A stretch of 64,000 bases of DNA from Nitrosopumilus sp. (GTDB taxonomy: Archaea > Thermoproteota > Nitrososphaeria > Nitrososphaerales > Nitrosopumilaceae), in assembly GCA_965204345.1 (NCBI GenBank), contig OZ241981.1, positions 672,001 through 736,000 of the forward strand. Reading direction: 5' to 3'. The notes beneath the pieces are model-generated. The model did no database searches. It was not told where the DNA came from and saw only the letters and a program-made list of their open reading frames with translations. Position numbers and translations under genes: made by a program. This document shows positions 1 to 64,000 of the stretch, piece by piece; within the stretch, counting starts at the first letter, position 1, and each line of letters opens with the position of its first letter.

Positions 1-9609: not shown

Positions 9610-10104
9610 TTAGACCAATGTTAGTTGTGCAGCACTAAGAAAAATTACAAAAATAAATGCAAGTAAAAAGAACAGACCAACAACTAAGATCCACACAGAA
9701 TAAGACATCTTCTTTAAACGGCCTTCATGTTTTGAAATAACATAACTTTGAGATATGTTGTACTGTCTAATCAATGACCACATGATGTCTTTTTCTTTAT
9801 CCTTGACATCAATGTCCCCTTCTAAATCAATTCTTATCTCTTTGAGGCTTGCCGCAGGAGTTACAAATCTAACAAGTATCAAAGTAGATACAATAACAGA
9901 ACATGAAGAGGCTGCCAGTAGCAAAAATGTAAAAACATCTAGTGAATCTTTTATTATCCCAATTCCAATAAAAATTACCGATAATAGCAATCCGTTTAAT
10001 TGTAAAAAATTATGGGATTTGTGATTTAGTTCAGTCCAACTAGTCAGTTGGCGTGTATATTCTGCTTTGACTTCTTCTAAAAGAATCTCTTCGCTAATCT
10101 TCAT
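9610..10104 (-). CDS. Three-TM membrane protein with Pycsar-effector-like topology
   Basis: Helix EYTRQLTSWTELNHKS, then 2 TMs, a soluble linker, and a terminal TM. Likely start MKISEE at 10104. Confidence 0.55.
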   Translation of the reverse strand: MKISEEILLEEVKAEYTRQLTSWTELNHKSHNFLQLNGLLLSVIFIGIGIIKDSLDVFTFLLLAASSCSVIVSTLILVRFVTPAASLKEIRIDLEGDIDVKDKEKDIMWSLIRQYNISQSYVISKHEGRLKKMSYSVWILVVGLFFLLAFIFVIFLSAAQLTLV

Positions 10105-10198
10105 CTTTTTTCTTCTTTTCTGTGTGGTGAACGTCTTTAAAGACTCGTTTTGTACCAATTATTATGCCCTTTGCAGGTCTTTCATCGTCTTCGGACAA
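10094..10198 (-). CDS. 34-aa charged microprotein overlapping the start of the 3-TM gene
   Basis: TTG start; MSEDDERPAKGIIIGTKRVFKDVHHTEKKKKDED*; stop overlaps the next ORF's first codons. Confidence 0.35.
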   Translation of the reverse strand: MSEDDERPAKGIIIGTKRVFKDVHHTEKKKKDED

Positions 10199-10610
10199 TA
10201 ATAATTAAAAGTCAAACTGTTATAAAAAAGTAAACAACATTATAGCTTCCAGTTTTTACGCGATAACCGATATGAATTAAACATGAACCAGTAGCAACAT
10301 ATCAATCTCTTCTGTATGTCCATATCCACCTTTCTCCCTATAAATGACATACAGCAATACAAGCCCCATTACAAAATACAATAGTCTTAGCGGCGCGACG
10401 TCAATCTAATCCTCAGGAGATGTCCCAACTGTGACGTGGCCCGTGACGTTTGTGGCACTTGCAATTCCGCCTCATCGTTTACTGCCATAATGTCTGCACT
10501 CCCAGTATCATCCAAGAATACGACACATCAGCTACCGCATGTGATCATGGTATGGTTTGCCATTGACATACAGCTGTGAGACACTTAAGAATACGTGAAT
10601 GGGGTTTTCA

Positions 10611-10653
10611 CTGTTAAATTCCAGTGATCAGCTCATCAGAATTTGCCAAACCC
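10611..10653 (+). mobile_element. MITE-like element, partial copy 8 (right end) at the boundary with core genes
   Basis: CTGTTAAATTCCAGTGATCAGCTCATCAGAATTTGCCAAACCC. Confidence 0.7.
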
Positions 10654-10754
10654 GATATGCTTGTCAGTAGGGGATTTGAGAGAATCTTCAAAAATCAACA
10701 TGTTACTTTGCATGCTGTTTTTATAGATAAGAGTGCCACTTTAACCAGATTACC

Positions 10755-10994
10755 GTGCTAGAAAAACAGTTCAATCCAGACGTGCTATACAACAGAATAG
10801 TGCACTTTTACATGGACAAAAAAGGGTATGCAAAAGACAGGGCAAATGAAATTGCACAGTCAGTTGTGCAAAAGGAGGCACAGCGTAGAATTTGTAAAAA
10901 TGAAAAATGCAGACATTTTGCACACGATCACATAAGAAATGCCGAGACATGCCTGGTGCAAGACTGCAAATGTATGAAATTTACTACAAAATAA
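10755..10994 (+). CDS. Small Cys/His-rich hypothetical protein
   Basis: C-terminal CKNEKCRH..H....ETCLVQDCKC cluster; converges on and overlaps the next gene. Confidence 0.65.
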   Translation: MLEKQFNPDVLYNRIVHFYMDKKGYAKDRANEIAQSVVQKEAQRRICKNEKCRHFAHDHIRNAETCLVQDCKCMKFTTK

Positions 10995-11970
10995 AATCAT
11001 CCAAAGAATCTTTCAGTAATGGCTGAGCATTAATCCCCCGTTCTCTCAGGTCTTCTGCAAACTCATCTACAAACCCGTGAATTGTGTAAACTTGTTCTGC
11101 ACCGGATTGTACCACCACGTCAATTAGCTCATTATAGTCACAATGATCACTTAGGGGAATAGAGTAATCGGTGCGTCGTCCAAAAGAAAATTTGGATGAC
11201 TGTGCCCAGCCGCTAAATCCTATTGTGACTGCGCCATATCTTGATTTCATATCCTGCACAAATTTATTTTTGCTAGATAGCATGGGGGCCACCATAATCC
11301 AGGGTTTTTTCTCAAGCAGGCCATTTTTTTCAGCCTCTGCATAGCCAATTCCATCACGCAGTGACACGCCAAGTTTCTGATGAAGCAGATTCATATCCTT
11401 TACAGAGTCATGCAAATACAATGGTCCCCAGTGACCAAAAAACTGAGTAATCGTTTGGGCTTTTCCAAGCTGATATCCCATTAAAATTACAGGTATGCCC
11501 CTCCCATAAAGCTCAGAAATTAGCTCATTGACTTTTTTTAGAGTGTCATCAAGTTTGGGAAATACAAATTCAGGCAGTCCAAACGTGCATTCAGTGATGA
11601 GGGTTTTGCATTTAGGGATTTTTGCACCTTTCAGAAAACCCCTGTCCCGGGTACAGATATCGCCAGTATAGAAAATATCATCAAAAAAAAGTCCCTTTGC
11701 GCCTAGTATGTGTCCGCTGTCAATAAGAGAGAAGGCATCCAAAGACTCGACATGGTTTTCCATTTTAAATCCACGAAGACTAGCTATTTGATTGGTTTCA
11801 ATGGATGACAGGATAGTTCCACCATTTCTTGAGGGCAGATGATCAGTGTGGGCATGTGAGACAAAGTTAATCGTGGATGAATCACTGTTTTTTGGATCCA
11901 AATGAACCTGTTTTTGGCCAGCTCTGCACAGGATTCCGTTTTTTGTCATCCTGACTTTTCTAGGCAACAA
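10984..11970 (-). CDS. MBL-fold (beta-CASP-type) nuclease
   Basis: SHAHTDH, GHILG, YTGD, ECTFG, LSDHCD and IHG motifs. Confidence 0.85.
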   Translation of the reverse strand: MLPRKVRMTKNGILCRAGQKQVHLDPKNSDSSTINFVSHAHTDHLPSRNGGTILSSIETNQIASLRGFKMENHVESLDAFSLIDSGHILGAKGLFFDDIFYTGDICTRDRGFLKGAKIPKCKTLITECTFGLPEFVFPKLDDTLKKVNELISELYGRGIPVILMGYQLGKAQTITQFFGHWGPLYLHDSVKDMNLLHQKLGVSLRDGIGYAEAEKNGLLEKKPWIMVAPMLSSKNKFVQDMKSRYGAVTIGFSGWAQSSKFSFGRRTDYSIPLSDHCDYNELIDVVVQSGAEQVYTIHGFVDEFAEDLRERGINAQPLLKDSLDDFIL

Positions 11971-12025
11971 AAGTGAAAATAATTAGATTTGATATAAATT
12001 GCAGGTTTGATTTAGTGTTGACTAG

Positions 12026-12643
12026 TTGCTAAATCTAGGAATTCTAATCTCAGGGCGCGGGAGCAACATGGAATCCATTCTAAAGGCAGTTAAGAAAAAA
12101 AGGATTCCAGTTAATCCGGCAATAGTTATCTCAAACAGGCCAGATGCTGCGGGACTAGGAATTGCCGAGAAATTGGGTGTGAGAATTGAAGTGATAGACA
12201 GTAAGGGATTCAAGGGAAACAGGGCAGAATACGACAGGAAGATAATTTCTGCCCTAACAAAACATGGAGTTACGCCTAAAAACGGCTTGGTTTGTCTTGC
12301 AGGGTTTATGAGAATTTTAAGCCCAGAATTTGTTAAAAAATACAAAAACAGAATCATCAACATCCATCCGGCGTTACTACCTGCATTTCCTGGGTTAAAT
12401 TCACAAAGACAGGCATTGGAATATGGAGCCAAGGTTACGGGATGTACCGTACATTTTGTAGATGCAAAAATGGATACAGGTCCCATAATCATTCAGGCCG
12501 TTGTAAAAATAGGCAAAAAGGATACAGAAGAGTCACTGTCAAAAAAAATTCTAAAAGAAGAGCACAGAATTTATCCAGAGGCAGTAAGATTGTTTGTCAA
12601 AAAGAAGATCAAGGTTGTGGGACGAAGGACAGTAATCAGCTAG
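12026..12643 (+). CDS. purN: Phosphoribosylglycinamide formyltransferase
   Basis: ISGRGSNM, LAGFMRIL, NIHPALLPAFPG, GCTVHFVD...DTGPII. Confidence 0.97.
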   Translation: MLNLGILISGRGSNMESILKAVKKKRIPVNPAIVISNRPDAAGLGIAEKLGVRIEVIDSKGFKGNRAEYDRKIISALTKHGVTPKNGLVCLAGFMRILSPEFVKKYKNRIINIHPALLPAFPGLNSQRQALEYGAKVTGCTVHFVDAKMDTGPIIIQAVVKIGKKDTEESLSKKILKEEHRIYPEAVRLFVKKKIKVVGRRTVIS

Positions 12644-12960
12644 GAGTCAGGACCGCCAAAAAAATACAAGACTCTGAGTTCCCGGGTGTTGCCATGAAAG
12701 TGGTGCTCTGCATTCTTGCCAACAAAAAATAGCTTGCCCTGAGTAACCTTGTAATCCCTGTCTTTGATTTTCAAATAGCCATTCCCAGAGATAACATAGT
12801 ATGTCTCATCACTGTCATGGGGTGCTTGGGTATCCTCCTCCCCAGGTTTGAGAACCAGTACCCCGGCAGCTAGTCCGGGCCTGTCGATAAATGTGTGAAA
12901 ATACGAATCAGAATTTTTGACTTTGTTAAGATATGCGTCTATGTCGTGTTCTAGCTTCAA
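12640..12960 (-). CDS. Cupin-domain protein
   Basis: PHDSDETYYVISGNG ... FVGKNAEHHF. Confidence 0.85.
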   Translation of the reverse strand: MKLEHDIDAYLNKVKNSDSYFHTFIDRPGLAAGVLVLKPGEEDTQAPHDSDETYYVISGNGYLKIKDRDYKVTQGKLFFVGKNAEHHFHGNTRELRVLYFFGGPDS

Positions 12961-12962
12961 TT

Positions 12963-13247
12963 TTATTCAGCAGCCACAGTATAAGTTTGTCTTTGAGGGT
13001 CTGCACTCATAAAGGAATGTCCGACCGGATGAACCCTTTGGTGCTCCGGACTCTGATGCATTTTGATAAACGTCTCCTTGCTTTGATGCTCTACTAGAAT
13101 TGTACATCTGCCATCAGGGGACTTTAGGAATCTTCGGGAAATAAAACCTGGAAAGTCACGCAGTACCTTGTTTGACTCTGCAAACCATTTCTTAAAATCC
13201 TCCTCAGCGCCATCCTTGAGCTGAATATCTGCAATCATTACAAACAT
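12963..13247 (-). CDS. Antibiotic-biosynthesis-monooxygenase (ABM) family protein
   Basis: FPGFISRRFL ... F..MHQSPEH pattern. Confidence 0.8.
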   Translation of the reverse strand: MFVMIADIQLKDGAEEDFKKWFAESNKVLRDFPGFISRRFLKSPDGRCTILVEHQSKETFIKMHQSPEHQRVHPVGHSFMSADPQRQTYTVAAE

Positions 13248-13340
13248 GAGATACTTGGGGAAACGGCCACTTAATTTCTTTTCTGATATTTTCTAATAGT
13301 AACTCCAAGAATTAAATATCTACTAGTCAAAAACAAAAGC

Positions 13341-14201
13341 ATGACAGGAGTCAAAATTGACGGCAAAGTCATATCCCAATCAGTCAAGGACAGGGTCAAA
13401 AAAGCTGTTGAAGAGTTAAAAAGTCAGGGAATATCACCGTGCCTGGCCACAGTACTGATTGGGGATAATCCGGCTTCTGCCACATATGTCAAAAACAAAC
13501 ACAGGGCATGCCAGGAAGTAGGGATTGCAACAAAAGATCACAAGCTGGTTGCAAACATCACACAGCAGGAGCTGACCAAAATTATTGATGAGTTAAACTC
13601 TGATAAGACGGTGCACGGTATCCTAGTGCAGCTTCCACTGCCAAAGCAGCTAGACGAGTTTGTAACAATATCGAGAATCTCACCGCTAAAGGATGTTGAT
13701 GGCCTAACCCCGCACAATGCAGGACTGCTTGCAATGAAAAAGGCGGCACTTGTTGCATGCACGCCATCAGGGGTAATGGAGATGTTTGATTATCACAAAA
13801 TTAACCTAGAAGGAAAAAATATCGTACTGATTAACAGAAGCAATCTAGTTGGAAAGCCGCTGTATCATCTGCTGCTAGAAAAAAATGCAACCGTTACTAC
13901 ATGCCATTCAAAGACAAAAAATTTAACGGAATTGTGCCAGGCAGCAGATATCATAATTACGGCAGTGGGGGACAGAGAGAGGTTCACATTGACATCAGAG
14001 ATGATAAAGCAGGATGCAATAGTAATTGATGTGGCAATTGCAAGATTTCAAGAAAGACTAGCAGGGGATTCAGACTATCAGGACATTATCAAAAAGGCAT
14101 CATTTGCAACACCTGTTCCGGGGGGAGTAGGCCCAATGACAGTTGCAATGCTGTTAAAAAATACAATTACAGCAGCATCACTGGGCAGTCAAATTGGATG
14201 A
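13341..14201 (+). CDS. folD: Methylene-THF dehydrogenase/cyclohydrolase
   Basis: YVKNK, HGILVQLPLP, KDVDGL, TPVPGGVGPMTVAML. Confidence 0.97.
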   Translation: MTGVKIDGKVISQSVKDRVKKAVEELKSQGISPCLATVLIGDNPASATYVKNKHRACQEVGIATKDHKLVANITQQELTKIIDELNSDKTVHGILVQLPLPKQLDEFVTISRISPLKDVDGLTPHNAGLLAMKKAALVACTPSGVMEMFDYHKINLEGKNIVLINRSNLVGKPLYHLLLEKNATVTTCHSKTKNLTELCQAADIIITAVGDRERFTLTSEMIKQDAIVIDVAIARFQERLAGDSDYQDIIKKASFATPVPGGVGPMTVAMLLKNTITAASLGSQIG

Positions 14202-14757
14202 TAACCCACAAAAGGAATCCTTACGGAACCTGCTCTTGGAGAAGCGGGACAATACATCCTTTGATTTGATGAAGATTGCCAGCAAAAAGATTCAAAAAAG
14301 GATAAAAAAGATTCATGCATTCAGAAATGCCCAAAAAATTGGCGCATACTATCCAATAGGAAGCGAGGTATTCACAGAGGACATAATTCAAGAGTTGATC
14401 AGCCAAGGAAAGCAGGTATTTTTGCCCAGGGTAGTTGGAAGCAAGATGGAGTTTAGAAAAATTACTGACTTTTCGAGCCTGGAGCAAGGCAGTTTTGACA
14501 TTATGGAACCCAAAGAGAGCTGTCCAACAGATAACAGCCTAGATGTAATCTTGGTGCCAACAGTTGGGATCTCACCAGCAGGAGTAAGGCTTGGATACGG
14601 ACATGGCTTTTATGACAAATTTTTGGCAGAAAACAAGACTGTTACAATATCACTTACACTAGAAAAACAGGTCATAAAAAATATTCCAAAATCAGGACAC
14701 GATGTTCTAATTGACTGGATTGTTACAGAAGATCAGATGATACAGACTCAGAGATAA
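14194..14757 (+). CDS. 5-formyltetrahydrofolate cyclo-ligase
   Basis: LDVILVP...RLGYGHGFYDKFL...HDVLIDWIVTE. Confidence 0.93.
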   Translation: MDDNPQKESLRNLLLEKRDNTSFDLMKIASKKIQKRIKKIHAFRNAQKIGAYYPIGSEVFTEDIIQELISQGKQVFLPRVVGSKMEFRKITDFSSLEQGSFDIMEPKESCPTDNSLDVILVPTVGISPAGVRLGYGHGFYDKFLAENKTVTISLTLEKQVIKNIPKSGHDVLIDWIVTEDQMIQTQR

Positions 14758-16013
14758 GACAAACCCTTTTTGCCAATGTCTGTTCTGTTGTACTTGTGAG
14801 ACCAGGTAATCTTCTTAGCTGCTGCATACGCACTAGTTATGGCAGAACTCAAATCATCGCCTAGTGCAGTGACGCCCAAGACACGTCCGCCATTTGAGAG
14901 AACTTTGCCATCGGATTTTTTTGTTCCGGCATGAAAGACAAATGCATTCTCTGCTGTTAAATCAAGGCCGGTTATTTCATCATGTTTTGGATAGGATTGG
15001 GGATAACCCTTTGATGCCAGCACCACGCATACGGCATATTGGGATTTCCACAGAGTGGGAGGCAGTGATGATAGCGTACCATCAGCACTTGCAGCCAAAT
15101 ACTCGTACAAGTCAAAGTCCATTCTCATTGTGATTGGCTGGCATTCAGGGTCGCCCATTCGCACGTTGTATTCCAAAACAAATGGTTTGCCATCTCGAAT
15201 CATGATTCCTGCATACAAGAATCCCTTGAACAAGATTCCCTCATCCTTCATTGCGCGGATTGTTTTTTCAATAATTTCCTCCTGAATTATACTAGATAGA
15301 CTGTCATCTATTACTGGAGTTGGGGAATACGCACCCATGCCGCCGGTATTTGGACCCTCATCACCATCAAAGATTCTCTTGTGATCCTGACTGGAGGCCA
15401 TGGGAACAGCCACCTCACCGTCAGACAATGCAATGTAAGAGGCCTCAATCCCATCAATTCGCTCCTCAACAATTATTTGGTCTCCTGCATCACCAAATGC
15501 CTTATCCACCAAAATAGCTTGTATTGCATCTGCTGCCTCCTCACTTCCACTACAAACAATGACACCCTTTCCAGCAGCCAATCCGTCTGCCTTTACAACT
15601 ACATCATACTCAAGGGACTTGGCATATTCTTGGGCCTTTTGTGCATCATCAAAAATCTCAAAGCGGGCAGTAGGAATGTTATTTCGCTTCATAAAATTTT
15701 TTGCCCAGACCTTGCTTGATTCAAGCTGGGCAGCCTTTTTGGTAGGGCCAAAAACCCTGAGATTTAACTTGTTAAACACATCAACAATTCCTGCAGCAAG
15801 CGGAACCTCGGGACCAACGACAGTAAAACAGTTATTTTTTTGGGCAAAATCTGCAAGCTCATCTAAATTATCGACTGGGATTGGTACGTTGTTTTGGGTG
15901 CCGCCATTTCCAGGCGCAGTAAAGACAGTTTTGACCTTGTCACTTTGGGACAACTTCCAGGACAGTGCATGTTCCCGTCCTCCAGAGCCAATTACAAGTA
16001 CGTTTACCAACAA
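14748..16013 (-). CDS. purD: Phosphoribosylamine-glycine ligase
   Basis: GSGGREHAL, KADGLAAGKGV, QDHKR, GPNTGGMGAYSP, EYNVRMGDPE. Confidence 0.98.
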   Translation of the reverse strand: MLVNVLVIGSGGREHALSWKLSQSDKVKTVFTAPGNGGTQNNVPIPVDNLDELADFAQKNNCFTVVGPEVPLAAGIVDVFNKLNLRVFGPTKKAAQLESSKVWAKNFMKRNNIPTARFEIFDDAQKAQEYAKSLEYDVVVKADGLAAGKGVIVCSGSEEAADAIQAILVDKAFGDAGDQIIVEERIDGIEASYIALSDGEVAVPMASSQDHKRIFDGDEGPNTGGMGAYSPTPVIDDSLSSIIQEEIIEKTIRAMKDEGILFKGFLYAGIMIRDGKPFVLEYNVRMGDPECQPITMRMDFDLYEYLAASADGTLSSLPPTLWKSQYAVCVVLASKGYPQSYPKHDEITGLDLTAENAFVFHAGTKKSDGKVLSNGGRVLGVTALGDDLSSAITSAYAAAKKITWSHKYNRTDIGKKGLSYL

Positions 16014-16096
16014 AAATTATTCCTTACCCAATTATATAATCCAAGTCCAGACAGGCCAATTTAGCTTTATAATGCCACAGACACATCAGGATTCAG

Positions 16097-19000
16097 ATGG
16101 AACTTTCTGCAAAGTTTGATGCAAAGGCAATAGAGTCCCAGGTTCGGGAATACCTAAAGTCAGTTGACTTGAAAGGACAAATCTTTGCATCAGAGAGGCC
16201 TGAAAAAATCAGATTCATAGAGGGACCCCCAACAATGAATGGAATACCTCACGCAGGGCATCTGAGGGGCAGGGTAATCAAGGATTTTTGGTACAGGTTT
16301 AACACGCTGCAGGGAAAAAAGATAGAGTTTAACGGGGGCTGGGATACGCAGGGACTCCCAGTGGAATTGCAAGTGGAAAAGGAGCTTGGGGTGTCAGGAG
16401 GCAAGACAGAGGCAATCAAGGAGTTTGGGATAGAGAGAATAGTTTCAGAATGCAAAAAGGTTGTAGAAAAGTTTAACAAGGCATGGCTGGAGGTAGATGA
16501 CCTGCTTGGGATGTCCTTTAATCATGAAAAGGCATACTGGACTTTCAGGGATGAGTTTATTGAAAGGGAATGGCAGGTGCTCAAAAAGGCACATGAAAAC
16601 AAAATTCTAGAAGAAGACTATACTGTAATTGCATACTGCCCAAGCTGTCAGACCTCGCTTAGTCATGCCGAAGTGAATCAGGGGTATGAGGAAGTCAGAG
16701 ACCCATCGCTGTATTACAAGGTAAAGCTGGTGAATGAGGATGCATTCTTGATTGTATGGACTACAATGCCATTTACACTGGTAACAGATGCAATGGTAGG
16801 ACTGCATCCAGAAGAAGACTATGCATACATCAGAGTTGAAGACGAGACATGGATAGTTGGAAAGACAAGACTAGAACAGCTAATGGAGGAACTAAAAATC
16901 GCAGAATACAAGATTGTAAAGACTGTCAAGGGCTCTGAATTTGAGGGGAAAAAATACGTTCATCCGTTGTTGGATTTGATTCCGGAGCTAGGTGAGATCT
17001 CAAAGCTGGAGAATTACCACGTTGCAGTATCTGAGACATTTGTTGATGCAAGTACGGGCAGCGGACTGGTTCACCTCTCGCCTGCAAACGGGGAGGAAGA
17101 CATCAAGATTGCAAACAAACGCAAGGTGAAGATTTTCAGCCCTATAAATGACGAGGTAAAATTCACACAAAATGCAGGCAGATACCAGGGCATGTTTGTC
17201 AGAGATGCAGACAGACAGATAGTTGAGGACCTAAAGGAACGCAGTGCCCTAGTCAAAATAGGCAGAATCAAGCACAAGTATCCGCTCTGCTGGAGGTCAC
17301 ATCACCCAATAGTCTGGCTTGCCAGAAGGGGATGGTTTTACAAGATAGACAAACTAGATGACAAAGTAATTGATGCTGCAAAAAGCGTGGAATACTTTTT
17401 TGAGCAGCCAAAGAACAGATTTCTTGGAATTATCAAGGAGAGACACCCATGGTGCATCTCCCGTGAGAGAATCTGGGGATGCCCACTGCCTGTCTGGGAC
17501 TGCAAGGACTGCGGGGAGAAAAACTGGCTGTTTACAAGAAAGGACATTATAGACTCAGCAGACAAGCTGCCTGACGGCCCGGACTTTGAGCTGCACAGAC
17601 CGTGGATTGATAACATTACCATAAAGTGCAAGAGATGCGGCGGGGTCAACACAAAAAGGGAAGAGTATGTCTTAGATACGTGGCATAACAGCGGCTCTGC
17701 ACCGTATTCGTCACTGACTGACGAGCAATATGCAAATGAGATTCCGGCGCCATTCTTTACGGAAGGAATTGATCAGACCAGGGGATGGGCATACACGCTG
17801 CTGATTGAAAATGTCATCCTAAATAACTCGGCGATACCTCCCTACAAGGCATTTTTGTTCCAGGGTCACGTGTTAGACGAGAAGGGTGGCAAGATGAGCA
17901 AAAGCAAGGGAAATGTTTTGGAGGGGGCAGAACTGTTGCAAAGGTATCCGGCGGATCTTATCAGGCTTTATTTCATGGGAAAGGCAAGCCCGATTGAGCC
18001 GCTCAGTTTTAGCACAGACGAGCTAATGTCAAGGCCGTACCAGGTAATCAATACGCTGTTTAATCTGCATCTGTATTTTAAGCAGAACAGCCAGTATGAC
18101 AAATTTGATAAGACAAACACGGTAGAGTGGGCAAGGCAAAAAGATTTGTTGACATCGCCTGACATCTGGCTTTTATCAAAGCTTCAAAAACTAATCCAGA
18201 TGGTGACTCAAAAGAACCAGTCATGCAGGTTCCACGAGGGTGCAAAGGCAATGGATGACTATATAATTAATAATCTTAGCCAGATATACATCCCAATTAC
18301 AAGGGGGGAGTTATGGGATGAGGATGAGCAAAAGAAAGACAGGAGGCTTGCAATCTATGCAGTACTAGGCCTAGTGCTCAAGACATTGGATGTTCTGATT
18401 CATCCATTTTGCCCATTTACCAGCGAATATCTCTACCAAACGGTATTTTCTGCAAGACAGAGCATACTTTTTGAGGGATGGCCCGCATACCAAGAGTCGC
18501 TAGTCAACAAGGAGATTGAAGAGTCATTTGACATCATAAAGGACATTGTATCAGTCTCATCTGCTGCAAGAATGAAGGGCAAGCTAAAAAGAAGGTGGCC
18601 ATTAAATGAGGCGCAGGTTTGTGTAAGGGAGGGCCAGAAAAAGAAACTGGAATCACACTCAAAACTGTTACAGTCCCAGCTTAACGTGGAGAGATTCAGC
18701 ATTGTTCAGACACAAGAGGAGTCAGGATTAAAGCAGGTATCAGAACTGCAGCGACTGGGACTGCCCGTAATGGGAACCGTAGAGCTTGAAAGAAAAAGAA
18801 TAGGACCAAAGGCAAAGCAGCACATGGGAAGACTTGTATCTGCATTTAATGAGACAGACCCCCAGGAGATCATTGCGGCACTGCAAAAAGATGGCAAGTA
18901 TGACTTTGAGATAGATGGCGAGAAAATTTCATTGGATAATGAGGACTTTGTCATAGACTTTGATGCAAGTGAAAACTATGCAGCGGCAAAAAGAGACGGC

Positions 19001-19294
19001 TATATCGTGTTTATCTCCACATCAAGAAACAGGGAGATGATGGCAAAAGGGCTAGTCAAGGACATTGCAAGAAGACTCCAGACACTAAGAAAGGAGAGGG
19101 GATACACGCCAACTGATATTTTGGAGACTGCATCAATTCTTGAGCTAGACGAGGAATCACTTGGGATGGTAAAAGAAAAGGCAGAAGAGCTGGCATTTCT
19201 AGTCAGAGTAAGGCAGGTCAGCTTTGCAGAATCCTGCAAGGAATACAAGGAAGACGACATTGACGGTCAGAAGATCAGAATTTCAGTCGAATAG
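16097..19294 (+). CDS. ileS: Isoleucine-tRNA ligase
   Basis: EGPPTMNGIPHAGH (HIGH), GWDTQGLP, WTTMPFTL, WCISRER, EGIDQTRGW, KMSKS. Confidence 0.96.
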   Translation: MELSAKFDAKAIESQVREYLKSVDLKGQIFASERPEKIRFIEGPPTMNGIPHAGHLRGRVIKDFWYRFNTLQGKKIEFNGGWDTQGLPVELQVEKELGVSGGKTEAIKEFGIERIVSECKKVVEKFNKAWLEVDDLLGMSFNHEKAYWTFRDEFIEREWQVLKKAHENKILEEDYTVIAYCPSCQTSLSHAEVNQGYEEVRDPSLYYKVKLVNEDAFLIVWTTMPFTLVTDAMVGLHPEEDYAYIRVEDETWIVGKTRLEQLMEELKIAEYKIVKTVKGSEFEGKKYVHPLLDLIPELGEISKLENYHVAVSETFVDASTGSGLVHLSPANGEEDIKIANKRKVKIFSPINDEVKFTQNAGRYQGMFVRDADRQIVEDLKERSALVKIGRIKHKYPLCWRSHHPIVWLARRGWFYKIDKLDDKVIDAAKSVEYFFEQPKNRFLGIIKERHPWCISRERIWGCPLPVWDCKDCGEKNWLFTRKDIIDSADKLPDGPDFELHRPWIDNITIKCKRCGGVNTKREEYVLDTWHNSGSAPYSSLTDEQYANEIPAPFFTEGIDQTRGWAYTLLIENVILNNSAIPPYKAFLFQGHVLDEKGGKMSKSKGNVLEGAELLQRYPADLIRLYFMGKASPIEPLSFSTDELMSRPYQVINTLFNLHLYFKQNSQYDKFDKTNTVEWARQKDLLTSPDIWLLSKLQKLIQMVTQKNQSCRFHEGAKAMDDYIINNLSQIYIPITRGELWDEDEQKKDRRLAIYAVLGLVLKTLDVLIHPFCPFTSEYLYQTVFSARQSILFEGWPAYQESLVNKEIEESFDIIKDIVSVSSAARMKGKLKRRWPLNEAQVCVREGQKKKLESHSKLLQSQLNVERFSIVQTQEESGLKQVSELQRLGLPVMGTVELERKRIGPKAKQHMGRLVSAFNETDPQEIIAALQKDGKYDFEIDGEKISLDNEDFVIDFDASENYAAAKRDGYIVFISTSRNREMMAKGLVKDIARRLQTLRKERGYTPTDILETASILELDEESLGMVKEKAEELAFLVRVRQVSFAESCKEYKEDDIDGQKIRISVE

Positions 19295-19344
19295 AATGAT
19301 GAGAAATGTAATATTTTTATTAGAATCACAGATTTCATAATCAA

Positions 19345-19929
19345 ATGTCCGAATCAAATCCAAACGTTGTTGGAATTAACGTTCTAAGACAAAACGGCCT
19401 GGATGTTGATGAGTTGGTAAAGGAACTGATAAAGAATGCGGCAGTCGAATTCACTGCATATTATTACTTTACCAATCTCAGAGCACACTGTACAGGCATA
19501 GAGGGAGAAGGATTGAAGGGAATCATCGAGGATGCAAGACTGGAGGATCTCAGCCACTTTGAATCGTGCCTTGAGAGAATCTACCAGTTGGGAGGCGCGC
19601 TTCCAAATGATGCAACTGAGTTTATCAAGATTTCAGGCTGTGAATTCCTGCAGCTTCCGGCAAATCCGACAGACCACAAGGAGATTCTAGAAAAGTGTCT
19701 CAAGGCAGAGCAGGGCGCAATAGTCAACTGGAACAGAATTTGCCAGATGACACTGGGAAAGGATCCTGCCACATACGATATTGCAAAAGATATCCTGGCC
19801 GAAGAGATCGAGCACGAGTCCTGGTTCCTAGAGCTAATCTACGGAAGGCCATCAGGACACATGAGAAGAAGGTATGCAGGCGAAAGGCCGCATACAAGAA
19901 AACATTCCAGAGCACTAGACATGGCATGA
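19345..19929 (+). CDS. dps: DPS-like (DpsL) ferritin-superfamily protein
   Basis: EFTAYYYFT, EDARLEDLSHFE, ILAEEIEHESWF, GRPSGHMRR. Confidence 0.9.
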   Translation: MSESNPNVVGINVLRQNGLDVDELVKELIKNAAVEFTAYYYFTNLRAHCTGIEGEGLKGIIEDARLEDLSHFESCLERIYQLGGALPNDATEFIKISGCEFLQLPANPTDHKEILEKCLKAEQGAIVNWNRICQMTLGKDPATYDIAKDILAEEIEHESWFLELIYGRPSGHMRRRYAGERPHTRKHSRALDMA

Positions 19930-20041
19930 GTCCCAAACTCACTTTCTTTATTTTTGATTATCTTAGGTGACTTTATTGACGACAAGTTGTGAAGATGCGT
20001 TGTTTTATCAGGGTTAAATAGAAAAATCACGTACAGGTAAC

Positions 20042-20371
20042 ATGGTAAAACAGATTAGTCTTGATGCATGGCAGATGCAGCATCTATCAGACCTGTTAGA
20101 AAAGGGATCAGGCATTGTTGCAAAGACAAACAGGCCCATTGTTCTGTACAGACAGACATTAGAAGAAGAGGACGAGTCCTATGAGGAGATTGTATGCACG
20201 TTAACCCAAGGGTATGTAATTGAGCAGATGGTTGCATCCGGCGGGATTCTTGTTCCAAGCTTTCACCAGCAGTTTGTATTTACCATAAAAGAATACCCCC
20301 AAGAACTGTTGAGAAAAAGCAAGGACCGCTTTTTGGAAATAATTGATCTTCTTGAGGAGCAATTAAAATAA
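20042..20371 (+). CDS. Hypothetical protein in the core block
   Basis: 109-aa ORF with core-like composition. Confidence 0.7.
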   Translation: MVKQISLDAWQMQHLSDLLEKGSGIVAKTNRPIVLYRQTLEEEDESYEEIVCTLTQGYVIEQMVASGGILVPSFHQQFVFTIKEYPQELLRKSKDRFLEIIDLLEEQLK

Positions 20372-20411
20372 CATCATAATTAATAAAGACCGTAAAATTC
20401 ATCAGTTTTGC

Positions 20412-21518
20412 ATGCAACTATTAGAATTTCAGGCCAAGGAGCTGTTCAGGGAATACGGAATCAATCTGCTTGAGAGCAGGTCATCATGCAGTATCGAGGA
20501 AGGCAGAAGACATGCAAAAGAGTTGGGATATCCATTTATGATCAAGATTCAGGTGCCAGTAGGCGGAAGGGGAAAGGCAGGAGGCATCCAAAAGTGCCAA
20601 AACGACGACGAGTTTGAGATAAAGTACCCCCAAGTAATGGACTTGACAATAAAGGGTGAGAGAGCAAGGGCAATCCTGCTTGAAAAGATGGCAGATATCA
20701 AAAAAGAGCTGTATCTGTCGCTGTTTTTGAATCGCTCAAAGAGATGTTACACCGTTATTGCATCAGCAGAGGGCGGAGTTGAGATTGAATCAGTGAAAAA
20801 CCAGATTATTAGGGAGGTGGGACTCGGTAAAGTCTCAGATGAGCTGGCAGGAGAGATTGCAAAGGAGATTGGACTGGAAGGAGATACAGCAAAGCAGTTT
20901 GCAGATACGCTAAAAAAACTATCAGAACTTACAATTCAAAAGGAGGCAGAGTTGGTAGAGATTAACCCGCTTGCAATAATGCAGGATGACTCAGTTATGG
21001 CACTGGATGGAAAGTTTGTGACAGATGACAATAGTAATTTCAGACATGCAGAACTGCAAAAGTATCAGGAAAAGACAGCAATAGAGGAGCAGGCAGAAAA
21101 GAGCGGATTCTCACTGGTAGAGCTTGATGGGGACATTGCAGTTGTTGGAAACGGTGCAGGACTGGTAATGTCCACACTAGACATGCTATCAGACAACGGC
21201 GGAAAGCCTGCATGCTTTTTGGACATTGGTGGCGGCGCAACTACTGAATCAGTGTATGAGGCATTAACTTTGATTAGCAAGCTTGAGAGGGTAAGGGGAA
21301 TTTTGGTAAATCTTTATGGCGGCATTGTAAAGACTACGGTGGTTGCCGAGGCATTTCTAAAGGCATATGAGAATAATCTAATTGACCTGCCGGTATTTGC
21401 AAGACTAAAGGGTACAGAGTCAGAAAAGGCAAAAAATATGCTAGAGGGGTCTAGGACCAACATATTTGACTCAGTAGAGGAGGCAATTAACGCGGCAGTT
21501 ATGGGAATAAAAAAATGA
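20412..21518 (+). CDS. sucC: Succinyl-CoA synthetase beta subunit
   Basis: LLEFQAKELF, GGRGKAGG, EINPL, GNGAGL, FLDIGGG. Confidence 0.96.
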   Translation: MQLLEFQAKELFREYGINLLESRSSCSIEEGRRHAKELGYPFMIKIQVPVGGRGKAGGIQKCQNDDEFEIKYPQVMDLTIKGERARAILLEKMADIKKELYLSLFLNRSKRCYTVIASAEGGVEIESVKNQIIREVGLGKVSDELAGEIAKEIGLEGDTAKQFADTLKKLSELTIQKEAELVEINPLAIMQDDSVMALDGKFVTDDNSNFRHAELQKYQEKTAIEEQAEKSGFSLVELDGDIAVVGNGAGLVMSTLDMLSDNGGKPACFLDIGGGATTESVYEALTLISKLERVRGILVNLYGGIVKTTVVAEAFLKAYENNLIDLPVFARLKGTESEKAKNMLEGSRTNIFDSVEEAINAAVMGIKK

Positions 21519-22432
21519 CGGATATTTTTGAGCTACTAAGGGGAGACCCAAAAGATACTGATTACCAAAAAAAAGGGGTCATAGTGCAGGGAATTACAGG
21601 CGCATATGGCTCGCTGCACGCAAAACAGATGATGGCATATGGGACAAACGTGGTGGCAGGTGTCACGCCAGGCAAGGGAGGCCAAAAGTTTGAAGGTGTG
21701 GTTCCAGTGTACAATACCATGGGGGAGGCAGTGGATGCAACTGGTGCCAAGATATCAATCATATTTGTTCCAGCAAAGTTCTTTTTATCAGCTGCAAGGG
21801 ATGCCTTGGAATCTGGAATAAAGCTGCTTGTTGCCATTCCAGAGCATGTTCCAATCAGGGATACGATGGAGGCACTAGAGCTGGCAGGCCAAAAGGGTGC
21901 GGTAATCATCGGACCCAATACTCCCGGAGTCATGATACCAGAACTAATCAAGATTGGAATCATGCCCTCAATGCCATTTAAGGCAGGAAAGATTGCAGTC
22001 CTCTCAAAGAGCGGCACATTGCTATATGAAATCTCTGATGCCCTGACAAACTCTGGGTTTGGGCAGTCAATTACAATTGGTATCGGGGGAGACCCAATTA
22101 ACGGCACAAGACTGGTTGACGCATTTGAGATGGTCAAGGACATTCCGGACTTGGAGGGACTGGTGGTAGTAGGTGAGATAGGAGGGGATGCAGAAGAGAT
22201 TTTAGCTCAGAGAATCATTGATTGCGGATTTGACAGGCCGACTGTGGCATATATTGCCGGGCGTGCAGCACCAAAGGAAAAGAGGATGGGCCATGCAGGA
22301 GCAATCGTCATGGGAACATACGGCTCTGCTGAATCCAAGGTATCAATGTTTAACAAGGCAAACATTCCAGTGGCAAAGAGGCCTGCAGAAGTGCCGGTTC
22401 TGCTTGCAGGCAAGATGGAAAAATCCGATTAG
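21515..22432 (+). CDS. sucD: Succinyl-CoA synthetase alpha subunit
   Basis: VQGITG, GVTPGKGG, IGPNTPG, SKSGTL, GEIGG, MGHAGA. Confidence 0.96.
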   Translation: MTDIFELLRGDPKDTDYQKKGVIVQGITGAYGSLHAKQMMAYGTNVVAGVTPGKGGQKFEGVVPVYNTMGEAVDATGAKISIIFVPAKFFLSAARDALESGIKLLVAIPEHVPIRDTMEALELAGQKGAVIIGPNTPGVMIPELIKIGIMPSMPFKAGKIAVLSKSGTLLYEISDALTNSGFGQSITIGIGGDPINGTRLVDAFEMVKDIPDLEGLVVVGEIGGDAEEILAQRIIDCGFDRPTVAYIAGRAAPKEKRMGHAGAIVMGTYGSAESKVSMFNKANIPVAKRPAEVPVLLAGKMEKSD

Positions 22433-22463
22433 ATTAAAAGAGAGAGATAAGATACACAATCAA

Positions 22464-22631
22464 ATGCCGGTTACAGACCCTGAAAAGAAGAGAATTGCAC
22501 AGCAGGCACGTCTCGTAATGAGAATCTGCTTTAAGTGCGGGGCAAGAAACGATATTGGCGCTACGCGGTGCAGAAAATGCAGAAACCCGTACCTGAGACT
22601 AAAGAACAGAAATCTCGGCGTTAAAAAGTAG
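22464..22631 (+). CDS. rpl40e: 50S ribosomal protein L40e
   Basis: MPVTDPEKKRIAQQARLVMRICFKCGARNDIGATRCRKCRNPYLRLKNRNLGVKK. Confidence 0.95.
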   Translation: MPVTDPEKKRIAQQARLVMRICFKCGARNDIGATRCRKCRNPYLRLKNRNLGVKK

Positions 22632-22760
22632 GACCAGATATCACTAGTCTTTGCATGTAACTTGTAATTGCAGATTTTAGTTTGCTGTAATGTATACAAG
22701 TGATTTTGCATTATCATGACTTTGGTTCGTTAAAAGGCAGCTGCAAATATCAGACTTGGC
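22596..22760 (+). repeat. Direct repeat copy A (rpl40e 3' end + degenerate 3' end of the convergent gene)
   Basis: 28-bp identical core AGAACAGAAATCTCGGCGTTAAAAAGTA at 22603-22630 and 23626-23653, followed by diverged homology. Confidence 0.8.
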
Positions 22761-23019
22761 ATGTTATCTTAACCTCTTTAGTGCAGCAATTTTTTTTGGC
22801 TTGTCTGCCAAGACACAGAAACTTGCAATTATCAAAAGTAGACAAAGACACGATTACTAATTTAAAACTCGTCGAGCCCATCCGTTCTCAAATCTTGGAT
22901 TTTGTTCTTTAATCACGCCATTGATCATAAATAAAAATTCAAACACAGCAAAAAAGACGAATCAAAATCAGGACTGGATCATGCCTGAAATTCCCATCAA
23001 GTATTTTTTTAAAAATCTG

Positions 23020-23469
23020 TTATCTGCTAAAATCTGATTTTAATTTCTTTAACAATCTCCTAATTACAGAGGATCTATACAGTAAAATTCCTCCAACAGA
23101 CAATTCAACAATGGATATCATTGACGATAAAATTAACTGATCCCAAATATATGGTTGGTCATAGTCAGTTAGAGACAGCATTGTTGATAAAGATGCTAGA
23201 GATGAAAGTAGATTGAGAATGCCAAGATATAGCAATGATCCTGCCAATGCCAGGATAAAATAAGGCCTTTTAGGAATATTTTTTCTCTTTAGAATAAAAA
23301 AAGGCACTGAAAATAATAACAATACGGTAAAACCCAATGAATATCCTGCAGATATCACATCACCGATGATGCTGATTGCCAGCTGTTCCATTCTGTCTGG
23401 CGTTCCAGTCCATGAACCAATGCCATCTTCAGTATCCCATACATGTGAACTAGCTAATGTATCAGTCAT
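23020..23469 (-). CDS. Three-TM hypothetical membrane protein
   Basis: Three hydrophobic segments; AT-rich; lies between the two direct repeats. Confidence 0.6.
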   Translation of the reverse strand: MTDTLASSHVWDTEDGIGSWTGTPDRMEQLAISIIGDVISAGYSLGFTVLLLFSVPFFILKRKNIPKRPYFILALAGSLLYLGILNLLSSLASLSTMLSLTDYDQPYIWDQLILSSMISIVELSVGGILLYRSSVIRRLLKKLKSDFSR

Positions 23470-23618
23470 CCAAGGAACCTGTACAAGAAAGAACTAATGA
23501 TTATCAAAAATCCAATTTTCATTTTCTCATGTATCTCATGCTGGGGTATGTTGTTTCCTACAAATGACAAGACCTGCAATTGTAATGATTCAGGCAAGGA
23601 CCAAACAAGTGATACTTT

Positions 23619-23795
23619 AGACTGGAGAACAGAAATCTCGGCGTTAAAAAGTAAGACTAGATATCCATCAATCTTTGCCTGTAACTTGTAATTGCAGATT
23701 TTAGTTCATTGTGATACTGCAATACAAATGATTTTGCAGCATCAGGACTGTCCAGTTCCTCAAAAGATAATTGCAAGTCATCAGGCAGCTGCTCA
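23619..23795 (+). repeat. Direct repeat copy B
   Basis: See 22596-22760. Confidence 0.8.
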
Positions 23796-23905
23796 TTCAT
23801 TTGAAACAGCATCTTGGCAGCCTCTGCATATTGCCCTAAATTATCAGCATACTCAAAAGCTAGCTTCATTCGATCAATTAGGATGTCAAACTCTTGCAAA
23901 GACAT
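23657..23905 (-). CDS. Small hypothetical protein
   Basis: 82-aa helical ORF; its 3' end is what is degenerately duplicated at ~22635-22760. Confidence 0.7.
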   Translation of the reverse strand: MSLQEFDILIDRMKLAFEYADNLGQYAEAAKMLFQMNEQLPDDLQLSFEELDSPDAAKSFVLQYHNELKSAITSYRQRLMDI

Positions 23906-23999
23906 GAAGATAGTCTTTTGGCATTAGTAGAAAAGACATGGGTAATTGTGATATAACTAGACGCAAAGACAAAAAAACTCCTCTTTTGGTAATCTTGTT

Positions 24000-24095
24000 G
24001 GACCGGTCGTCTAGTTTGGTTTGGATGACGCACTCACACTGCGTAAGAGATGTATTTCTCCGCAAGGGTCGTGGGTTCAAATCCCATCCGGTCCA
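24000..24095 (+). tRNA. tRNA-Val(CAC) with a 21-nt intron at position 44/45 (24046-24066)
   Basis: Acceptor GGACCGG/CCGGTCC-A; anticodon arm ACGCA-CT CAC AC-TGCGT; T arm GTGGG-TTCAAAT-CCCAT. The insert forms a BHB: AC-TGCG-[TAA]-GAGA / TCTC-CGCA-[AGG]-GT. Confidence 0.93.
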
Positions 24096-24250
24096 CCTCC
24101 TATAAAGAATGGACCCCTAAATTTTAGATCTCAGTATTTTTAGGCTAAATTTTGCCCAATTAACAGATACCTTTTTGATCCCATATCTACAAGTAATGAA
24201 CCACTTGTTCCTTTTATGCAAATCGACATCTTCCGTAGGAGAAAGAAAAA

Positions 24251-24514
24251 TTGCAGATAGTAAAGCAAACCCGTGACAAACCAACCAAGAGTGGACATAA
24301 AAAATTGCTTGCAGAACCAGACATTAGAAGAAGGTACCAAAACATTGCAAGAGAAAGTACCATGACAGCAGATGTTAGACTGCGTAGATTTGGGGTTTAT
24401 TGTGAGAGAGCAGATACAACTTCAAAAGAGTTTGTACAAACAGGAATTGATAATCTCAAAAATGCAGACGACGTCTTGCAGAATTTGCTGTCCAAATTTT
24501 TCTACTTGAATTAA
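24251..24514 (+). pseudogene. N-terminal remnant of an archaeal tyrosine integrase
   Basis: LLAEPDIRRRYQNIARESTMTADVRLRRFGVYCE resembles the N-terminus of archaeal site-specific integrases. It lies ~150 bp downstream of a tRNA; no catalytic domain remains. Confidence 0.65.
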
Positions 24515-24704
24515 TCAAGTTATACCCAATCACAACAAATACCAAATAATGCCAACTTGAAATTACAAGAATTTTGATTTGACAGTATAGTACAAAATGT
24601 ACATGAGATGAAATAATCAAGTTGAAAAATGGAATGAATACTTTATAGGAATGAAAATTATTTAAAAAAATTTGAAATGTACCATACCCTCAAAAAAAAT
24701 TTCT

Positions 24705-25592
24705 TTACAAGTATTGCTTGTTTTCTTTGATATAATATTTCATGAACCATTTCAGAAAGTGTATCTCATCATGATTTAATTGTGATTTCTCTAATGATTT
24801 GAAATAGGGCCTTCTGTCTGCATTTTTTATCATCAATAAAGGATAATTGTATTTCAACAAAATATAGTTCATGATGAGTCGTGAAATTCTGCCATTTCCA
24901 TCTCCAAAGGGATGTATCGATACAAACTTGTAGTGTGCCATGCATGCAAAATCTACGACATTTTTCTCTGCATCATATTGACAAAGCCAGTCAAAAAATT
25001 CTGTTAATTTTTTTGAAATTTCTGGAACGGGTGCAAAGTCTATTTTCTCATTAGTGATGATTCCCACCCTGTATGATCTAATATATCCTGCTTCTCCTAT
25101 CTTTGTCTGATCAAAGATTTCTCTGTGCCATTGAAGCACAATTTTTTTTGTAAGCTTTGGTTTTTTTTCGGATGTTACTAGTTTCATGAATAATTGATAG
25201 TGTTTTTTTGTCTCTATGGTATCAATCTCGGATTTCTTTGCTGAGGTCACGCCAAATACAAGCAGGTCTTTTGTGTCTGTTTTTGTGAGGCTGGAGCCTT
25301 CAATTTTTTGAGTATTGTAAGTAAATGAGATTCCAAAACTCTCAAAATTTTTCAATTGGATCGATTTTGGTATTTTTTTTATCTCTTTTTGGTATTTTTT
25401 GCCAATTGACTGTATCTTTTCATCCCAGTCCTCACAGTAAAATTGTTTTAGAAAGTCTTTTTTGAGAGACTCTATATTTTTTGGAATGATCTTACCTAGA
25501 TATTTTCTCTTTTCTTTTCCCTGTATGTGGTGTTTAAGATAGTAAAACCCCCTTTCTTTTACTATACTCACCATAAATATAATACATATCAT
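24705..25592 (-). CDS. Fic family protein
   Basis: Canonical HPFGDGNGRISR; FTYNTQKIEGSSL. Confidence 0.93.
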   Translation of the reverse strand: MICIIFMVSIVKERGFYYLKHHIQGKEKRKYLGKIIPKNIESLKKDFLKQFYCEDWDEKIQSIGKKYQKEIKKIPKSIQLKNFESFGISFTYNTQKIEGSSLTKTDTKDLLVFGVTSAKKSEIDTIETKKHYQLFMKLVTSEKKPKLTKKIVLQWHREIFDQTKIGEAGYIRSYRVGIITNEKIDFAPVPEISKKLTEFFDWLCQYDAEKNVVDFACMAHYKFVSIHPFGDGNGRISRLIMNYILLKYNYPLLMIKNADRRPYFKSLEKSQLNHDEIHFLKWFMKYYIKENKQYL

Positions 25593-26459
25593 AAATAATA
25601 AAAAAGTTTAGAATTATTGATAATATGATATGTAATAAATTTATGATTGTTTGCCTAATGTTGTTTAGTTTTACTTAGATATTTTTCTGAATTGCATTTT
25701 AGTAAAATTCAAACAGGAGGGATTTTTGATTTTATACTAGAGATATGAAAGAGAAACTTAGAGTTGTAACTTGAGGTTAAATGTAAAAACTGCTTTAATG
25801 CAATTCCAAAGAAGAAATCATCTCACATAGCCAAAAAGAATGCAAAATATGTCATAAATGAAATGAAGTGGCAAGATGATGATCTTGACTTTGATGAGGT
25901 ATCAAAAAGGATAGCAGAGTGGAGCATGAAAAATGAAAGACCGTTAATCCAAAGAAAAAGAAACGACAGAGTATCATTCAAACAGAAACATGATTGAGTA
26001 TTGGGTAGTCTGTTCATCAATGTGGGATGTATGCAGAGTTGCTCAGATTGATTGGAGAAACAATCAAATCTAAATCAATAAAACGCAACAAAAATTCTTT
26101 TGGCTTTGAGGTAATACAACATGCTACAGCATAGATTTAAAAAAGAATTATTTACAATCTAAAAACAAGCCAAAGAATAATTATTAAAAATATATTTTGT
26201 TGTAAACCATTCAAATGCTGCTAGATTATTAATTGAAAAATTTCTTTTAATAATTCAGTAATTTATTTAAAGTTAAAACATATTTTTGATAAAATAATTG
26301 CAAGTTGAAGTATTGAAATTCATCAAACCTCTTAACATTCTATTTATGATTCTATAGTGTTGTTTGAGACATCAAAAATTTCTTCTATGTTATTCATAAT
26401 TTCATATGATATTTTTCTTCAATAAATCTATGTTGTCATTTTAATGATAATTTGAGGTT

Positions 26460-27504
26460 TTAATCGCATAAACAAATTTTACATTTTGATGATAATTTAG
26501 TTTTAATTTTAATTGGGGTAGAGTATATCTTCAATATTTTTTCTGTACTTTCTTTTTTATTGAGAATTTTGTATACTAAATTTTGTAATTGTGTTCTTGA
26601 AATATTATACATAAGACCCCGTGCTCCGACATAATGACAATTTAAAGATGCTAAACATTGTCCTAAACGTAGTGCCTTTTGTAATTTTTTATCTGTAATC
26701 TTCGCTTTTGCCCCCTTTTGACCTAATTCATGAATTAATCCTGCTGTGAGCCAGTCTCCTGAACCTGCCGCATCTACCAGGCTCTACTGAGAAAGCAGGT
26801 AATTCAGTCCATATGGTTTGTCCTAATATGTTGGCTCTATATCTTAATCCTTTTTCTCCCATAGTATGAATTTCAAGTGGAATTTTCATATTTAGGGAAT
26901 TGTTGTTAGATTTTAAATCATAACAATGCTTTACAATATCTGCAATTTCAAGACAATTTTTGAAATTTTTATCATCTAGCAATCGTGGAGGCTCAAAAAT
27001 AACCAATGCTCCTTTTTCTTTTTGTCGCTTTGCTAACAATAATGAGCTTGGGGTTGCTCTATCCATGTAGTAGACTTTAGATGCAGGAATCTGATCTTCG
27101 ATTTGCTTTAGTGAATCTAAAAGAAATGATTTTCTATCTAAAAGCCATTTTACATGTAAACACTTTAATGAAAAACTATGTCTTGGATTTTTTCCAGAAT
27201 ACGCTTTTTCAATAATTCTTGGTGATGATATTTTTGGATCTTTTTCTACAAATTTTGTTTTAACTCCCCATTTTTTCATATCTTCAATTATTCTATCCCC
27301 TTCCACATCTTTTCCTAATCGAGATACAGGTAATGAATTCCATCCTAAATATGATAAAATTGTTAAAACATTACAACAAGAACCTCCTGCTAGAAACTTT
27401 GGATTGTTTGGATCTCCATTGAAAATTACATCCAATGCAACTAATCCGGCACCTGTACAAACTGGTTTTTTTGAACTCTGTATTTTTGATATGCTATTCA
27501 TCAT
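26460..27504 (-). pseudogene. PfkB-family carbohydrate kinase, frameshift near 26785
   Basis: GAGLVALD, AGGSCCNV, TMGEKG. The PfkB signature LVDAAGSGDWLTAG continues in another frame to ...CKICLCD* at 26460. Confidence 0.8.
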
Positions 27505-27628
27505 AACATCCTCCTGTCAATCACATAGTACATTCTTGTATAGAATTATGATGTTTAATTCATGCTGTTTTTAGTTAAATTATTGTACATTTTGTAAATT
27601 CAATAATTCCTTATTTGGAACTTTTTAC

Positions 27629-28137
27629 TCTATTGTACGAAAATTATGTCCGCCTAAGCTCAAGTTTGAGGCAAGGGATTATTATCGCATATATCGATCA
27701 CAAATAATGAAGAGAACCAGACTGGAAAGAACCAGACTGGAAAGAACCATACCAGATACATCATACGGCAGCGTCAGAAGGGCACGGGTGCAACAGCAGT
27801 TCTGGCCCAGACCATGCAGGTCAGCGCAAGGCACATCAGACGCATATTGGTGACCTACCGCAAGACCGGAACAATACACCCCCACCGCCCGCAGACCAAT
27901 GGCAAGATTGAGAGATTCTTGAAGACACTTGAGGGTGAGCTTGTACACTTTAAGACGATCTGAGAGTTCATGGATTTACAACGAGGATAGGCTGCATTTT
28001 TCTCTGGACATAGAGAACTGCCAATACTCTTGATGGCATTTAAGGCCAAAAAGGTTCCTGATGCAATCAAAAAAAGCAACCAAAAATGGATGGAGGCAGA
28101 CATGAATGACTAGCAGACATGATTTTCATATAATACA
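27629..28137 (+). mobile_element. Internally deleted IS481-like element
   Basis: Imperfect 26-bp TIRs (TCTATTGTACGAAAATTATGTCCGCC versus the reverse complement of AGCAGACATGATTTTCATATAATACA). HTH fragment RYIIRQRQKG...TMQVSARHIRRI. Higher GC than flanks. Left part repeated at 41485. Confidence 0.7.
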
Positions 28138-28223
28138 AGAGTGTAATTGCTCCTTACCATACTTTAAGAGTATTTCAACAAGTAGATTTTTTAACCAAAT
28201 TCATATTTTCAGAGGGATAAATA

Positions 28224-29062
28224 ATGATGAAAACAGAATTAAGATCTAAATTAGACCAGATTAAAGATAAAGTTGGAAAACCATATTTTAGTTCAGGTAA
28301 CGTACTGCTCTACAAAATGGATTGTACAGAGTTCATGGAATCCTTGAATTCAAATATTATTGATCTTACCATTACATCACCTCCATATAACATTGGAAAA
28401 GAATATGAAAAAACTGTTAAAAATGAAGATTATTTAGAATGGTGTGAAAAATGGCTGAATCAAATTTATCAATCTACATCTCAGTTTGGAAGTTTTTGGT
28501 TGAATTTGGGATATTTTGAGTTCCTGAAAAAGGAAAATGCGTTCCAATATCATATTTACTTTGGGATAAATCTCCTTTTTATTTTCTGCAGGAAATCGTC
28601 TGGAGTTATGGTGCAGGCGTTGCGACAAAAAAATATTATTCGCCTAGAAATGAGAAATACTTGTGGTACGTAAAAAATCCCAATAGATATATTTTCAATT
28701 TAGATGATGTACGAGACAAAAATGTCAAATATCCAAATCAGAAGAAGAATGGAAAACTAAAATGTAATCCACTCGGAAAAAATCCAAGCAATGTTTGGAA
28801 CATTCCTAAAGTTACATCAGGAAGAAATCGTTCTTCAGCAGAAAGAGTGGATCATCCTGCACAATTCCCAATTGCAATTCTAGACAGAATTATCAAGGCA
28901 TCTAGCAATAGGGATGACTTGATCTTTGATCCTTTTATAGGCTCAGGAAGTGTTGCAGTTTCTGCAATTCAAAATGACAGAATGGTAGTTGGTTGTGAAA
29001 TTAATGAAAAATACCTAGAAATTGCAAAAGATAGAATCAGAGAATTTCTAAAGTTCAAGTAG
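28224..29062 (+). pseudogene. Beta-class amino (probably N4-cytosine) DNA methyltransferase, frameshift at ~28520
   Basis: ITSPPYNIGKEYE (motif IV) in 28224..28673; HPAQFP and DPFIGSGS (motif I) in 28661..29062. One missing base joins them (…YFE/VPEKGKCVPISYLLW…). Confidence 0.85.
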
Positions 29063-29628
29063 TTTCAAAGTTTCAGCCTCTGAAGACAAATTTGCTTTCT
29101 GGCCTGTAGCTTTGCTTTGACCCCTCCAGTCAGCATGATCCAACCAACCAAACCGAATCTTTATAATTTTAGGTTTTGTATTTTTCTTTATAGGCTGATT
29201 ATTTATTGCCAAATAATAACCAGATTTTTTCTTTTTTACATTAGAACTTGCTTGTGCGTAACTTCTATTTCCAAAAATTTTATTTGGATTAGAGGATGTT
29301 TTTATTTCTATAGAAAAAGTCTCATCAGTTAAACAAACCAGATCTTTATCTGAAGATGTTTTTTCACTCTGCCATAGTTTAGGATATTTTTTTTCAAAAT
29401 GCAATGAAATTAATTTTTGAAGAAGAAATCCAAGCATTTGTTGGCTAGGAAAGATATCTTCTCCTATTTGTAATTGGGTATACTAGTTTTTAGTATGGAA
29501 TTCCAAGATTCCAAAATCACTTTTTTTAATTCGTCTGTGGAAACAGGATGTTTTTTGATAAGATTTTTGATAATTTCTTCCCATTTATCTGAATTTTTGT
29601 TTGTATATGGGGAAAACTCAATAGTCAT
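29048..29628 (-). pseudogene. ScaI-family type II restriction endonuclease with two frameshifts
   Basis: SPYTNKNSDKWEEIIKNLIKKHP / VILESWNSI / LQIGEDIFPSQQMLGFLL...DKDLV...SIEIKTSS...IFGNRSYAQ...SGYYLAIN...IRFGWLDHADWRGQ; converges on the MTase. Confidence 0.75.
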
Positions 29629-30030
29629 ATACTAATCTCTTCTAGTCGTTTTTGAGATGCTAGATGTCATTTTTTTATTGAAACGCTCATATTTTTTTGA
29701 ATTAGAAGAGCTGCAAAACTAGATGTAAAAATTGAATTGTGAATTAGTTAAGATCTCCTGTCGTAACAATTCTAAAAGAATACAGGATTAACCGTACAAA
29801 AAAGGACACACTGCAGCAGATAAAGACATTCCTTTTGGCAACAAACATCATTTCTAATAACATACGATAACTTTTGGAATAATCATAAAAAAAAGAGACG
29901 TCATGTATCCTCAGGGCAGGTTTGGATTTTATTAATTAAATTCATGCAATGCTTGCAATATTTTAAATTCGATCATATTATTGTCAAATTTTTGAGATGA
30001 AAAACACAATGTACATCATGTAATCTTTGA

Positions 30031-30855
30031 TTATCTGACTAGTATGTTTCTACGTGACCTTCTTCTAATTACAATTAATATCGTAATAACCGGCATTAAA
30101 GCCATCACTAAAACCAGGATTCCTATTGAGACATAGTCATTTACAAATAATTTTGTATCAAGCCATGCCTTTGGTAAGATTGTAAGGAGATCACCGCCAG
30201 AAAAATCCTCAATGGTTCCAATTGCCAGGCTATACTTGCCTCCCTGGTTTTTTTCATCCATTACAATGATGAAATATTTTCCATCAGCAGGAATTTGACT
30301 TTTAACCTCTTGTCTTTCCCAGTATGTTACCTGACCAAAGGGCTCATAGAATTCATTTCCCGGAAAGTTTCCCTCATACAGAAATTTTTCAGTATTTGGT
30401 TTTTCAGTCAAGTCAGACTTGTTGCTTTCAAATATTTCAGAATTCATTAGAACCAGTGATGGGGAATATTCCTCCAATCCTCCAATCTTTGGAACTACAA
30501 TGCTTGCATAAAACGAGTCTCCCTGCTTTGCATCAAATGAGTAAAATTTGGCCTCGTTTGGTCCCAAATTCTCATAAATTGCCCATGAAATCTTGTGATC
30601 AGGGATTTGTAATGCAGAATCATAGCTTGTATGCGTGTTATCATGATTGATTAATTTGTGCCCATATGCCGGACTAGTTGAAACAACTGCAAGGATAAAA
30701 AACATGATCATAATTTTTTTCACAGTTTTCTTACTTGGAATCAGTATTTTAACTCCAAGAAAAATTTCCCAGTTAGCACTAGTCTGAATGCCATCATAAC
30801 ATATGTGAAAAATTTGCAGCTGCCACAAAAATATGGTTTTGTTACAAAAATGCAA
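30031..30855 (-). CDS. Secreted/membrane-anchored hypothetical protein (true start probably ~30710)
   Basis: Signal-like MIMFFILAVVSTSPAYGH, FYEPFGQ motif, C-terminal TM. Confidence 0.7.
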   Translation of the reverse strand: MHFCNKTIFLWQLQIFHICYDGIQTSANWEIFLGVKILIPSKKTVKKIMIMFFILAVVSTSPAYGHKLINHDNTHTSYDSALQIPDHKISWAIYENLGPNEAKFYSFDAKQGDSFYASIVVPKIGGLEEYSPSLVLMNSEIFESNKSDLTEKPNTEKFLYEGNFPGNEFYEPFGQVTYWERQEVKSQIPADGKYFIIVMDEKNQGGKYSLAIGTIEDFSGGDLLTILPKAWLDTKLFVNDYVSIGILVLVMALMPVITILIVIRRRSRRNILVR

Positions 30856-31579
30856 TGAATGTAAAAGAGAATTCCAAGTGTGGATTTTTGATTATTGTTC
30901 CAAGTCTATAATTCAGAGAACAAAGAGATGAAAGTGCTTTTGACCAATAGTATCCAAATGATCTATCCTGATATATCTTTTAAGCAGATTTTGTTCATAA
31001 TTAATAATCGTGAAAAAAAGCAGAGTCAGTAATTGCTGCACTTTGAGAACTCTTTGCACATGAGAGCGCTAGAATACTTTGGTCTTGCCAAAGAAAAGTC
31101 TACAGTAAGATAGTATAGCAGGCAAGAGCCGTACAACTGCATTTAGAGGTATCAAGATGTTGGATATGACATGATTGTACCATCAGGCAAAGTCAAGTCT
31201 CCCACTTGAAAAACTGACCTGAAAAATCCATTAAACAAAGTAATCCAAGTTATCAAACGTGCAAATTGCAGACAGACAAGCTATATGCAAAAATATCCTA
31301 CTGCCAAATAGAGTATAGCTAGACACAGATGCGCTAAATGCTAGGAAAAAAACTTTTCAGCAACAAACTTGGATTAGCTAAAAATATGAACACTGAAATG
31401 TCTTTACAGTAACATCAGCAATCTGATTTTCATTTGTCTTTTTTTGAGTCTAGATGGTCAAAAATCACTCTATTTTTTTACAAAAAGTAACCTGATCCAT
31501 ACTGAGAGATTGAATATGGAAAAATCCATCTCTTGCAAGTCACAGATATGTTAGGATTTGAGTCTCTGACTGCTGGTTT

Positions 31580-32566
31580 TCATCTGTTCCCAATTAACTC
31601 TAGCAGCTCATCTGGAAGGCTGCCAAACTTTTCATTGTATTCTTTGATCCTCTTCTCGGTAATCTCTGACTCTATGCCATCATTGACAATCCGATGCGCA
31701 ATTCCTCTTAGCAAGTCCAATTTTTCATCTTCGTCCCAATCTTTTTGAATATCTTCTGGATTGTCAGACTCAAAGAAGGCATCAATGGATTCAAATCTCT
31801 TTTCACTCATTTTCTTGCCAAATTCATAGATGGATTGTCTCCATGGATCCAAAGGAATGACGCAAAACTCGTCTAGCTGGAGACTGGCAACAATGTCGTC
31901 TTGGTTGAAGGATTGATGCATTTCATCATTTTCAACATTTGTGCAAAGCAAATAATCAACGTCTTCCATGATCTCATCTGTGCAAGTGTTTCCATGCAAT
32001 GTAGTTGATGCGGTAAAGAACCCGTCATTGGATGCTACAGTTACTGTATAATGAATTCCGGATTTGAATCCGCGTTCATCTATTATGAGCAGCTCGGTAG
32101 GATACTGGGAGTATTTTTTGCTAAACATTGCAAATATTGGCTCGTCAAGAAACTTTTTCAGATGTGCTGGAATCTCCTCTGGAATGTTGCATATTGGAAA
32201 TGGCTCATCACCTTTTGGAATCTTGATTTCAGAAGAGTCTCTGAACGGAAAATTACGACTTTCAATGCCGGTCTTTGGATCAGAGAGGTCAACTATCACT
32301 TTTGCGACATTCATATTCAGTGAATCAGATGCAATCTGTCCTATCTTTTCTTCCATCAATGTGGTTTGCTCACGGAATTTTTCCTCATTGCCGCTATTTT
32401 TTTGGATTGCAGCCTGCATGTTGATTTCATTTAGGAGCTCTGCATCATTTTTTATTATTTTTGTGTCATTTGCAGAAAATGTGTTACTGCTCTCAAGAAG
32501 CAATACTGTAGAAAATACCACAGCTACTATTGCAATTGCACATATTATCAAAAGCTTGGCATTCAT
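31580..32566 (-). CDS. Acidic secreted hypothetical protein
   Basis: N-terminal signal anchor; 328 aa. Confidence 0.7.
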   Translation of the reverse strand: MNAKLLIICAIAIVAVVFSTVLLLESSNTFSANDTKIIKNDAELLNEINMQAAIQKNSGNEEKFREQTTLMEEKIGQIASDSLNMNVAKVIVDLSDPKTGIESRNFPFRDSSEIKIPKGDEPFPICNIPEEIPAHLKKFLDEPIFAMFSKKYSQYPTELLIIDERGFKSGIHYTVTVASNDGFFTASTTLHGNTCTDEIMEDVDYLLCTNVENDEMHQSFNQDDIVASLQLDEFCVIPLDPWRQSIYEFGKKMSEKRFESIDAFFESDNPEDIQKDWDEDEKLDLLRGIAHRIVNDGIESEITEKRIKEYNEKFGSLPDELLELIGNR

Positions 32567-32821
32567 TTTTTATTCCAGCAGTTCATACATAATGTCACTT
32601 GTAAATAGTTAAGTCTTTTCCAATCAATCATGCTATACATACAGGAATCCGTTTTCGTCTGTGTACAGGCCAAATGCAGAGTATGTTTTTCCAATAGCAT
32701 AATTGAGAATACTTGTAACTACTCATATCATTTGATATTCCTAATCTAACTTTCTTTCTAATGACATAGAGTGCACAGAACCAACATTACTATTCTTATA
32801 TGCTGAAGTCTTTTCAGTATA

Positions 32822-33019
32822 GTGATGGCTACAAAATACAGTATACGCGTCAAAAAAGACGGAAGATTTTATGTGGGATACTCTCTAGGGATTCCTCAGG
32901 CCCGAGGGCAAGGAAACATCAAAAAAGAAGCAATAGAGGACACAAAAAAAGCCATCAAACTGTGCAAAGGCTTTTTGAGAGAAGAAAAGATAAAGTACGC
33001 CAAGCTAGTCAACGTTTAG
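32822..33019 (+). CDS. HicB-like antitoxin
   Basis: KDGRFYVGYSLGIPQARGQGNIKKEAIEDTKKAI fits the HicB N-domain pattern. Confidence 0.7.
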   Translation: MMATKYSIRVKKDGRFYVGYSLGIPQARGQGNIKKEAIEDTKKAIKLCKGFLREEKIKYAKLVNV

Positions 33020-33200
33020 GTTTGAGCCTTCCAACAAGGATGAAAGGGGTTGCAAATGCCTTGGCAACAAGTTCTTCTCATTGCCAGCCAAAAAAATTGG
33101 CAAATATGTCTATAGGACAATTTAGAAGACATATGGTTCTAGTTCTTAACACATGCCCGAGTCAAGTTTTTACGTATATTCTTTGTATAGATTGTGACAT

Positions 33201-34046
33201 ATGGATATCACAAAGGATACAGAAAATATACGCAAGGGGCTCTCAAATAGGGAAGCTGCGATATTAAGCATACTTGCCAAGGATGGCAAATCAATCATAG
33301 GATACAAGGACATCTCAAATGCCATAGACATGTCTTATCAAAATGCCAGAAAGACTGTAGAGAGATTATCCAAGAAAAAGTGGCTGATACCAGTAGCAAA
33401 TGGAAAGTACCTTATCTCGCCATTAAGTGCAGGAATGGAATCTGAATACACAGAACATGAATTTGTCATGGCATCCAATCTTGCAACAGGCAAGCAACAT
33501 TACATTGCATATTGGACTGCCTTGAACCACTATGGATATACGGAGCAGACTCCATTTACTGTCTTTGTTGCAACTACTTCGAGAATAACAGACACTAGTG
33601 TTCACGGGGTAAACTATAAGTTTATCACGATAAATAAAACAAAATTCTTTGGTACAAGGAATCACTTTATTGGAAATAAGAAAGTTATAGTTTCAGACAA
33701 AAACAAGACAATGGCAGATGCCTTGGATCATCCAGAGCATTGCGGCGGAATAGAAGAGGTTGCAAAATGCCTGTGGAATGCAAAAGACGACATATCATTT
33801 GAAAAGATTGTCAGTTACTCAAAAAAAATACAAAACAGCACAGCAATCAAAAGACTCGGATACCTGATTGACGTACTTGAGATAGATGTGCCTTTTTCTT
33901 TGTATGATCAGATGCGTGAGTCAATTGGTTCCGGATATTCCTTGCTGAATCCTAATTCAACAAAAAATAAAGGATCCAATTCAAAGTGGAGGCTGTTTGT
34001 AAACACGTCATCAGATGCCATACTTGAGGCAAAATCTACGACATAG
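33201..34046 (+). CDS. Type IV TA AbiEi-family antitoxin / transcriptional regulator
   Basis: N-terminal wHTH; YIAYWTALNHYGYTEQTP; VSDKNKTMADALDHPEHCGGIEEV; IKRLGYL. Confidence 0.85.
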   Translation: MDITKDTENIRKGLSNREAAILSILAKDGKSIIGYKDISNAIDMSYQNARKTVERLSKKKWLIPVANGKYLISPLSAGMESEYTEHEFVMASNLATGKQHYIAYWTALNHYGYTEQTPFTVFVATTSRITDTSVHGVNYKFITINKTKFFGTRNHFIGNKKVIVSDKNKTMADALDHPEHCGGIEEVAKCLWNAKDDISFEKIVSYSKKIQNSTAIKRLGYLIDVLEIDVPFSLYDQMRESIGSGYSLLNPNSTKNKGSNSKWRLFVNTSSDAILEAKSTT

Positions 34047-34085
34047 GTATTTGAAATTCTTGCCAGTAAACAGATACGGTAAGAA

Positions 34086-34520
34086 TTAAGTTTTTGTAAA
34101 GTTTTCTGCAGGGAAAGACATGTTTTTTGCTATTTCTAAATTGAGTGCACTGGCAATTTCTTTTATTCTAGCAATATTTGCAGTTTCATAATCAGTTGAT
34201 TCATATCGTTGAATTTGTTGTTCTGCTAATCCAATTAATTCTCCTAATTTTTTTTGGCTTAAACCAAGAGAGATCCTTGCCTTGATCAAAGTTTTTGGTA
34301 GTTGATCAATAGAGTTTAATTCAAAAACTGGAACCATTCCAGATTTTAAATCATCGTATTCATCAATTTCTTGTTTAAGATCAGTCATTTGACTTTGTAT
34401 TGCACTTTTTTCTAGTTCAGTTAAGGGAGTAGTATCCTTCTTTTCTAGATTCAAGAGGGTTTCTTTAAATTTGTCCAAATGAGATTTGGTTATTTTGTAT
34501 TGTCTTTCATTTTTTATCAT
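34086..34520 (-). CDS. XRE-family HTH protein (HigA-like; possibly 3'-truncated)
   Basis: MIKNERQY N-terminus; LIKARISLGLSQKKLGELIGLAEQQIQRYE. Confidence 0.8.
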   Translation of the reverse strand: MIKNERQYKITKSHLDKFKETLLNLEKKDTTPLTELEKSAIQSQMTDLKQEIDEYDDLKSGMVPVFELNSIDQLPKTLIKARISLGLSQKKLGELIGLAEQQIQRYESTDYETANIARIKEIASALNLEIAKNMSFPAENFTKT

Positions 34521-34610
34521 GATAATTCCTCCAAATCAATTGATATGATTCCCTTAGGATCACCGGATTCTTTGTCTTGTTGAAAAAAATCCATCATAGT
34601 TCCAGACCCT
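34517..34610 (-). pseudogene. C-terminal remnant of an upstream partner gene (DUF6932-like)
   Basis: ...MDFFQQDKESGDPKGIISIDLEELS* with an ATGA overlap into the HTH gene. Confidence 0.4.
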
Positions 34611-34954
34611 CAAGATTTGATTTTGGTAATAATCGGTTCCAAACCGTTCTGAAATCTCTTCCCAAGTTGCAGTATGTATTCTGTGAGGTGAATTTTCTTG
34701 TCTGTTGAATTCTGCAATCATTATAACACAACATTATTGTTGTGTTATTAAAATATAAAAAAATTTTGAACTGTCAGGCGTAAAAAACAGGGTTTGTCAA
34801 TTTCATTGTTATTAATAGAATATTAACAATATATGAAAAATTTGTGTAACTTTAATTTTTGAAACTAGATCTCAATCTTTGATACATGTAAGACTAGAAA
34901 GAATTTTCCACATTGTTCAATCTTAGGGGCTTTTCAAGTGTAATAATCTAGAAA

Positions 34955-35064
34955 CCACACTATGAGATTTTTTGATAATTGTGGTTTGGTAATTTTTAAG
35001 AAAATCATCTCTTGCAATTTGCCGTTAGATTTCAGTAATTAATTTATCAAAATTTATCAAACCC
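34955..35064 (+). mobile_element. MITE-like element, copy 9 (right two-thirds)
   Basis: TGAGATTTTTTGAT...TAAGAAAATCATCTCTTGCAATTTGCCGTT...CAAAATTTATCAAACCC; preceded at ~34910 by ACATTGTTCAATCTTAG (the second end motif). Confidence 0.7.
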
Positions 35065-35765
35065 AAAGTACAGAAACAAGAAGACAAGATTATATCATTT
35101 AACTAAATTTGCAAAACATCATAAACAAAATCAATTGATTCTATTCTGAATATTGAAAATGCTAAACTAAGAAAGAATCAAAGCGACGGAGTTTAGGCGT
35201 AAAATCACTGATTTTGATAAATAAAATAGGGCAAAACACACAAAGAAACTGATGATTACTGTACTTTTGTTCATTAGATCTAGTGTTTGGTCATTGGGTT
35301 TGCCTTCAAGATGAAAAATTCAGAAAAGAAATCAGACTTGCAAATAAGATGATATTATCAAATCTTTACCGCGTATCTGGCTGGTATGTTTGTTTGACAA
35401 AAGATAAGCACTTGTAACATAGTCTATTAGATCACATATAGGTCAACACTCAAAGTTCTCTTTAATATAACATCTTAATTGCTGACAAGAAATGAAATTC
35501 ATCATACGCTGCACAATAAAGCGACAATTATGATAGATTCAATGTATATTTACAAACTTCAAAACCATGTCACGTATTCTTAAGTGTCCATAGACAGTAT
35601 TAATGATCATGTGTTTGTAAAGATCATCCCGACCATTGGTGGATGTTCGACTCGGCGCAAAACGTTGAAATTCATGTAAAATACGTCGTTGGTTTGTATC
35701 TGTAGATTCTACCCCAAATACAATTAATCCAACAGAATATAAGATCTTATGAATTGTTTTATCTA

Positions 35766-36116
35766 TTAGAACCCAAATATTATTGAATAAACTAATGTGG
35801 TAGTAGTTATGAGTAATGCTCCAATTGGAACAAGAATCTGAACTGCATCTTTAAACCTTTTAAATCGAATATTGTTAAGAATTGTTTCTCCAAAATCTGT
35901 AAGTATCAAATTATCATTTTCACCTGCGGTTATCATTTTTTTATTTCTGTACACATCTTCATGATCTTCTCCTTCCATTTCAAAGCCATAGGACATTTTA
36001 TCTACATATTTTTGAAATAGTTCTGGAGTAGGTTTGTTGTTTTTCACATATTTCAAAACAATAGAAACATGTAATTCATCCCATTCATTCATCTCTCTTT
36101 TTTTGTCATTAATCAA
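35766..36116 (-). CDS. Hypothetical protein with C-terminal TM
   Basis: LILTDFGETIL (wHTH wing-like) followed by a hydrophobic tail. Confidence 0.5.
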   Translation of the reverse strand: MINDKKREMNEWDELHVSIVLKYVKNNKPTPELFQKYVDKMSYGFEMEGEDHEDVYRNKKMITAGENDNLILTDFGETILNNIRFKRFKDAVQILVPIGALLITTTTLVYSIIFGF

Positions 36117-36171
36117 TAATTAATCTATAATGTTGATTCTTTTTACACATATTGTTCTACTTTACAATTAG

Positions 36172-36885
36172 ATGAACAAGATAATCATTATTACTGATAT
36201 TCATAATAATTACATGACAGCAGAAAAAAAATTATTTCCAAAGAAAATCCTAACAAAATCATATTCTTAGGAGACTATTTTGATGATTTTGACGATACCA
36301 TGCAAGATGCAATAAACACTGCAAAATGGCTCAAAAAATCATTAAAACAAGAAAATAGAACACATCTGATTGGAAATCATGATTTGAGCTACATGACAAA
36401 TATCCAAATCTCAAGTGTTCATGATATAAAACATACAAACATAAAACAATTAAAGAGATCGATATTAAATGGAATAAATTATTGATACATTACTGGATTG
36501 ATGATAAATGGTTGTGCACTCATGCAGGATTCTCAAATGATTTTTTTTCAAGCAACAATGAAACAAAAAATATGATTCTATCCAAAAAATATTAGATTCT
36601 TCAAAAAAGGATTTAGAAAAAATTGATGATGAAGATTATATTCATTCATTTTTTCAGGTAGGATTTTCTCGTGAGGGCTCAAATGTAGTTGGAGGACCGT
36701 TGTGGTGTGATTATAACGAATTTGTAGATGTTCCTAGAATAAATCAGATTTTTGGGCATACTCCAAATCAATTTGTACGACACAATGAAAATAAGAATTC
36801 TGAACACCATTGTATAGATACCAAACTAAATCATTATGCTATATATCAAAAAGATACTGTGCAAATCAAATCCATATCCAGTTAA
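36172..36885 (+). pseudogene. Calcineurin-like metallophosphoesterase with several frameshifts
   Basis: TDIHN, LGDYFD, IGNHD, THAG, PLW, FGHT and CIDT spread across frames. Confidence 0.85.
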
Positions 36886-37063
36886 CAATTAGCATGGAAG
36901 AACAGCATGGAAAATATTTTAACCGATGATTGATTATTGCATTTAGAGCAAATCTTTGTTCTTGGTGGATGTTGAGGTGTCAATCGCTTTGCAGATTACA
37001 TTCCAGTCCAAAACTTGAGTTGCTTTGCAACTCAGGCTCTTATTATTTGGGAATTTCCAAATT

Positions 37064-38602
37064 TTACATGTAATACATGTACTTGTTTTTTGGTGTAGAT
37101 TCAGAAGGCATCTCTCTTAAAATTTTTCCAACCTGTCTTGAAAAATGTAAAGTAATAGGTAAATTACTTGCAAAATTTGCATTATTCCAATTTAGTTTAG
37201 TCAGAGCTAAAATTTCTGCACTAATTTTTTCAGGTAATGTATCTCCTATATGTTGAATTATTTCTAAAGGTCGTGGAACATGAGGTCCAGGATAAAGTTT
37301 CATGAATGGGATGTAGCCATTGGTATACAATAACCAACTTTTATCCGGCAATGTAATCATGGTTCCTCTTAATACTGCATGATATCCTTCTCTAAACAAT
37401 CGAATATTCCTTGATCTATTTAGTATTGCAACAAGATCAAATCTTGGAATATCTCCAATTGCTTTTTTGAAACCACTTATTTCTGCATCTTCAAATTTTG
37501 ATGATTTGTGAATTACAACTCGTGTGGGAGATCTACCGCCTGTTTGTTTTGTAAACAAATCGATTGCTGCTTTGATTAATTTTTCAGCTGCCTCTTCTTT
37601 CAAATGAGGTGCATGTCCTCTAGTCCAAGGAAATCTTTCGCCTCGAATAACTAAGCCTTCGCCTTCAGGTGTAAACACTTGAGCCAAACTAGTGCCCATA
37701 CCTCCACCATAAATTTCCTTAGCTTTGAAAAAAGATATTCCAACAAAACAGGTATCTGTTGTAAATAAAGTAGGTCTCCATAATCGTCCTCCAGATTTAT
37801 ACAAAAGTGCAATTGCTAAATTCCATGCAAATGTGGCATCATCCTGTAGTCCTTTTTGTCCTATTTTTCTCTCTTTTGCAGTAATCACATCTAGCGTGTC
37901 TGGAAGAATAAATTGTGTTAAAAGATCGAATTTCATTGCTTGAGCTTTTAGTAAATGATGAAAATTATCTGCACTAATGCTGATGAGATATCTTTCTCTT
38001 TCTTTTTTGTATTCTTCTGGCATAAAATCAAACATAGTACTTTGATCTACACTTACAAGAAGATGTTTTTTTTCAGCGTTTGATTTTTTTCGTCTGCCTC
38101 TAGTTCTTACATCTTTATCTGAAATACATAACCTCATCAATTCTTTTGGAGGTGCACAAATAACAATATTTGGAACTTCCTCTCGTTCTGCAATGTTAGA
38201 AAGATACGCAATGAAAATTTCAACACCTGTAGCAATTCGTTCTTCAACTTTTGGGATATTTTCCAGTGCTTCTATCTCTTTTGTAGTAATTGTTTGATAC
38301 CATTTTTCATTTGTGATTATTTCACATTTGAATGGATGTGATGATGAAAATCCCGGAAAATCAGGAGTCCATGTAGGATTTTTGTCAGGTCCTTCAATCG
38401 GTGTTTGTATTCTTTCAATAATTGCTTTAGTTTGTTCTATTGTTGTTTTATCACCAATTATTCCTACACGAATAGAATTTTTTGTTATTGAATATGGACC
38501 ATACAATGAAATTCCTGTTTTAGGATCAATTGATGGGAATGAGCCTCCAAAAAGAAGTTCAGGTTCTGAGACAATAGTAGTTTTAACTTCACTAAACGTC
38601 AT
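37064..38602 (-). CDS. ago: Short prokaryotic Argonaute (MID-PIWI), catalytically inactive
   Basis: EPELLFG...DPKTGISLYGP; MID NFHHLLKA...LTQ...LLYKSGG; PIWI CFVGISF, RVVIHKSS, LRGT, YPGPHVPRPL, ILALTKLNWN, PITL. Catalytic Asp positions are replaced; no N/PAZ domains. The likely start at 38602 overlaps the TIR-APAZ stop. Confidence 0.93.
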   Translation of the reverse strand: MTFSEVKTTIVSEPELLFGGSFPSIDPKTGISLYGPYSITKNSIRVGIIGDKTTIEQTKAIIERIQTPIEGPDKNPTWTPDFPGFSSSHPFKCEIITNEKWYQTITTKEIEALENIPKVEERIATGVEIFIAYLSNIAEREEVPNIVICAPPKELMRLCISDKDVRTRGRRKKSNAEKKHLLVSVDQSTMFDFMPEEYKKERERYLISISADNFHHLLKAQAMKFDLLTQFILPDTLDVITAKERKIGQKGLQDDATFAWNLAIALLYKSGGRLWRPTLFTTDTCFVGISFFKAKEIYGGGMGTSLAQVFTPEGEGLVIRGERFPWTRGHAPHLKEEAAEKLIKAAIDLFTKQTGGRSPTRVVIHKSSKFEDAEISGFKKAIGDIPRFDLVAILNRSRNIRLFREGYHAVLRGTMITLPDKSWLLYTNGYIPFMKLYPGPHVPRPLEIIQHIGDTLPEKISAEILALTKLNWNNANFASNLPITLHFSRQVGKILREMPSESTPKNKYMYYM

Positions 38603-40016
38603 TGTACTCAACTCCTTTGACATCTTCGTCCAAGTCTTCATCAGTAATTATTATTTCTGAATCATCTTCTTCTTCAATTAGCGGTGGAGGTTCTTCAATT
38701 ACGTCCGGAAGTGGTTTATGATCCCCAAAAACACCATATGACGTTTTGAAAGATAAAGGTCTGAAATTAATTTCAATAGGAGTATCCACAGATCCCATTG
38801 TTATTTTTGTTCCATCTGACAAAACCCACGCCCAGAATCTCATCTCATCGAATTCAATATCATTTTTTAAACGTGATTGCAGTCGGGTACTCAATACTGA
38901 ACGTCTTTTACCCTTAATCAAAACAGAACCATCTATTGAAAATTCCCATCCTGATTCAATTTGTAAAAATAACTCATTTCCTAAAATTTGAAATCGTAAT
39001 CCAGCTGCTCTATGTCTATAAAAATAAGTTGTTAACTCACCTGTTTCTTCATTTTTCTTGGAATATGGAATAATTAATCCACGTTTCCCTTTTCTGACAT
39101 GTGCAGTCCAAGAAAGTTTTTCATTCGTAATGATTTTTTTGTCTCCATAGAACTGTTTACTAGTTTTGTCAAAATACAATCCAATCTTTCGAGTAAATCT
39201 TTTTGTTTCACTAGACAAAAGATCAATAAGCCATCTTGATTTATCATCATGACTGAACCATTCTTTTACATTGACAGATTTTATTTCATGTGTATCAACA
39301 GCTAACCGTAATTTATTTACGCCTTCATTTAAATTTGAAAAAGTATACAAATATTTTTCTCGTAACACAAATGGTTCAATATCATTTCCAAGTTGTCTAT
39401 ACACTGCACTTTTTTCCCAAAATATTGTTGGTGCAGCCCAAATTACTGAAGGTAACTTTGTTACAGCAAATAAATTTGTGTGAATCACCTCATCTATTTT
39501 GTCTGGTAATGATGTTGTATTTTCTAAAAGTAGTGAAGGGCCAGATTCTGTAACTATCTTACTGCCAGGTGTTTTTCCACCTCTAGGTAATGGTTCACCT
39601 CTTATTGTACTTAGTAATCGTTGCATTTCTGTTTTGAATTTAGATTTTTCTCGCAAATCAATTCTATTTCGTATTGCAAGTAATGGTGGAACTTTACATG
39701 GTTTTACAAGTATGGGTATTACCCGCCCTAATCTACCAGAAGGATCAGCAAGTAATGATGCAGCTCTTTCAGCAATAGGCCATTCAGCATTTAGTGCTTC
39801 AGGGGACAATATCAAAGCAAAGAATTTTGCTTTTTTCAAACCTTCATCAACACTATTGATAAAATTATCTCCAGGAACAATATCCCATGGAGCAAAGAAA
39901 ACACGAATATTCCTATCATCTATTTTTTCATTTTCCAGATATTCTCCTATCTTTTTAGCAATTTCTTTATCTGCTTGATTATATGAAATGAATATGTCTT
40001 TTTCTCTTAAATTCAT
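38592..40016 (-). CDS. TIR-APAZ protein
   Basis: TIR: DIFISYNQAD, VFFAPWDIVPGD, LILSPEAL..EWPIAE (catalytic Glu position), VIPIL, RIDL. The ~300-aa C-terminal region starting HTNLF is inferred to be APAZ from its position next to a short pAgo. Confidence 0.88.
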   Translation of the reverse strand: MNLREKDIFISYNQADKEIAKKIGEYLENEKIDDRNIRVFFAPWDIVPGDNFINSVDEGLKKAKFFALILSPEALNAEWPIAERAASLLADPSGRLGRVIPILVKPCKVPPLLAIRNRIDLREKSKFKTEMQRLLSTIRGEPLPRGGKTPGSKIVTESGPSLLLENTTSLPDKIDEVIHTNLFAVTKLPSVIWAAPTIFWEKSAVYRQLGNDIEPFVLREKYLYTFSNLNEGVNKLRLAVDTHEIKSVNVKEWFSHDDKSRWLIDLLSSETKRFTRKIGLYFDKTSKQFYGDKKIITNEKLSWTAHVRKGKRGLIIPYSKKNEETGELTTYFYRHRAAGLRFQILGNELFLQIESGWEFSIDGSVLIKGKRRSVLSTRLQSRLKNDIEFDEMRFWAWVLSDGTKITMGSVDTPIEINFRPLSFKTSYGVFGDHKPLPDVIEEPPPLIEEEDDSEIIITDEDLDEDVKGVEYNDV

Positions 40017-40232
40017 AAAATTATACCTCGTATATGCTTTTTATGAGATTTGTATTCATTTAGGAGTGTTATGACCATGAGATCACTTATTCTATTTTAG
40101 ATCCTCAAGTATTGGATCGATCAATTCTGTTAACAATGTAGTGAGATCATTTGATCCAACATTCATCGTACTGTTACAATAAATTTCGTAAGGCATCAAA
40201 TCAAGGTAATTGTGTAATTACCTAAATCCAAA

Positions 40233-41336
40233 TTAAGAACCTTCATTATACAGCCTCAATTTTTCTTTAATGCTTCTGGCGTCTGCCTTTATCTCTTTTG
40301 TCCTCATGGCCTCAAGCAGTCTTATTGGCTCATCTATTGTCTTTGTTTTATGTGCAACTATGCTGCGTAATATGCGCAGTATGCCAAGTATCTTGCCGCC
40401 AAACTTGTACTTTCGTGCAAGAAACAGCAACACATCATAGTTTATTTTTGGATTCTTTGCGATAATTATTGGGATGGCCTCCATTCTTCTTGCATTACCA
40501 TGAAACATTATTGATGATATTACATACTCTATGCAAAACAGTTTTCCTTGTTTGACTGTGGGACCTATCTCAGTATATCCAAACCTTGCAAGATTGAACA
40601 CAATGTCTTCCTCAGGTATTTTGGCAGGGTTTATCTCGTGTAAAATTGCAGATATCTTGATTCCTTTCTCTGTTATGCTTTTTACTTCCAGCCAAAAGCC
40701 CTGGGGATGCAGTATTGCAATTTTGTTGTGTAGCATCTCCCTAATCGTGTTGTGCTCATTTGATTTGAGCAAGTCAGCAAACATTTTATTTTCCAGTGTA
40801 AGGTAATCTATCCTTATGTTATGCATTTGTTGTAAGGTTTCCATTATTGTATGAATTCCAATCTTTGTCTCTTCAACTGCCTTTTTGTTGTCGGATTTTT
40901 TTAGATGAATCAGTACTTCTGCTTTGTTTAGCCTTGTGTTTTTTTCAGGATATATTAATAGTACGTGGGATATCAGAGCAACATTACGCAGATGCATGTC
41001 AATTTTTAGCATGAGCATCTGCATCTCTTGTTTTCCTTTCAGAAAATCATGCTTGCGCTTGAGCTCCATCTCTGCAAGCATACCAATTATCATATAGTTA
41101 TCAAAGTTAGGCGATACCAGCAATGACCTGCCAGCCTTTGTGAGCATCAGAATTTCTTCTTCTCTGTCAAGTTCCTTGATCTTTTCATGTATGTTGGCAT
41201 AATATGCTCTACCATGTATTTGATCTATACTTTTTGTAATCTCATTGATAGACATGGGGATGCCCAATCTTCTTGACAATATATCCAGTATTCTGTATGT
41301 TGCTTCATCCATTGTTCTTACTATTATAATAATCAA
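40233..41336 (-). CDS. wHTH-containing hypothetical protein (likely start 41312)
   Basis: YRILDILSR...MSINEITK...YYANIHEKIKEL...LTKAGRS wHTH; the middle region loosely resembles a degenerate nucleotidyltransferase fold. Confidence 0.65.
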   Translation of the reverse strand: MIIIIVRTMDEATYRILDILSRRLGIPMSINEITKSIDQIHGRAYYANIHEKIKELDREEEILMLTKAGRSLLVSPNFDNYMIIGMLAEMELKRKHDFLKGKQEMQMLMLKIDMHLRNVALISHVLLIYPEKNTRLNKAEVLIHLKKSDNKKAVEETKIGIHTIMETLQQMHNIRIDYLTLENKMFADLLKSNEHNTIREMLHNKIAILHPQGFWLEVKSITEKGIKISAILHEINPAKIPEEDIVFNLARFGYTEIGPTVKQGKLFCIEYVISSIMFHGNARRMEAIPIIIAKNPKINYDVLLFLARKYKFGGKILGILRILRSIVAHKTKTIDEPIRLLEAMRTKEIKADARSIKEKLRLYNEGS

Positions 41337-41484
41337 CTATAATATTATAGTTTTTACTATATATATCAAATTCTTCTGACCAGACTCGAACCAACATACA
41401 CATCATTCCTGTCATCACCGCGGAGCTCTAAATAACAAGACGTCGACGCATGTCTCATTATAGTTGATGGCAAAAATAAATGGA

Positions 41485-41775
41485 TCTATTGTACGAAAAT
41501 TATGTCCGCCTAAGCTCAGGCTTCAGACAAGGAATTATTACCATATATACCGATCACGAATAATGAAGAAAACCAGACTAAAAGAAGATCAGATCAGATA
41601 CATCATACGGCAGCGTCAGAAGGGCACATGTGCAACAGTTCTGGCTCGAACCATGCAGTCAGCGCAAGGCACGTCAGACGCATATGGGCAGCCTACCGCA
41701 AGATCGGAACAATACATCCCCCCCACAGAAATGCAGGAAGATCCAGAAAAACAATATCACCTGAGGTTACTCTAA
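41485..41775 (+). mobile_element. Left-end remnant of an IS481-like element
   Basis: Shares TCTATTGTACGAAAATTATGTCCGCCTAAGCTCA and the transposase HTH start with 27629. Confidence 0.7.
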
Positions 41776-41798
41776 TGGTTTTTTGTAAATTTTGATGG

Positions 41799-42149
41799 TT
41801 ATTTCATGTTCTGATCATTCACTATGTGTTTAATCAGTTTGACAATATATGAAACCTGCATTGATTTTCCAATGCCTCCTTTTCTCTTGGGATACGGCTC
41901 TAATCGTCTGTTCTTGTTTACAAGTCGAGTTTCCTTTGAATAACGTTTTACGTTATCCCAGACACCATTAAATTCATAACGTGATATTCCTCGAATCTTT
42001 CCTTCATCTGTCATTATTTTCAACATTAATTCCCCTTTTTTATTAGATTCAAAATATGCCTTGAATCTCCGGTCATATGTTAAAGTCTTGAAATCTTTTG
42101 ATCGTGTTAACTCATCTTGTAATTTATGCCAAAATTCTTGAAAATCCAT
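41799..42149 (-). CDS. Hypothetical protein
   Basis: 116-aa basic ORF. Confidence 0.55.
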   Translation of the reverse strand: MDFQEFWHKLQDELTRSKDFKTLTYDRRFKAYFESNKKGELMLKIMTDEGKIRGISRYEFNGVWDNVKRYSKETRLVNKNRRLEPYPKRKGGIGKSMQVSYIVKLIKHIVNDQNMK

Positions 42150-42192
42150 AATGAATTTGTAATTTTATCTTATTCAAACTTTTCGTGTATTT

Positions 42193-42288
42193 TACACTGT
42201 TCAATCTTAGTATCATTTGCTTGTTTTAAACAGACTGTTCAATTCGAGTGATGGGTGTTAAGTTAGGGTGATGACAGATTCAAAAAAA
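42193..42288. repeat. 96-bp inverted repeat, left arm
   Basis: Reverse complement of 43854-43949 with one mismatch; contains ACTGTTCAAT twice. Confidence 0.9.
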
Positions 42289-42558
42289 TTCACACTTTTC
42301 AAAACTCTGGACATTTGCCCCTAGTATCCAATTCGGGACATGGAATCTAGCATAATTTAGAACGTTGACTTACATTCGAGGGCTGGTGTGTTAGTTAGAG
42401 AACTACATAAATTCCAGTATGTTCTCTCTAATTGTATGAATAATGCAACACAAAGAGGTCTGAAGTTAGTAGGAGGCCACAAACGAGAAGACGGTTCAGT
42501 ACAAGATATTATTGCACCAAATCACGACAGAACCTTTCGATGATCACTTAAAATAAAA

Positions 42559-43257
42559 TCACGAGATCAATTTCAACCAACAACTATCCTTGCCGTTTGA
42601 TAGCCAGCTAAACTCATGCAGTCTTAGAATATCATTAATCTCACGCCAGATGTGTTTATCGATCCAGCGTTTTGGTGTTATTTTTATGGAATCACCCTCA
42701 TTGACTATGGATACCTTCTTGATTCTCTTTCCCAGATTGTTTACAAAGTTCACTTTGATTCCAGCCTGTTTTATCAAATCCAGATATTTGTCTTGACCTA
42801 AATTCAAGTCAATATTTGCAGCTTGAGCAGGTGTCCTGCCATCTAATCCCTGATGGGGCTTTACAAAGTTATGATTGATTTTGAGCAGATCTGCAAAGTT
42901 TTGTACTGATTCGTCATTGCCCAGCCCACGTCTAGCCTTGAGTCTTTCTCTTATCTCATTATGATAACGCTCAATGGGTCGATTCACAAAACCATCCTTA
43001 ATTGATCTAGTTTTGATATGGGCTACTCTGTCTTGAAATTCTTTTCTTATTGCCTCTTGATATGAGTTTAAAGAGTCAGTTAACACATAGTTTGGGTTCT
43101 TGGCAACTACCTTCTTGCCGCTTGCAATAATCTTTCTTGCATCTGCAATCTCTCTTTTCTTTGAGACCACAGTAGCTATCAGAAATCGAGTCTTTGAATC
43201 AATTATGCTCCAAAGCCAATCATGGAACCCCTTTATAACATCGATCTCTAGCGACAT
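42559..43257 (-). mobile_element. IS6-family-like DDE transposase, 5'-truncated
   Basis: WLWSIIDSKTRFLIA, VLTDSLNSY, NRPIERYHNEIRER, HNFVKPHQGLDGRTPAQAA; the N-terminal DNA-binding part is missing. Confidence 0.8.
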
Positions 43258-43328
43258 TGTAATTTTGAGTTTTATAAGGCAAAGTATGACTCTACGTAAT
43301 TAAAATAAGGCTAAGGTAAAGCATACCT

Positions 43329-43541
43329 ATGCTTAATGCAATTTTAATTGGATTAGGGATTCTTTTTCTCATACTGTCAATAGCTGCATTGGGTGTTGGA
43401 TTAAGTCCTGATGAGGGTACTGGTGCCGCCGGGTCATTGGGTTATCTTATTGGAAGTTTGATTATTGCAGCTCCATTTTTCATACTTGGTTGTGTTCTTT
43501 TATCGGTAGGACTTCTAAGAAGGCCAAAATCAAAAGAATAG
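43329..43541 (+). CDS. Small two-TM membrane protein
   Basis: Two hydrophobic helices and a basic tail. Confidence 0.6.
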   Translation: MLNAILIGLGILFLILSIAALGVGLSPDEGTGAAGSLGYLIGSLIIAAPFFILGCVLLSVGLLRRPKSKE

Positions 43542-43575
43542 CATTTCTAATAGCGTGTTTCTTTTCTGTCTGAAT

Positions 43576-43653
43576 CTTTGTAAACTATTGCATTAGAATC
43601 AGAATCAAACTTTGTAAACTATTGCATTAGAATCAGAACCAAACTTTGTAAAC
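43576..43653 (+). repeat. 34-bp tandem duplication at the junction with the second transposase fragment
   Basis: CTTTGTAAACTATTGCATTAGAATCAGAA(T/C)CAAA starts at 43576 and 43610; CTTTGTAAAC again at 43644. Confidence 0.85.
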
Positions 43654-43836
43654 AATCTGGGAAAGAGAATCAAGAAGGTATCCATAGTCAATGAGGGTGA
43701 TTCCATAAAAATAACGCCAAAACGCTGGATCGATAAACACATCTGGCGTGAGATTAATGATATTCTAAGACTGCATGAGTTTAGCTGGTTATCAAACGGC
43801 AAAGACAGCTGCTGGCTCAAGATGATTAACGTTTAA
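43642..43836 (+). pseudogene. Inverted second copy of the transposase 3' end
   Basis: NFVNNLGKRIKKVSIVNEGDSIKITPKRWIDKHIWREINDILRLHEFSWLSNGKDSCWLK, identical to the end of 42559..43257. Confidence 0.85.
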
Positions 43837-43853
43837 TTTTTTTTTTTTTTTTT

Positions 43854-43949
43854 TTTTTTTGAATCTGTCATCACCCTAACTTAACACCCATCACTCGAAT
43901 TGAACAGTCTGTTTAAAACAGGCAAATGATACTAAGATTGAACAGTGTA
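43854..43949. repeat. 96-bp inverted repeat, right arm, overlapping a T24 run (43837-43860)
   Basis: See 42193-42288. Confidence 0.9.
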
Positions 43950-43951
43950 GT

Positions 43952-44878
43952 TTGGTAGTTGGATTTTTAAATACCTCATTTTGTAATCATTTATTGAATA
44001 AACTGGTAATTCTGCTATTATCCGTTATTGTTGTTCTTGGGGTTGATTCTGCACTAAAGGAAGTTAGTGCTAATGATTCAATCCTTCCTGAATGGCTTAA
44101 GAACGTGGCATTATACTGGGGTCAAGGTCAGATTACTGATCAGGAATATATCAATGGGATTCAATGGATGGTTGATAATGGAATTTTGAAATTAAATTCA
44201 GATTCGGGGAATATTATAACTAATGATAGTTTGAATACAGATTCAAGAAATACCTCAGATAATGATAGTTATAGTGTAAAATCTAGTTCTATTAAAACTG
44301 AGAAAAAAGATAACTTGAATCCTGAACTGAGATTAGCTTATGATAGTTGGTCTCCTGAAATTAAAGCCTATTTTGATGTATGGTATCTTAAATTTACTGG
44401 TTTTTGGGGTACTTATGAAGATTGGGTACATTTTGATAAATGGTTTCCTGAATTTATAGAGGATTATGAGAGTTGGTCTCCTGAGGCTCAAAAAGCATTT
44501 GAGAGACTACATGAATATGACAGAAAAGAGATTATATTAAATCCTGAACTTAGAGCAGGTTTTGCTAATTGGTCTCCTGAATTTATGAAGGAATTAAAAG
44601 CTCAATTCGCATTTACTACTAAAATTGAGAGTTGTGTTCCTACTGGGGATGGATTAGTTAAGGTTGGTTATTATGTATACAACGCTAATCGAGATTCGTA
44701 TAATTTAGATTATGATATTTTAGGAGTAGATAGTAACGGTAATACCGTAACATTCGGTTTTTTATCTATTGATAATATTGGTCGGAATGATGAAATTTAT
44801 GAAATTATAATGATTGATGATCATCCTATGTTTGATAGTTGTCAAATTGAATTAGTTAGTTTTGAAAAAATTGATTAA
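43952..44878 (+). CDS. Secreted protein with thaumarchaeal PxWxK domain and WSPE repeats, paralog 1
   Basis: Signal anchor; LPEWLKNVALYWGQGQITDQEYINGIQWMVDNGIL; three (S/N)WSPE repeats. Confidence 0.75.
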   Translation: MVVGFLNTSFCNHLLNKLVILLLSVIVVLGVDSALKEVSANDSILPEWLKNVALYWGQGQITDQEYINGIQWMVDNGILKLNSDSGNIITNDSLNTDSRNTSDNDSYSVKSSSIKTEKKDNLNPELRLAYDSWSPEIKAYFDVWYLKFTGFWGTYEDWVHFDKWFPEFIEDYESWSPEAQKAFERLHEYDRKEIILNPELRAGFANWSPEFMKELKAQFAFTTKIESCVPTGDGLVKVGYYVYNANRDSYNLDYDILGVDSNGNTVTFGFLSIDNIGRNDEIYEIIMIDDHPMFDSCQIELVSFEKID

Positions 44879-44926
44879 GATTCAAAGTGATTTAGACGTT
44901 TTTTAGTGTAAAATCCTAGTTATTGG

Positions 44927-45946
44927 ATGGCTGGTTTTATTAATACCTCATTTTGTAAATCATTATTGAATAAAGTATTGTTTTTGGTATTATTTGCTAT
45001 TATGATGATAGGTGTTGAGCCTGCACTAAAGGAAGTTAGTGCTACTGAACAAGATTTACCAGCATGGTTAAAGCATATTGCTCAATTATGGGCTAATGAT
45101 GGAGTTACTAATAGTGAGTATATCGAGACTATTCAATGGCTTGTTGATAATAGGCATGTAATTGTTAACAATACTAACACCGATTCAGGTCAAGTAAACC
45201 CTGGAACGGATGGCAATACTAACACCGATTCAGGTCAAGTAAACCCTGGAACGGATGGCAATACTAACACCGATTCAGGTCAAGTAAACCCTGGAACGGA
45301 TGGCAATACTAACACCGATTCAGGATCAGGTATTACTAATGTTAATGTAGTTCCACAATACAAGCGTGTTAACTGGTCTCCAGAACTTGTATTAGCTTAT
45401 GAGAGTTGGAATCCTCTAATTAAAGTCGATTTTATTGAGTTTTATCCTAATATTGATATTGTTTTTGAAAATGAATTTGAAGTTCATCTCTTAGATTTTG
45501 ATAGTTGGTATCCTTCATTTAAAGAAGATTATGATAGTTGGTCTCCTGAGGCTCAAAAATCATTTGATGAAATAAGTCCATTTAATGAGGCTAAAAGAGA
45601 TCTTTATCTGAATCCTGAGTTAAGAACAGGTTTTACCAATTGGTCTCCTGAATTTTTTGAGGTATTTTTAATTCCTTATTATTTCAATATAGATATACGA
45701 GATTGTAGTGTTCTTTTAGATGATACTGTTAGAGTTGAGTATCGTGTAATTAATGATAATGATGATAACTATAATTTGGATTTTGATGTTTTAGGTGTTG
45801 ATACTGATGGTAATACTGTAACCGTTGGATTTTCGTCTGTTAAAGTTCTTAGAGATAGTCGTGTGTCAGAAGTTGTTATAATTGATGATCACCCTAATTT
45901 TGATAAGTGTGAGTTAGAACTGGTTCATTTTGAAAAATTTGGTTAA
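44927..45946 (+). CDS. Secreted protein, paralog 2, with 45-bp internal tandem repeats
   Basis: Colinear with 43952..44878; NTNTDSGQVNPGTDG x3 plus a partial copy (~45169-45324). Confidence 0.78.
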   Translation: MAGFINTSFCKSLLNKVLFLVLFAIMMIGVEPALKEVSATEQDLPAWLKHIAQLWANDGVTNSEYIETIQWLVDNRHVIVNNTNTDSGQVNPGTDGNTNTDSGQVNPGTDGNTNTDSGQVNPGTDGNTNTDSGSGITNVNVVPQYKRVNWSPELVLAYESWNPLIKVDFIEFYPNIDIVFENEFEVHLLDFDSWYPSFKEDYDSWSPEAQKSFDEISPFNEAKRDLYLNPELRTGFTNWSPEFFEVFLIPYYFNIDIRDCSVLLDDTVRVEYRVINDNDDNYNLDFDVLGVDTDGNTVTVGFSSVKVLRDSRVSEVVIIDDHPNFDKCELELVHFEKFG

Positions 45947-46059
45947 TATCCAAAAGTGATTTAGAAGTTTATGATCATAAATCTAGGATTTAGGACTTCA
46001 TGCAATATAGGAAGTTGGGGCTAATAGCTAGGTTATGGCAATGCAACTAGGGGGATAAA

Positions 46060-46204
46060 TCTTACTTCCTGGTGTTAATCCTAAGTCTTACTTCCTAGTC
46101 TTGCTGCTGCTGCTGCTGCTGCTGCTGGTCGTGTCTTACTTCCTGGTGTTAATCCCAAGTCTTACTTCCTGGTGTTAATCCTAAGTCTTACTTCCTGGCG
46201 TTAG
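46060..46204 (+). repeat. 26-bp iteron-like repeats interrupted by (TGC)8
   Basis: TCTTACTTCCT(G/A)G at 46060, 46086, 46134, 46160 and 46186; full unit TCTTACTTCCTGGTGTTAATCCTAAG. Confidence 0.85.
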
Positions 46205-46263
46205 AATTTGGACCTTTTTTCATAATACCGGATTTTTCTAAAAATAGGTTTTTGACCTTCCAT

Positions 46264-46426
46264 TTTACAAGAAGGCTCAAAAACGGTTTTGAGTGCAAAT
46301 ATCCTAAGTCAAAAATGGTATTTAGTTTTTGATATTTTGAGCCTAATCCAGTTCGGGCCAGAATATACTAAGAATTAGGTTTTGATACTTTCATTTACAA
46401 GAAGGCTCAAAAACGGTTTTGAGTGC
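46264..46426 (+). repeat. 33-bp direct repeat pair with internal hairpin, 130-bp period
   Basis: TTTACAAGAAGGCTCAAAAACGGTTTTGAGTGC at 46264 and 46394; CTCAAAA-ACGG-TTTTGAG stem-loop. Confidence 0.85.
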
Positions 46427-46465
46427 TCATAACTTAACTATGATATTGATTATATCCTATGGTAA

Positions 46466-46564
46466 ATGCCTGAAAAATTAGAGTTTAAGAAGTGTCCTGC
46501 ATGTAAGAAGATCAATGTTAGTGATTTTCCAAGATGTGGATATTGTGGGATTTACGTATTTTAG
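46466..46564 (+). CDS. 32-aa zinc-finger microprotein
   Basis: MPEKLEFKKCPACKKINVSDFPRCGYCGIYVF*: CxxC...CxxC. Confidence 0.55.
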   Translation: MPEKLEFKKCPACKKINVSDFPRCGYCGIYVF

Positions 46565-46690
46565 AGGTTATTAAGATTCCAATTGCATTTTTAATAATTC
46601 TAAGTTTGGCGACATATCCAGCCTATTCCACTGATTAAATCTTTTATTGGTTTGCCATGATTGTTTTCATTCTCAAATTCTTTAATGGTT

Positions 46691-46797
46691 ATCATAAGTA
46701 ATGGTATGGCTTGTTTGAAAAAATAGAAGGGCAAAAAATAACGATATATCGAAATTAGGCAATCATAAGTAATGGTATGGCTTGTTTGAAAAAATAG
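46691..46797. repeat. Perfect 36-bp direct repeat pair with a 35-bp spacer
   Basis: ATCATAAGTAATGGTATGGCTTGTTTGAAAAAATAG at 46691-46726 and 46762-46797. Confidence 0.9.
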
Positions 46798-46918
46798 TCT
46801 CTATTTTGAAATAATTTTTTACAATCTTCTGCAGCTTTCTCTATTGCAGGCTTTTGTATTTCCTCTTTGGATTGGCAAGCTTTACATTTACTGTCTGAAC
46901 AAGTGTCTTTAATTTCTC

Positions 46919-47389
46919 TCATGTGGTCAATAGATTTTTGAATTGAATTTTTTCATCTTTTAATTCTTGATTTTCTTTTGATAATTGATAATTCTGATTT
47001 TCTAAATTGGTGTTTTTTGTTTCCTGATGTTGGGAACCAGAGTTATCAAGATATTCTTTTTTCATTTGATGTAATGCACATTTACAATCTGGCTTGTTAT
47101 TTAGATGATTTATGATCTTATCATTATTTTCTTCACTGACAATATCTAAATTTAATAGATATTCAATTGGAGCTGTTACACCATTTAGAATGTCATTTAC
47201 TGCATTTTGTAAAAGTTCACTAACAGTAGTATGGTTTTCCTCAACAAATTTCTCTAATCTAAATATTAGTCTAGAAGAAGAAAATACAGAACTAAGAGAC
47301 ATGTTAAGTGGGATCAAAAAGCACAGACGTGACCTTGAGCCAACCATTATGGAGCAGTTGTTTTTATATATCTCAGAGAGGATAACCAA
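46919..47389 (-). pseudogene. RHH-like/coiled-coil hypothetical protein; frameshifted, continuing to ~46600
   Basis: RLEKFVEENHTTVSELLQNAVNDIL; coiled coil; a downstream frame gives EIKDTCSDSKCKACQ...YFFKQAIPLLMI. Confidence 0.45.
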
Positions 47390-47583
47390 ATATGAGTCCA
47401 GAACATGAAAAAATCACAGATGAACTCATCAAGAAATACTCTAAAATATTAGATGATCTTGCCACAGACGACTAGTTTGTAAAATCCCACATTTCATTTC
47501 CACACCGAAAGAATTGGCACATAATTTATTACCGCTATTACCCCATATGCAATCAAACCCCCTTGTTCCAAATTTTATAACAA

Positions 47584-48936
47584 TTACAATAAACTAAACC
47601 TATTATCCTCAGTGATTGCATGATTTTTAGATTTGTGTTCTCTGAGTTTTTCTTTGTATTTTTTATTTCTGGGTTTTTGTCTTACTCTATAATTACAACA
47701 GTTGCAAAACCAGCCGCTAGAACCCGGCTTTGCAGAAGAACCATCTTTAAGATGAACATGGTTATGATCAAGCCAAACATCACATCGTTGACACCTTCCC
47801 TGTCCTTGCGCGTATCTTCCTCTGCCTGTAGGCTTTGTAACTTTGAATTTTTTACATAATCCATTACAAATTCTTTTATCTGTTGGCGTATCTTTATGAT
47901 CAGGCTGTCTGCCTTTTTTTGGTTCTCTAAGAACATCATGAACAGTCTGGTTGTTTGGATTCAGACTGTGAACAGTATTTCCAATGTGTGTGTCCTTAAA
48001 ATCATCGTTATGACTTGATTTTATCTTACTGTCTTGCAATGCTAGGCTTTTCTCATTTACCATTATTTTTTCCATGTTGCATGTATTGCACACCAGCTTC
48101 AAGTCCCAAATATCGTCTTGCTCAACATTCTCAAATGGCAGGGCATGCTCCACATGCGTGTTTTTTCCATCAGATAGCTGCTTTTTGCAGTAAAAGCATT
48201 TATTAAAAAATGGATCCAGTAGATGCTTGTATTTTGTAATGATTCCCCTTGCTCTAATCTTATCTTCCGTCCTTGAAAATGTTTTAGGGATCTTGACATT
48301 AACCCTTTGAAGAAATCTTGCCCATTCCAAAATGGTTATTTTCAGATAGATTTTATTGTACTGTCTAAGAAATTTTATGGCTTGCGGATTCAAGTCCAAG
48401 CCATATTCCAAATCAACATATTTGCTGTTGTGATTATTGGTTTTTTTTATCTTGTAATCAAAAAACAGTTTGACCTCTGTAGGACTGTCCACTTTGATTC
48501 GCTGAAACCTCCAGACTACATGGTGAAAGCACGACTTTGTGATTTCATCTACGCATCTCTGAATTCTCGCTGGTTCTTTTTCACATATCTCATCAAATGT
48601 TTGGGCATAGTATTTCTTTACAAACTCTTTTTCTATTATTTTTACAATTAAGGGCTTTTGGTCAGCATTAATGGAATGCTGCATTTCCAGCTTGCATACC
48701 TGATTCCAGTAATATTTCAAAAAATACCTTGCAATGACTGGAAAATCGACATGTGTTTTGTCGTTGTAATGGCTATATTCCAGCAAAAACCGTGCTAGGG
48801 CAAGCTTGTAGGTATTGTTTTTTGCGGTGTTGCCAATTATATTGGATAGTGCAAATTCAAATTCCTCGTCAGTGATAATGTCAAATCCGGATATGTCAGT
48901 CATGATCCTCCAATTCTCCGGCAATAGGCCTATCAT
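47584..48936 (-). CDS. HNH-endonuclease-domain protein with a C-terminal Cys-rich domain
   Basis: NNTYKLALARFLL; CFYC...HVEHALPF...WDLKLVCNTCN; C-terminal CNGLC...RCQRC...CNCC. Confidence 0.8.
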   Translation of the reverse strand: MIGLLPENWRIMTDISGFDIITDEEFEFALSNIIGNTAKNNTYKLALARFLLEYSHYNDKTHVDFPVIARYFLKYYWNQVCKLEMQHSINADQKPLIVKIIEKEFVKKYYAQTFDEICEKEPARIQRCVDEITKSCFHHVVWRFQRIKVDSPTEVKLFFDYKIKKTNNHNSKYVDLEYGLDLNPQAIKFLRQYNKIYLKITILEWARFLQRVNVKIPKTFSRTEDKIRARGIITKYKHLLDPFFNKCFYCKKQLSDGKNTHVEHALPFENVEQDDIWDLKLVCNTCNMEKIMVNEKSLALQDSKIKSSHNDDFKDTHIGNTVHSLNPNNQTVHDVLREPKKGRQPDHKDTPTDKRICNGLCKKFKVTKPTGRGRYAQGQGRCQRCDVWLDHNHVHLKDGSSAKPGSSGWFCNCCNYRVRQKPRNKKYKEKLREHKSKNHAITEDNRFSLL

Positions 48937-49341
48937 CAGTCATATGTTATTGCTTTAATGACATTCAATATAAAATTAAATTATTTCGTGCTAAATTTTG
49001 TTTAACTCACAGTTGTAGATATGCCTTATCGAATCATATTTTGATGGAATCATCAAAGCCAGTTTGTCTGTTTACGATCAGATGCCCAGTAATTTTTTCA
49101 TATGGAATTTGCGTTATTGCAGCATCCGTATATTTTTCTGAAGATGCGGCTCTGGACGTTTTAGACCTTCGCCTTTTGGATAAAAATGAATAACAATTTT
49201 CCATCAGTTTTTTTGATATGATACGGCCATTCACAAATTTATCTCTCATAAAAATTAAAAAAAGCGATTCTAGGTAATCTTCGAACGCTGAAATACAGTT
49301 CTCATGCAAATTGAGATTTTATGCCCATAATACAATTGATT

Positions 49342-49620
49342 CTATACTTCAATTATCAATTCATTATTTTTGATTTGAATTGTAACAAGTTCAAATGGTT
49401 TAAACTGCTTCATAGCTCTTTTCCCTACTGAAATTTTACGCTTTCCTATCTTCCTATTTTTTGAAATATACATTCCTATTTTCACTGTAAAGTTTTCAGG
49501 CAGTTGTGAATAAAAATCCCTTTTTTCATGCTGTCCAACACTTATCATATTCCATGTGATTTCAGCTTGAGTTATTCTGTGTTGTATGCTTTTTAAAATA
49601 AAACACCTCAAGAATTGCAT
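49342..49620 (-). CDS. Small hypothetical protein in the R-M operon
   Basis: Overlaps the end of the nuclease gene on the same strand. Confidence 0.45.
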   Translation of the reverse strand: MQFLRCFILKSIQHRITQAEITWNMISVGQHEKRDFYSQLPENFTVKIGMYISKNRKIGKRKISVGKRAMKQFKPFELVTIQIKNNELIIEV

Positions 49621-50159
49621 AGTATGGGTAATTCGTTAAGATCTTTGTAACTTGCGTTATATTCTGATTTAAGACCTATTTTCAAAGAGAAGAGATCACT
49701 TATTCTCCATTTCTTGAATATGTATGAGTTGGGATTGTTTGGAGATGGTTTTAAGAACAGTTGGATTAACAAGTGATACCCATCAGCACTTATTTTATTG
49801 CCATTGGTATAATAAAAAACTCTTTGAGTAGATTTAAAATTATCATCCTTTGAAGATGTTTTTATCTCAATAAACACTATATCGTTTTGTATTTTTAATC
49901 TTAAATCTGGATAACCTACATGTTGACTGTATGGCAATAATTCAACATCCTTGTGATTTTTGATTATATCTTTGATTTCTTGCTCTAATGCTCTGCCTAA
50001 GTCATTAATACGCTTATCTTCATACCTAGTGTATTTAGACTTACTAAGAATAGTATTAAGACCTTGAGAAAGTATTTCCAAAATAGGATGATTCTTTTTT
50101 ATCTCCACTACAGATTTGCCACATGATGTACTTACCAATTCTGAAAATATCATTGACAC
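49608..50159 (-). CDS. PD-(D/E)xK nuclease, probable type II restriction endonuclease
   Basis: LGRALEQ...GYPDLRL...FIEIKTS; overlaps the MTase stop. Confidence 0.75.
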   Translation of the reverse strand: MSMIFSELVSTSCGKSVVEIKKNHPILEILSQGLNTILSKSKYTRYEDKRINDLGRALEQEIKDIIKNHKDVELLPYSQHVGYPDLRLKIQNDIVFIEIKTSSKDDNFKSTQRVFYYTNGNKISADGYHLLIQLFLKPSPNNPNSYIFKKWRISDLFSLKIGLKSEYNASYKDLNELPILCNS

Positions 50160-50952
50160 AATAAAACCTCATTTTTTAATCTTTGATTTGCAATGCGGAC
50201 ATATTCTTTATCAATTTCTGTTCCAACACAATTCACACCCAATCTTTTACAGGCCAATGCAGTCGAACCAATTCCCATAAATGGGTCATACACAAGCATA
50301 TTTTTTGAGATGCCGTGTAACATGATGCACATTTGGGGCAGTTTTGTTGGAAATTCGCATGGATGTTTTATATTTCCGTTTTTGGTCTCATAAGGAATAA
50401 ACCAAACATTGCCTCTGTCACGTTTTGTATTCCCATGCTTCCATCTTGTCAGGTTTGTCTTGTCTGCATATGGAACACCCACAGAAAGTTTGTCCAGCTT
50501 CACGCTGCCTTTTTTTGTAAAATGAAAGACATACTCATGGCATTGATTCACAAAACGAGGCGTGTTTATAGGTTTGAAATGACCTGCTACAAAGTCAGAT
50601 TCAGGGATCGATATGGACTTTATCCAATGAATGACATTTTGTGTCTCAAAAATTTCGGATAGGGCATGGTGAACGTCAAAAGGTATGTTAGGATTTTTTG
50701 CAGTATAGCCAATATTGAGAAAGAATGAACCGTCAACATCAAGTAAATTGTAGATCCCCCCCCCCATATTTTCACCCATTCTAGGTATTCGTCATAACCT
50801 AGATTGTCAGAATAGCTATTGTATTTTTTTCCTAGATTGTATGGGGGTGAGGTAACAACAACATCAAGTTTTTTACCAGAATAATTTTTCATAAAATTTA
50901 AACAATCATCATGAGTGATTTGCTGTGTGGGTCGTGTCAATTTATCATCCAA
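50150..50952 (-). pseudogene. Beta-class amino DNA methyltransferase split by a G10 tract (C10 at 50756-50765)
   Basis: [13 protein letters not shown] upstream of the tract; [28 protein letters not shown] and DPFMGIGST downstream in another frame. Confidence 0.85.
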
Positions 50953-51154
50953 TTTGTTTTTTAATAATTTGTAATCTTTGAACAATAGATTTGTGTTGTT
51001 TGGTAAGTTCTTCTCTTTCACAGTGTAAAATTTTTTTATCTATTTTAGGATTTGATGTAAGACCACAATAAACCTCTTTTCTTTGTCTATCTTCATAATA
51101 TACATAATAAACATATTTTTTATTTCCACGTTGACGTATAATTTTAGAACCCAT
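50945..51154 (-). CDS. Small basic beta-sheet + coiled-coil protein leading the R-M operon
   Basis: [27 protein letters not shown]; its stop overlaps the MTase TTG start. Confidence 0.6.
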
Positions 51155-51397
51155 TAATGTAAAGAAATTATATCACTATATTAACATTTATGCCCATAAT
51201 TTATTGGTATAAATTTATATTGTATCCAATTAAATATTGATACGAATCAAAGAACGAGAAAACAAATGATGAAAATAAGAGATGAGAGATCGATATACTA
51301 GTTTACGGAATCAAATGCTATAATTGGATTCAATAAAGATCAGATTAGTTAATTACACAATAAGACTTCAAAATCAATTATCTAGCATGAAAAAGAT

Positions 51398-54300
51398 TTA
51401 GAGAAGTTCCTTGTATTCATTATAGTTTAATTCTCCCAAATAATGAATTAGAGACTTTGTTTTATCTACTACGTCTTTCTTGTTACTTTTAATGAGAATA
51501 CCTAGGATTTTTTTAGAATTTCTACCTAATATGTAAGGAGCCTCTACATCTTTTGTATCCTGTTTTATCAACAACTCCAAACAGCTAACAGTCTGTAATG
51601 GATGAGATTTGGCATATGGTTCTAGATTATCAACTAGATCAAATGGGAGACTGAGAGAAGCATCAAACTTTTTCAGTGAATTGAGAACTAGTTTTATAGT
51701 TTCATCTTTTTCAAATGGAGTATATTCTAACCATCGACCAATGTCCTCATTAGCAGATAATTTACTTTCCTTCCATATCTTTCTCATCACTTCAGTATCA
51801 AAAGACTTGCTTGGATCTTCTTTTTGTTCTTGTAATATCCATCCAATGAACGAAGCACAATGAGATGATACTTTTTTATTATCATATCTTAGCAACTCAT
51901 TGAACAGTGTTTCACTTCCTTTTATACTACGGAAATATGCCAATGTCACATGTTGAATTAATCTTTCATCAAATTCCCACAATACTCCTTCTTGCTTTAG
52001 TTGAAGATCATTGAATGTTTGAATATGTTTGTAATAGTTGTCATAGACTACATCAAATAGATGCGGATATACACTATTCAAAAGATAAGCATCCCATGCA
52101 GCTATGTTTAGTTTTTCTTGTTTGTGTTTAAACAAATTTGAAAGATTTTTTATTGTCCATTTTTTATCAAAAAAGAACAAAGTAGGAAGTTGAAATCCCA
52201 ATACTGCATGTACAGATATTGAGTTAGAAATTTTATTGGCAAAATAATTTGATAATACCTTTTTTACTTCTGTAACAAATACTGGGTTTTTGTTCTTTTT
52301 TAGGTGTTCATGACACCATATAGCATATTCAATAATGGCATGAAATGTATTTCCAGTTAAAGTGTTTATAGATATTCCATAAGAGTCCCACTGTTCGTCA
52401 GGATATCTTTCATCCCAAGAGCTTTTGTCCTCAAATATTGCCAGCAATTCTAGCAATTCCCAGACAGTTTTTCTTAAATCAAAACCAATAGAATTTTCCT
52501 GAAGACCTAACTGCAAAACACCAGCTATGTAGTCTAATATCTCAAAATCTCTTGTTTTGGAATATTTGTTCTTCTTTGTTGATTCAATAATGGATTTGCA
52601 CAAAGATAACACGGGATTCCATTCAATTTTCTTGTCATTTTTCTTTATGACTTCCTCTAACCCACGAAACAGACTACGAGAAAACACAGGGTTTACAGTT
52701 TGTAAATCAAGAGATCGTCTAGAAAATTCCGCAGGATAACTTTCGACATATTCTTGGAATTTGGATGCAGTGCCATCATGATAACCAAAGGTTTTCTCGT
52801 CAGGAATATAGGATTTTATGAACAAAAATACTTGCTCTGTATCTAAACCATCTATTAAATCAGTTAACGGTTCACTTCTTTTTACTCGAGAGGATCTAAA
52901 ACGAAAGTCTGGGATGGATGGATGACCTACCTCTCTGACTAGTTCATCGAATTGATGTTTTCGTTTTTCTGTAAGATGTTCTGAAATGGGTTCTAACTTG
53001 GCTACCTTCCATCTTTTGAGACGCTTTTTTGCATAATCTTTCTGTTGGAATTTCTCATATTCTTTCCAAGCATCTAGTAATTCTTTTTTGGGTCCTTTTT
53101 CCACTAGCTCAAAGTATTTCTGTCTAGTATTCTTGGATACTTTTAGAAAATTCTCTTTTAATAAATGAAAATATTCGTGAATGAGATTCGAGTTGTCAAA
53201 GTCTTGAATAATGGCCTGCTCAATCTCTTTTTTGAAATGTTTGAAAAATTTTCTGTAGATGTGAAGTTCCAGTCTTCTAAAAATTGGATATGTCTTTTTA
53301 CCAAGTAGTGCAAGCTCTTTTTTAATCACAGGCATTGATCTGTGATCCTCACTAACAAGAAATTTTCCAAGGAGTCCTACTAACAATGACTTGAAATCGA
53401 GATCAAAGTTTTGTTCATGATCATCTATTGAGGATCTCCATGTAACAGATGTGTCATCTTTTGATTCCTTTTCATTTCGTCCAACATTGTCTAGATAGAT
53501 TATTTTGTTAAGTAACGTAATTAAAAGATCAATAACAGATAAAGGAAATTTCTCAAACAGGAATGGAATGTCACTTTTGAGTATTGTTTTATAGTCACGA
53601 TAATTCAAAACAGGTTTTACGTCTCGTTCTATTTTATGTTTATTTGGAATATATCTTCCTTGATATACAGGATTCCCTAACGTTACATCAAGTAAGATTC
53701 TGCACAATTCAAGTGATTCTTTTTCGTAACCATCATGCGCCAGCTTCATCATCAACTCGGCCATAGTTTGTCCAAGCAAAGTATAGTATGGAATATCAAT
53801 CCAGTTCTCTTTTACGATCTTAGGTACAAGCATCTTGCCATATTTTGTAGGCATGTTAATTGTAGCATTTGTAAGATCGTCCAAAATCCAAGGATTTCTT
53901 TTTGCTTTCTCTTTAGGAAAACTAATGTTTTGAATTATTTTTACTATTTGCTGTGGTTTCTTATTAGATATTCTTGCAAGATATTTTCCAGGTTTCCAAA
54001 CAGGAAATCCGATTCCATTTGAATCCATTATGATGTGTTCTGGATTCTCAAAGTGTTTTTCCCTTACTAGAAACGGTAGCCAATCACCAGACGCTCTTTG
54101 AAAGAAATAGTCGTATGATGAACGATTACGTGCAAGGAGAGGTCTTAGCTTTTTAAAATTATTTTTAGTGGGTTTTTCTTTATCTAGAATTGTATCTATA
54201 TCTTGTATGACTTCAAAATGTGGTTTTATAATGTGTCCTAAAAGAGATTCTAGATCTCCAAGTTTTTCCCTATATTGCATTTCTGTTGGATATAGACCAT

Positions 54301-54643
54301 GGTGAGAAACACGTACAAACCAATCATTATGAATCTTAAGTAGGTCATCATATAGATAATGCACAACCTCAGGTGTTCCACCTAGAGGATCCATGCTGTC
54401 CATTAGTCTCTTTTTGTGGTTGCCTTTCTGCTTTGGAACCTTAGAAAGAATACCAGATTCTTTAATTTCTTTAACTCTTGACAATAAAATAACCAATTCT
54501 CTAATGGAGTGAGCAGATTGCGCAATTTTTTCGGAATAATCTTGCTCTAGAACGGTAATTGCTCCCCAATAGGATTCAGCAATTTTTGAATCAATATTAT
54601 GCAGATCTTCTAAAAGTTTCTCTTGTTTTTGTGATATTGCCAC
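51398..54643 (-). CDS. 1081-aa protein: N-terminal HEPN-like domain plus long helical region; candidate defence protein
   Basis: Intact ORF. N-terminal YWGAITVL...AQSAHSIREL...FVRVSHHG. No P-loop or TM segments seen. Confidence 0.75.
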   Translation of the reverse strand: MAISQKQEKLLEDLHNIDSKIAESYWGAITVLEQDYSEKIAQSAHSIRELVILLSRVKEIKESGILSKVPKQKGNHKKRLMDSMDPLGGTPEVVHYLYDDLLKIHNDWFVRVSHHGLYPTEMQYREKLGDLESLLGHIIKPHFEVIQDIDTILDKEKPTKNNFKKLRPLLARNRSSYDYFFQRASGDWLPFLVREKHFENPEHIIMDSNGIGFPVWKPGKYLARISNKKPQQIVKIIQNISFPKEKAKRNPWILDDLTNATINMPTKYGKMLVPKIVKENWIDIPYYTLLGQTMAELMMKLAHDGYEKESLELCRILLDVTLGNPVYQGRYIPNKHKIERDVKPVLNYRDYKTILKSDIPFLFEKFPLSVIDLLITLLNKIIYLDNVGRNEKESKDDTSVTWRSSIDDHEQNFDLDFKSLLVGLLGKFLVSEDHRSMPVIKKELALLGKKTYPIFRRLELHIYRKFFKHFKKEIEQAIIQDFDNSNLIHEYFHLLKENFLKVSKNTRQKYFELVEKGPKKELLDAWKEYEKFQQKDYAKKRLKRWKVAKLEPISEHLTEKRKHQFDELVREVGHPSIPDFRFRSSRVKRSEPLTDLIDGLDTEQVFLFIKSYIPDEKTFGYHDGTASKFQEYVESYPAEFSRRSLDLQTVNPVFSRSLFRGLEEVIKKNDKKIEWNPVLSLCKSIIESTKKNKYSKTRDFEILDYIAGVLQLGLQENSIGFDLRKTVWELLELLAIFEDKSSWDERYPDEQWDSYGISINTLTGNTFHAIIEYAIWCHEHLKKNKNPVFVTEVKKVLSNYFANKISNSISVHAVLGFQLPTLFFFDKKWTIKNLSNLFKHKQEKLNIAAWDAYLLNSVYPHLFDVVYDNYYKHIQTFNDLQLKQEGVLWEFDERLIQHVTLAYFRSIKGSETLFNELLRYDNKKVSSHCASFIGWILQEQKEDPSKSFDTEVMRKIWKESKLSANEDIGRWLEYTPFEKDETIKLVLNSLKKFDASLSLPFDLVDNLEPYAKSHPLQTVSCLELLIKQDTKDVEAPYILGRNSKKILGILIKSNKKDVVDKTKSLIHYLGELNYNEYKELL

Positions 54644-54942
54644 ATTGTATGATTATCTAAGATACATTTAATGATAAAGATCAAAATTTGCCAGTCCTGT
54701 TTTGACACATTTCTAATAATTTCACGATTATGAAATTTAGAGTCAGTTACTCTACCATTTTTTCTTATAAAAGACATATAGAATAGATACAATCGTTTGA
54801 TACCAAAATTTCGTCACAAAGGTGAGAAATTTTAAAATATTTTTCAAAATTATTGCTATCCAATAATAACAACAACATACACAATCAAACTAAAGAAAAT
54901 TGTATTTAGATCAGATAAATCCGTGCAATTTATTCAGAACTA

Positions 54943-55629
54943 CTATGTCTGAATTTCAGATTTTCGCTGAATCTCAAACTTTCTCTTAAACAAAAACCCA
55001 ACTACAATGGTTCCAACATAGGGGGCAGTCCAATAAAGCCACAGATGCTCAAGGGTCCCAGACAGCAATGCGGGGGCCAGTGCCCGAGCAGGATTCATGG
55101 ATGCATCAGAGATAAAGGCCAAAAACAGGATATCGAGCCCCACAATTCCGCCAATGGCCACGCCGCTAAACCCCTTCAAACCTTTAGTATACACAACATA
55201 AAAAATCACGCCCATCAGCATTGCAGAAGCTAGGACTTCAACTGGAAAAATCACAAGTATCGAAAAGTCAGGATTTGGGGCATTTGCCCCAAGATTTGCA
55301 TCATCTCCAACAAACATCAAAACAAAAAGAGAGCCCAAAAATGCACCAGTTATCTCTGCTGCAAAATAGTAGACAGCCTGAATCTTTGATATGTGACCCG
55401 TAATGTAGTATCCAACAGTTACTGCAGGATTAAAATGGGCAAGGGATATCCTGCCAAAGGAATACACGCCAATTAATAATGCCAAGAATGGAGCCAAAGC
55501 CGCAAAAGGAATTCCAAGCGTGCCATCAAAGACTTTTGCATCATACACTATGAAACCAGTCGCAAAGGCTACAAGAATAAAAGTACCAGCTAGTTCAACT
55601 GTAAAGATTTGCAGGTTTGACCAAGCCAT
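54943..55629 (-). CDS. MIP/aquaporin family channel (arsenic-operon associated)
   Basis: ELAGTF, HFNPAVT, SMNPARA, WLYWTAP. Confidence 0.93.
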   Translation of the reverse strand: MAWSNLQIFTVELAGTFILVAFATGFIVYDAKVFDGTLGIPFAALAPFLALLIGVYSFGRISLAHFNPAVTVGYYITGHISKIQAVYYFAAEITGAFLGSLFVLMFVGDDANLGANAPNPDFSILVIFPVEVLASAMLMGVIFYVVYTKGLKGFSGVAIGGIVGLDILFLAFISDASMNPARALAPALLSGTLEHLWLYWTAPYVGTIVVGFLFKRKFEIQRKSEIQT

Positions 55630-56027
55630 TATTTGCTCTCTAAATTTTTTATCAGGTTCATCACCTCATCTTTTATTTGATCACGAATATCCCTGATTTG
55701 ATCAAGTTCTTCTTGTACTTTGGGATCAGTAATATTCCAATCAATTACGTCACTTGCAAACAATGCAGGACAGGATTTGCTATCCATACACCCCATGTTT
55801 ATCGTAATAGACTGGGATATCATCTCATCAGTAAGTTCTTTTGGCTTTTGACGTGTAATGTCAATTCCAATTTCATGCATCACCTTTACTACTTTTGGAT
55901 CAAGTTCGGATTGTGGCCGGGTGCCTGCACTTGTGACATCCAATCCGGGGGCATATTTTCGCAAAAATCCCTCAGCCATTTGGCTTCGCCTGGCATTCTC
56001 AACACAGACAAAAAGAATCTTTTTCAT
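55629..56027 (-). CDS. arsC: Arsenate reductase, LMW-PTP fold
   Basis: FVCVENARRSQMAEG (CX5R), SAGT, MGC...CP, DW...DP. Confidence 0.88.
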   Translation of the reverse strand: MKKILFVCVENARRSQMAEGFLRKYAPGLDVTSAGTRPQSELDPKVVKVMHEIGIDITRQKPKELTDEMISQSITINMGCMDSKSCPALFASDVIDWNITDPKVQEELDQIRDIRDQIKDEVMNLIKNLESK

Positions 56028-56043
56028 ATCTCAAAAAAAAAAA

Positions 56044-56415
56044 TCATGTTATGTTACTGCCTTTACTAAGACTGGAAATTCTTCTGCCATTAACTTTTGC
56101 ATCATTTAAACATGCTCTATCTTCTGATACCTCGATTTTCTCAAATTCTGCTTGTATAATGTGTGATACATAACCCACTTTTGCAAGTATCTCGTTTGGA
56201 CTGACACGATTAATTGGAACATCACGCCTGATATCCAAAATTGCCTCTTGTGGGATTAATTGAAAATTATTTTGATTATGACACATCAGTTCTGTTGCAT
56301 CAATTAAAAGGCCTTCACTGTGAGGTTCTTCAGGCATATAATAGCAATCAGCATTTTCAGCTGCCACCATCTCAGAATACTCTTTTTTAATATCGCCTTT
56401 AACTGAATCTTTCAC
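56044..56415 (-). pseudogene. Probable internally deleted arsenite methyltransferase remnant
   Basis: DIKKEYSEMV N-terminus and FEKIEV...GRRISSL C-terminus, with no SAM motif; located upstream of arsC. Confidence 0.4.
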
Positions 56416-56450
56416 GTTATGGTTTACTAGGTAAACTATTAAAGTTCTAA

Positions 56451-56855
56451 GTGCAAGACATTACAGCTAGTGCAATTATGGAAACCAATAAAAAAAGACT
56501 GCCTGTCATTAAAAACAGATGTGAGTTTACAGGATACGATGCAACAAAACTTTTGAGGGAGACCTCAAAGATTAGAAAGCTAATTACAAAAAGGGCAACA
56601 CTAGAGATTTTGTTTCCACTGTGCTGCACTGTCAAACCCGTAAGACACAAGCAGTTCAAAGAGTCACTCAAGGGAATAAGCAGCAAAACGTTATCTACCA
56701 GGCTATCAGAGCTTGTCTCAGAAGGAATACTGGAACGGCAGACATTTGCAGAGGTGCCCCCACGTGTGGAATACAGATTAACTAGCAAGGGCCAGGAACT
56801 AGTCGAGTCAATCTCCAACCTGCTTGATTGGATGCAAAAATGGTCCAAAAAATAA
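56451..56855 (+). CDS. HxlR-family wHTH regulator
   Basis: GISSKTLSTRLSEL...ERQTFAEVPPRVEYRLTSKGQEL. Confidence 0.9.
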   Translation: MQDITASAIMETNKKRLPVIKNRCEFTGYDATKLLRETSKIRKLITKRATLEILFPLCCTVKPVRHKQFKESLKGISSKTLSTRLSELVSEGILERQTFAEVPPRVEYRLTSKGQELVESISNLLDWMQKWSKK

Positions 56856-56873
56856 CTATTACTAATCAGGCGC

Positions 56874-57179
56874 TCACTCAAATTTCTCAGTACGCACTAC
56901 GCCAACATCACTGACATACAGAACTATTGCAAAGTTTGCAAACAATGTTCTTGAGATCTCCTCCACAATGTCTTGCAGTTTCTCCTCACGCATGATCACC
57001 TCGACTTTGACGTTTTTTTCAGTCTCCAGTCCCTGTCCGCGAATACCGCGTGCGCCATTTCCGTCAACCTGATATGTTGTATATCCGGTAATCTTGTGCT
57101 TTTTGAGAATCTCAATGATATTGTCTTGTGCCAAGATTTCACAGGTTATCGTAAGCAGCTTGACGTTGTACAGCTTCAC
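56874..57179 (-). CDS. sbtB: P-II-like regulator SbtB
   Basis: KLLTITCE...ITGYT...GNGARG...NVKVEVI...VVRTEKF; overlaps sbtA. Confidence 0.85.
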   Translation of the reverse strand: MKLYNVKLLTITCEILAQDNIIEILKKHKITGYTTYQVDGNGARGIRGQGLETEKNVKVEVIMREEKLQDIVEEISRTLFANFAIVLYVSDVGVVRTEKFE

Positions 57180-58267
57180 AGAAATCCTCCCGTAACATAG
57201 TTGATAAAGTCTACCGTTTCCACGCCTCCTCCTCCTGCATGAACAAGTGTAGATATTGTAAACAGAATTGGCAGCGTAACAATAATGTTAAACGGAAAGG
57301 TTATTCCCAAGGCAGACGTGATGTACAGGCTGGGCTTTGCCTGAGGGATTGCATGGCGCAGTACGGCAGGAGCTGCAATAAATGAGGCACTAGCCATCAG
57401 CAGCCCAAACATTACTGCGCCCCCAACGCTTAGTCCCAGTGCAGTTGCAACTAGTACACCTACGGTACCATTAAACAGTGGCACAAGTATTGCAAATGCA
57501 GTAAGAAAGACACCAACCTTTTTGATGTCATCTAGTCTCTGGCCTGCAATTATGCCCATCTCAATCATGAAAATTACGATTGCCCCGGTAAACATATCAT
57601 CAAATACTATCCTGATTGACTCAAAGCCCTCCTTGCCAATTATGTAGCCTATTACGATGCTGCCAAGAAGAATTACGATTGCCTTTCCGGTGATGGACTC
57701 GCGCAGGACCTTGGATAAGTTAGTCTTTGTCTGTCCCAAACTGACATCAATATCAGAACCTGAATCTGCAAAAGACTGCTTTTTTGTCTTGATCTGCTTT
57801 GATACTGCCATGTTTGTCATAAATATTGCCAGGATAAATGCAAGGGGCTCTAGTACTGCAAGGATTGCAGCAATGTATCCTTCTGATGTCACCCCCTGGT
57901 TTTTCAAAAATGACAGGCCCACAGAAAAGTGGACGGCACCTACTGCGCCATAAGTTGATGCAAGGGCATAAGAGTCAAAGAGATTAAACTTGCCAAGTCT
58001 TTTGAGAATTTGATAGTGGTTTAGCGTAAATAACAATGAGAGGCCTATTGCAGCTAGCATTGGAATCAGCATGTTTTCAAATCCGGTGTTTCTCATCTCT
58101 ACTCCTCCATGAAGCCCTATTGCGGCAAGAAGATAGATTGGCAGAAATTCCGAGATTGCCTCTGGTATCCTCAGGTCAGACTTTATCCGGGCAGCAATAA
58201 TTCCAAAGAGAAAGAACAGGATTATCGGAGTAAGCAGGTTTGCCTGAATTAGCTGTAATATGTCCAT
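57176..58267 (-). CDS. sbtA: Sodium-dependent bicarbonate transporter family permease
   Basis: KSDLRIPEAI, YLLAAIGLHGG, EMGIIAG, ASASFIAAPA, SALGITFPFNI. Confidence 0.9.
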   Translation of the reverse strand: MDILQLIQANLLTPIILFFLFGIIAARIKSDLRIPEAISEFLPIYLLAAIGLHGGVEMRNTGFENMLIPMLAAIGLSLLFTLNHYQILKRLGKFNLFDSYALASTYGAVGAVHFSVGLSFLKNQGVTSEGYIAAILAVLEPLAFILAIFMTNMAVSKQIKTKKQSFADSGSDIDVSLGQTKTNLSKVLRESITGKAIVILLGSIVIGYIIGKEGFESIRIVFDDMFTGAIVIFMIEMGIIAGQRLDDIKKVGVFLTAFAILVPLFNGTVGVLVATALGLSVGGAVMFGLLMASASFIAAPAVLRHAIPQAKPSLYITSALGITFPFNIIVTLPILFTISTLVHAGGGGVETVDFINYVTGGFL

Positions 58268-58303
58268 CTAATGTATATCAAAAAATTTCAGCTAGAATAA
58301 AAA

Positions 58304-58972
58304 TCAAGGCATCCCCAACTGCTTTGTATGTGAGGCTATTCGGGCATCGCTGGGCCTGTGCTTTCCGGTTACGATATAATTAATTGCATCACTCATAAAG
58401 ACGGCATGATCACCTATTCGCTCCAGGTACCTCAAAAGCAGGGCCTCAGCCAATGCACACTTTGTGTTCTTTGACTCTATTAGTTTTGGAAGCCTCTCCT
58501 TGTAGATTCTGTCAATGACCTTTTCATCCTCACGAATCTTGATTGCCTTTCTTACGTCAAGCTCGGCAAATGACATGACTGCCTCTTTTATCATGTGCTT
58601 GACCTTTTTGGTTGACTCTACAAGGGATGCGTTGGTGCACTCTGAGACATCGCCAAACAGGTCGCGGACCTGTGTAATATCGTATGCATACCTCCCAAAT
58701 CTGGAGAACGCATACGATATTTCAGTAGAGGAGCGGATAAACCTAAAGTCATCTGCGACTGGCTGATACTTTAAGAGCATGTCAAATGTCAGGTCTTCGA
58801 CCTCGTAATACTTTGTACGAATAGAGTCAGAGAGTGCAAGGACCTTATCCATGGTATTTGTGCCATCAAGATACGAGTGAATTGCAAGGGATATTGACTC
58901 GATAACCATATCGCCCATCTCTGCCATGATAAATGAGAGCTTTTGCAGTGATGGGTCTATCAGGCGGGCCAT
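58304..58972 (-). CDS. phoU: Phosphate uptake regulator
   Basis: YQPVADDFRFI, RYLERIGDHA; follows pstB. Confidence 0.92.
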   Translation of the reverse strand: MARLIDPSLQKLSFIMAEMGDMVIESISLAIHSYLDGTNTMDKVLALSDSIRTKYYEVEDLTFDMLLKYQPVADDFRFIRSSTEISYAFSRFGRYAYDITQVRDLFGDVSECTNASLVESTKKVKHMIKEAVMSFAELDVRKAIKIREDEKVIDRIYKERLPKLIESKNTKCALAEALLLRYLERIGDHAVFMSDAINYIVTGKHRPSDARIASHTKQLGMP

Positions 58973-59811
58973 TAGCCAAACTGTCCCTGAACGTACTTTG
59001 CAGTCAGATCGTTTTTGGGATCAGTAAACAGCTTCTTGGTCTCTCGAAACTCAATCAAATCTCCAAGGTACATAAAGCCAGTATAGTCTGATACCCTGAC
59101 TGCCTGCTGCATGTTGTGTGTTACAATAATTATGGTGTATTCCTTTTTTAGCTCAGTTATAGTCTCCTCTATCTTCTGAGTCGCAATGGGGTCAAGTGCA
59201 GATGCAGGCTCGTCCATCAGCAGGACCTCAGGCTGGATGGCAAGTGCACGTGCAATGCAGAGGCGCTGCTGCTGGCCTCCTGACAGCTCAATGGCGGATT
59301 TTTTCAGGTCGTGCTTTACCTCGTCCCACAGATATGCCATCCTCAGCGAATCCTCAACGATCTCATTTAGGATTTTTTTGTCTCGGACTCCGTTAAGCTT
59401 TAGGCCAGCTGTTACATTGTCATAGATTGACATTGTCGGAAAGGGGTTTGGCTTTTGAAAGACCATGCCGACTTTTCTTCTGTGATATATTGGATCAATG
59501 GACTTGTCATAAAGATCAATGTTGTCAATCATAACCTTGCCATCAACGCGGGCATTCTTTGTCATGTCATGCATGCGGTTAAGGCACCGAAGAAAGGTGG
59601 TCTTGCCACATCCGGACGGGCCAATCAGTGCAGTGACTGACTTTTCCTTGAACTTCATCGTAATGTCTTTCACAGCTTTTATGCCATCATAGCTGATTGT
59701 GACATTTTCTGCAATCATCTTGTATTTTATAGAGTCAGCCGCAGGTGATGGGGGAGGATCAAGTGGGATATGGGATTCCATGTCACTGGTTTTAACACTC
59801 AACGCTGTCAA
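58972..59811 (-). CDS. pstB: Phosphate ABC transporter ATPase
   Basis: [48 protein letters not shown]. Confidence 0.97.
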
Positions 59812-60740
59812 TTTTTAGCATGCATCCCTTTTTTAACTAATTGTCCCAATAGCCCGTTTTTGCGGTTTCTGCCTGCAAAAAAGTAGCGAACGCCAAGGTT
59901 GATTGCCAGAATAATTATTATTAGCACTAGTGCTGAGCCCCATCCCTGCAGCTGGGCACTGTCATAAGGCAAAAGGGACAGCCGCCATATTCTTAGTGGC
60001 AGGGCATCCATTGGGACATCCATGCCGCTAAAGAACTGGCTGCTGCCAAGTATGGTCATAATTAACGGGGCAGTCTCTCCGCCTATCCTAGAGACAGAGA
60101 GCAGGATTCCAGTTATCATCCCGTTTTTGGCAGCAGAGACTATAATTCTAAAGGTAATTACCCATTTTTTTAGGCCCAAAGCGGTTCCTGCCTCACGGTA
60201 TGTGGTGGGCACCATCTTTAGGGACTCTTCGGTGGTCCTAGCTACAATTGGAAACATAATCAGGGACAGTGCAAATGCTCCTGCCCATACAGAGAAATGC
60301 CCAAGAATCAAAACAATAACCAGGAATGCAAAGATTCCAATGACAATGGATGGAAACTCCATAAAGACATCATTGAAGAACCTTATGGTTCTTGCAAGTC
60401 TGTTATCGCCATACTCTGAAAGATAAATGCCTGACATTACCCCGATTGGAACGCCAATCAGGCTTGAGAGACCGATTATTATCAGGGTACCCTGAATGGC
60501 AGGCCCGATTCCTCCTTCACCCGAGCCGATGGCACCAGGGGTCTCTGTCAAAAATTCGTAGCTTATTGCAGCGGCACCATTTTTGAAGACCTCTACTAGT
60601 ATTCCGCCAAGCGGAATAATTGCAATTATCACACAGGAAAAAACAATGATTCTAACAATCTTGTCCACCAAGAGTCGCTTCTCTACATTGTGCTTGAAGA
60701 GGTTGCGATATTCCTGTCTGCGCTGTATGGTAGTGGTCAA
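59808..60740 (-). CDS. pstA: Phosphate ABC transporter permease
   Basis: [30 protein letters not shown]. Confidence 0.95.
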
Positions 60741-61714
60741 TTATTAATTGCCCCCTCTTTGACCTTGAGCATCCTGGTAACCAAAAGATGGGCAACCACG
60801 TTTATTGCCATTGCAATGAGCAGCAAAACCAGCGCAGTGGCAATTAGCGCAGGAAGGTGCAGTGATGCAGGGGAGGCCTCTACAAACTCATTTGCAATTA
60901 TGCTTGGCATCGTCTGGCTGGGCTCAAAGAAGGAGTTTGGAATGGCTGCAATGCCGGTTGCATTTCCAATCAGCATGGTTACTGCCATGGTCTCCCCAAC
61001 TGCCCTGCCCAGCCCAAGGATGGATGCGCCAATCAGTCCGGTCTTTGAATAAGGAAACACTGCAAGCTTGAACATCTCCCACTTTGTTGCACCCAGCATG
61101 TATGCTGCCTCCTTTTGCTGCTGGGGCACTGCCTTCATCACTTCACGGGATACGGCAGAGACGGTGGGAATAATCATGATGGCAAGAATCACGCTTGCAG
61201 TAAGAATATCAAGTCCAAAGGGGGTTGCAGAGAACAGCCAGATTGATTCCCCAAACAGGTCATGCAGTGGCTGCTCTACCCAGTCCTTAAAATAAATTCT
61301 AAAGACAAACAGGCCCCACAGGCCATAAATTACACTTGGAACAGCAGCCAAAAGCTCGACTATAAATCCCAGCGGGCCGCCAATCTTTGCAGGGGCATCT
61401 GAGATAAACATTGCAATTCCAATGCTTAGTGGAACGCCAATTAGCATTGCAAGCGATGCAGTAACTAGCGTACCCAGAATGTATGGCAGGACGCCAAAGG
61501 ATTCCCTGCCCTCAACTGCATTCCAGTCAGTCTTTGTAATAAAGGACAATCCGTCTTCCTCCCAGATGGGATAGGACTCAACTACCAGCTGAAAGACCAG
61601 CAAGACAATCATCACCAGGACATAGACGCCTGCAACTGTGGCACCGACCTTGAACATTTTATCAGAGACGGATCTTCTCTTGGGCTTTTTAGACTTTAGA
61701 TTGACTTTGCCCAT
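60737..61714 (-). CDS. pstC: Phosphate ABC transporter permease
   Basis: ELLAAVPSVIYGLWG, LGATKWE, GRAVGETMAV. Confidence 0.95.
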   Translation of the reverse strand: MGKVNLKSKKPKRRSVSDKMFKVGATVAGVYVLVMIVLLVFQLVVESYPIWEEDGLSFITKTDWNAVEGRESFGVLPYILGTLVTASLAMLIGVPLSIGIAMFISDAPAKIGGPLGFIVELLAAVPSVIYGLWGLFVFRIYFKDWVEQPLHDLFGESIWLFSATPFGLDILTASVILAIMIIPTVSAVSREVMKAVPQQQKEAAYMLGATKWEMFKLAVFPYSKTGLIGASILGLGRAVGETMAVTMLIGNATGIAAIPNSFFEPSQTMPSIIANEFVEASPASLHLPALIATALVLLLIAMAINVVAHLLVTRMLKVKEGAINN

Positions 61715-61831
61715 ACAGTTAGGCTCAAAAATAGGAATATCTAAGGGATCATTATATTATATGTGAAAAATATAGTTCAATATAGATTTGGAAATACTCA
61801 CATAGTTAATAAAAATAAAGAGGGATTTGGA

Positions 61832-63394
61832 TTAAAAAGAACTAGTTCTTTTTCTGGTTTTGCTTACTATTCCATAAAACAGCATGGCAGGTGCTACAAA
61901 ATACATTCCAATGTTCATCAGGATTACGCCAATGCCATACCCCAGAACTTCTGAATCAGACTCTGCATGTTCCATTACAGACAGAGATAACAGTAACGGA
62001 GTGATTCCAATCTTTACCATCTCCTGAAATGCCGGATTCTCTCTTTGCATATCAGCAACGTATGGTGAGAATGAGTAATACAGCTGGTTAAATCCTGTCA
62101 TAAAGGACATGCCAGATGCGGTATTCATTAGCTGGTTATCCCTTATCTCTCTTAGCTGCTGAACCTGTGGTGCCATCTCTGAGCCATATGCTGCAGTTGC
62201 AATTAGACATCCTCCGGTTTCATCATCAGTATCTTTTTGTGTCATTGCATCCTGAGATTTTTCACCCATGCTTGCAGAATCCTCAGAGTTCCATAGATCT
62301 TCACCGTCATAGGTTACCTGTTTTAGTCCTGCCTGCCCGAGTTTTGTTACGTTCTCATCAAGGGGGACATAAAGCAGGCTTGATGAGAATTTCTGGCCAT
62401 CAGTAATCATCCAGTTAATCAGGTGGATTACAGCTTTTGCCTGAGACTTGCTTTCAGTGACTGATTTTAGATCATCATACACAAGAAGGTATGTAAAGCT
62501 GGCTATTGGATATGAATCAGGACCTGGTGCATTTATCAGCGATACCCCAACCCAGCTATCCTCAGCTGCAGGCAGGGTATTTGCAACTCCGCCAGAGGCA
62601 GCAGATATGCTCTCCAGGGAGGGTTCTACAAAGGCACTCTTCTCGGCGTTCTGAATTGATGCATAGCTCATTCCGGTCTGAAATGCATATGCTAGTTCAA
62701 TGTATCCAATTGCATATTCAGTAGACTTTACAATGCCTGCAACTCCCTCGTTTCCTGCGGCTGCAAGACCTGAGGGCCATGGAACAGATTTTCCTTTGCC
62801 TATCTGCTCATCCCATGTGGGACTGACTACGGAGAGGTAGTCAGTGAATATGAAGGTGGTTCCAGAGCCGTCTGATCTGTGTGCAGTTACAATATCCTTG
62901 TCAGGCAGATTCAGATCTGGATTTTCTGCTGCAATTGCAGGATCATTCCATTTTGTGATATCGCCTAAAAATATTGCAGCAACGGTGTCGCCAGTCAGTT
63001 TTAGTCCCTTCTCTGGCACCTCAGGAACGTTGTAAACTAGGACCACACCCCCAAGTGATTCAGGTATGTGCAGTGTTCCGGCAGCCAGTTCCCTTTCTGC
63101 CTGGCTCATGGGCTTGTCTGATGCTGCAAAGTTGACTGTCTTTTCAATATGCTGCTTTATGCCGCCTCCGCTTCCAATGGACTGGTAGTTGAGGTTTACA
63201 TTAGGATACTCGTTGTTGTATTCAACCCTCCACAGATCAATTAACGGAAATGGGAATGTTGCACCAGCTCCTGTCAGATTATACTCTGCATTGGGATCAG
63301 GTGCCTTAGGCACAGACTCGGCGACAGCCTCCAATGGTGGCACCATCGCAATCAGTGTTGCGATCATCAGTATAGATGTCATTTGTTTTATCAT
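61832..63394 (-). CDS. pstS: Phosphate-binding protein with a thaumarchaeal C-terminal GGCLIATAAYGSE anchor domain
   Basis: GAGATFP, YQSIGSGGG, HRSDGSGTT, GNEGVA; C-terminal GGCLIATAAYGSEMAPQVQQLREIRD plus TM. Confidence 0.95.
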   Translation of the reverse strand: MIKQMTSILMIATLIAMVPPLEAVAESVPKAPDPNAEYNLTGAGATFPFPLIDLWRVEYNNEYPNVNLNYQSIGSGGGIKQHIEKTVNFAASDKPMSQAERELAAGTLHIPESLGGVVLVYNVPEVPEKGLKLTGDTVAAIFLGDITKWNDPAIAAENPDLNLPDKDIVTAHRSDGSGTTFIFTDYLSVVSPTWDEQIGKGKSVPWPSGLAAAGNEGVAGIVKSTEYAIGYIELAYAFQTGMSYASIQNAEKSAFVEPSLESISAASGGVANTLPAAEDSWVGVSLINAPGPDSYPIASFTYLLVYDDLKSVTESKSQAKAVIHLINWMITDGQKFSSSLLYVPLDENVTKLGQAGLKQVTYDGEDLWNSEDSASMGEKSQDAMTQKDTDDETGGCLIATAAYGSEMAPQVQQLREIRDNQLMNTASGMSFMTGFNQLYYSFSPYVADMQRENPAFQEMVKIGITPLLLSLSVMEHAESDSEVLGYGIGVILMNIGMYFVAPAMLFYGIVSKTRKRTSSF

Positions 63395-63678
63395 TGGATA
63401 ACCATAGATTCGACTTTATTTACAAATAACAAGTATAGACTATAGGAAAACAAGGTATCTATATTCACCATATAGAAATTAAGAAGATATAGAATTTGAT
63501 CGGCATTCAGATAAAGGCAATTTTTAAAATATAGTGGGATTTACTCATAGTAAACAGAATTTGCTTGGATGAGTCCTGACATTCAAAGCAAGGATGTTTT
63601 CTGATGCAAACTCATTTTTGATATGACTTTGTCTGTATCAGTTAGCAACACTCAGACTAGTTCCATACAGTAAACTAG

Positions 63679-64000
63679 TTAGTTACAGTTTACCAAAAGA
63701 TCGTTTTTAGAGTCAGCTGGGAAATAGCATCGATCAGTGCCATCACCGCCATCTAACACATCAGCACCAGAATCAGAGTATAATAGATCAGTTCCAAGAT
63801 GTCCCTTTAGAATATCGTTGCCTGAATTTCCTCGAATCATATCGTCTCCATCATTGCCATAGATGACATCATCGCCATCGCCGCCAAATATGCAGTCATT
63901 TCCCAGTCCGCCAGAGATAAGATCGTTTCCTGCCAGACCAAAGATCAGATCATCGCCATCAGTTCCAGTAAGGACATCATCGCCCAAAGTTCCCTCTATC
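63679..64000 (-). CDS. C-terminus of an RTX/hemolysin-type Ca-binding repeat protein (starts beyond the window)
   Basis: Repeated GxxGxDx(I/L)x nonapeptides. Confidence 0.85.
   Translation of the reverse strand, partial: IEGTLGDDVLTGTDGDDLIFGLAGNDLISGGLGNDCIFGGDGDDVIYGNDGDDMIRGNSGNDILKGHLGTDLLYSDSGADVLDGGDGTDRCYFPADSKNDLLVNCN

What the first reader, a model, noticed from the sequence alone, without database searches (positions are those of the whole stretch)
37064..40016. Intact TIR-APAZ + short Argonaute operon in a thaumarchaeote, possibly not canonical SPARTA
Seen: overlapping genes, a TIR domain with the catalytic Glu retained (EWPIAE), and a ~512-aa MID-PIWI Argonaute with an H-K-Q-K type MID pocket and a degenerate catalytic tetrad. 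Known: SPARTA (short pAgo + TIR-APAZ) depletes NAD(P)+ after RNA-guided DNA recognition and was characterised in bacteria; the studied archaeal short pAgo from Sulfolobus uses different partners. Inference from recalled motifs: the PIWI signature CFVGISF...TSLAQVF...GEGLVIRG and the effector-first gene order look more like the nuclease-associated (SPARDA/S2B-type) clade than characterised SPARTA Argonautes. This may be an independently assembled TIR-Argonaute system in ammonia-oxidising archaea. APAZ also ends in an unusual acidic tail (EEEDDSEIIITDEDLDED).
Basis: partly seen in the sequence, partly recalled or inferred. Interest (0 to 1): 0.85.

Follow-up and report, generated by a model that had tools for sequence, protein, structure and literature searches.

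The report
Archaeal TIR-Argonaute defence operon, S2B type
An ammonia-oxidising archaeon carries an intact two-gene Argonaute defence system whose cell-killing part is a TIR enzyme, built on the Argonaute scaffold normally paired with nucleases; this variety is already noted in print but has never been tested.

Summary
Two intact, overlapping minus-strand genes encode a 474-aa TIR-APAZ protein (38592-40016) and a 512-525-aa MID-PIWI short Argonaute (37064-38602/38641).

Profile scores for both pAgo and APAZ, PDB sequence hits and ML trees all place the pair outside canonical SPARTA (clade S2A), within the radiation that holds the nuclease-type S2B systems. A sister position to S2A is not formally rejected (p-AU 0.06).

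Three of its other points do not hold:
- Effector-first gene order is universal.
- The acidic C-tail is a known autoinhibitory feature of SPARTA and SPARDA.
- The lineage is not special to ammonia oxidisers. It is spread over many archaea and bacteria, and is sporadic in this phylum (9 of 401 genomes, 0 of 23 in the genus).

A TIR subgroup inside S2B, and effector exchange, were already described in 2023, so this is a new, archaeal, untested member of a known kind.

Most likely function: RNA-guided recognition of invader DNA, oligomerisation, TIR NAD(P)+ hydrolysis and abortive infection. The operon lies in a low-GC defence and mobile-gene island next to tRNA-Val.

The parts
38592..40016 (-). 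TIR-APAZ effector gene, 474 aa, intact
   Evidence: ORF. Pfam TIR_2 E 1.7e-24. PADLOC PNTD1-PNTD2 (APAZ) models, E 1.5e-33. 46 homologues at 29-100% identity, 44 of them full-length at 33% or more, and 45 of 46 carry a TIR Pfam domain.
39612..39995 (-). TIR domain (residues 8-135). The catalytic Glu E83 is the codon at 39768-39770.
   Evidence: Pfam. EWPIAE at residues 78-83. E83, W79, S71 and D7 are invariant in 33 homologues.
38682..39506 (-). APAZ domain (residues about 171-445), including a basic helix around 366-385
   Evidence: AF2 pLDDT above 90. Foldseek TM 0.72-0.76 to SPARHA and SPARDA APAZ. Predicted contacts with the pAgo at residues 168-182, 343-354, 380-392 and 420-436. The basic stretch was read.
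38595..38681 (-). Acidic C-terminal tail (residues 446-474), a putative autoinhibitory plug
   Evidence: 14 D/E and 1 K/R in the last 30 residues. Disordered in the AF2 model. An acidic stretch follows the invariant PP443-444 in nearly all of the 33 aligned homologues, longest in the closest relatives. The role is inferred from CrtSPARTA and XauSPARDA.
37064..38602 (-). Short pAgo gene (MID-PIWI), 512 aa from the conserved MTFSEV start. The ORF is open up to 38641.
   Evidence: ORF. Start inferred from homologues. PADLOC pAgo_I PDLC02376 E 1.8e-143. PDB hits to short pAgos.
37796..37960 (-). MID 5'-phosphate pocket residues H228, K232, Q243 and K282 (ORF numbering)
   Evidence: Positions. K, Q and K are invariant in 18 homologues.
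38592..38602 (-). 11-nt overlap between the end of the TIR-APAZ gene and the pAgo start codon (translational coupling inferred)
   Evidence: Sequence read.
40017..40232 (-). 216-nt A+T-rich intergenic region upstream of TIR-APAZ, a putative promoter (inferred, not tested)
   Evidence: Sequence read. No promoter scan suited to archaea was run.

Best explanation
This is an intact, horizontally acquired two-gene abortive-infection system: a short catalytically inactive Argonaute plus a TIR-APAZ effector. It belongs to the TIR-bearing part of the S2B-type short-pAgo radiation, not to canonical SPARTA (S2A).

Proposed working, with the basis of each step:
1. The APAZ half binds the PIWI lobe of the pAgo to form a heterodimer. 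This is predicted here, not shown.
2. The acidic C-tail lies in the basic guide/target channel and keeps the complex off. This is inferred from CrtSPARTA and XauSPARDA.
3. The MID pocket (H-K-Q-K) takes up 5'-phosphorylated small RNA guides derived from transcripts. This is inferred from SPARTA, SPARDA and SPARHA.
4. Pairing with complementary invader ssDNA expels the tail and exposes Ago-Ago interfaces, and the complex oligomerises. This is inferred, and the geometry (tetramer or filament) is unknown.
5. The clustered TIR domains form composite active sites around E83 and hydrolyse NAD(P)+. The cell stops or dies before the invader spreads. This is inferred from TIR biochemistry and SPARTA.
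For: Identity and integrity:
- Both ORFs are full-length against their homologues (98-100% coverage).
- TIR_2 scores E 1.7e-24 and the catalytic Glu is invariant in 33 of 33 homologues.
- The APAZ fold is confirmed.
- The MID K/Q/K residues and the C-terminal YM are invariant in 18 of 18 homologues.

Pairing:
- The genes overlap by 11 nt.
- 76 of 80 related loci have an APAZ-type partner gene directly upstream.
- Complex prediction gives a score of 0.81 with a best control of 0.00 out of 3 controls. That mark was reached by 116 of 157 solved complexes and by 2 of 215 mismatched pairs. The runs agree in at least 81% of contacts and the partner's pLDDT is at least 75. Like complexes are solved, so the pass may come from memory and shows likeness only.

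S2B-type placement:
- PADLOC pAgo sub-model scores are 477 bits on the S2B-type model against 330 on the S2A-type model, calibrated with anchors.
- The APAZ hits the SIR2- and REase-PNTD models and no TIR-PNTD model.
- PDB bit scores are SPARHA 261, SPARDA 223-233, SPARTA 165-183.
- phmmer with the window's TIR and APAZ halves finds 54 and 84 of 95 partner proteins respectively, but none of the 4 canonical S2A anchors at E<=10.
- The concatenated pAgo+APAZ tree separates the S2A anchors (SH-aLRT 100) from the other 42 rows (88).
- Holding all TIR systems as one clade is rejected: p-AU 0.0003, or 0.013 with rows of unknown effector left free.

Horizontal origin and defence context:
- 9 of 401 genomes of the phylum sample have a match, 0 of 23 in the genus, and the best is 42% identical.
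- The island holds Fic, broken R-M genes, AbiEi, an IS6/IS240 transposase and an HNH protein, next to tRNA-Val.

Tail role: published passages.
Against: - No biochemical or expression evidence exists for this locus or for any member of its clade. No paper among the 20 listed by the search is about an S2B-type TIR system, judging from titles and abstract starts.
- The backbone of the short-pAgo tree is weak. A tree that holds the window's clade as sister to canonical S2A is not rejected: p-AU 0.589 on pAgo alone, where the constrained tree was 4.19 lnL units better than the quick free tree, and 0.055-0.061 on pAgo+APAZ.
- The careful tree search never finished.
- Rows for the subset trees were chosen by me after I had seen the first tree.
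- Six of the 47 concatenated pairs rest on equal contig lengths, not on seen adjacency.
- The island contains several broken genes, so the operon could be on its way out.
- TIR domains can also make signalling nucleotides rather than simply deplete NAD+.
Confidence: 0.75

Rival explanations
1. It is a divergent but genuine member, or the sister lineage, of SPARTA clade S2A. Under this reading the TIR-APAZ fusion is ancestral to S2, and nuclease or Schlafen domains later replaced TIR in some branches. The system then works exactly like SPARTA, with a tetramer of heterodimers.
For: - It has the same architecture, the same catalytic Glu and an acidic tail.
- Foldseek's best full-length hits are SPARTA TIR-APAZ chains (8qlo_A, E 8.6e-20).
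- AU tests do not reject window clade + S2A anchors as one clade (p 0.589; 0.055-0.061).
- TIR is the commonest partner among the nearest relatives, in 44 of 72 partners scanned.
Against: - Both proteins score better on S2B-type than on S2A-type profiles.
- There is no detectable sequence similarity of either TIR or APAZ to 4 canonical S2A partners at E<=10, while a TIR of a STAND-type protein (P0165) scores 116 bits.
- In the structural alignments, identity is 13-17% to SPARTA chains against 18-22% to SPARHA and SPARDA APAZ.
- One clade of all TIR systems is rejected.
Confidence: 0.15
2. The TIR domain is a signal generator (for example cyclic ADPR isomers) or acts on nucleic acids, rather than depleting NAD+. 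A separate effector elsewhere in the genome, or the adjacent 367-aa protein of unknown function, would then execute the response.
For: - The TIR domain belongs to the broad TIR_2 family, which is shared with many architectures. 9895 proteins match at E<=0.001, and 101 of the best 150 lack APAZ by my HMM.
- An uncharacterised 367-aa gene lies 216 nt upstream on the same strand.
Against: - The 367-aa protein has no Pfam or PADLOC match. It was not found next to any of the other 91 fetched loci by tblastn.
- Koopal 2022 passages state that the APAZ protein is the only protein specifically associated with short pAgos.
- All characterised pAgo-linked TIR and SIR2 effectors deplete NAD(P)+.
Confidence: 0.05
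3. The operon is a non-functional passenger in a decaying island, or an assembly artefact that places foreign DNA in an archaeal contig.
For: - Neighbouring genes are broken: two split N6/N4 methylases, a truncated ScaI-like endonuclease and a frameshifted phosphoesterase.
- The conserved flanking genes lie 0.5-1.2 Mb apart in complete genomes of the genus.
Against: - Both genes are intact, with all conserved residues.
- The contig is 2.04 Mb, carries archaeal amoA, and belongs to a genome that is 99.7% complete.
- Logan contigs of 3 runs (one study, possibly the source of the assembly) carry 35547-40322 or 35547-41354 as one piece with 0-2 differences.
- The G+C of the operon (0.33-0.34) equals that of much of the window.
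Confidence: 0.05

Closest known systems
TIR-effector subgroup of short-pAgo clade S2B (Lisitskaya et al., bioRxiv 10.1101/2023.06.08.544223; passages read)
   Same: A TIR domain is fused to an S2B-type APAZ next to a short pAgo. Those authors already suggested exchange of TIR and SIR2 effectors between clades.
   Different: That description rests on RefSeq phylogeny only. I could not see its figure or member list, so I cannot say whether archaeal or this clade's members were in it. No member has been characterised, as far as the search shows.
SPARTA (clade S2A; MapSPARTA, CrtSPARTA, BabSPARTA)
   Same: The operon has TIR-APAZ upstream of a short pAgo, with a catalytic Glu, an acidic C-tail, a heterodimer and probably NAD(P)+ depletion after RNA-guided DNA recognition.
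   Different: - The pAgo scores 165-183 bits to SPARTA pAgos, against 402-422 for a true S2A relative.
- TIR-APAZ has no phmmer hit to SPARTA chains or to S2A anchors.
- PADLOC's TIR-PNTD models do not recognise it.
- The host is an archaeon.
SPARHA (AcaSPARHA, PDB 9om4) and SPARDA (Nba, Xau, Eae; 9jsb, 9qbl, 9qbp)
   Same: These are the closest solved pAgos (223-261 bits) and APAZ domains (E 8e-18 for HNH-APAZ; TM 0.72-0.76). SPARDA also has an acidic C-tail.
   Different: Their effectors are HNH or DREN nucleases that act in filaments. Here the effector is a TIR domain, and the activated assembly is unknown.
Schlafen/AlbA_2-APAZ + short pAgo systems of archaea
   Same: They are neighbours in the same radiation. 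16 of the 72 partners scanned carry AlbA_2, several of them in Nitrososphaerota.
   Different: The effector domain differs. They are uncharacterised as APAZ fusions, as far as my searches show.
SiAgo/Aga1/Aga2 of Sulfolobus islandicus
   Same: It is an archaeal short-type Argonaute that acts by abortive infection.
   Different: It lies outside the four short-pAgo clades and uses a membrane effector (review PMC11370952, passages). It is not among the PDB hits at E<=0.001.

Membership tests
Short pAgo system (any clade) | The Argonaute has MID and PIWI domains only, with no N or PAZ domain | tested here: met
   512-525 aa. It aligns end to end with short-pAgo profiles (PDLC02376, model positions 2-455 of 455) and with short-pAgo PDB chains.
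Short pAgo system (any clade) | An APAZ-domain protein is encoded in the same operon | tested here: met
   The adjacent gene overlaps by 11 nt. APAZ is shown by profile and by fold.
Short pAgo system (any clade) | The PIWI domain lacks the catalytic DEDX tetrad | not tested
   The tetrad was not mapped against an active Argonaute here. It is assumed from family membership (Koopal 2022 passages) and from a recalled reading of the motifs GISF and HKSS.
SPARTA, clade S2A | The APAZ partner carries a TIR domain with a catalytic Glu | tested here: met
   TIR_2 E 1.7e-24. E83 is invariant.
SPARTA, clade S2A | The pAgo falls in the S2A phylogenetic clade | tested here: inconclusive
   - It is not nested in S2A. 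The anchors form their own clade with 99-100 support.
- The S2A-type profile scores 147 bits below the S2B-type profile.
- A sister position is not rejected (p-AU 0.589; 0.055-0.061).
SPARTA, clade S2A | The APAZ is of the TIR-APAZ group (Ryazansky group IIa; PADLOC Aga_TIR-PNTD models) | tested here: not met
   There is no hit to any Aga_TIR-PNTD model at E<=0.01, while the canonical anchor scores 527 bits. phmmer finds no S2A anchor at E<=10.
SPARTA, clade S2A | Guide/target-triggered NAD(P)ase activity and tetramerisation | not testable with these tools
   This needs biochemistry and a structure.
Clade S2B (SPARDA / SPARHA / SMEK type radiation) | The pAgo and APAZ group with the nuclease-associated systems | tested here: met
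   - By profiles: PDLC02376 is best for the pAgo, and the REase- and SIR2-PNTD models are best for the APAZ.
- By PDB scores.
- By trees it lies in the non-S2A group, with support 88-96.
- The backbone inside that group is unresolved.
Clade S2B (SPARDA / SPARHA / SMEK type radiation) | Nuclease effector domain (DREN, HNH or Mrr-like) | tested here: not met
   The N-terminal domain is TIR. This feature defines SPARDA and SPARHA but not S2B as a whole, which the 2023 preprint says includes a TIR subgroup.

The most novel reading that the evidence does not exclude
In this lineage a TIR NADase has been grafted onto the SPARDA/SPARHA-type pAgo-APAZ scaffold. It would be switched on by target-induced helical filament assembly, as in SPARDA and SPARHA, rather than by the SPARTA tetramer. 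That would make it the first Argonaute-driven NADase filament and the first Argonaute-TIR immunity shown in archaea, acting against viruses or plasmids of ammonia oxidisers.
Probability: 0.25. Interest if true: 0.6.

Novelty: new member of a known kind. Interest (0 to 1): 0.35.

Why it matters
Every characterised TIR-Argonaute system (SPARTA) is bacterial and belongs to clade S2A. This pair offers an intact archaeal example of the untested S2B-type TIR variety. It could show whether the activation geometry follows the Argonaute scaffold (filaments, as in SPARDA and SPARHA) or the effector (TIR tetramers).

It also documents that PADLOC's 2023 TIR-APAZ models do not recognise this variety. Surveys built on those models are therefore likely to under-count NADase-type Argonaute defence in archaea.

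For the ecology of ammonia oxidisers, it is one more sporadic, horizontally acquired abortive-infection module in a variable island.

Tried and rejected
- Careful IQ-TREE search on 79 pAgos: not finished after three 300-s calls. The quick tree was used instead.
- treekit's own AU step on the concatenated set did not finish. I ran iqtree2 on treekit's trimmed alignment and PMSF frequencies instead. A fuller constrained search for the S2A-sister tree timed out, so its p-AU comes from a -fast search and could be higher.
- Empty-site test of the island: the flanking sucD-like and Sbt_1 genes are conserved in the genus (25 of 30 and 27 of 30 genomes) but lie 0.5-1.2 Mb apart in complete relatives. 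No insertion site could be defined.
- Third component: tblastn of 7 neighbouring ORFs against the other 91 loci found only the HTH protein, in one locus (L005). The 367-aa upstream ORF is therefore not a conserved partner.
- Expression: no RNA holder is listed among the sequencing runs.
- Run X5 (a sponge metagenome, another study) covers the flanks at 95-99% likeness but shows no cover over about 36.3-40.3 kb, and no contig joins across the gap. This cannot be read as absence.
- Joints with sides under 31 letters (for example 28138 to 41484) were ignored as probable repeats.
- The search of earlier findings returned nothing, both by place and by sequence.
- Mapping of the DEDX positions against TtAgo was not possible, because only the 5 best alignments can be shown.
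- Canonical Map, Crt and Bab SPARTA, Nba and Xau SPARDA and Aca SPARHA sequences could not be placed in my trees, because they are not retrievable as stored proteins. Plasmid-borne anchors checked against the PDB or by their annotated partner were used instead.
- Rows dropped from the trees: L004, L075 and L079 (pAgo under 430 aa). L085 (frameshifted pAgo) was left out of the 79-row and 47-row sets.


Full report
**What is there.** The window has two long minus-strand ORFs at the reported coordinates.
- The upstream gene (38592-40016, 474 aa) has a TIR_2 domain at residues 8-135 (E 1.7e-24).
- Its C-terminal half matches PADLOC's PNTD1-PNTD2 (APAZ) models (best E 1.5e-33).
- An AlphaFold2 model built on 33 homologues has mean pLDDT 77. 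The APAZ part (about 171-445) is above 90. The linker (145-170) and the last 25 residues are disordered.
- Foldseek matches SPARTA TIR-APAZ chains over the full length (8qlo_A, E 8.6e-20). It matches the APAZ of SPARHA (9om4_A, TM 0.76 to the target, 22% identity) and of SPARDA (9qbp and 9qbl, TM 0.72-0.74). The C-terminal region is therefore APAZ.
- The downstream gene (37064-38641 as an ORF) is a MID-PIWI short Argonaute: Pfam Piwi at 223-510 and PADLOC pAgo_I at E 1.8e-143.
- Most homologues start the pAgo at MTFSEV, giving 512 aa. With that start the ATG overlaps the end of the TIR-APAZ gene by 11 nt.
- Conserved residues are in place. The TIR residues D7, S71, W79 and the catalytic Glu E83 are invariant in 33 homologues. 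The MID pocket is H228-K232, Q243, K282, and the C-terminal YM is conserved.
- I did not map the DEDX positions against an active Argonaute.

**Host and integrity of the contig.**
- The window is part of a 2.04-Mb contig of a genome that is 99.7% complete.
- Archaeal amoA lies on the same contig, about 250 kb away. The host is therefore an ammonia-oxidising archaeon.
- The TIR-APAZ gene holds the only TIR_2 domain in the genome.
- Logan contigs of three runs carry 35547-40322 (two runs, 0 differences) or 35547-41354 (one run, 2 differences) as one piece. These runs come from one study and may be the source of the assembly.

**Which kind of short-pAgo system.** No stored copies of the characterised proteins were available, so I used anchors from annotated plasmids.
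- L082 (a Rhizobium plasmid, TIR protein plus pAgo) is a true SPARTA relative: its pAgo scores 402-422 bits to the five SPARTA pAgo chains in the PDB.
- L083, L084 and L092 carry longer TIR partners. Two of these have an Mrr-like N-terminus.
- L086 has a DUF4365 partner, L087 and L090 have SMEK partners, and L091 has a SIR2 partner.

Three lines of evidence agree.
1. Profiles. PADLOC's three short-pAgo sub-models sort the anchors cleanly: PDLC02378 for S2A (666-728 bits), PDLC02376 for S2B (580-587) and PDLC02377 for the SIR2 type (696). The window's pAgo scores 477, 330 and 201 bits on the S2B, S2A and SIR2 models. Its APAZ hits the SIR2-PNTD (114 bits) and REase-PNTD (95 bits) models and no TIR-PNTD model at E<=0.01. 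The S2A anchor's partner scores 527 bits on the TIR-PNTD model.
2. Pairwise searches. In the PDB the pAgo scores 261 bits to the SPARHA pAgo, 223-233 to SPARDA pAgos, 165-183 to SPARTA pAgos and 90 to SPARSA. The TIR-APAZ protein hits HNH-APAZ (E 8e-18), DREN-APAZ and free bacterial TIR domains, but no SPARTA chain at E<=0.001. phmmer with the TIR half finds 54 of 95 collected partner proteins and the APAZ half finds 84 of 95. Neither finds any of the four S2A anchors at E<=10. A TIR from a STAND-type protein scores 116 bits.
3. Trees. In a FastTree of 205 pAgos, a quick PMSF IQ-TREE of 79, an APAZ tree of 47 and a concatenated pAgo+APAZ tree of 47, the S2A anchors form their own long-stemmed clade (support 98-100). 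All other rows, the window's included, group together (88-96). Inside that group TIR-, Schlafen/AlbA_2-, DUF4365- and SMEK-associated systems are interleaved. A 23-row clade (98) joins two bacterial TIR clades, the nuclease anchors and a second thaumarchaeal TIR clade.

**Limits of the phylogeny.**
- The backbone is weak. On pAgo alone, a tree that holds the window's clade together with the S2A anchors is not rejected. It was even 4.19 lnL units better than the quick free tree (p-AU 0.589).
- On pAgo+APAZ the same constraint costs 21.7 lnL units, with p-AU 0.055-0.061. A sister position to S2A therefore stays open.
- What is rejected is one clade of all TIR-associated systems. The cost is 70.9 lnL units with p-AU 0.0003. 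With rows of unknown effector left free, the cost is 34.9 units with p-AU 0.013.
- The groups were defined by partner domain, but I had seen a tree before naming them.
- I picked the subset rows myself.
- Six of the 47 metagenomic pAgo/APAZ pairs rest on equal longest-contig lengths, not on seen adjacency.

**Distribution.**
- The pAgo has 573 relatives at E<=0.001 among 7,996 scored candidates. The TIR-APAZ protein has 46 relatives (29-100% identity, 44 of them full-length at 33% or more), and 45 of the 46 carry a TIR Pfam domain.
- The nearest relatives (72-88% identity) are unnamed metagenome proteins.
- Named members of the window's clade come from Bathyarchaeia (L002), Thermoplasmata (L003), a Pacearchaeota MAG (P0067) and a Peregrinibacteria MAG (P0082).
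- In 80 related loci from species-representative genomes, 76 have a partner gene directly upstream. Of the 72 partners of 200 aa or more that were scanned, 44 carry TIR_2 (4 of those with an extra HTH), 16 carry Schlafen AlbA_2, 1 carries DUF4365 and 11 have no Pfam domain. Five of those 11 are short or cut ORFs.
- In a sample of 401 genomes of the host's phylum, 9 have a pAgo match at E<=1e-20, the host included. None of 23 other genomes of the genus has one, 2 of 56 in the family do, and the best match is 42% identical.
- The system is therefore a sporadic accessory gene pair here, not a trait of ammonia oxidisers.

**Context.** The operon lies in a low-GC stretch (about 24-55 kb, G+C 0.29-0.37) that begins at a tRNA-Val gene (24000-24097). 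That stretch holds:
- a Fic/DOC gene;
- two split N6/N4 DNA methylase genes;
- a truncated ScaI-like endonuclease gene;
- AbiEi and an HTH gene;
- an IS6/IS240-type transposase gene;
- an HNH-containing protein gene;
- several genes with no Pfam match, two of them also without a PADLOC match.

The conserved genes on either side are 0.5-1.2 Mb apart in complete genomes of the genus. The island therefore sits at a synteny break, and a simple insertion site cannot be drawn.

**How it most likely works.** By analogy with the solved relatives, the APAZ half completes the pAgo.
- Complex prediction gives a score of 0.81 with a best control of 0.00 out of 3 controls. That mark was reached by 116 of 157 solved complexes and 2 of 215 mismatched pairs. 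Runs agree in at least 81% of contacts and the partner's pLDDT is at least 75. Like complexes are solved, so this shows likeness only.
- The tail after the invariant PP443-444 is strongly acidic. Homologues in the alignment have an acidic tail in the same place, longest in the closest relatives. A lysine- and arginine-rich helix lies at about 366-385.
- In CrtSPARTA an acidic C-tail runs along a basic helix into the guide/target channel and autoinhibits the NADase (preprint passages). XauSPARDA has the same arrangement (preprint passages). I infer the same plug here.
- Guide RNA loading, target ssDNA recognition, oligomerisation and NAD(P)+ hydrolysis by the clustered TIR domains are all inferred. 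None is shown.
- Whether the active form is a SPARTA-like tetramer or a SPARDA/SPARHA-like filament is open, and it is the most interesting question this locus raises.

**Comparison with what is known, and novelty.**
- Koopal 2022 defined S2A as the TIR clade and S2B as 'various domains' (passages).
- A 2026 survey of subsurface metagenomes noted archaeal (Bathyarchaeia, Nitrososphaeria) Argonaute-linked sequences with N-terminal TIR2 and AlbA domains, without placing them (passages).
- None of the 20 papers listed by my search for TIR-APAZ, filament, short pAgo and NADase from 2025 on is about such a system, judging from titles and abstract starts.
- The locus is therefore a new archaeal member of a kind that is known from phylogeny but has not been tested. 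I score it modestly.

Noticed in passing
window 35547-41354: In three runs of one study, the Logan contig piece that carries the operon has about 50-70% of the mean word depth of the pieces on its left (48.9 against 92; 95.9 against 202; 83.8 against 123). Loose ends branch off at about 35576-35588 and 41485. The tool warns that contig depth is not a copy number. The pattern could still mean that only part of the population carries this segment.
   Followed up: partly
window 36200-36900 (+): Fragments of a metallophosphoesterase-like gene (GDxxDD..., GNHD..., GHTP motifs) are spread over three reading frames, convergent with the pAgo gene. It looks like a frameshifted pseudogene. This is read from a three-frame translation only.
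   Followed up: no
window 28224-29437 and 50150-51021: Two N6/N4 DNA methylase genes are each split into two ORFs. A ScaI-like restriction endonuclease ORF covers only profile positions 61-189 of 192. These appear to be decaying restriction-modification systems in the same island.
   Followed up: no
window 42577-42750 and 43642-43815: A 174-nt inverted repeat (96.6% identical) lies at and beside the IS6/IS240-type transposase gene (42559-43257). Word depth rises 2- to 6-fold over 41-43 kb in the laid runs, as expected for a multi-copy IS.
   Followed up: partly
window 33201-34046 (+): An AbiEi-type antitoxin gene (PADLOC E 1.9e-79) has no AbiEii-like nucleotidyltransferase ORF of 60 aa or more downstream on its strand. 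The next gene is a convergent HTH protein (34086-34520).
   Followed up: no
window 21515-22432 and 57176-58267: The conserved genes flanking the island (81-92% identical across the genus) are 36 kb apart here but 0.5-1.2 Mb apart in complete genomes of the same genus. This is a synteny break at the island.
   Followed up: partly
loci L023, L032, L034, L041-L043, L046, L049, L051, L055, L058-L060, L065, L078, L081: A mainly archaeal set of short pAgo operons has an APAZ partner with an N-terminal Schlafen AlbA_2 domain (16 of the 72 partners scanned). Two Nitrosotenuis loci (L046, L051) sit on a long branch of their own.
   Followed up: partly
loci L033, L057, L064, L071, L074 (Bathyarchaeia) and L020: These APAZ partners have N-terminal regions of about 160 aa that match no Pfam family at E<=0.001. 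Three of them were also scanned against PADLOC (L033, L057, L020), which matched only their APAZ part. They may carry an undescribed effector domain in the same radiation.
   Followed up: no
loci L005, L007, L011, L015 (Acidobacteriota): Here the TIR-APAZ partners carry an extra N-terminal helix-turn-helix domain (HTH_31 / HTH_19 / HTH_3) in front of the TIR domain.
   Followed up: no
window 24000-24097 (+): ARAGORN reports tRNA-Val(CAC) as 98 nt, longer than a standard tRNA, so it may contain an intron. It lies exactly where G+C drops from about 0.44 to about 0.33.
   Followed up: no
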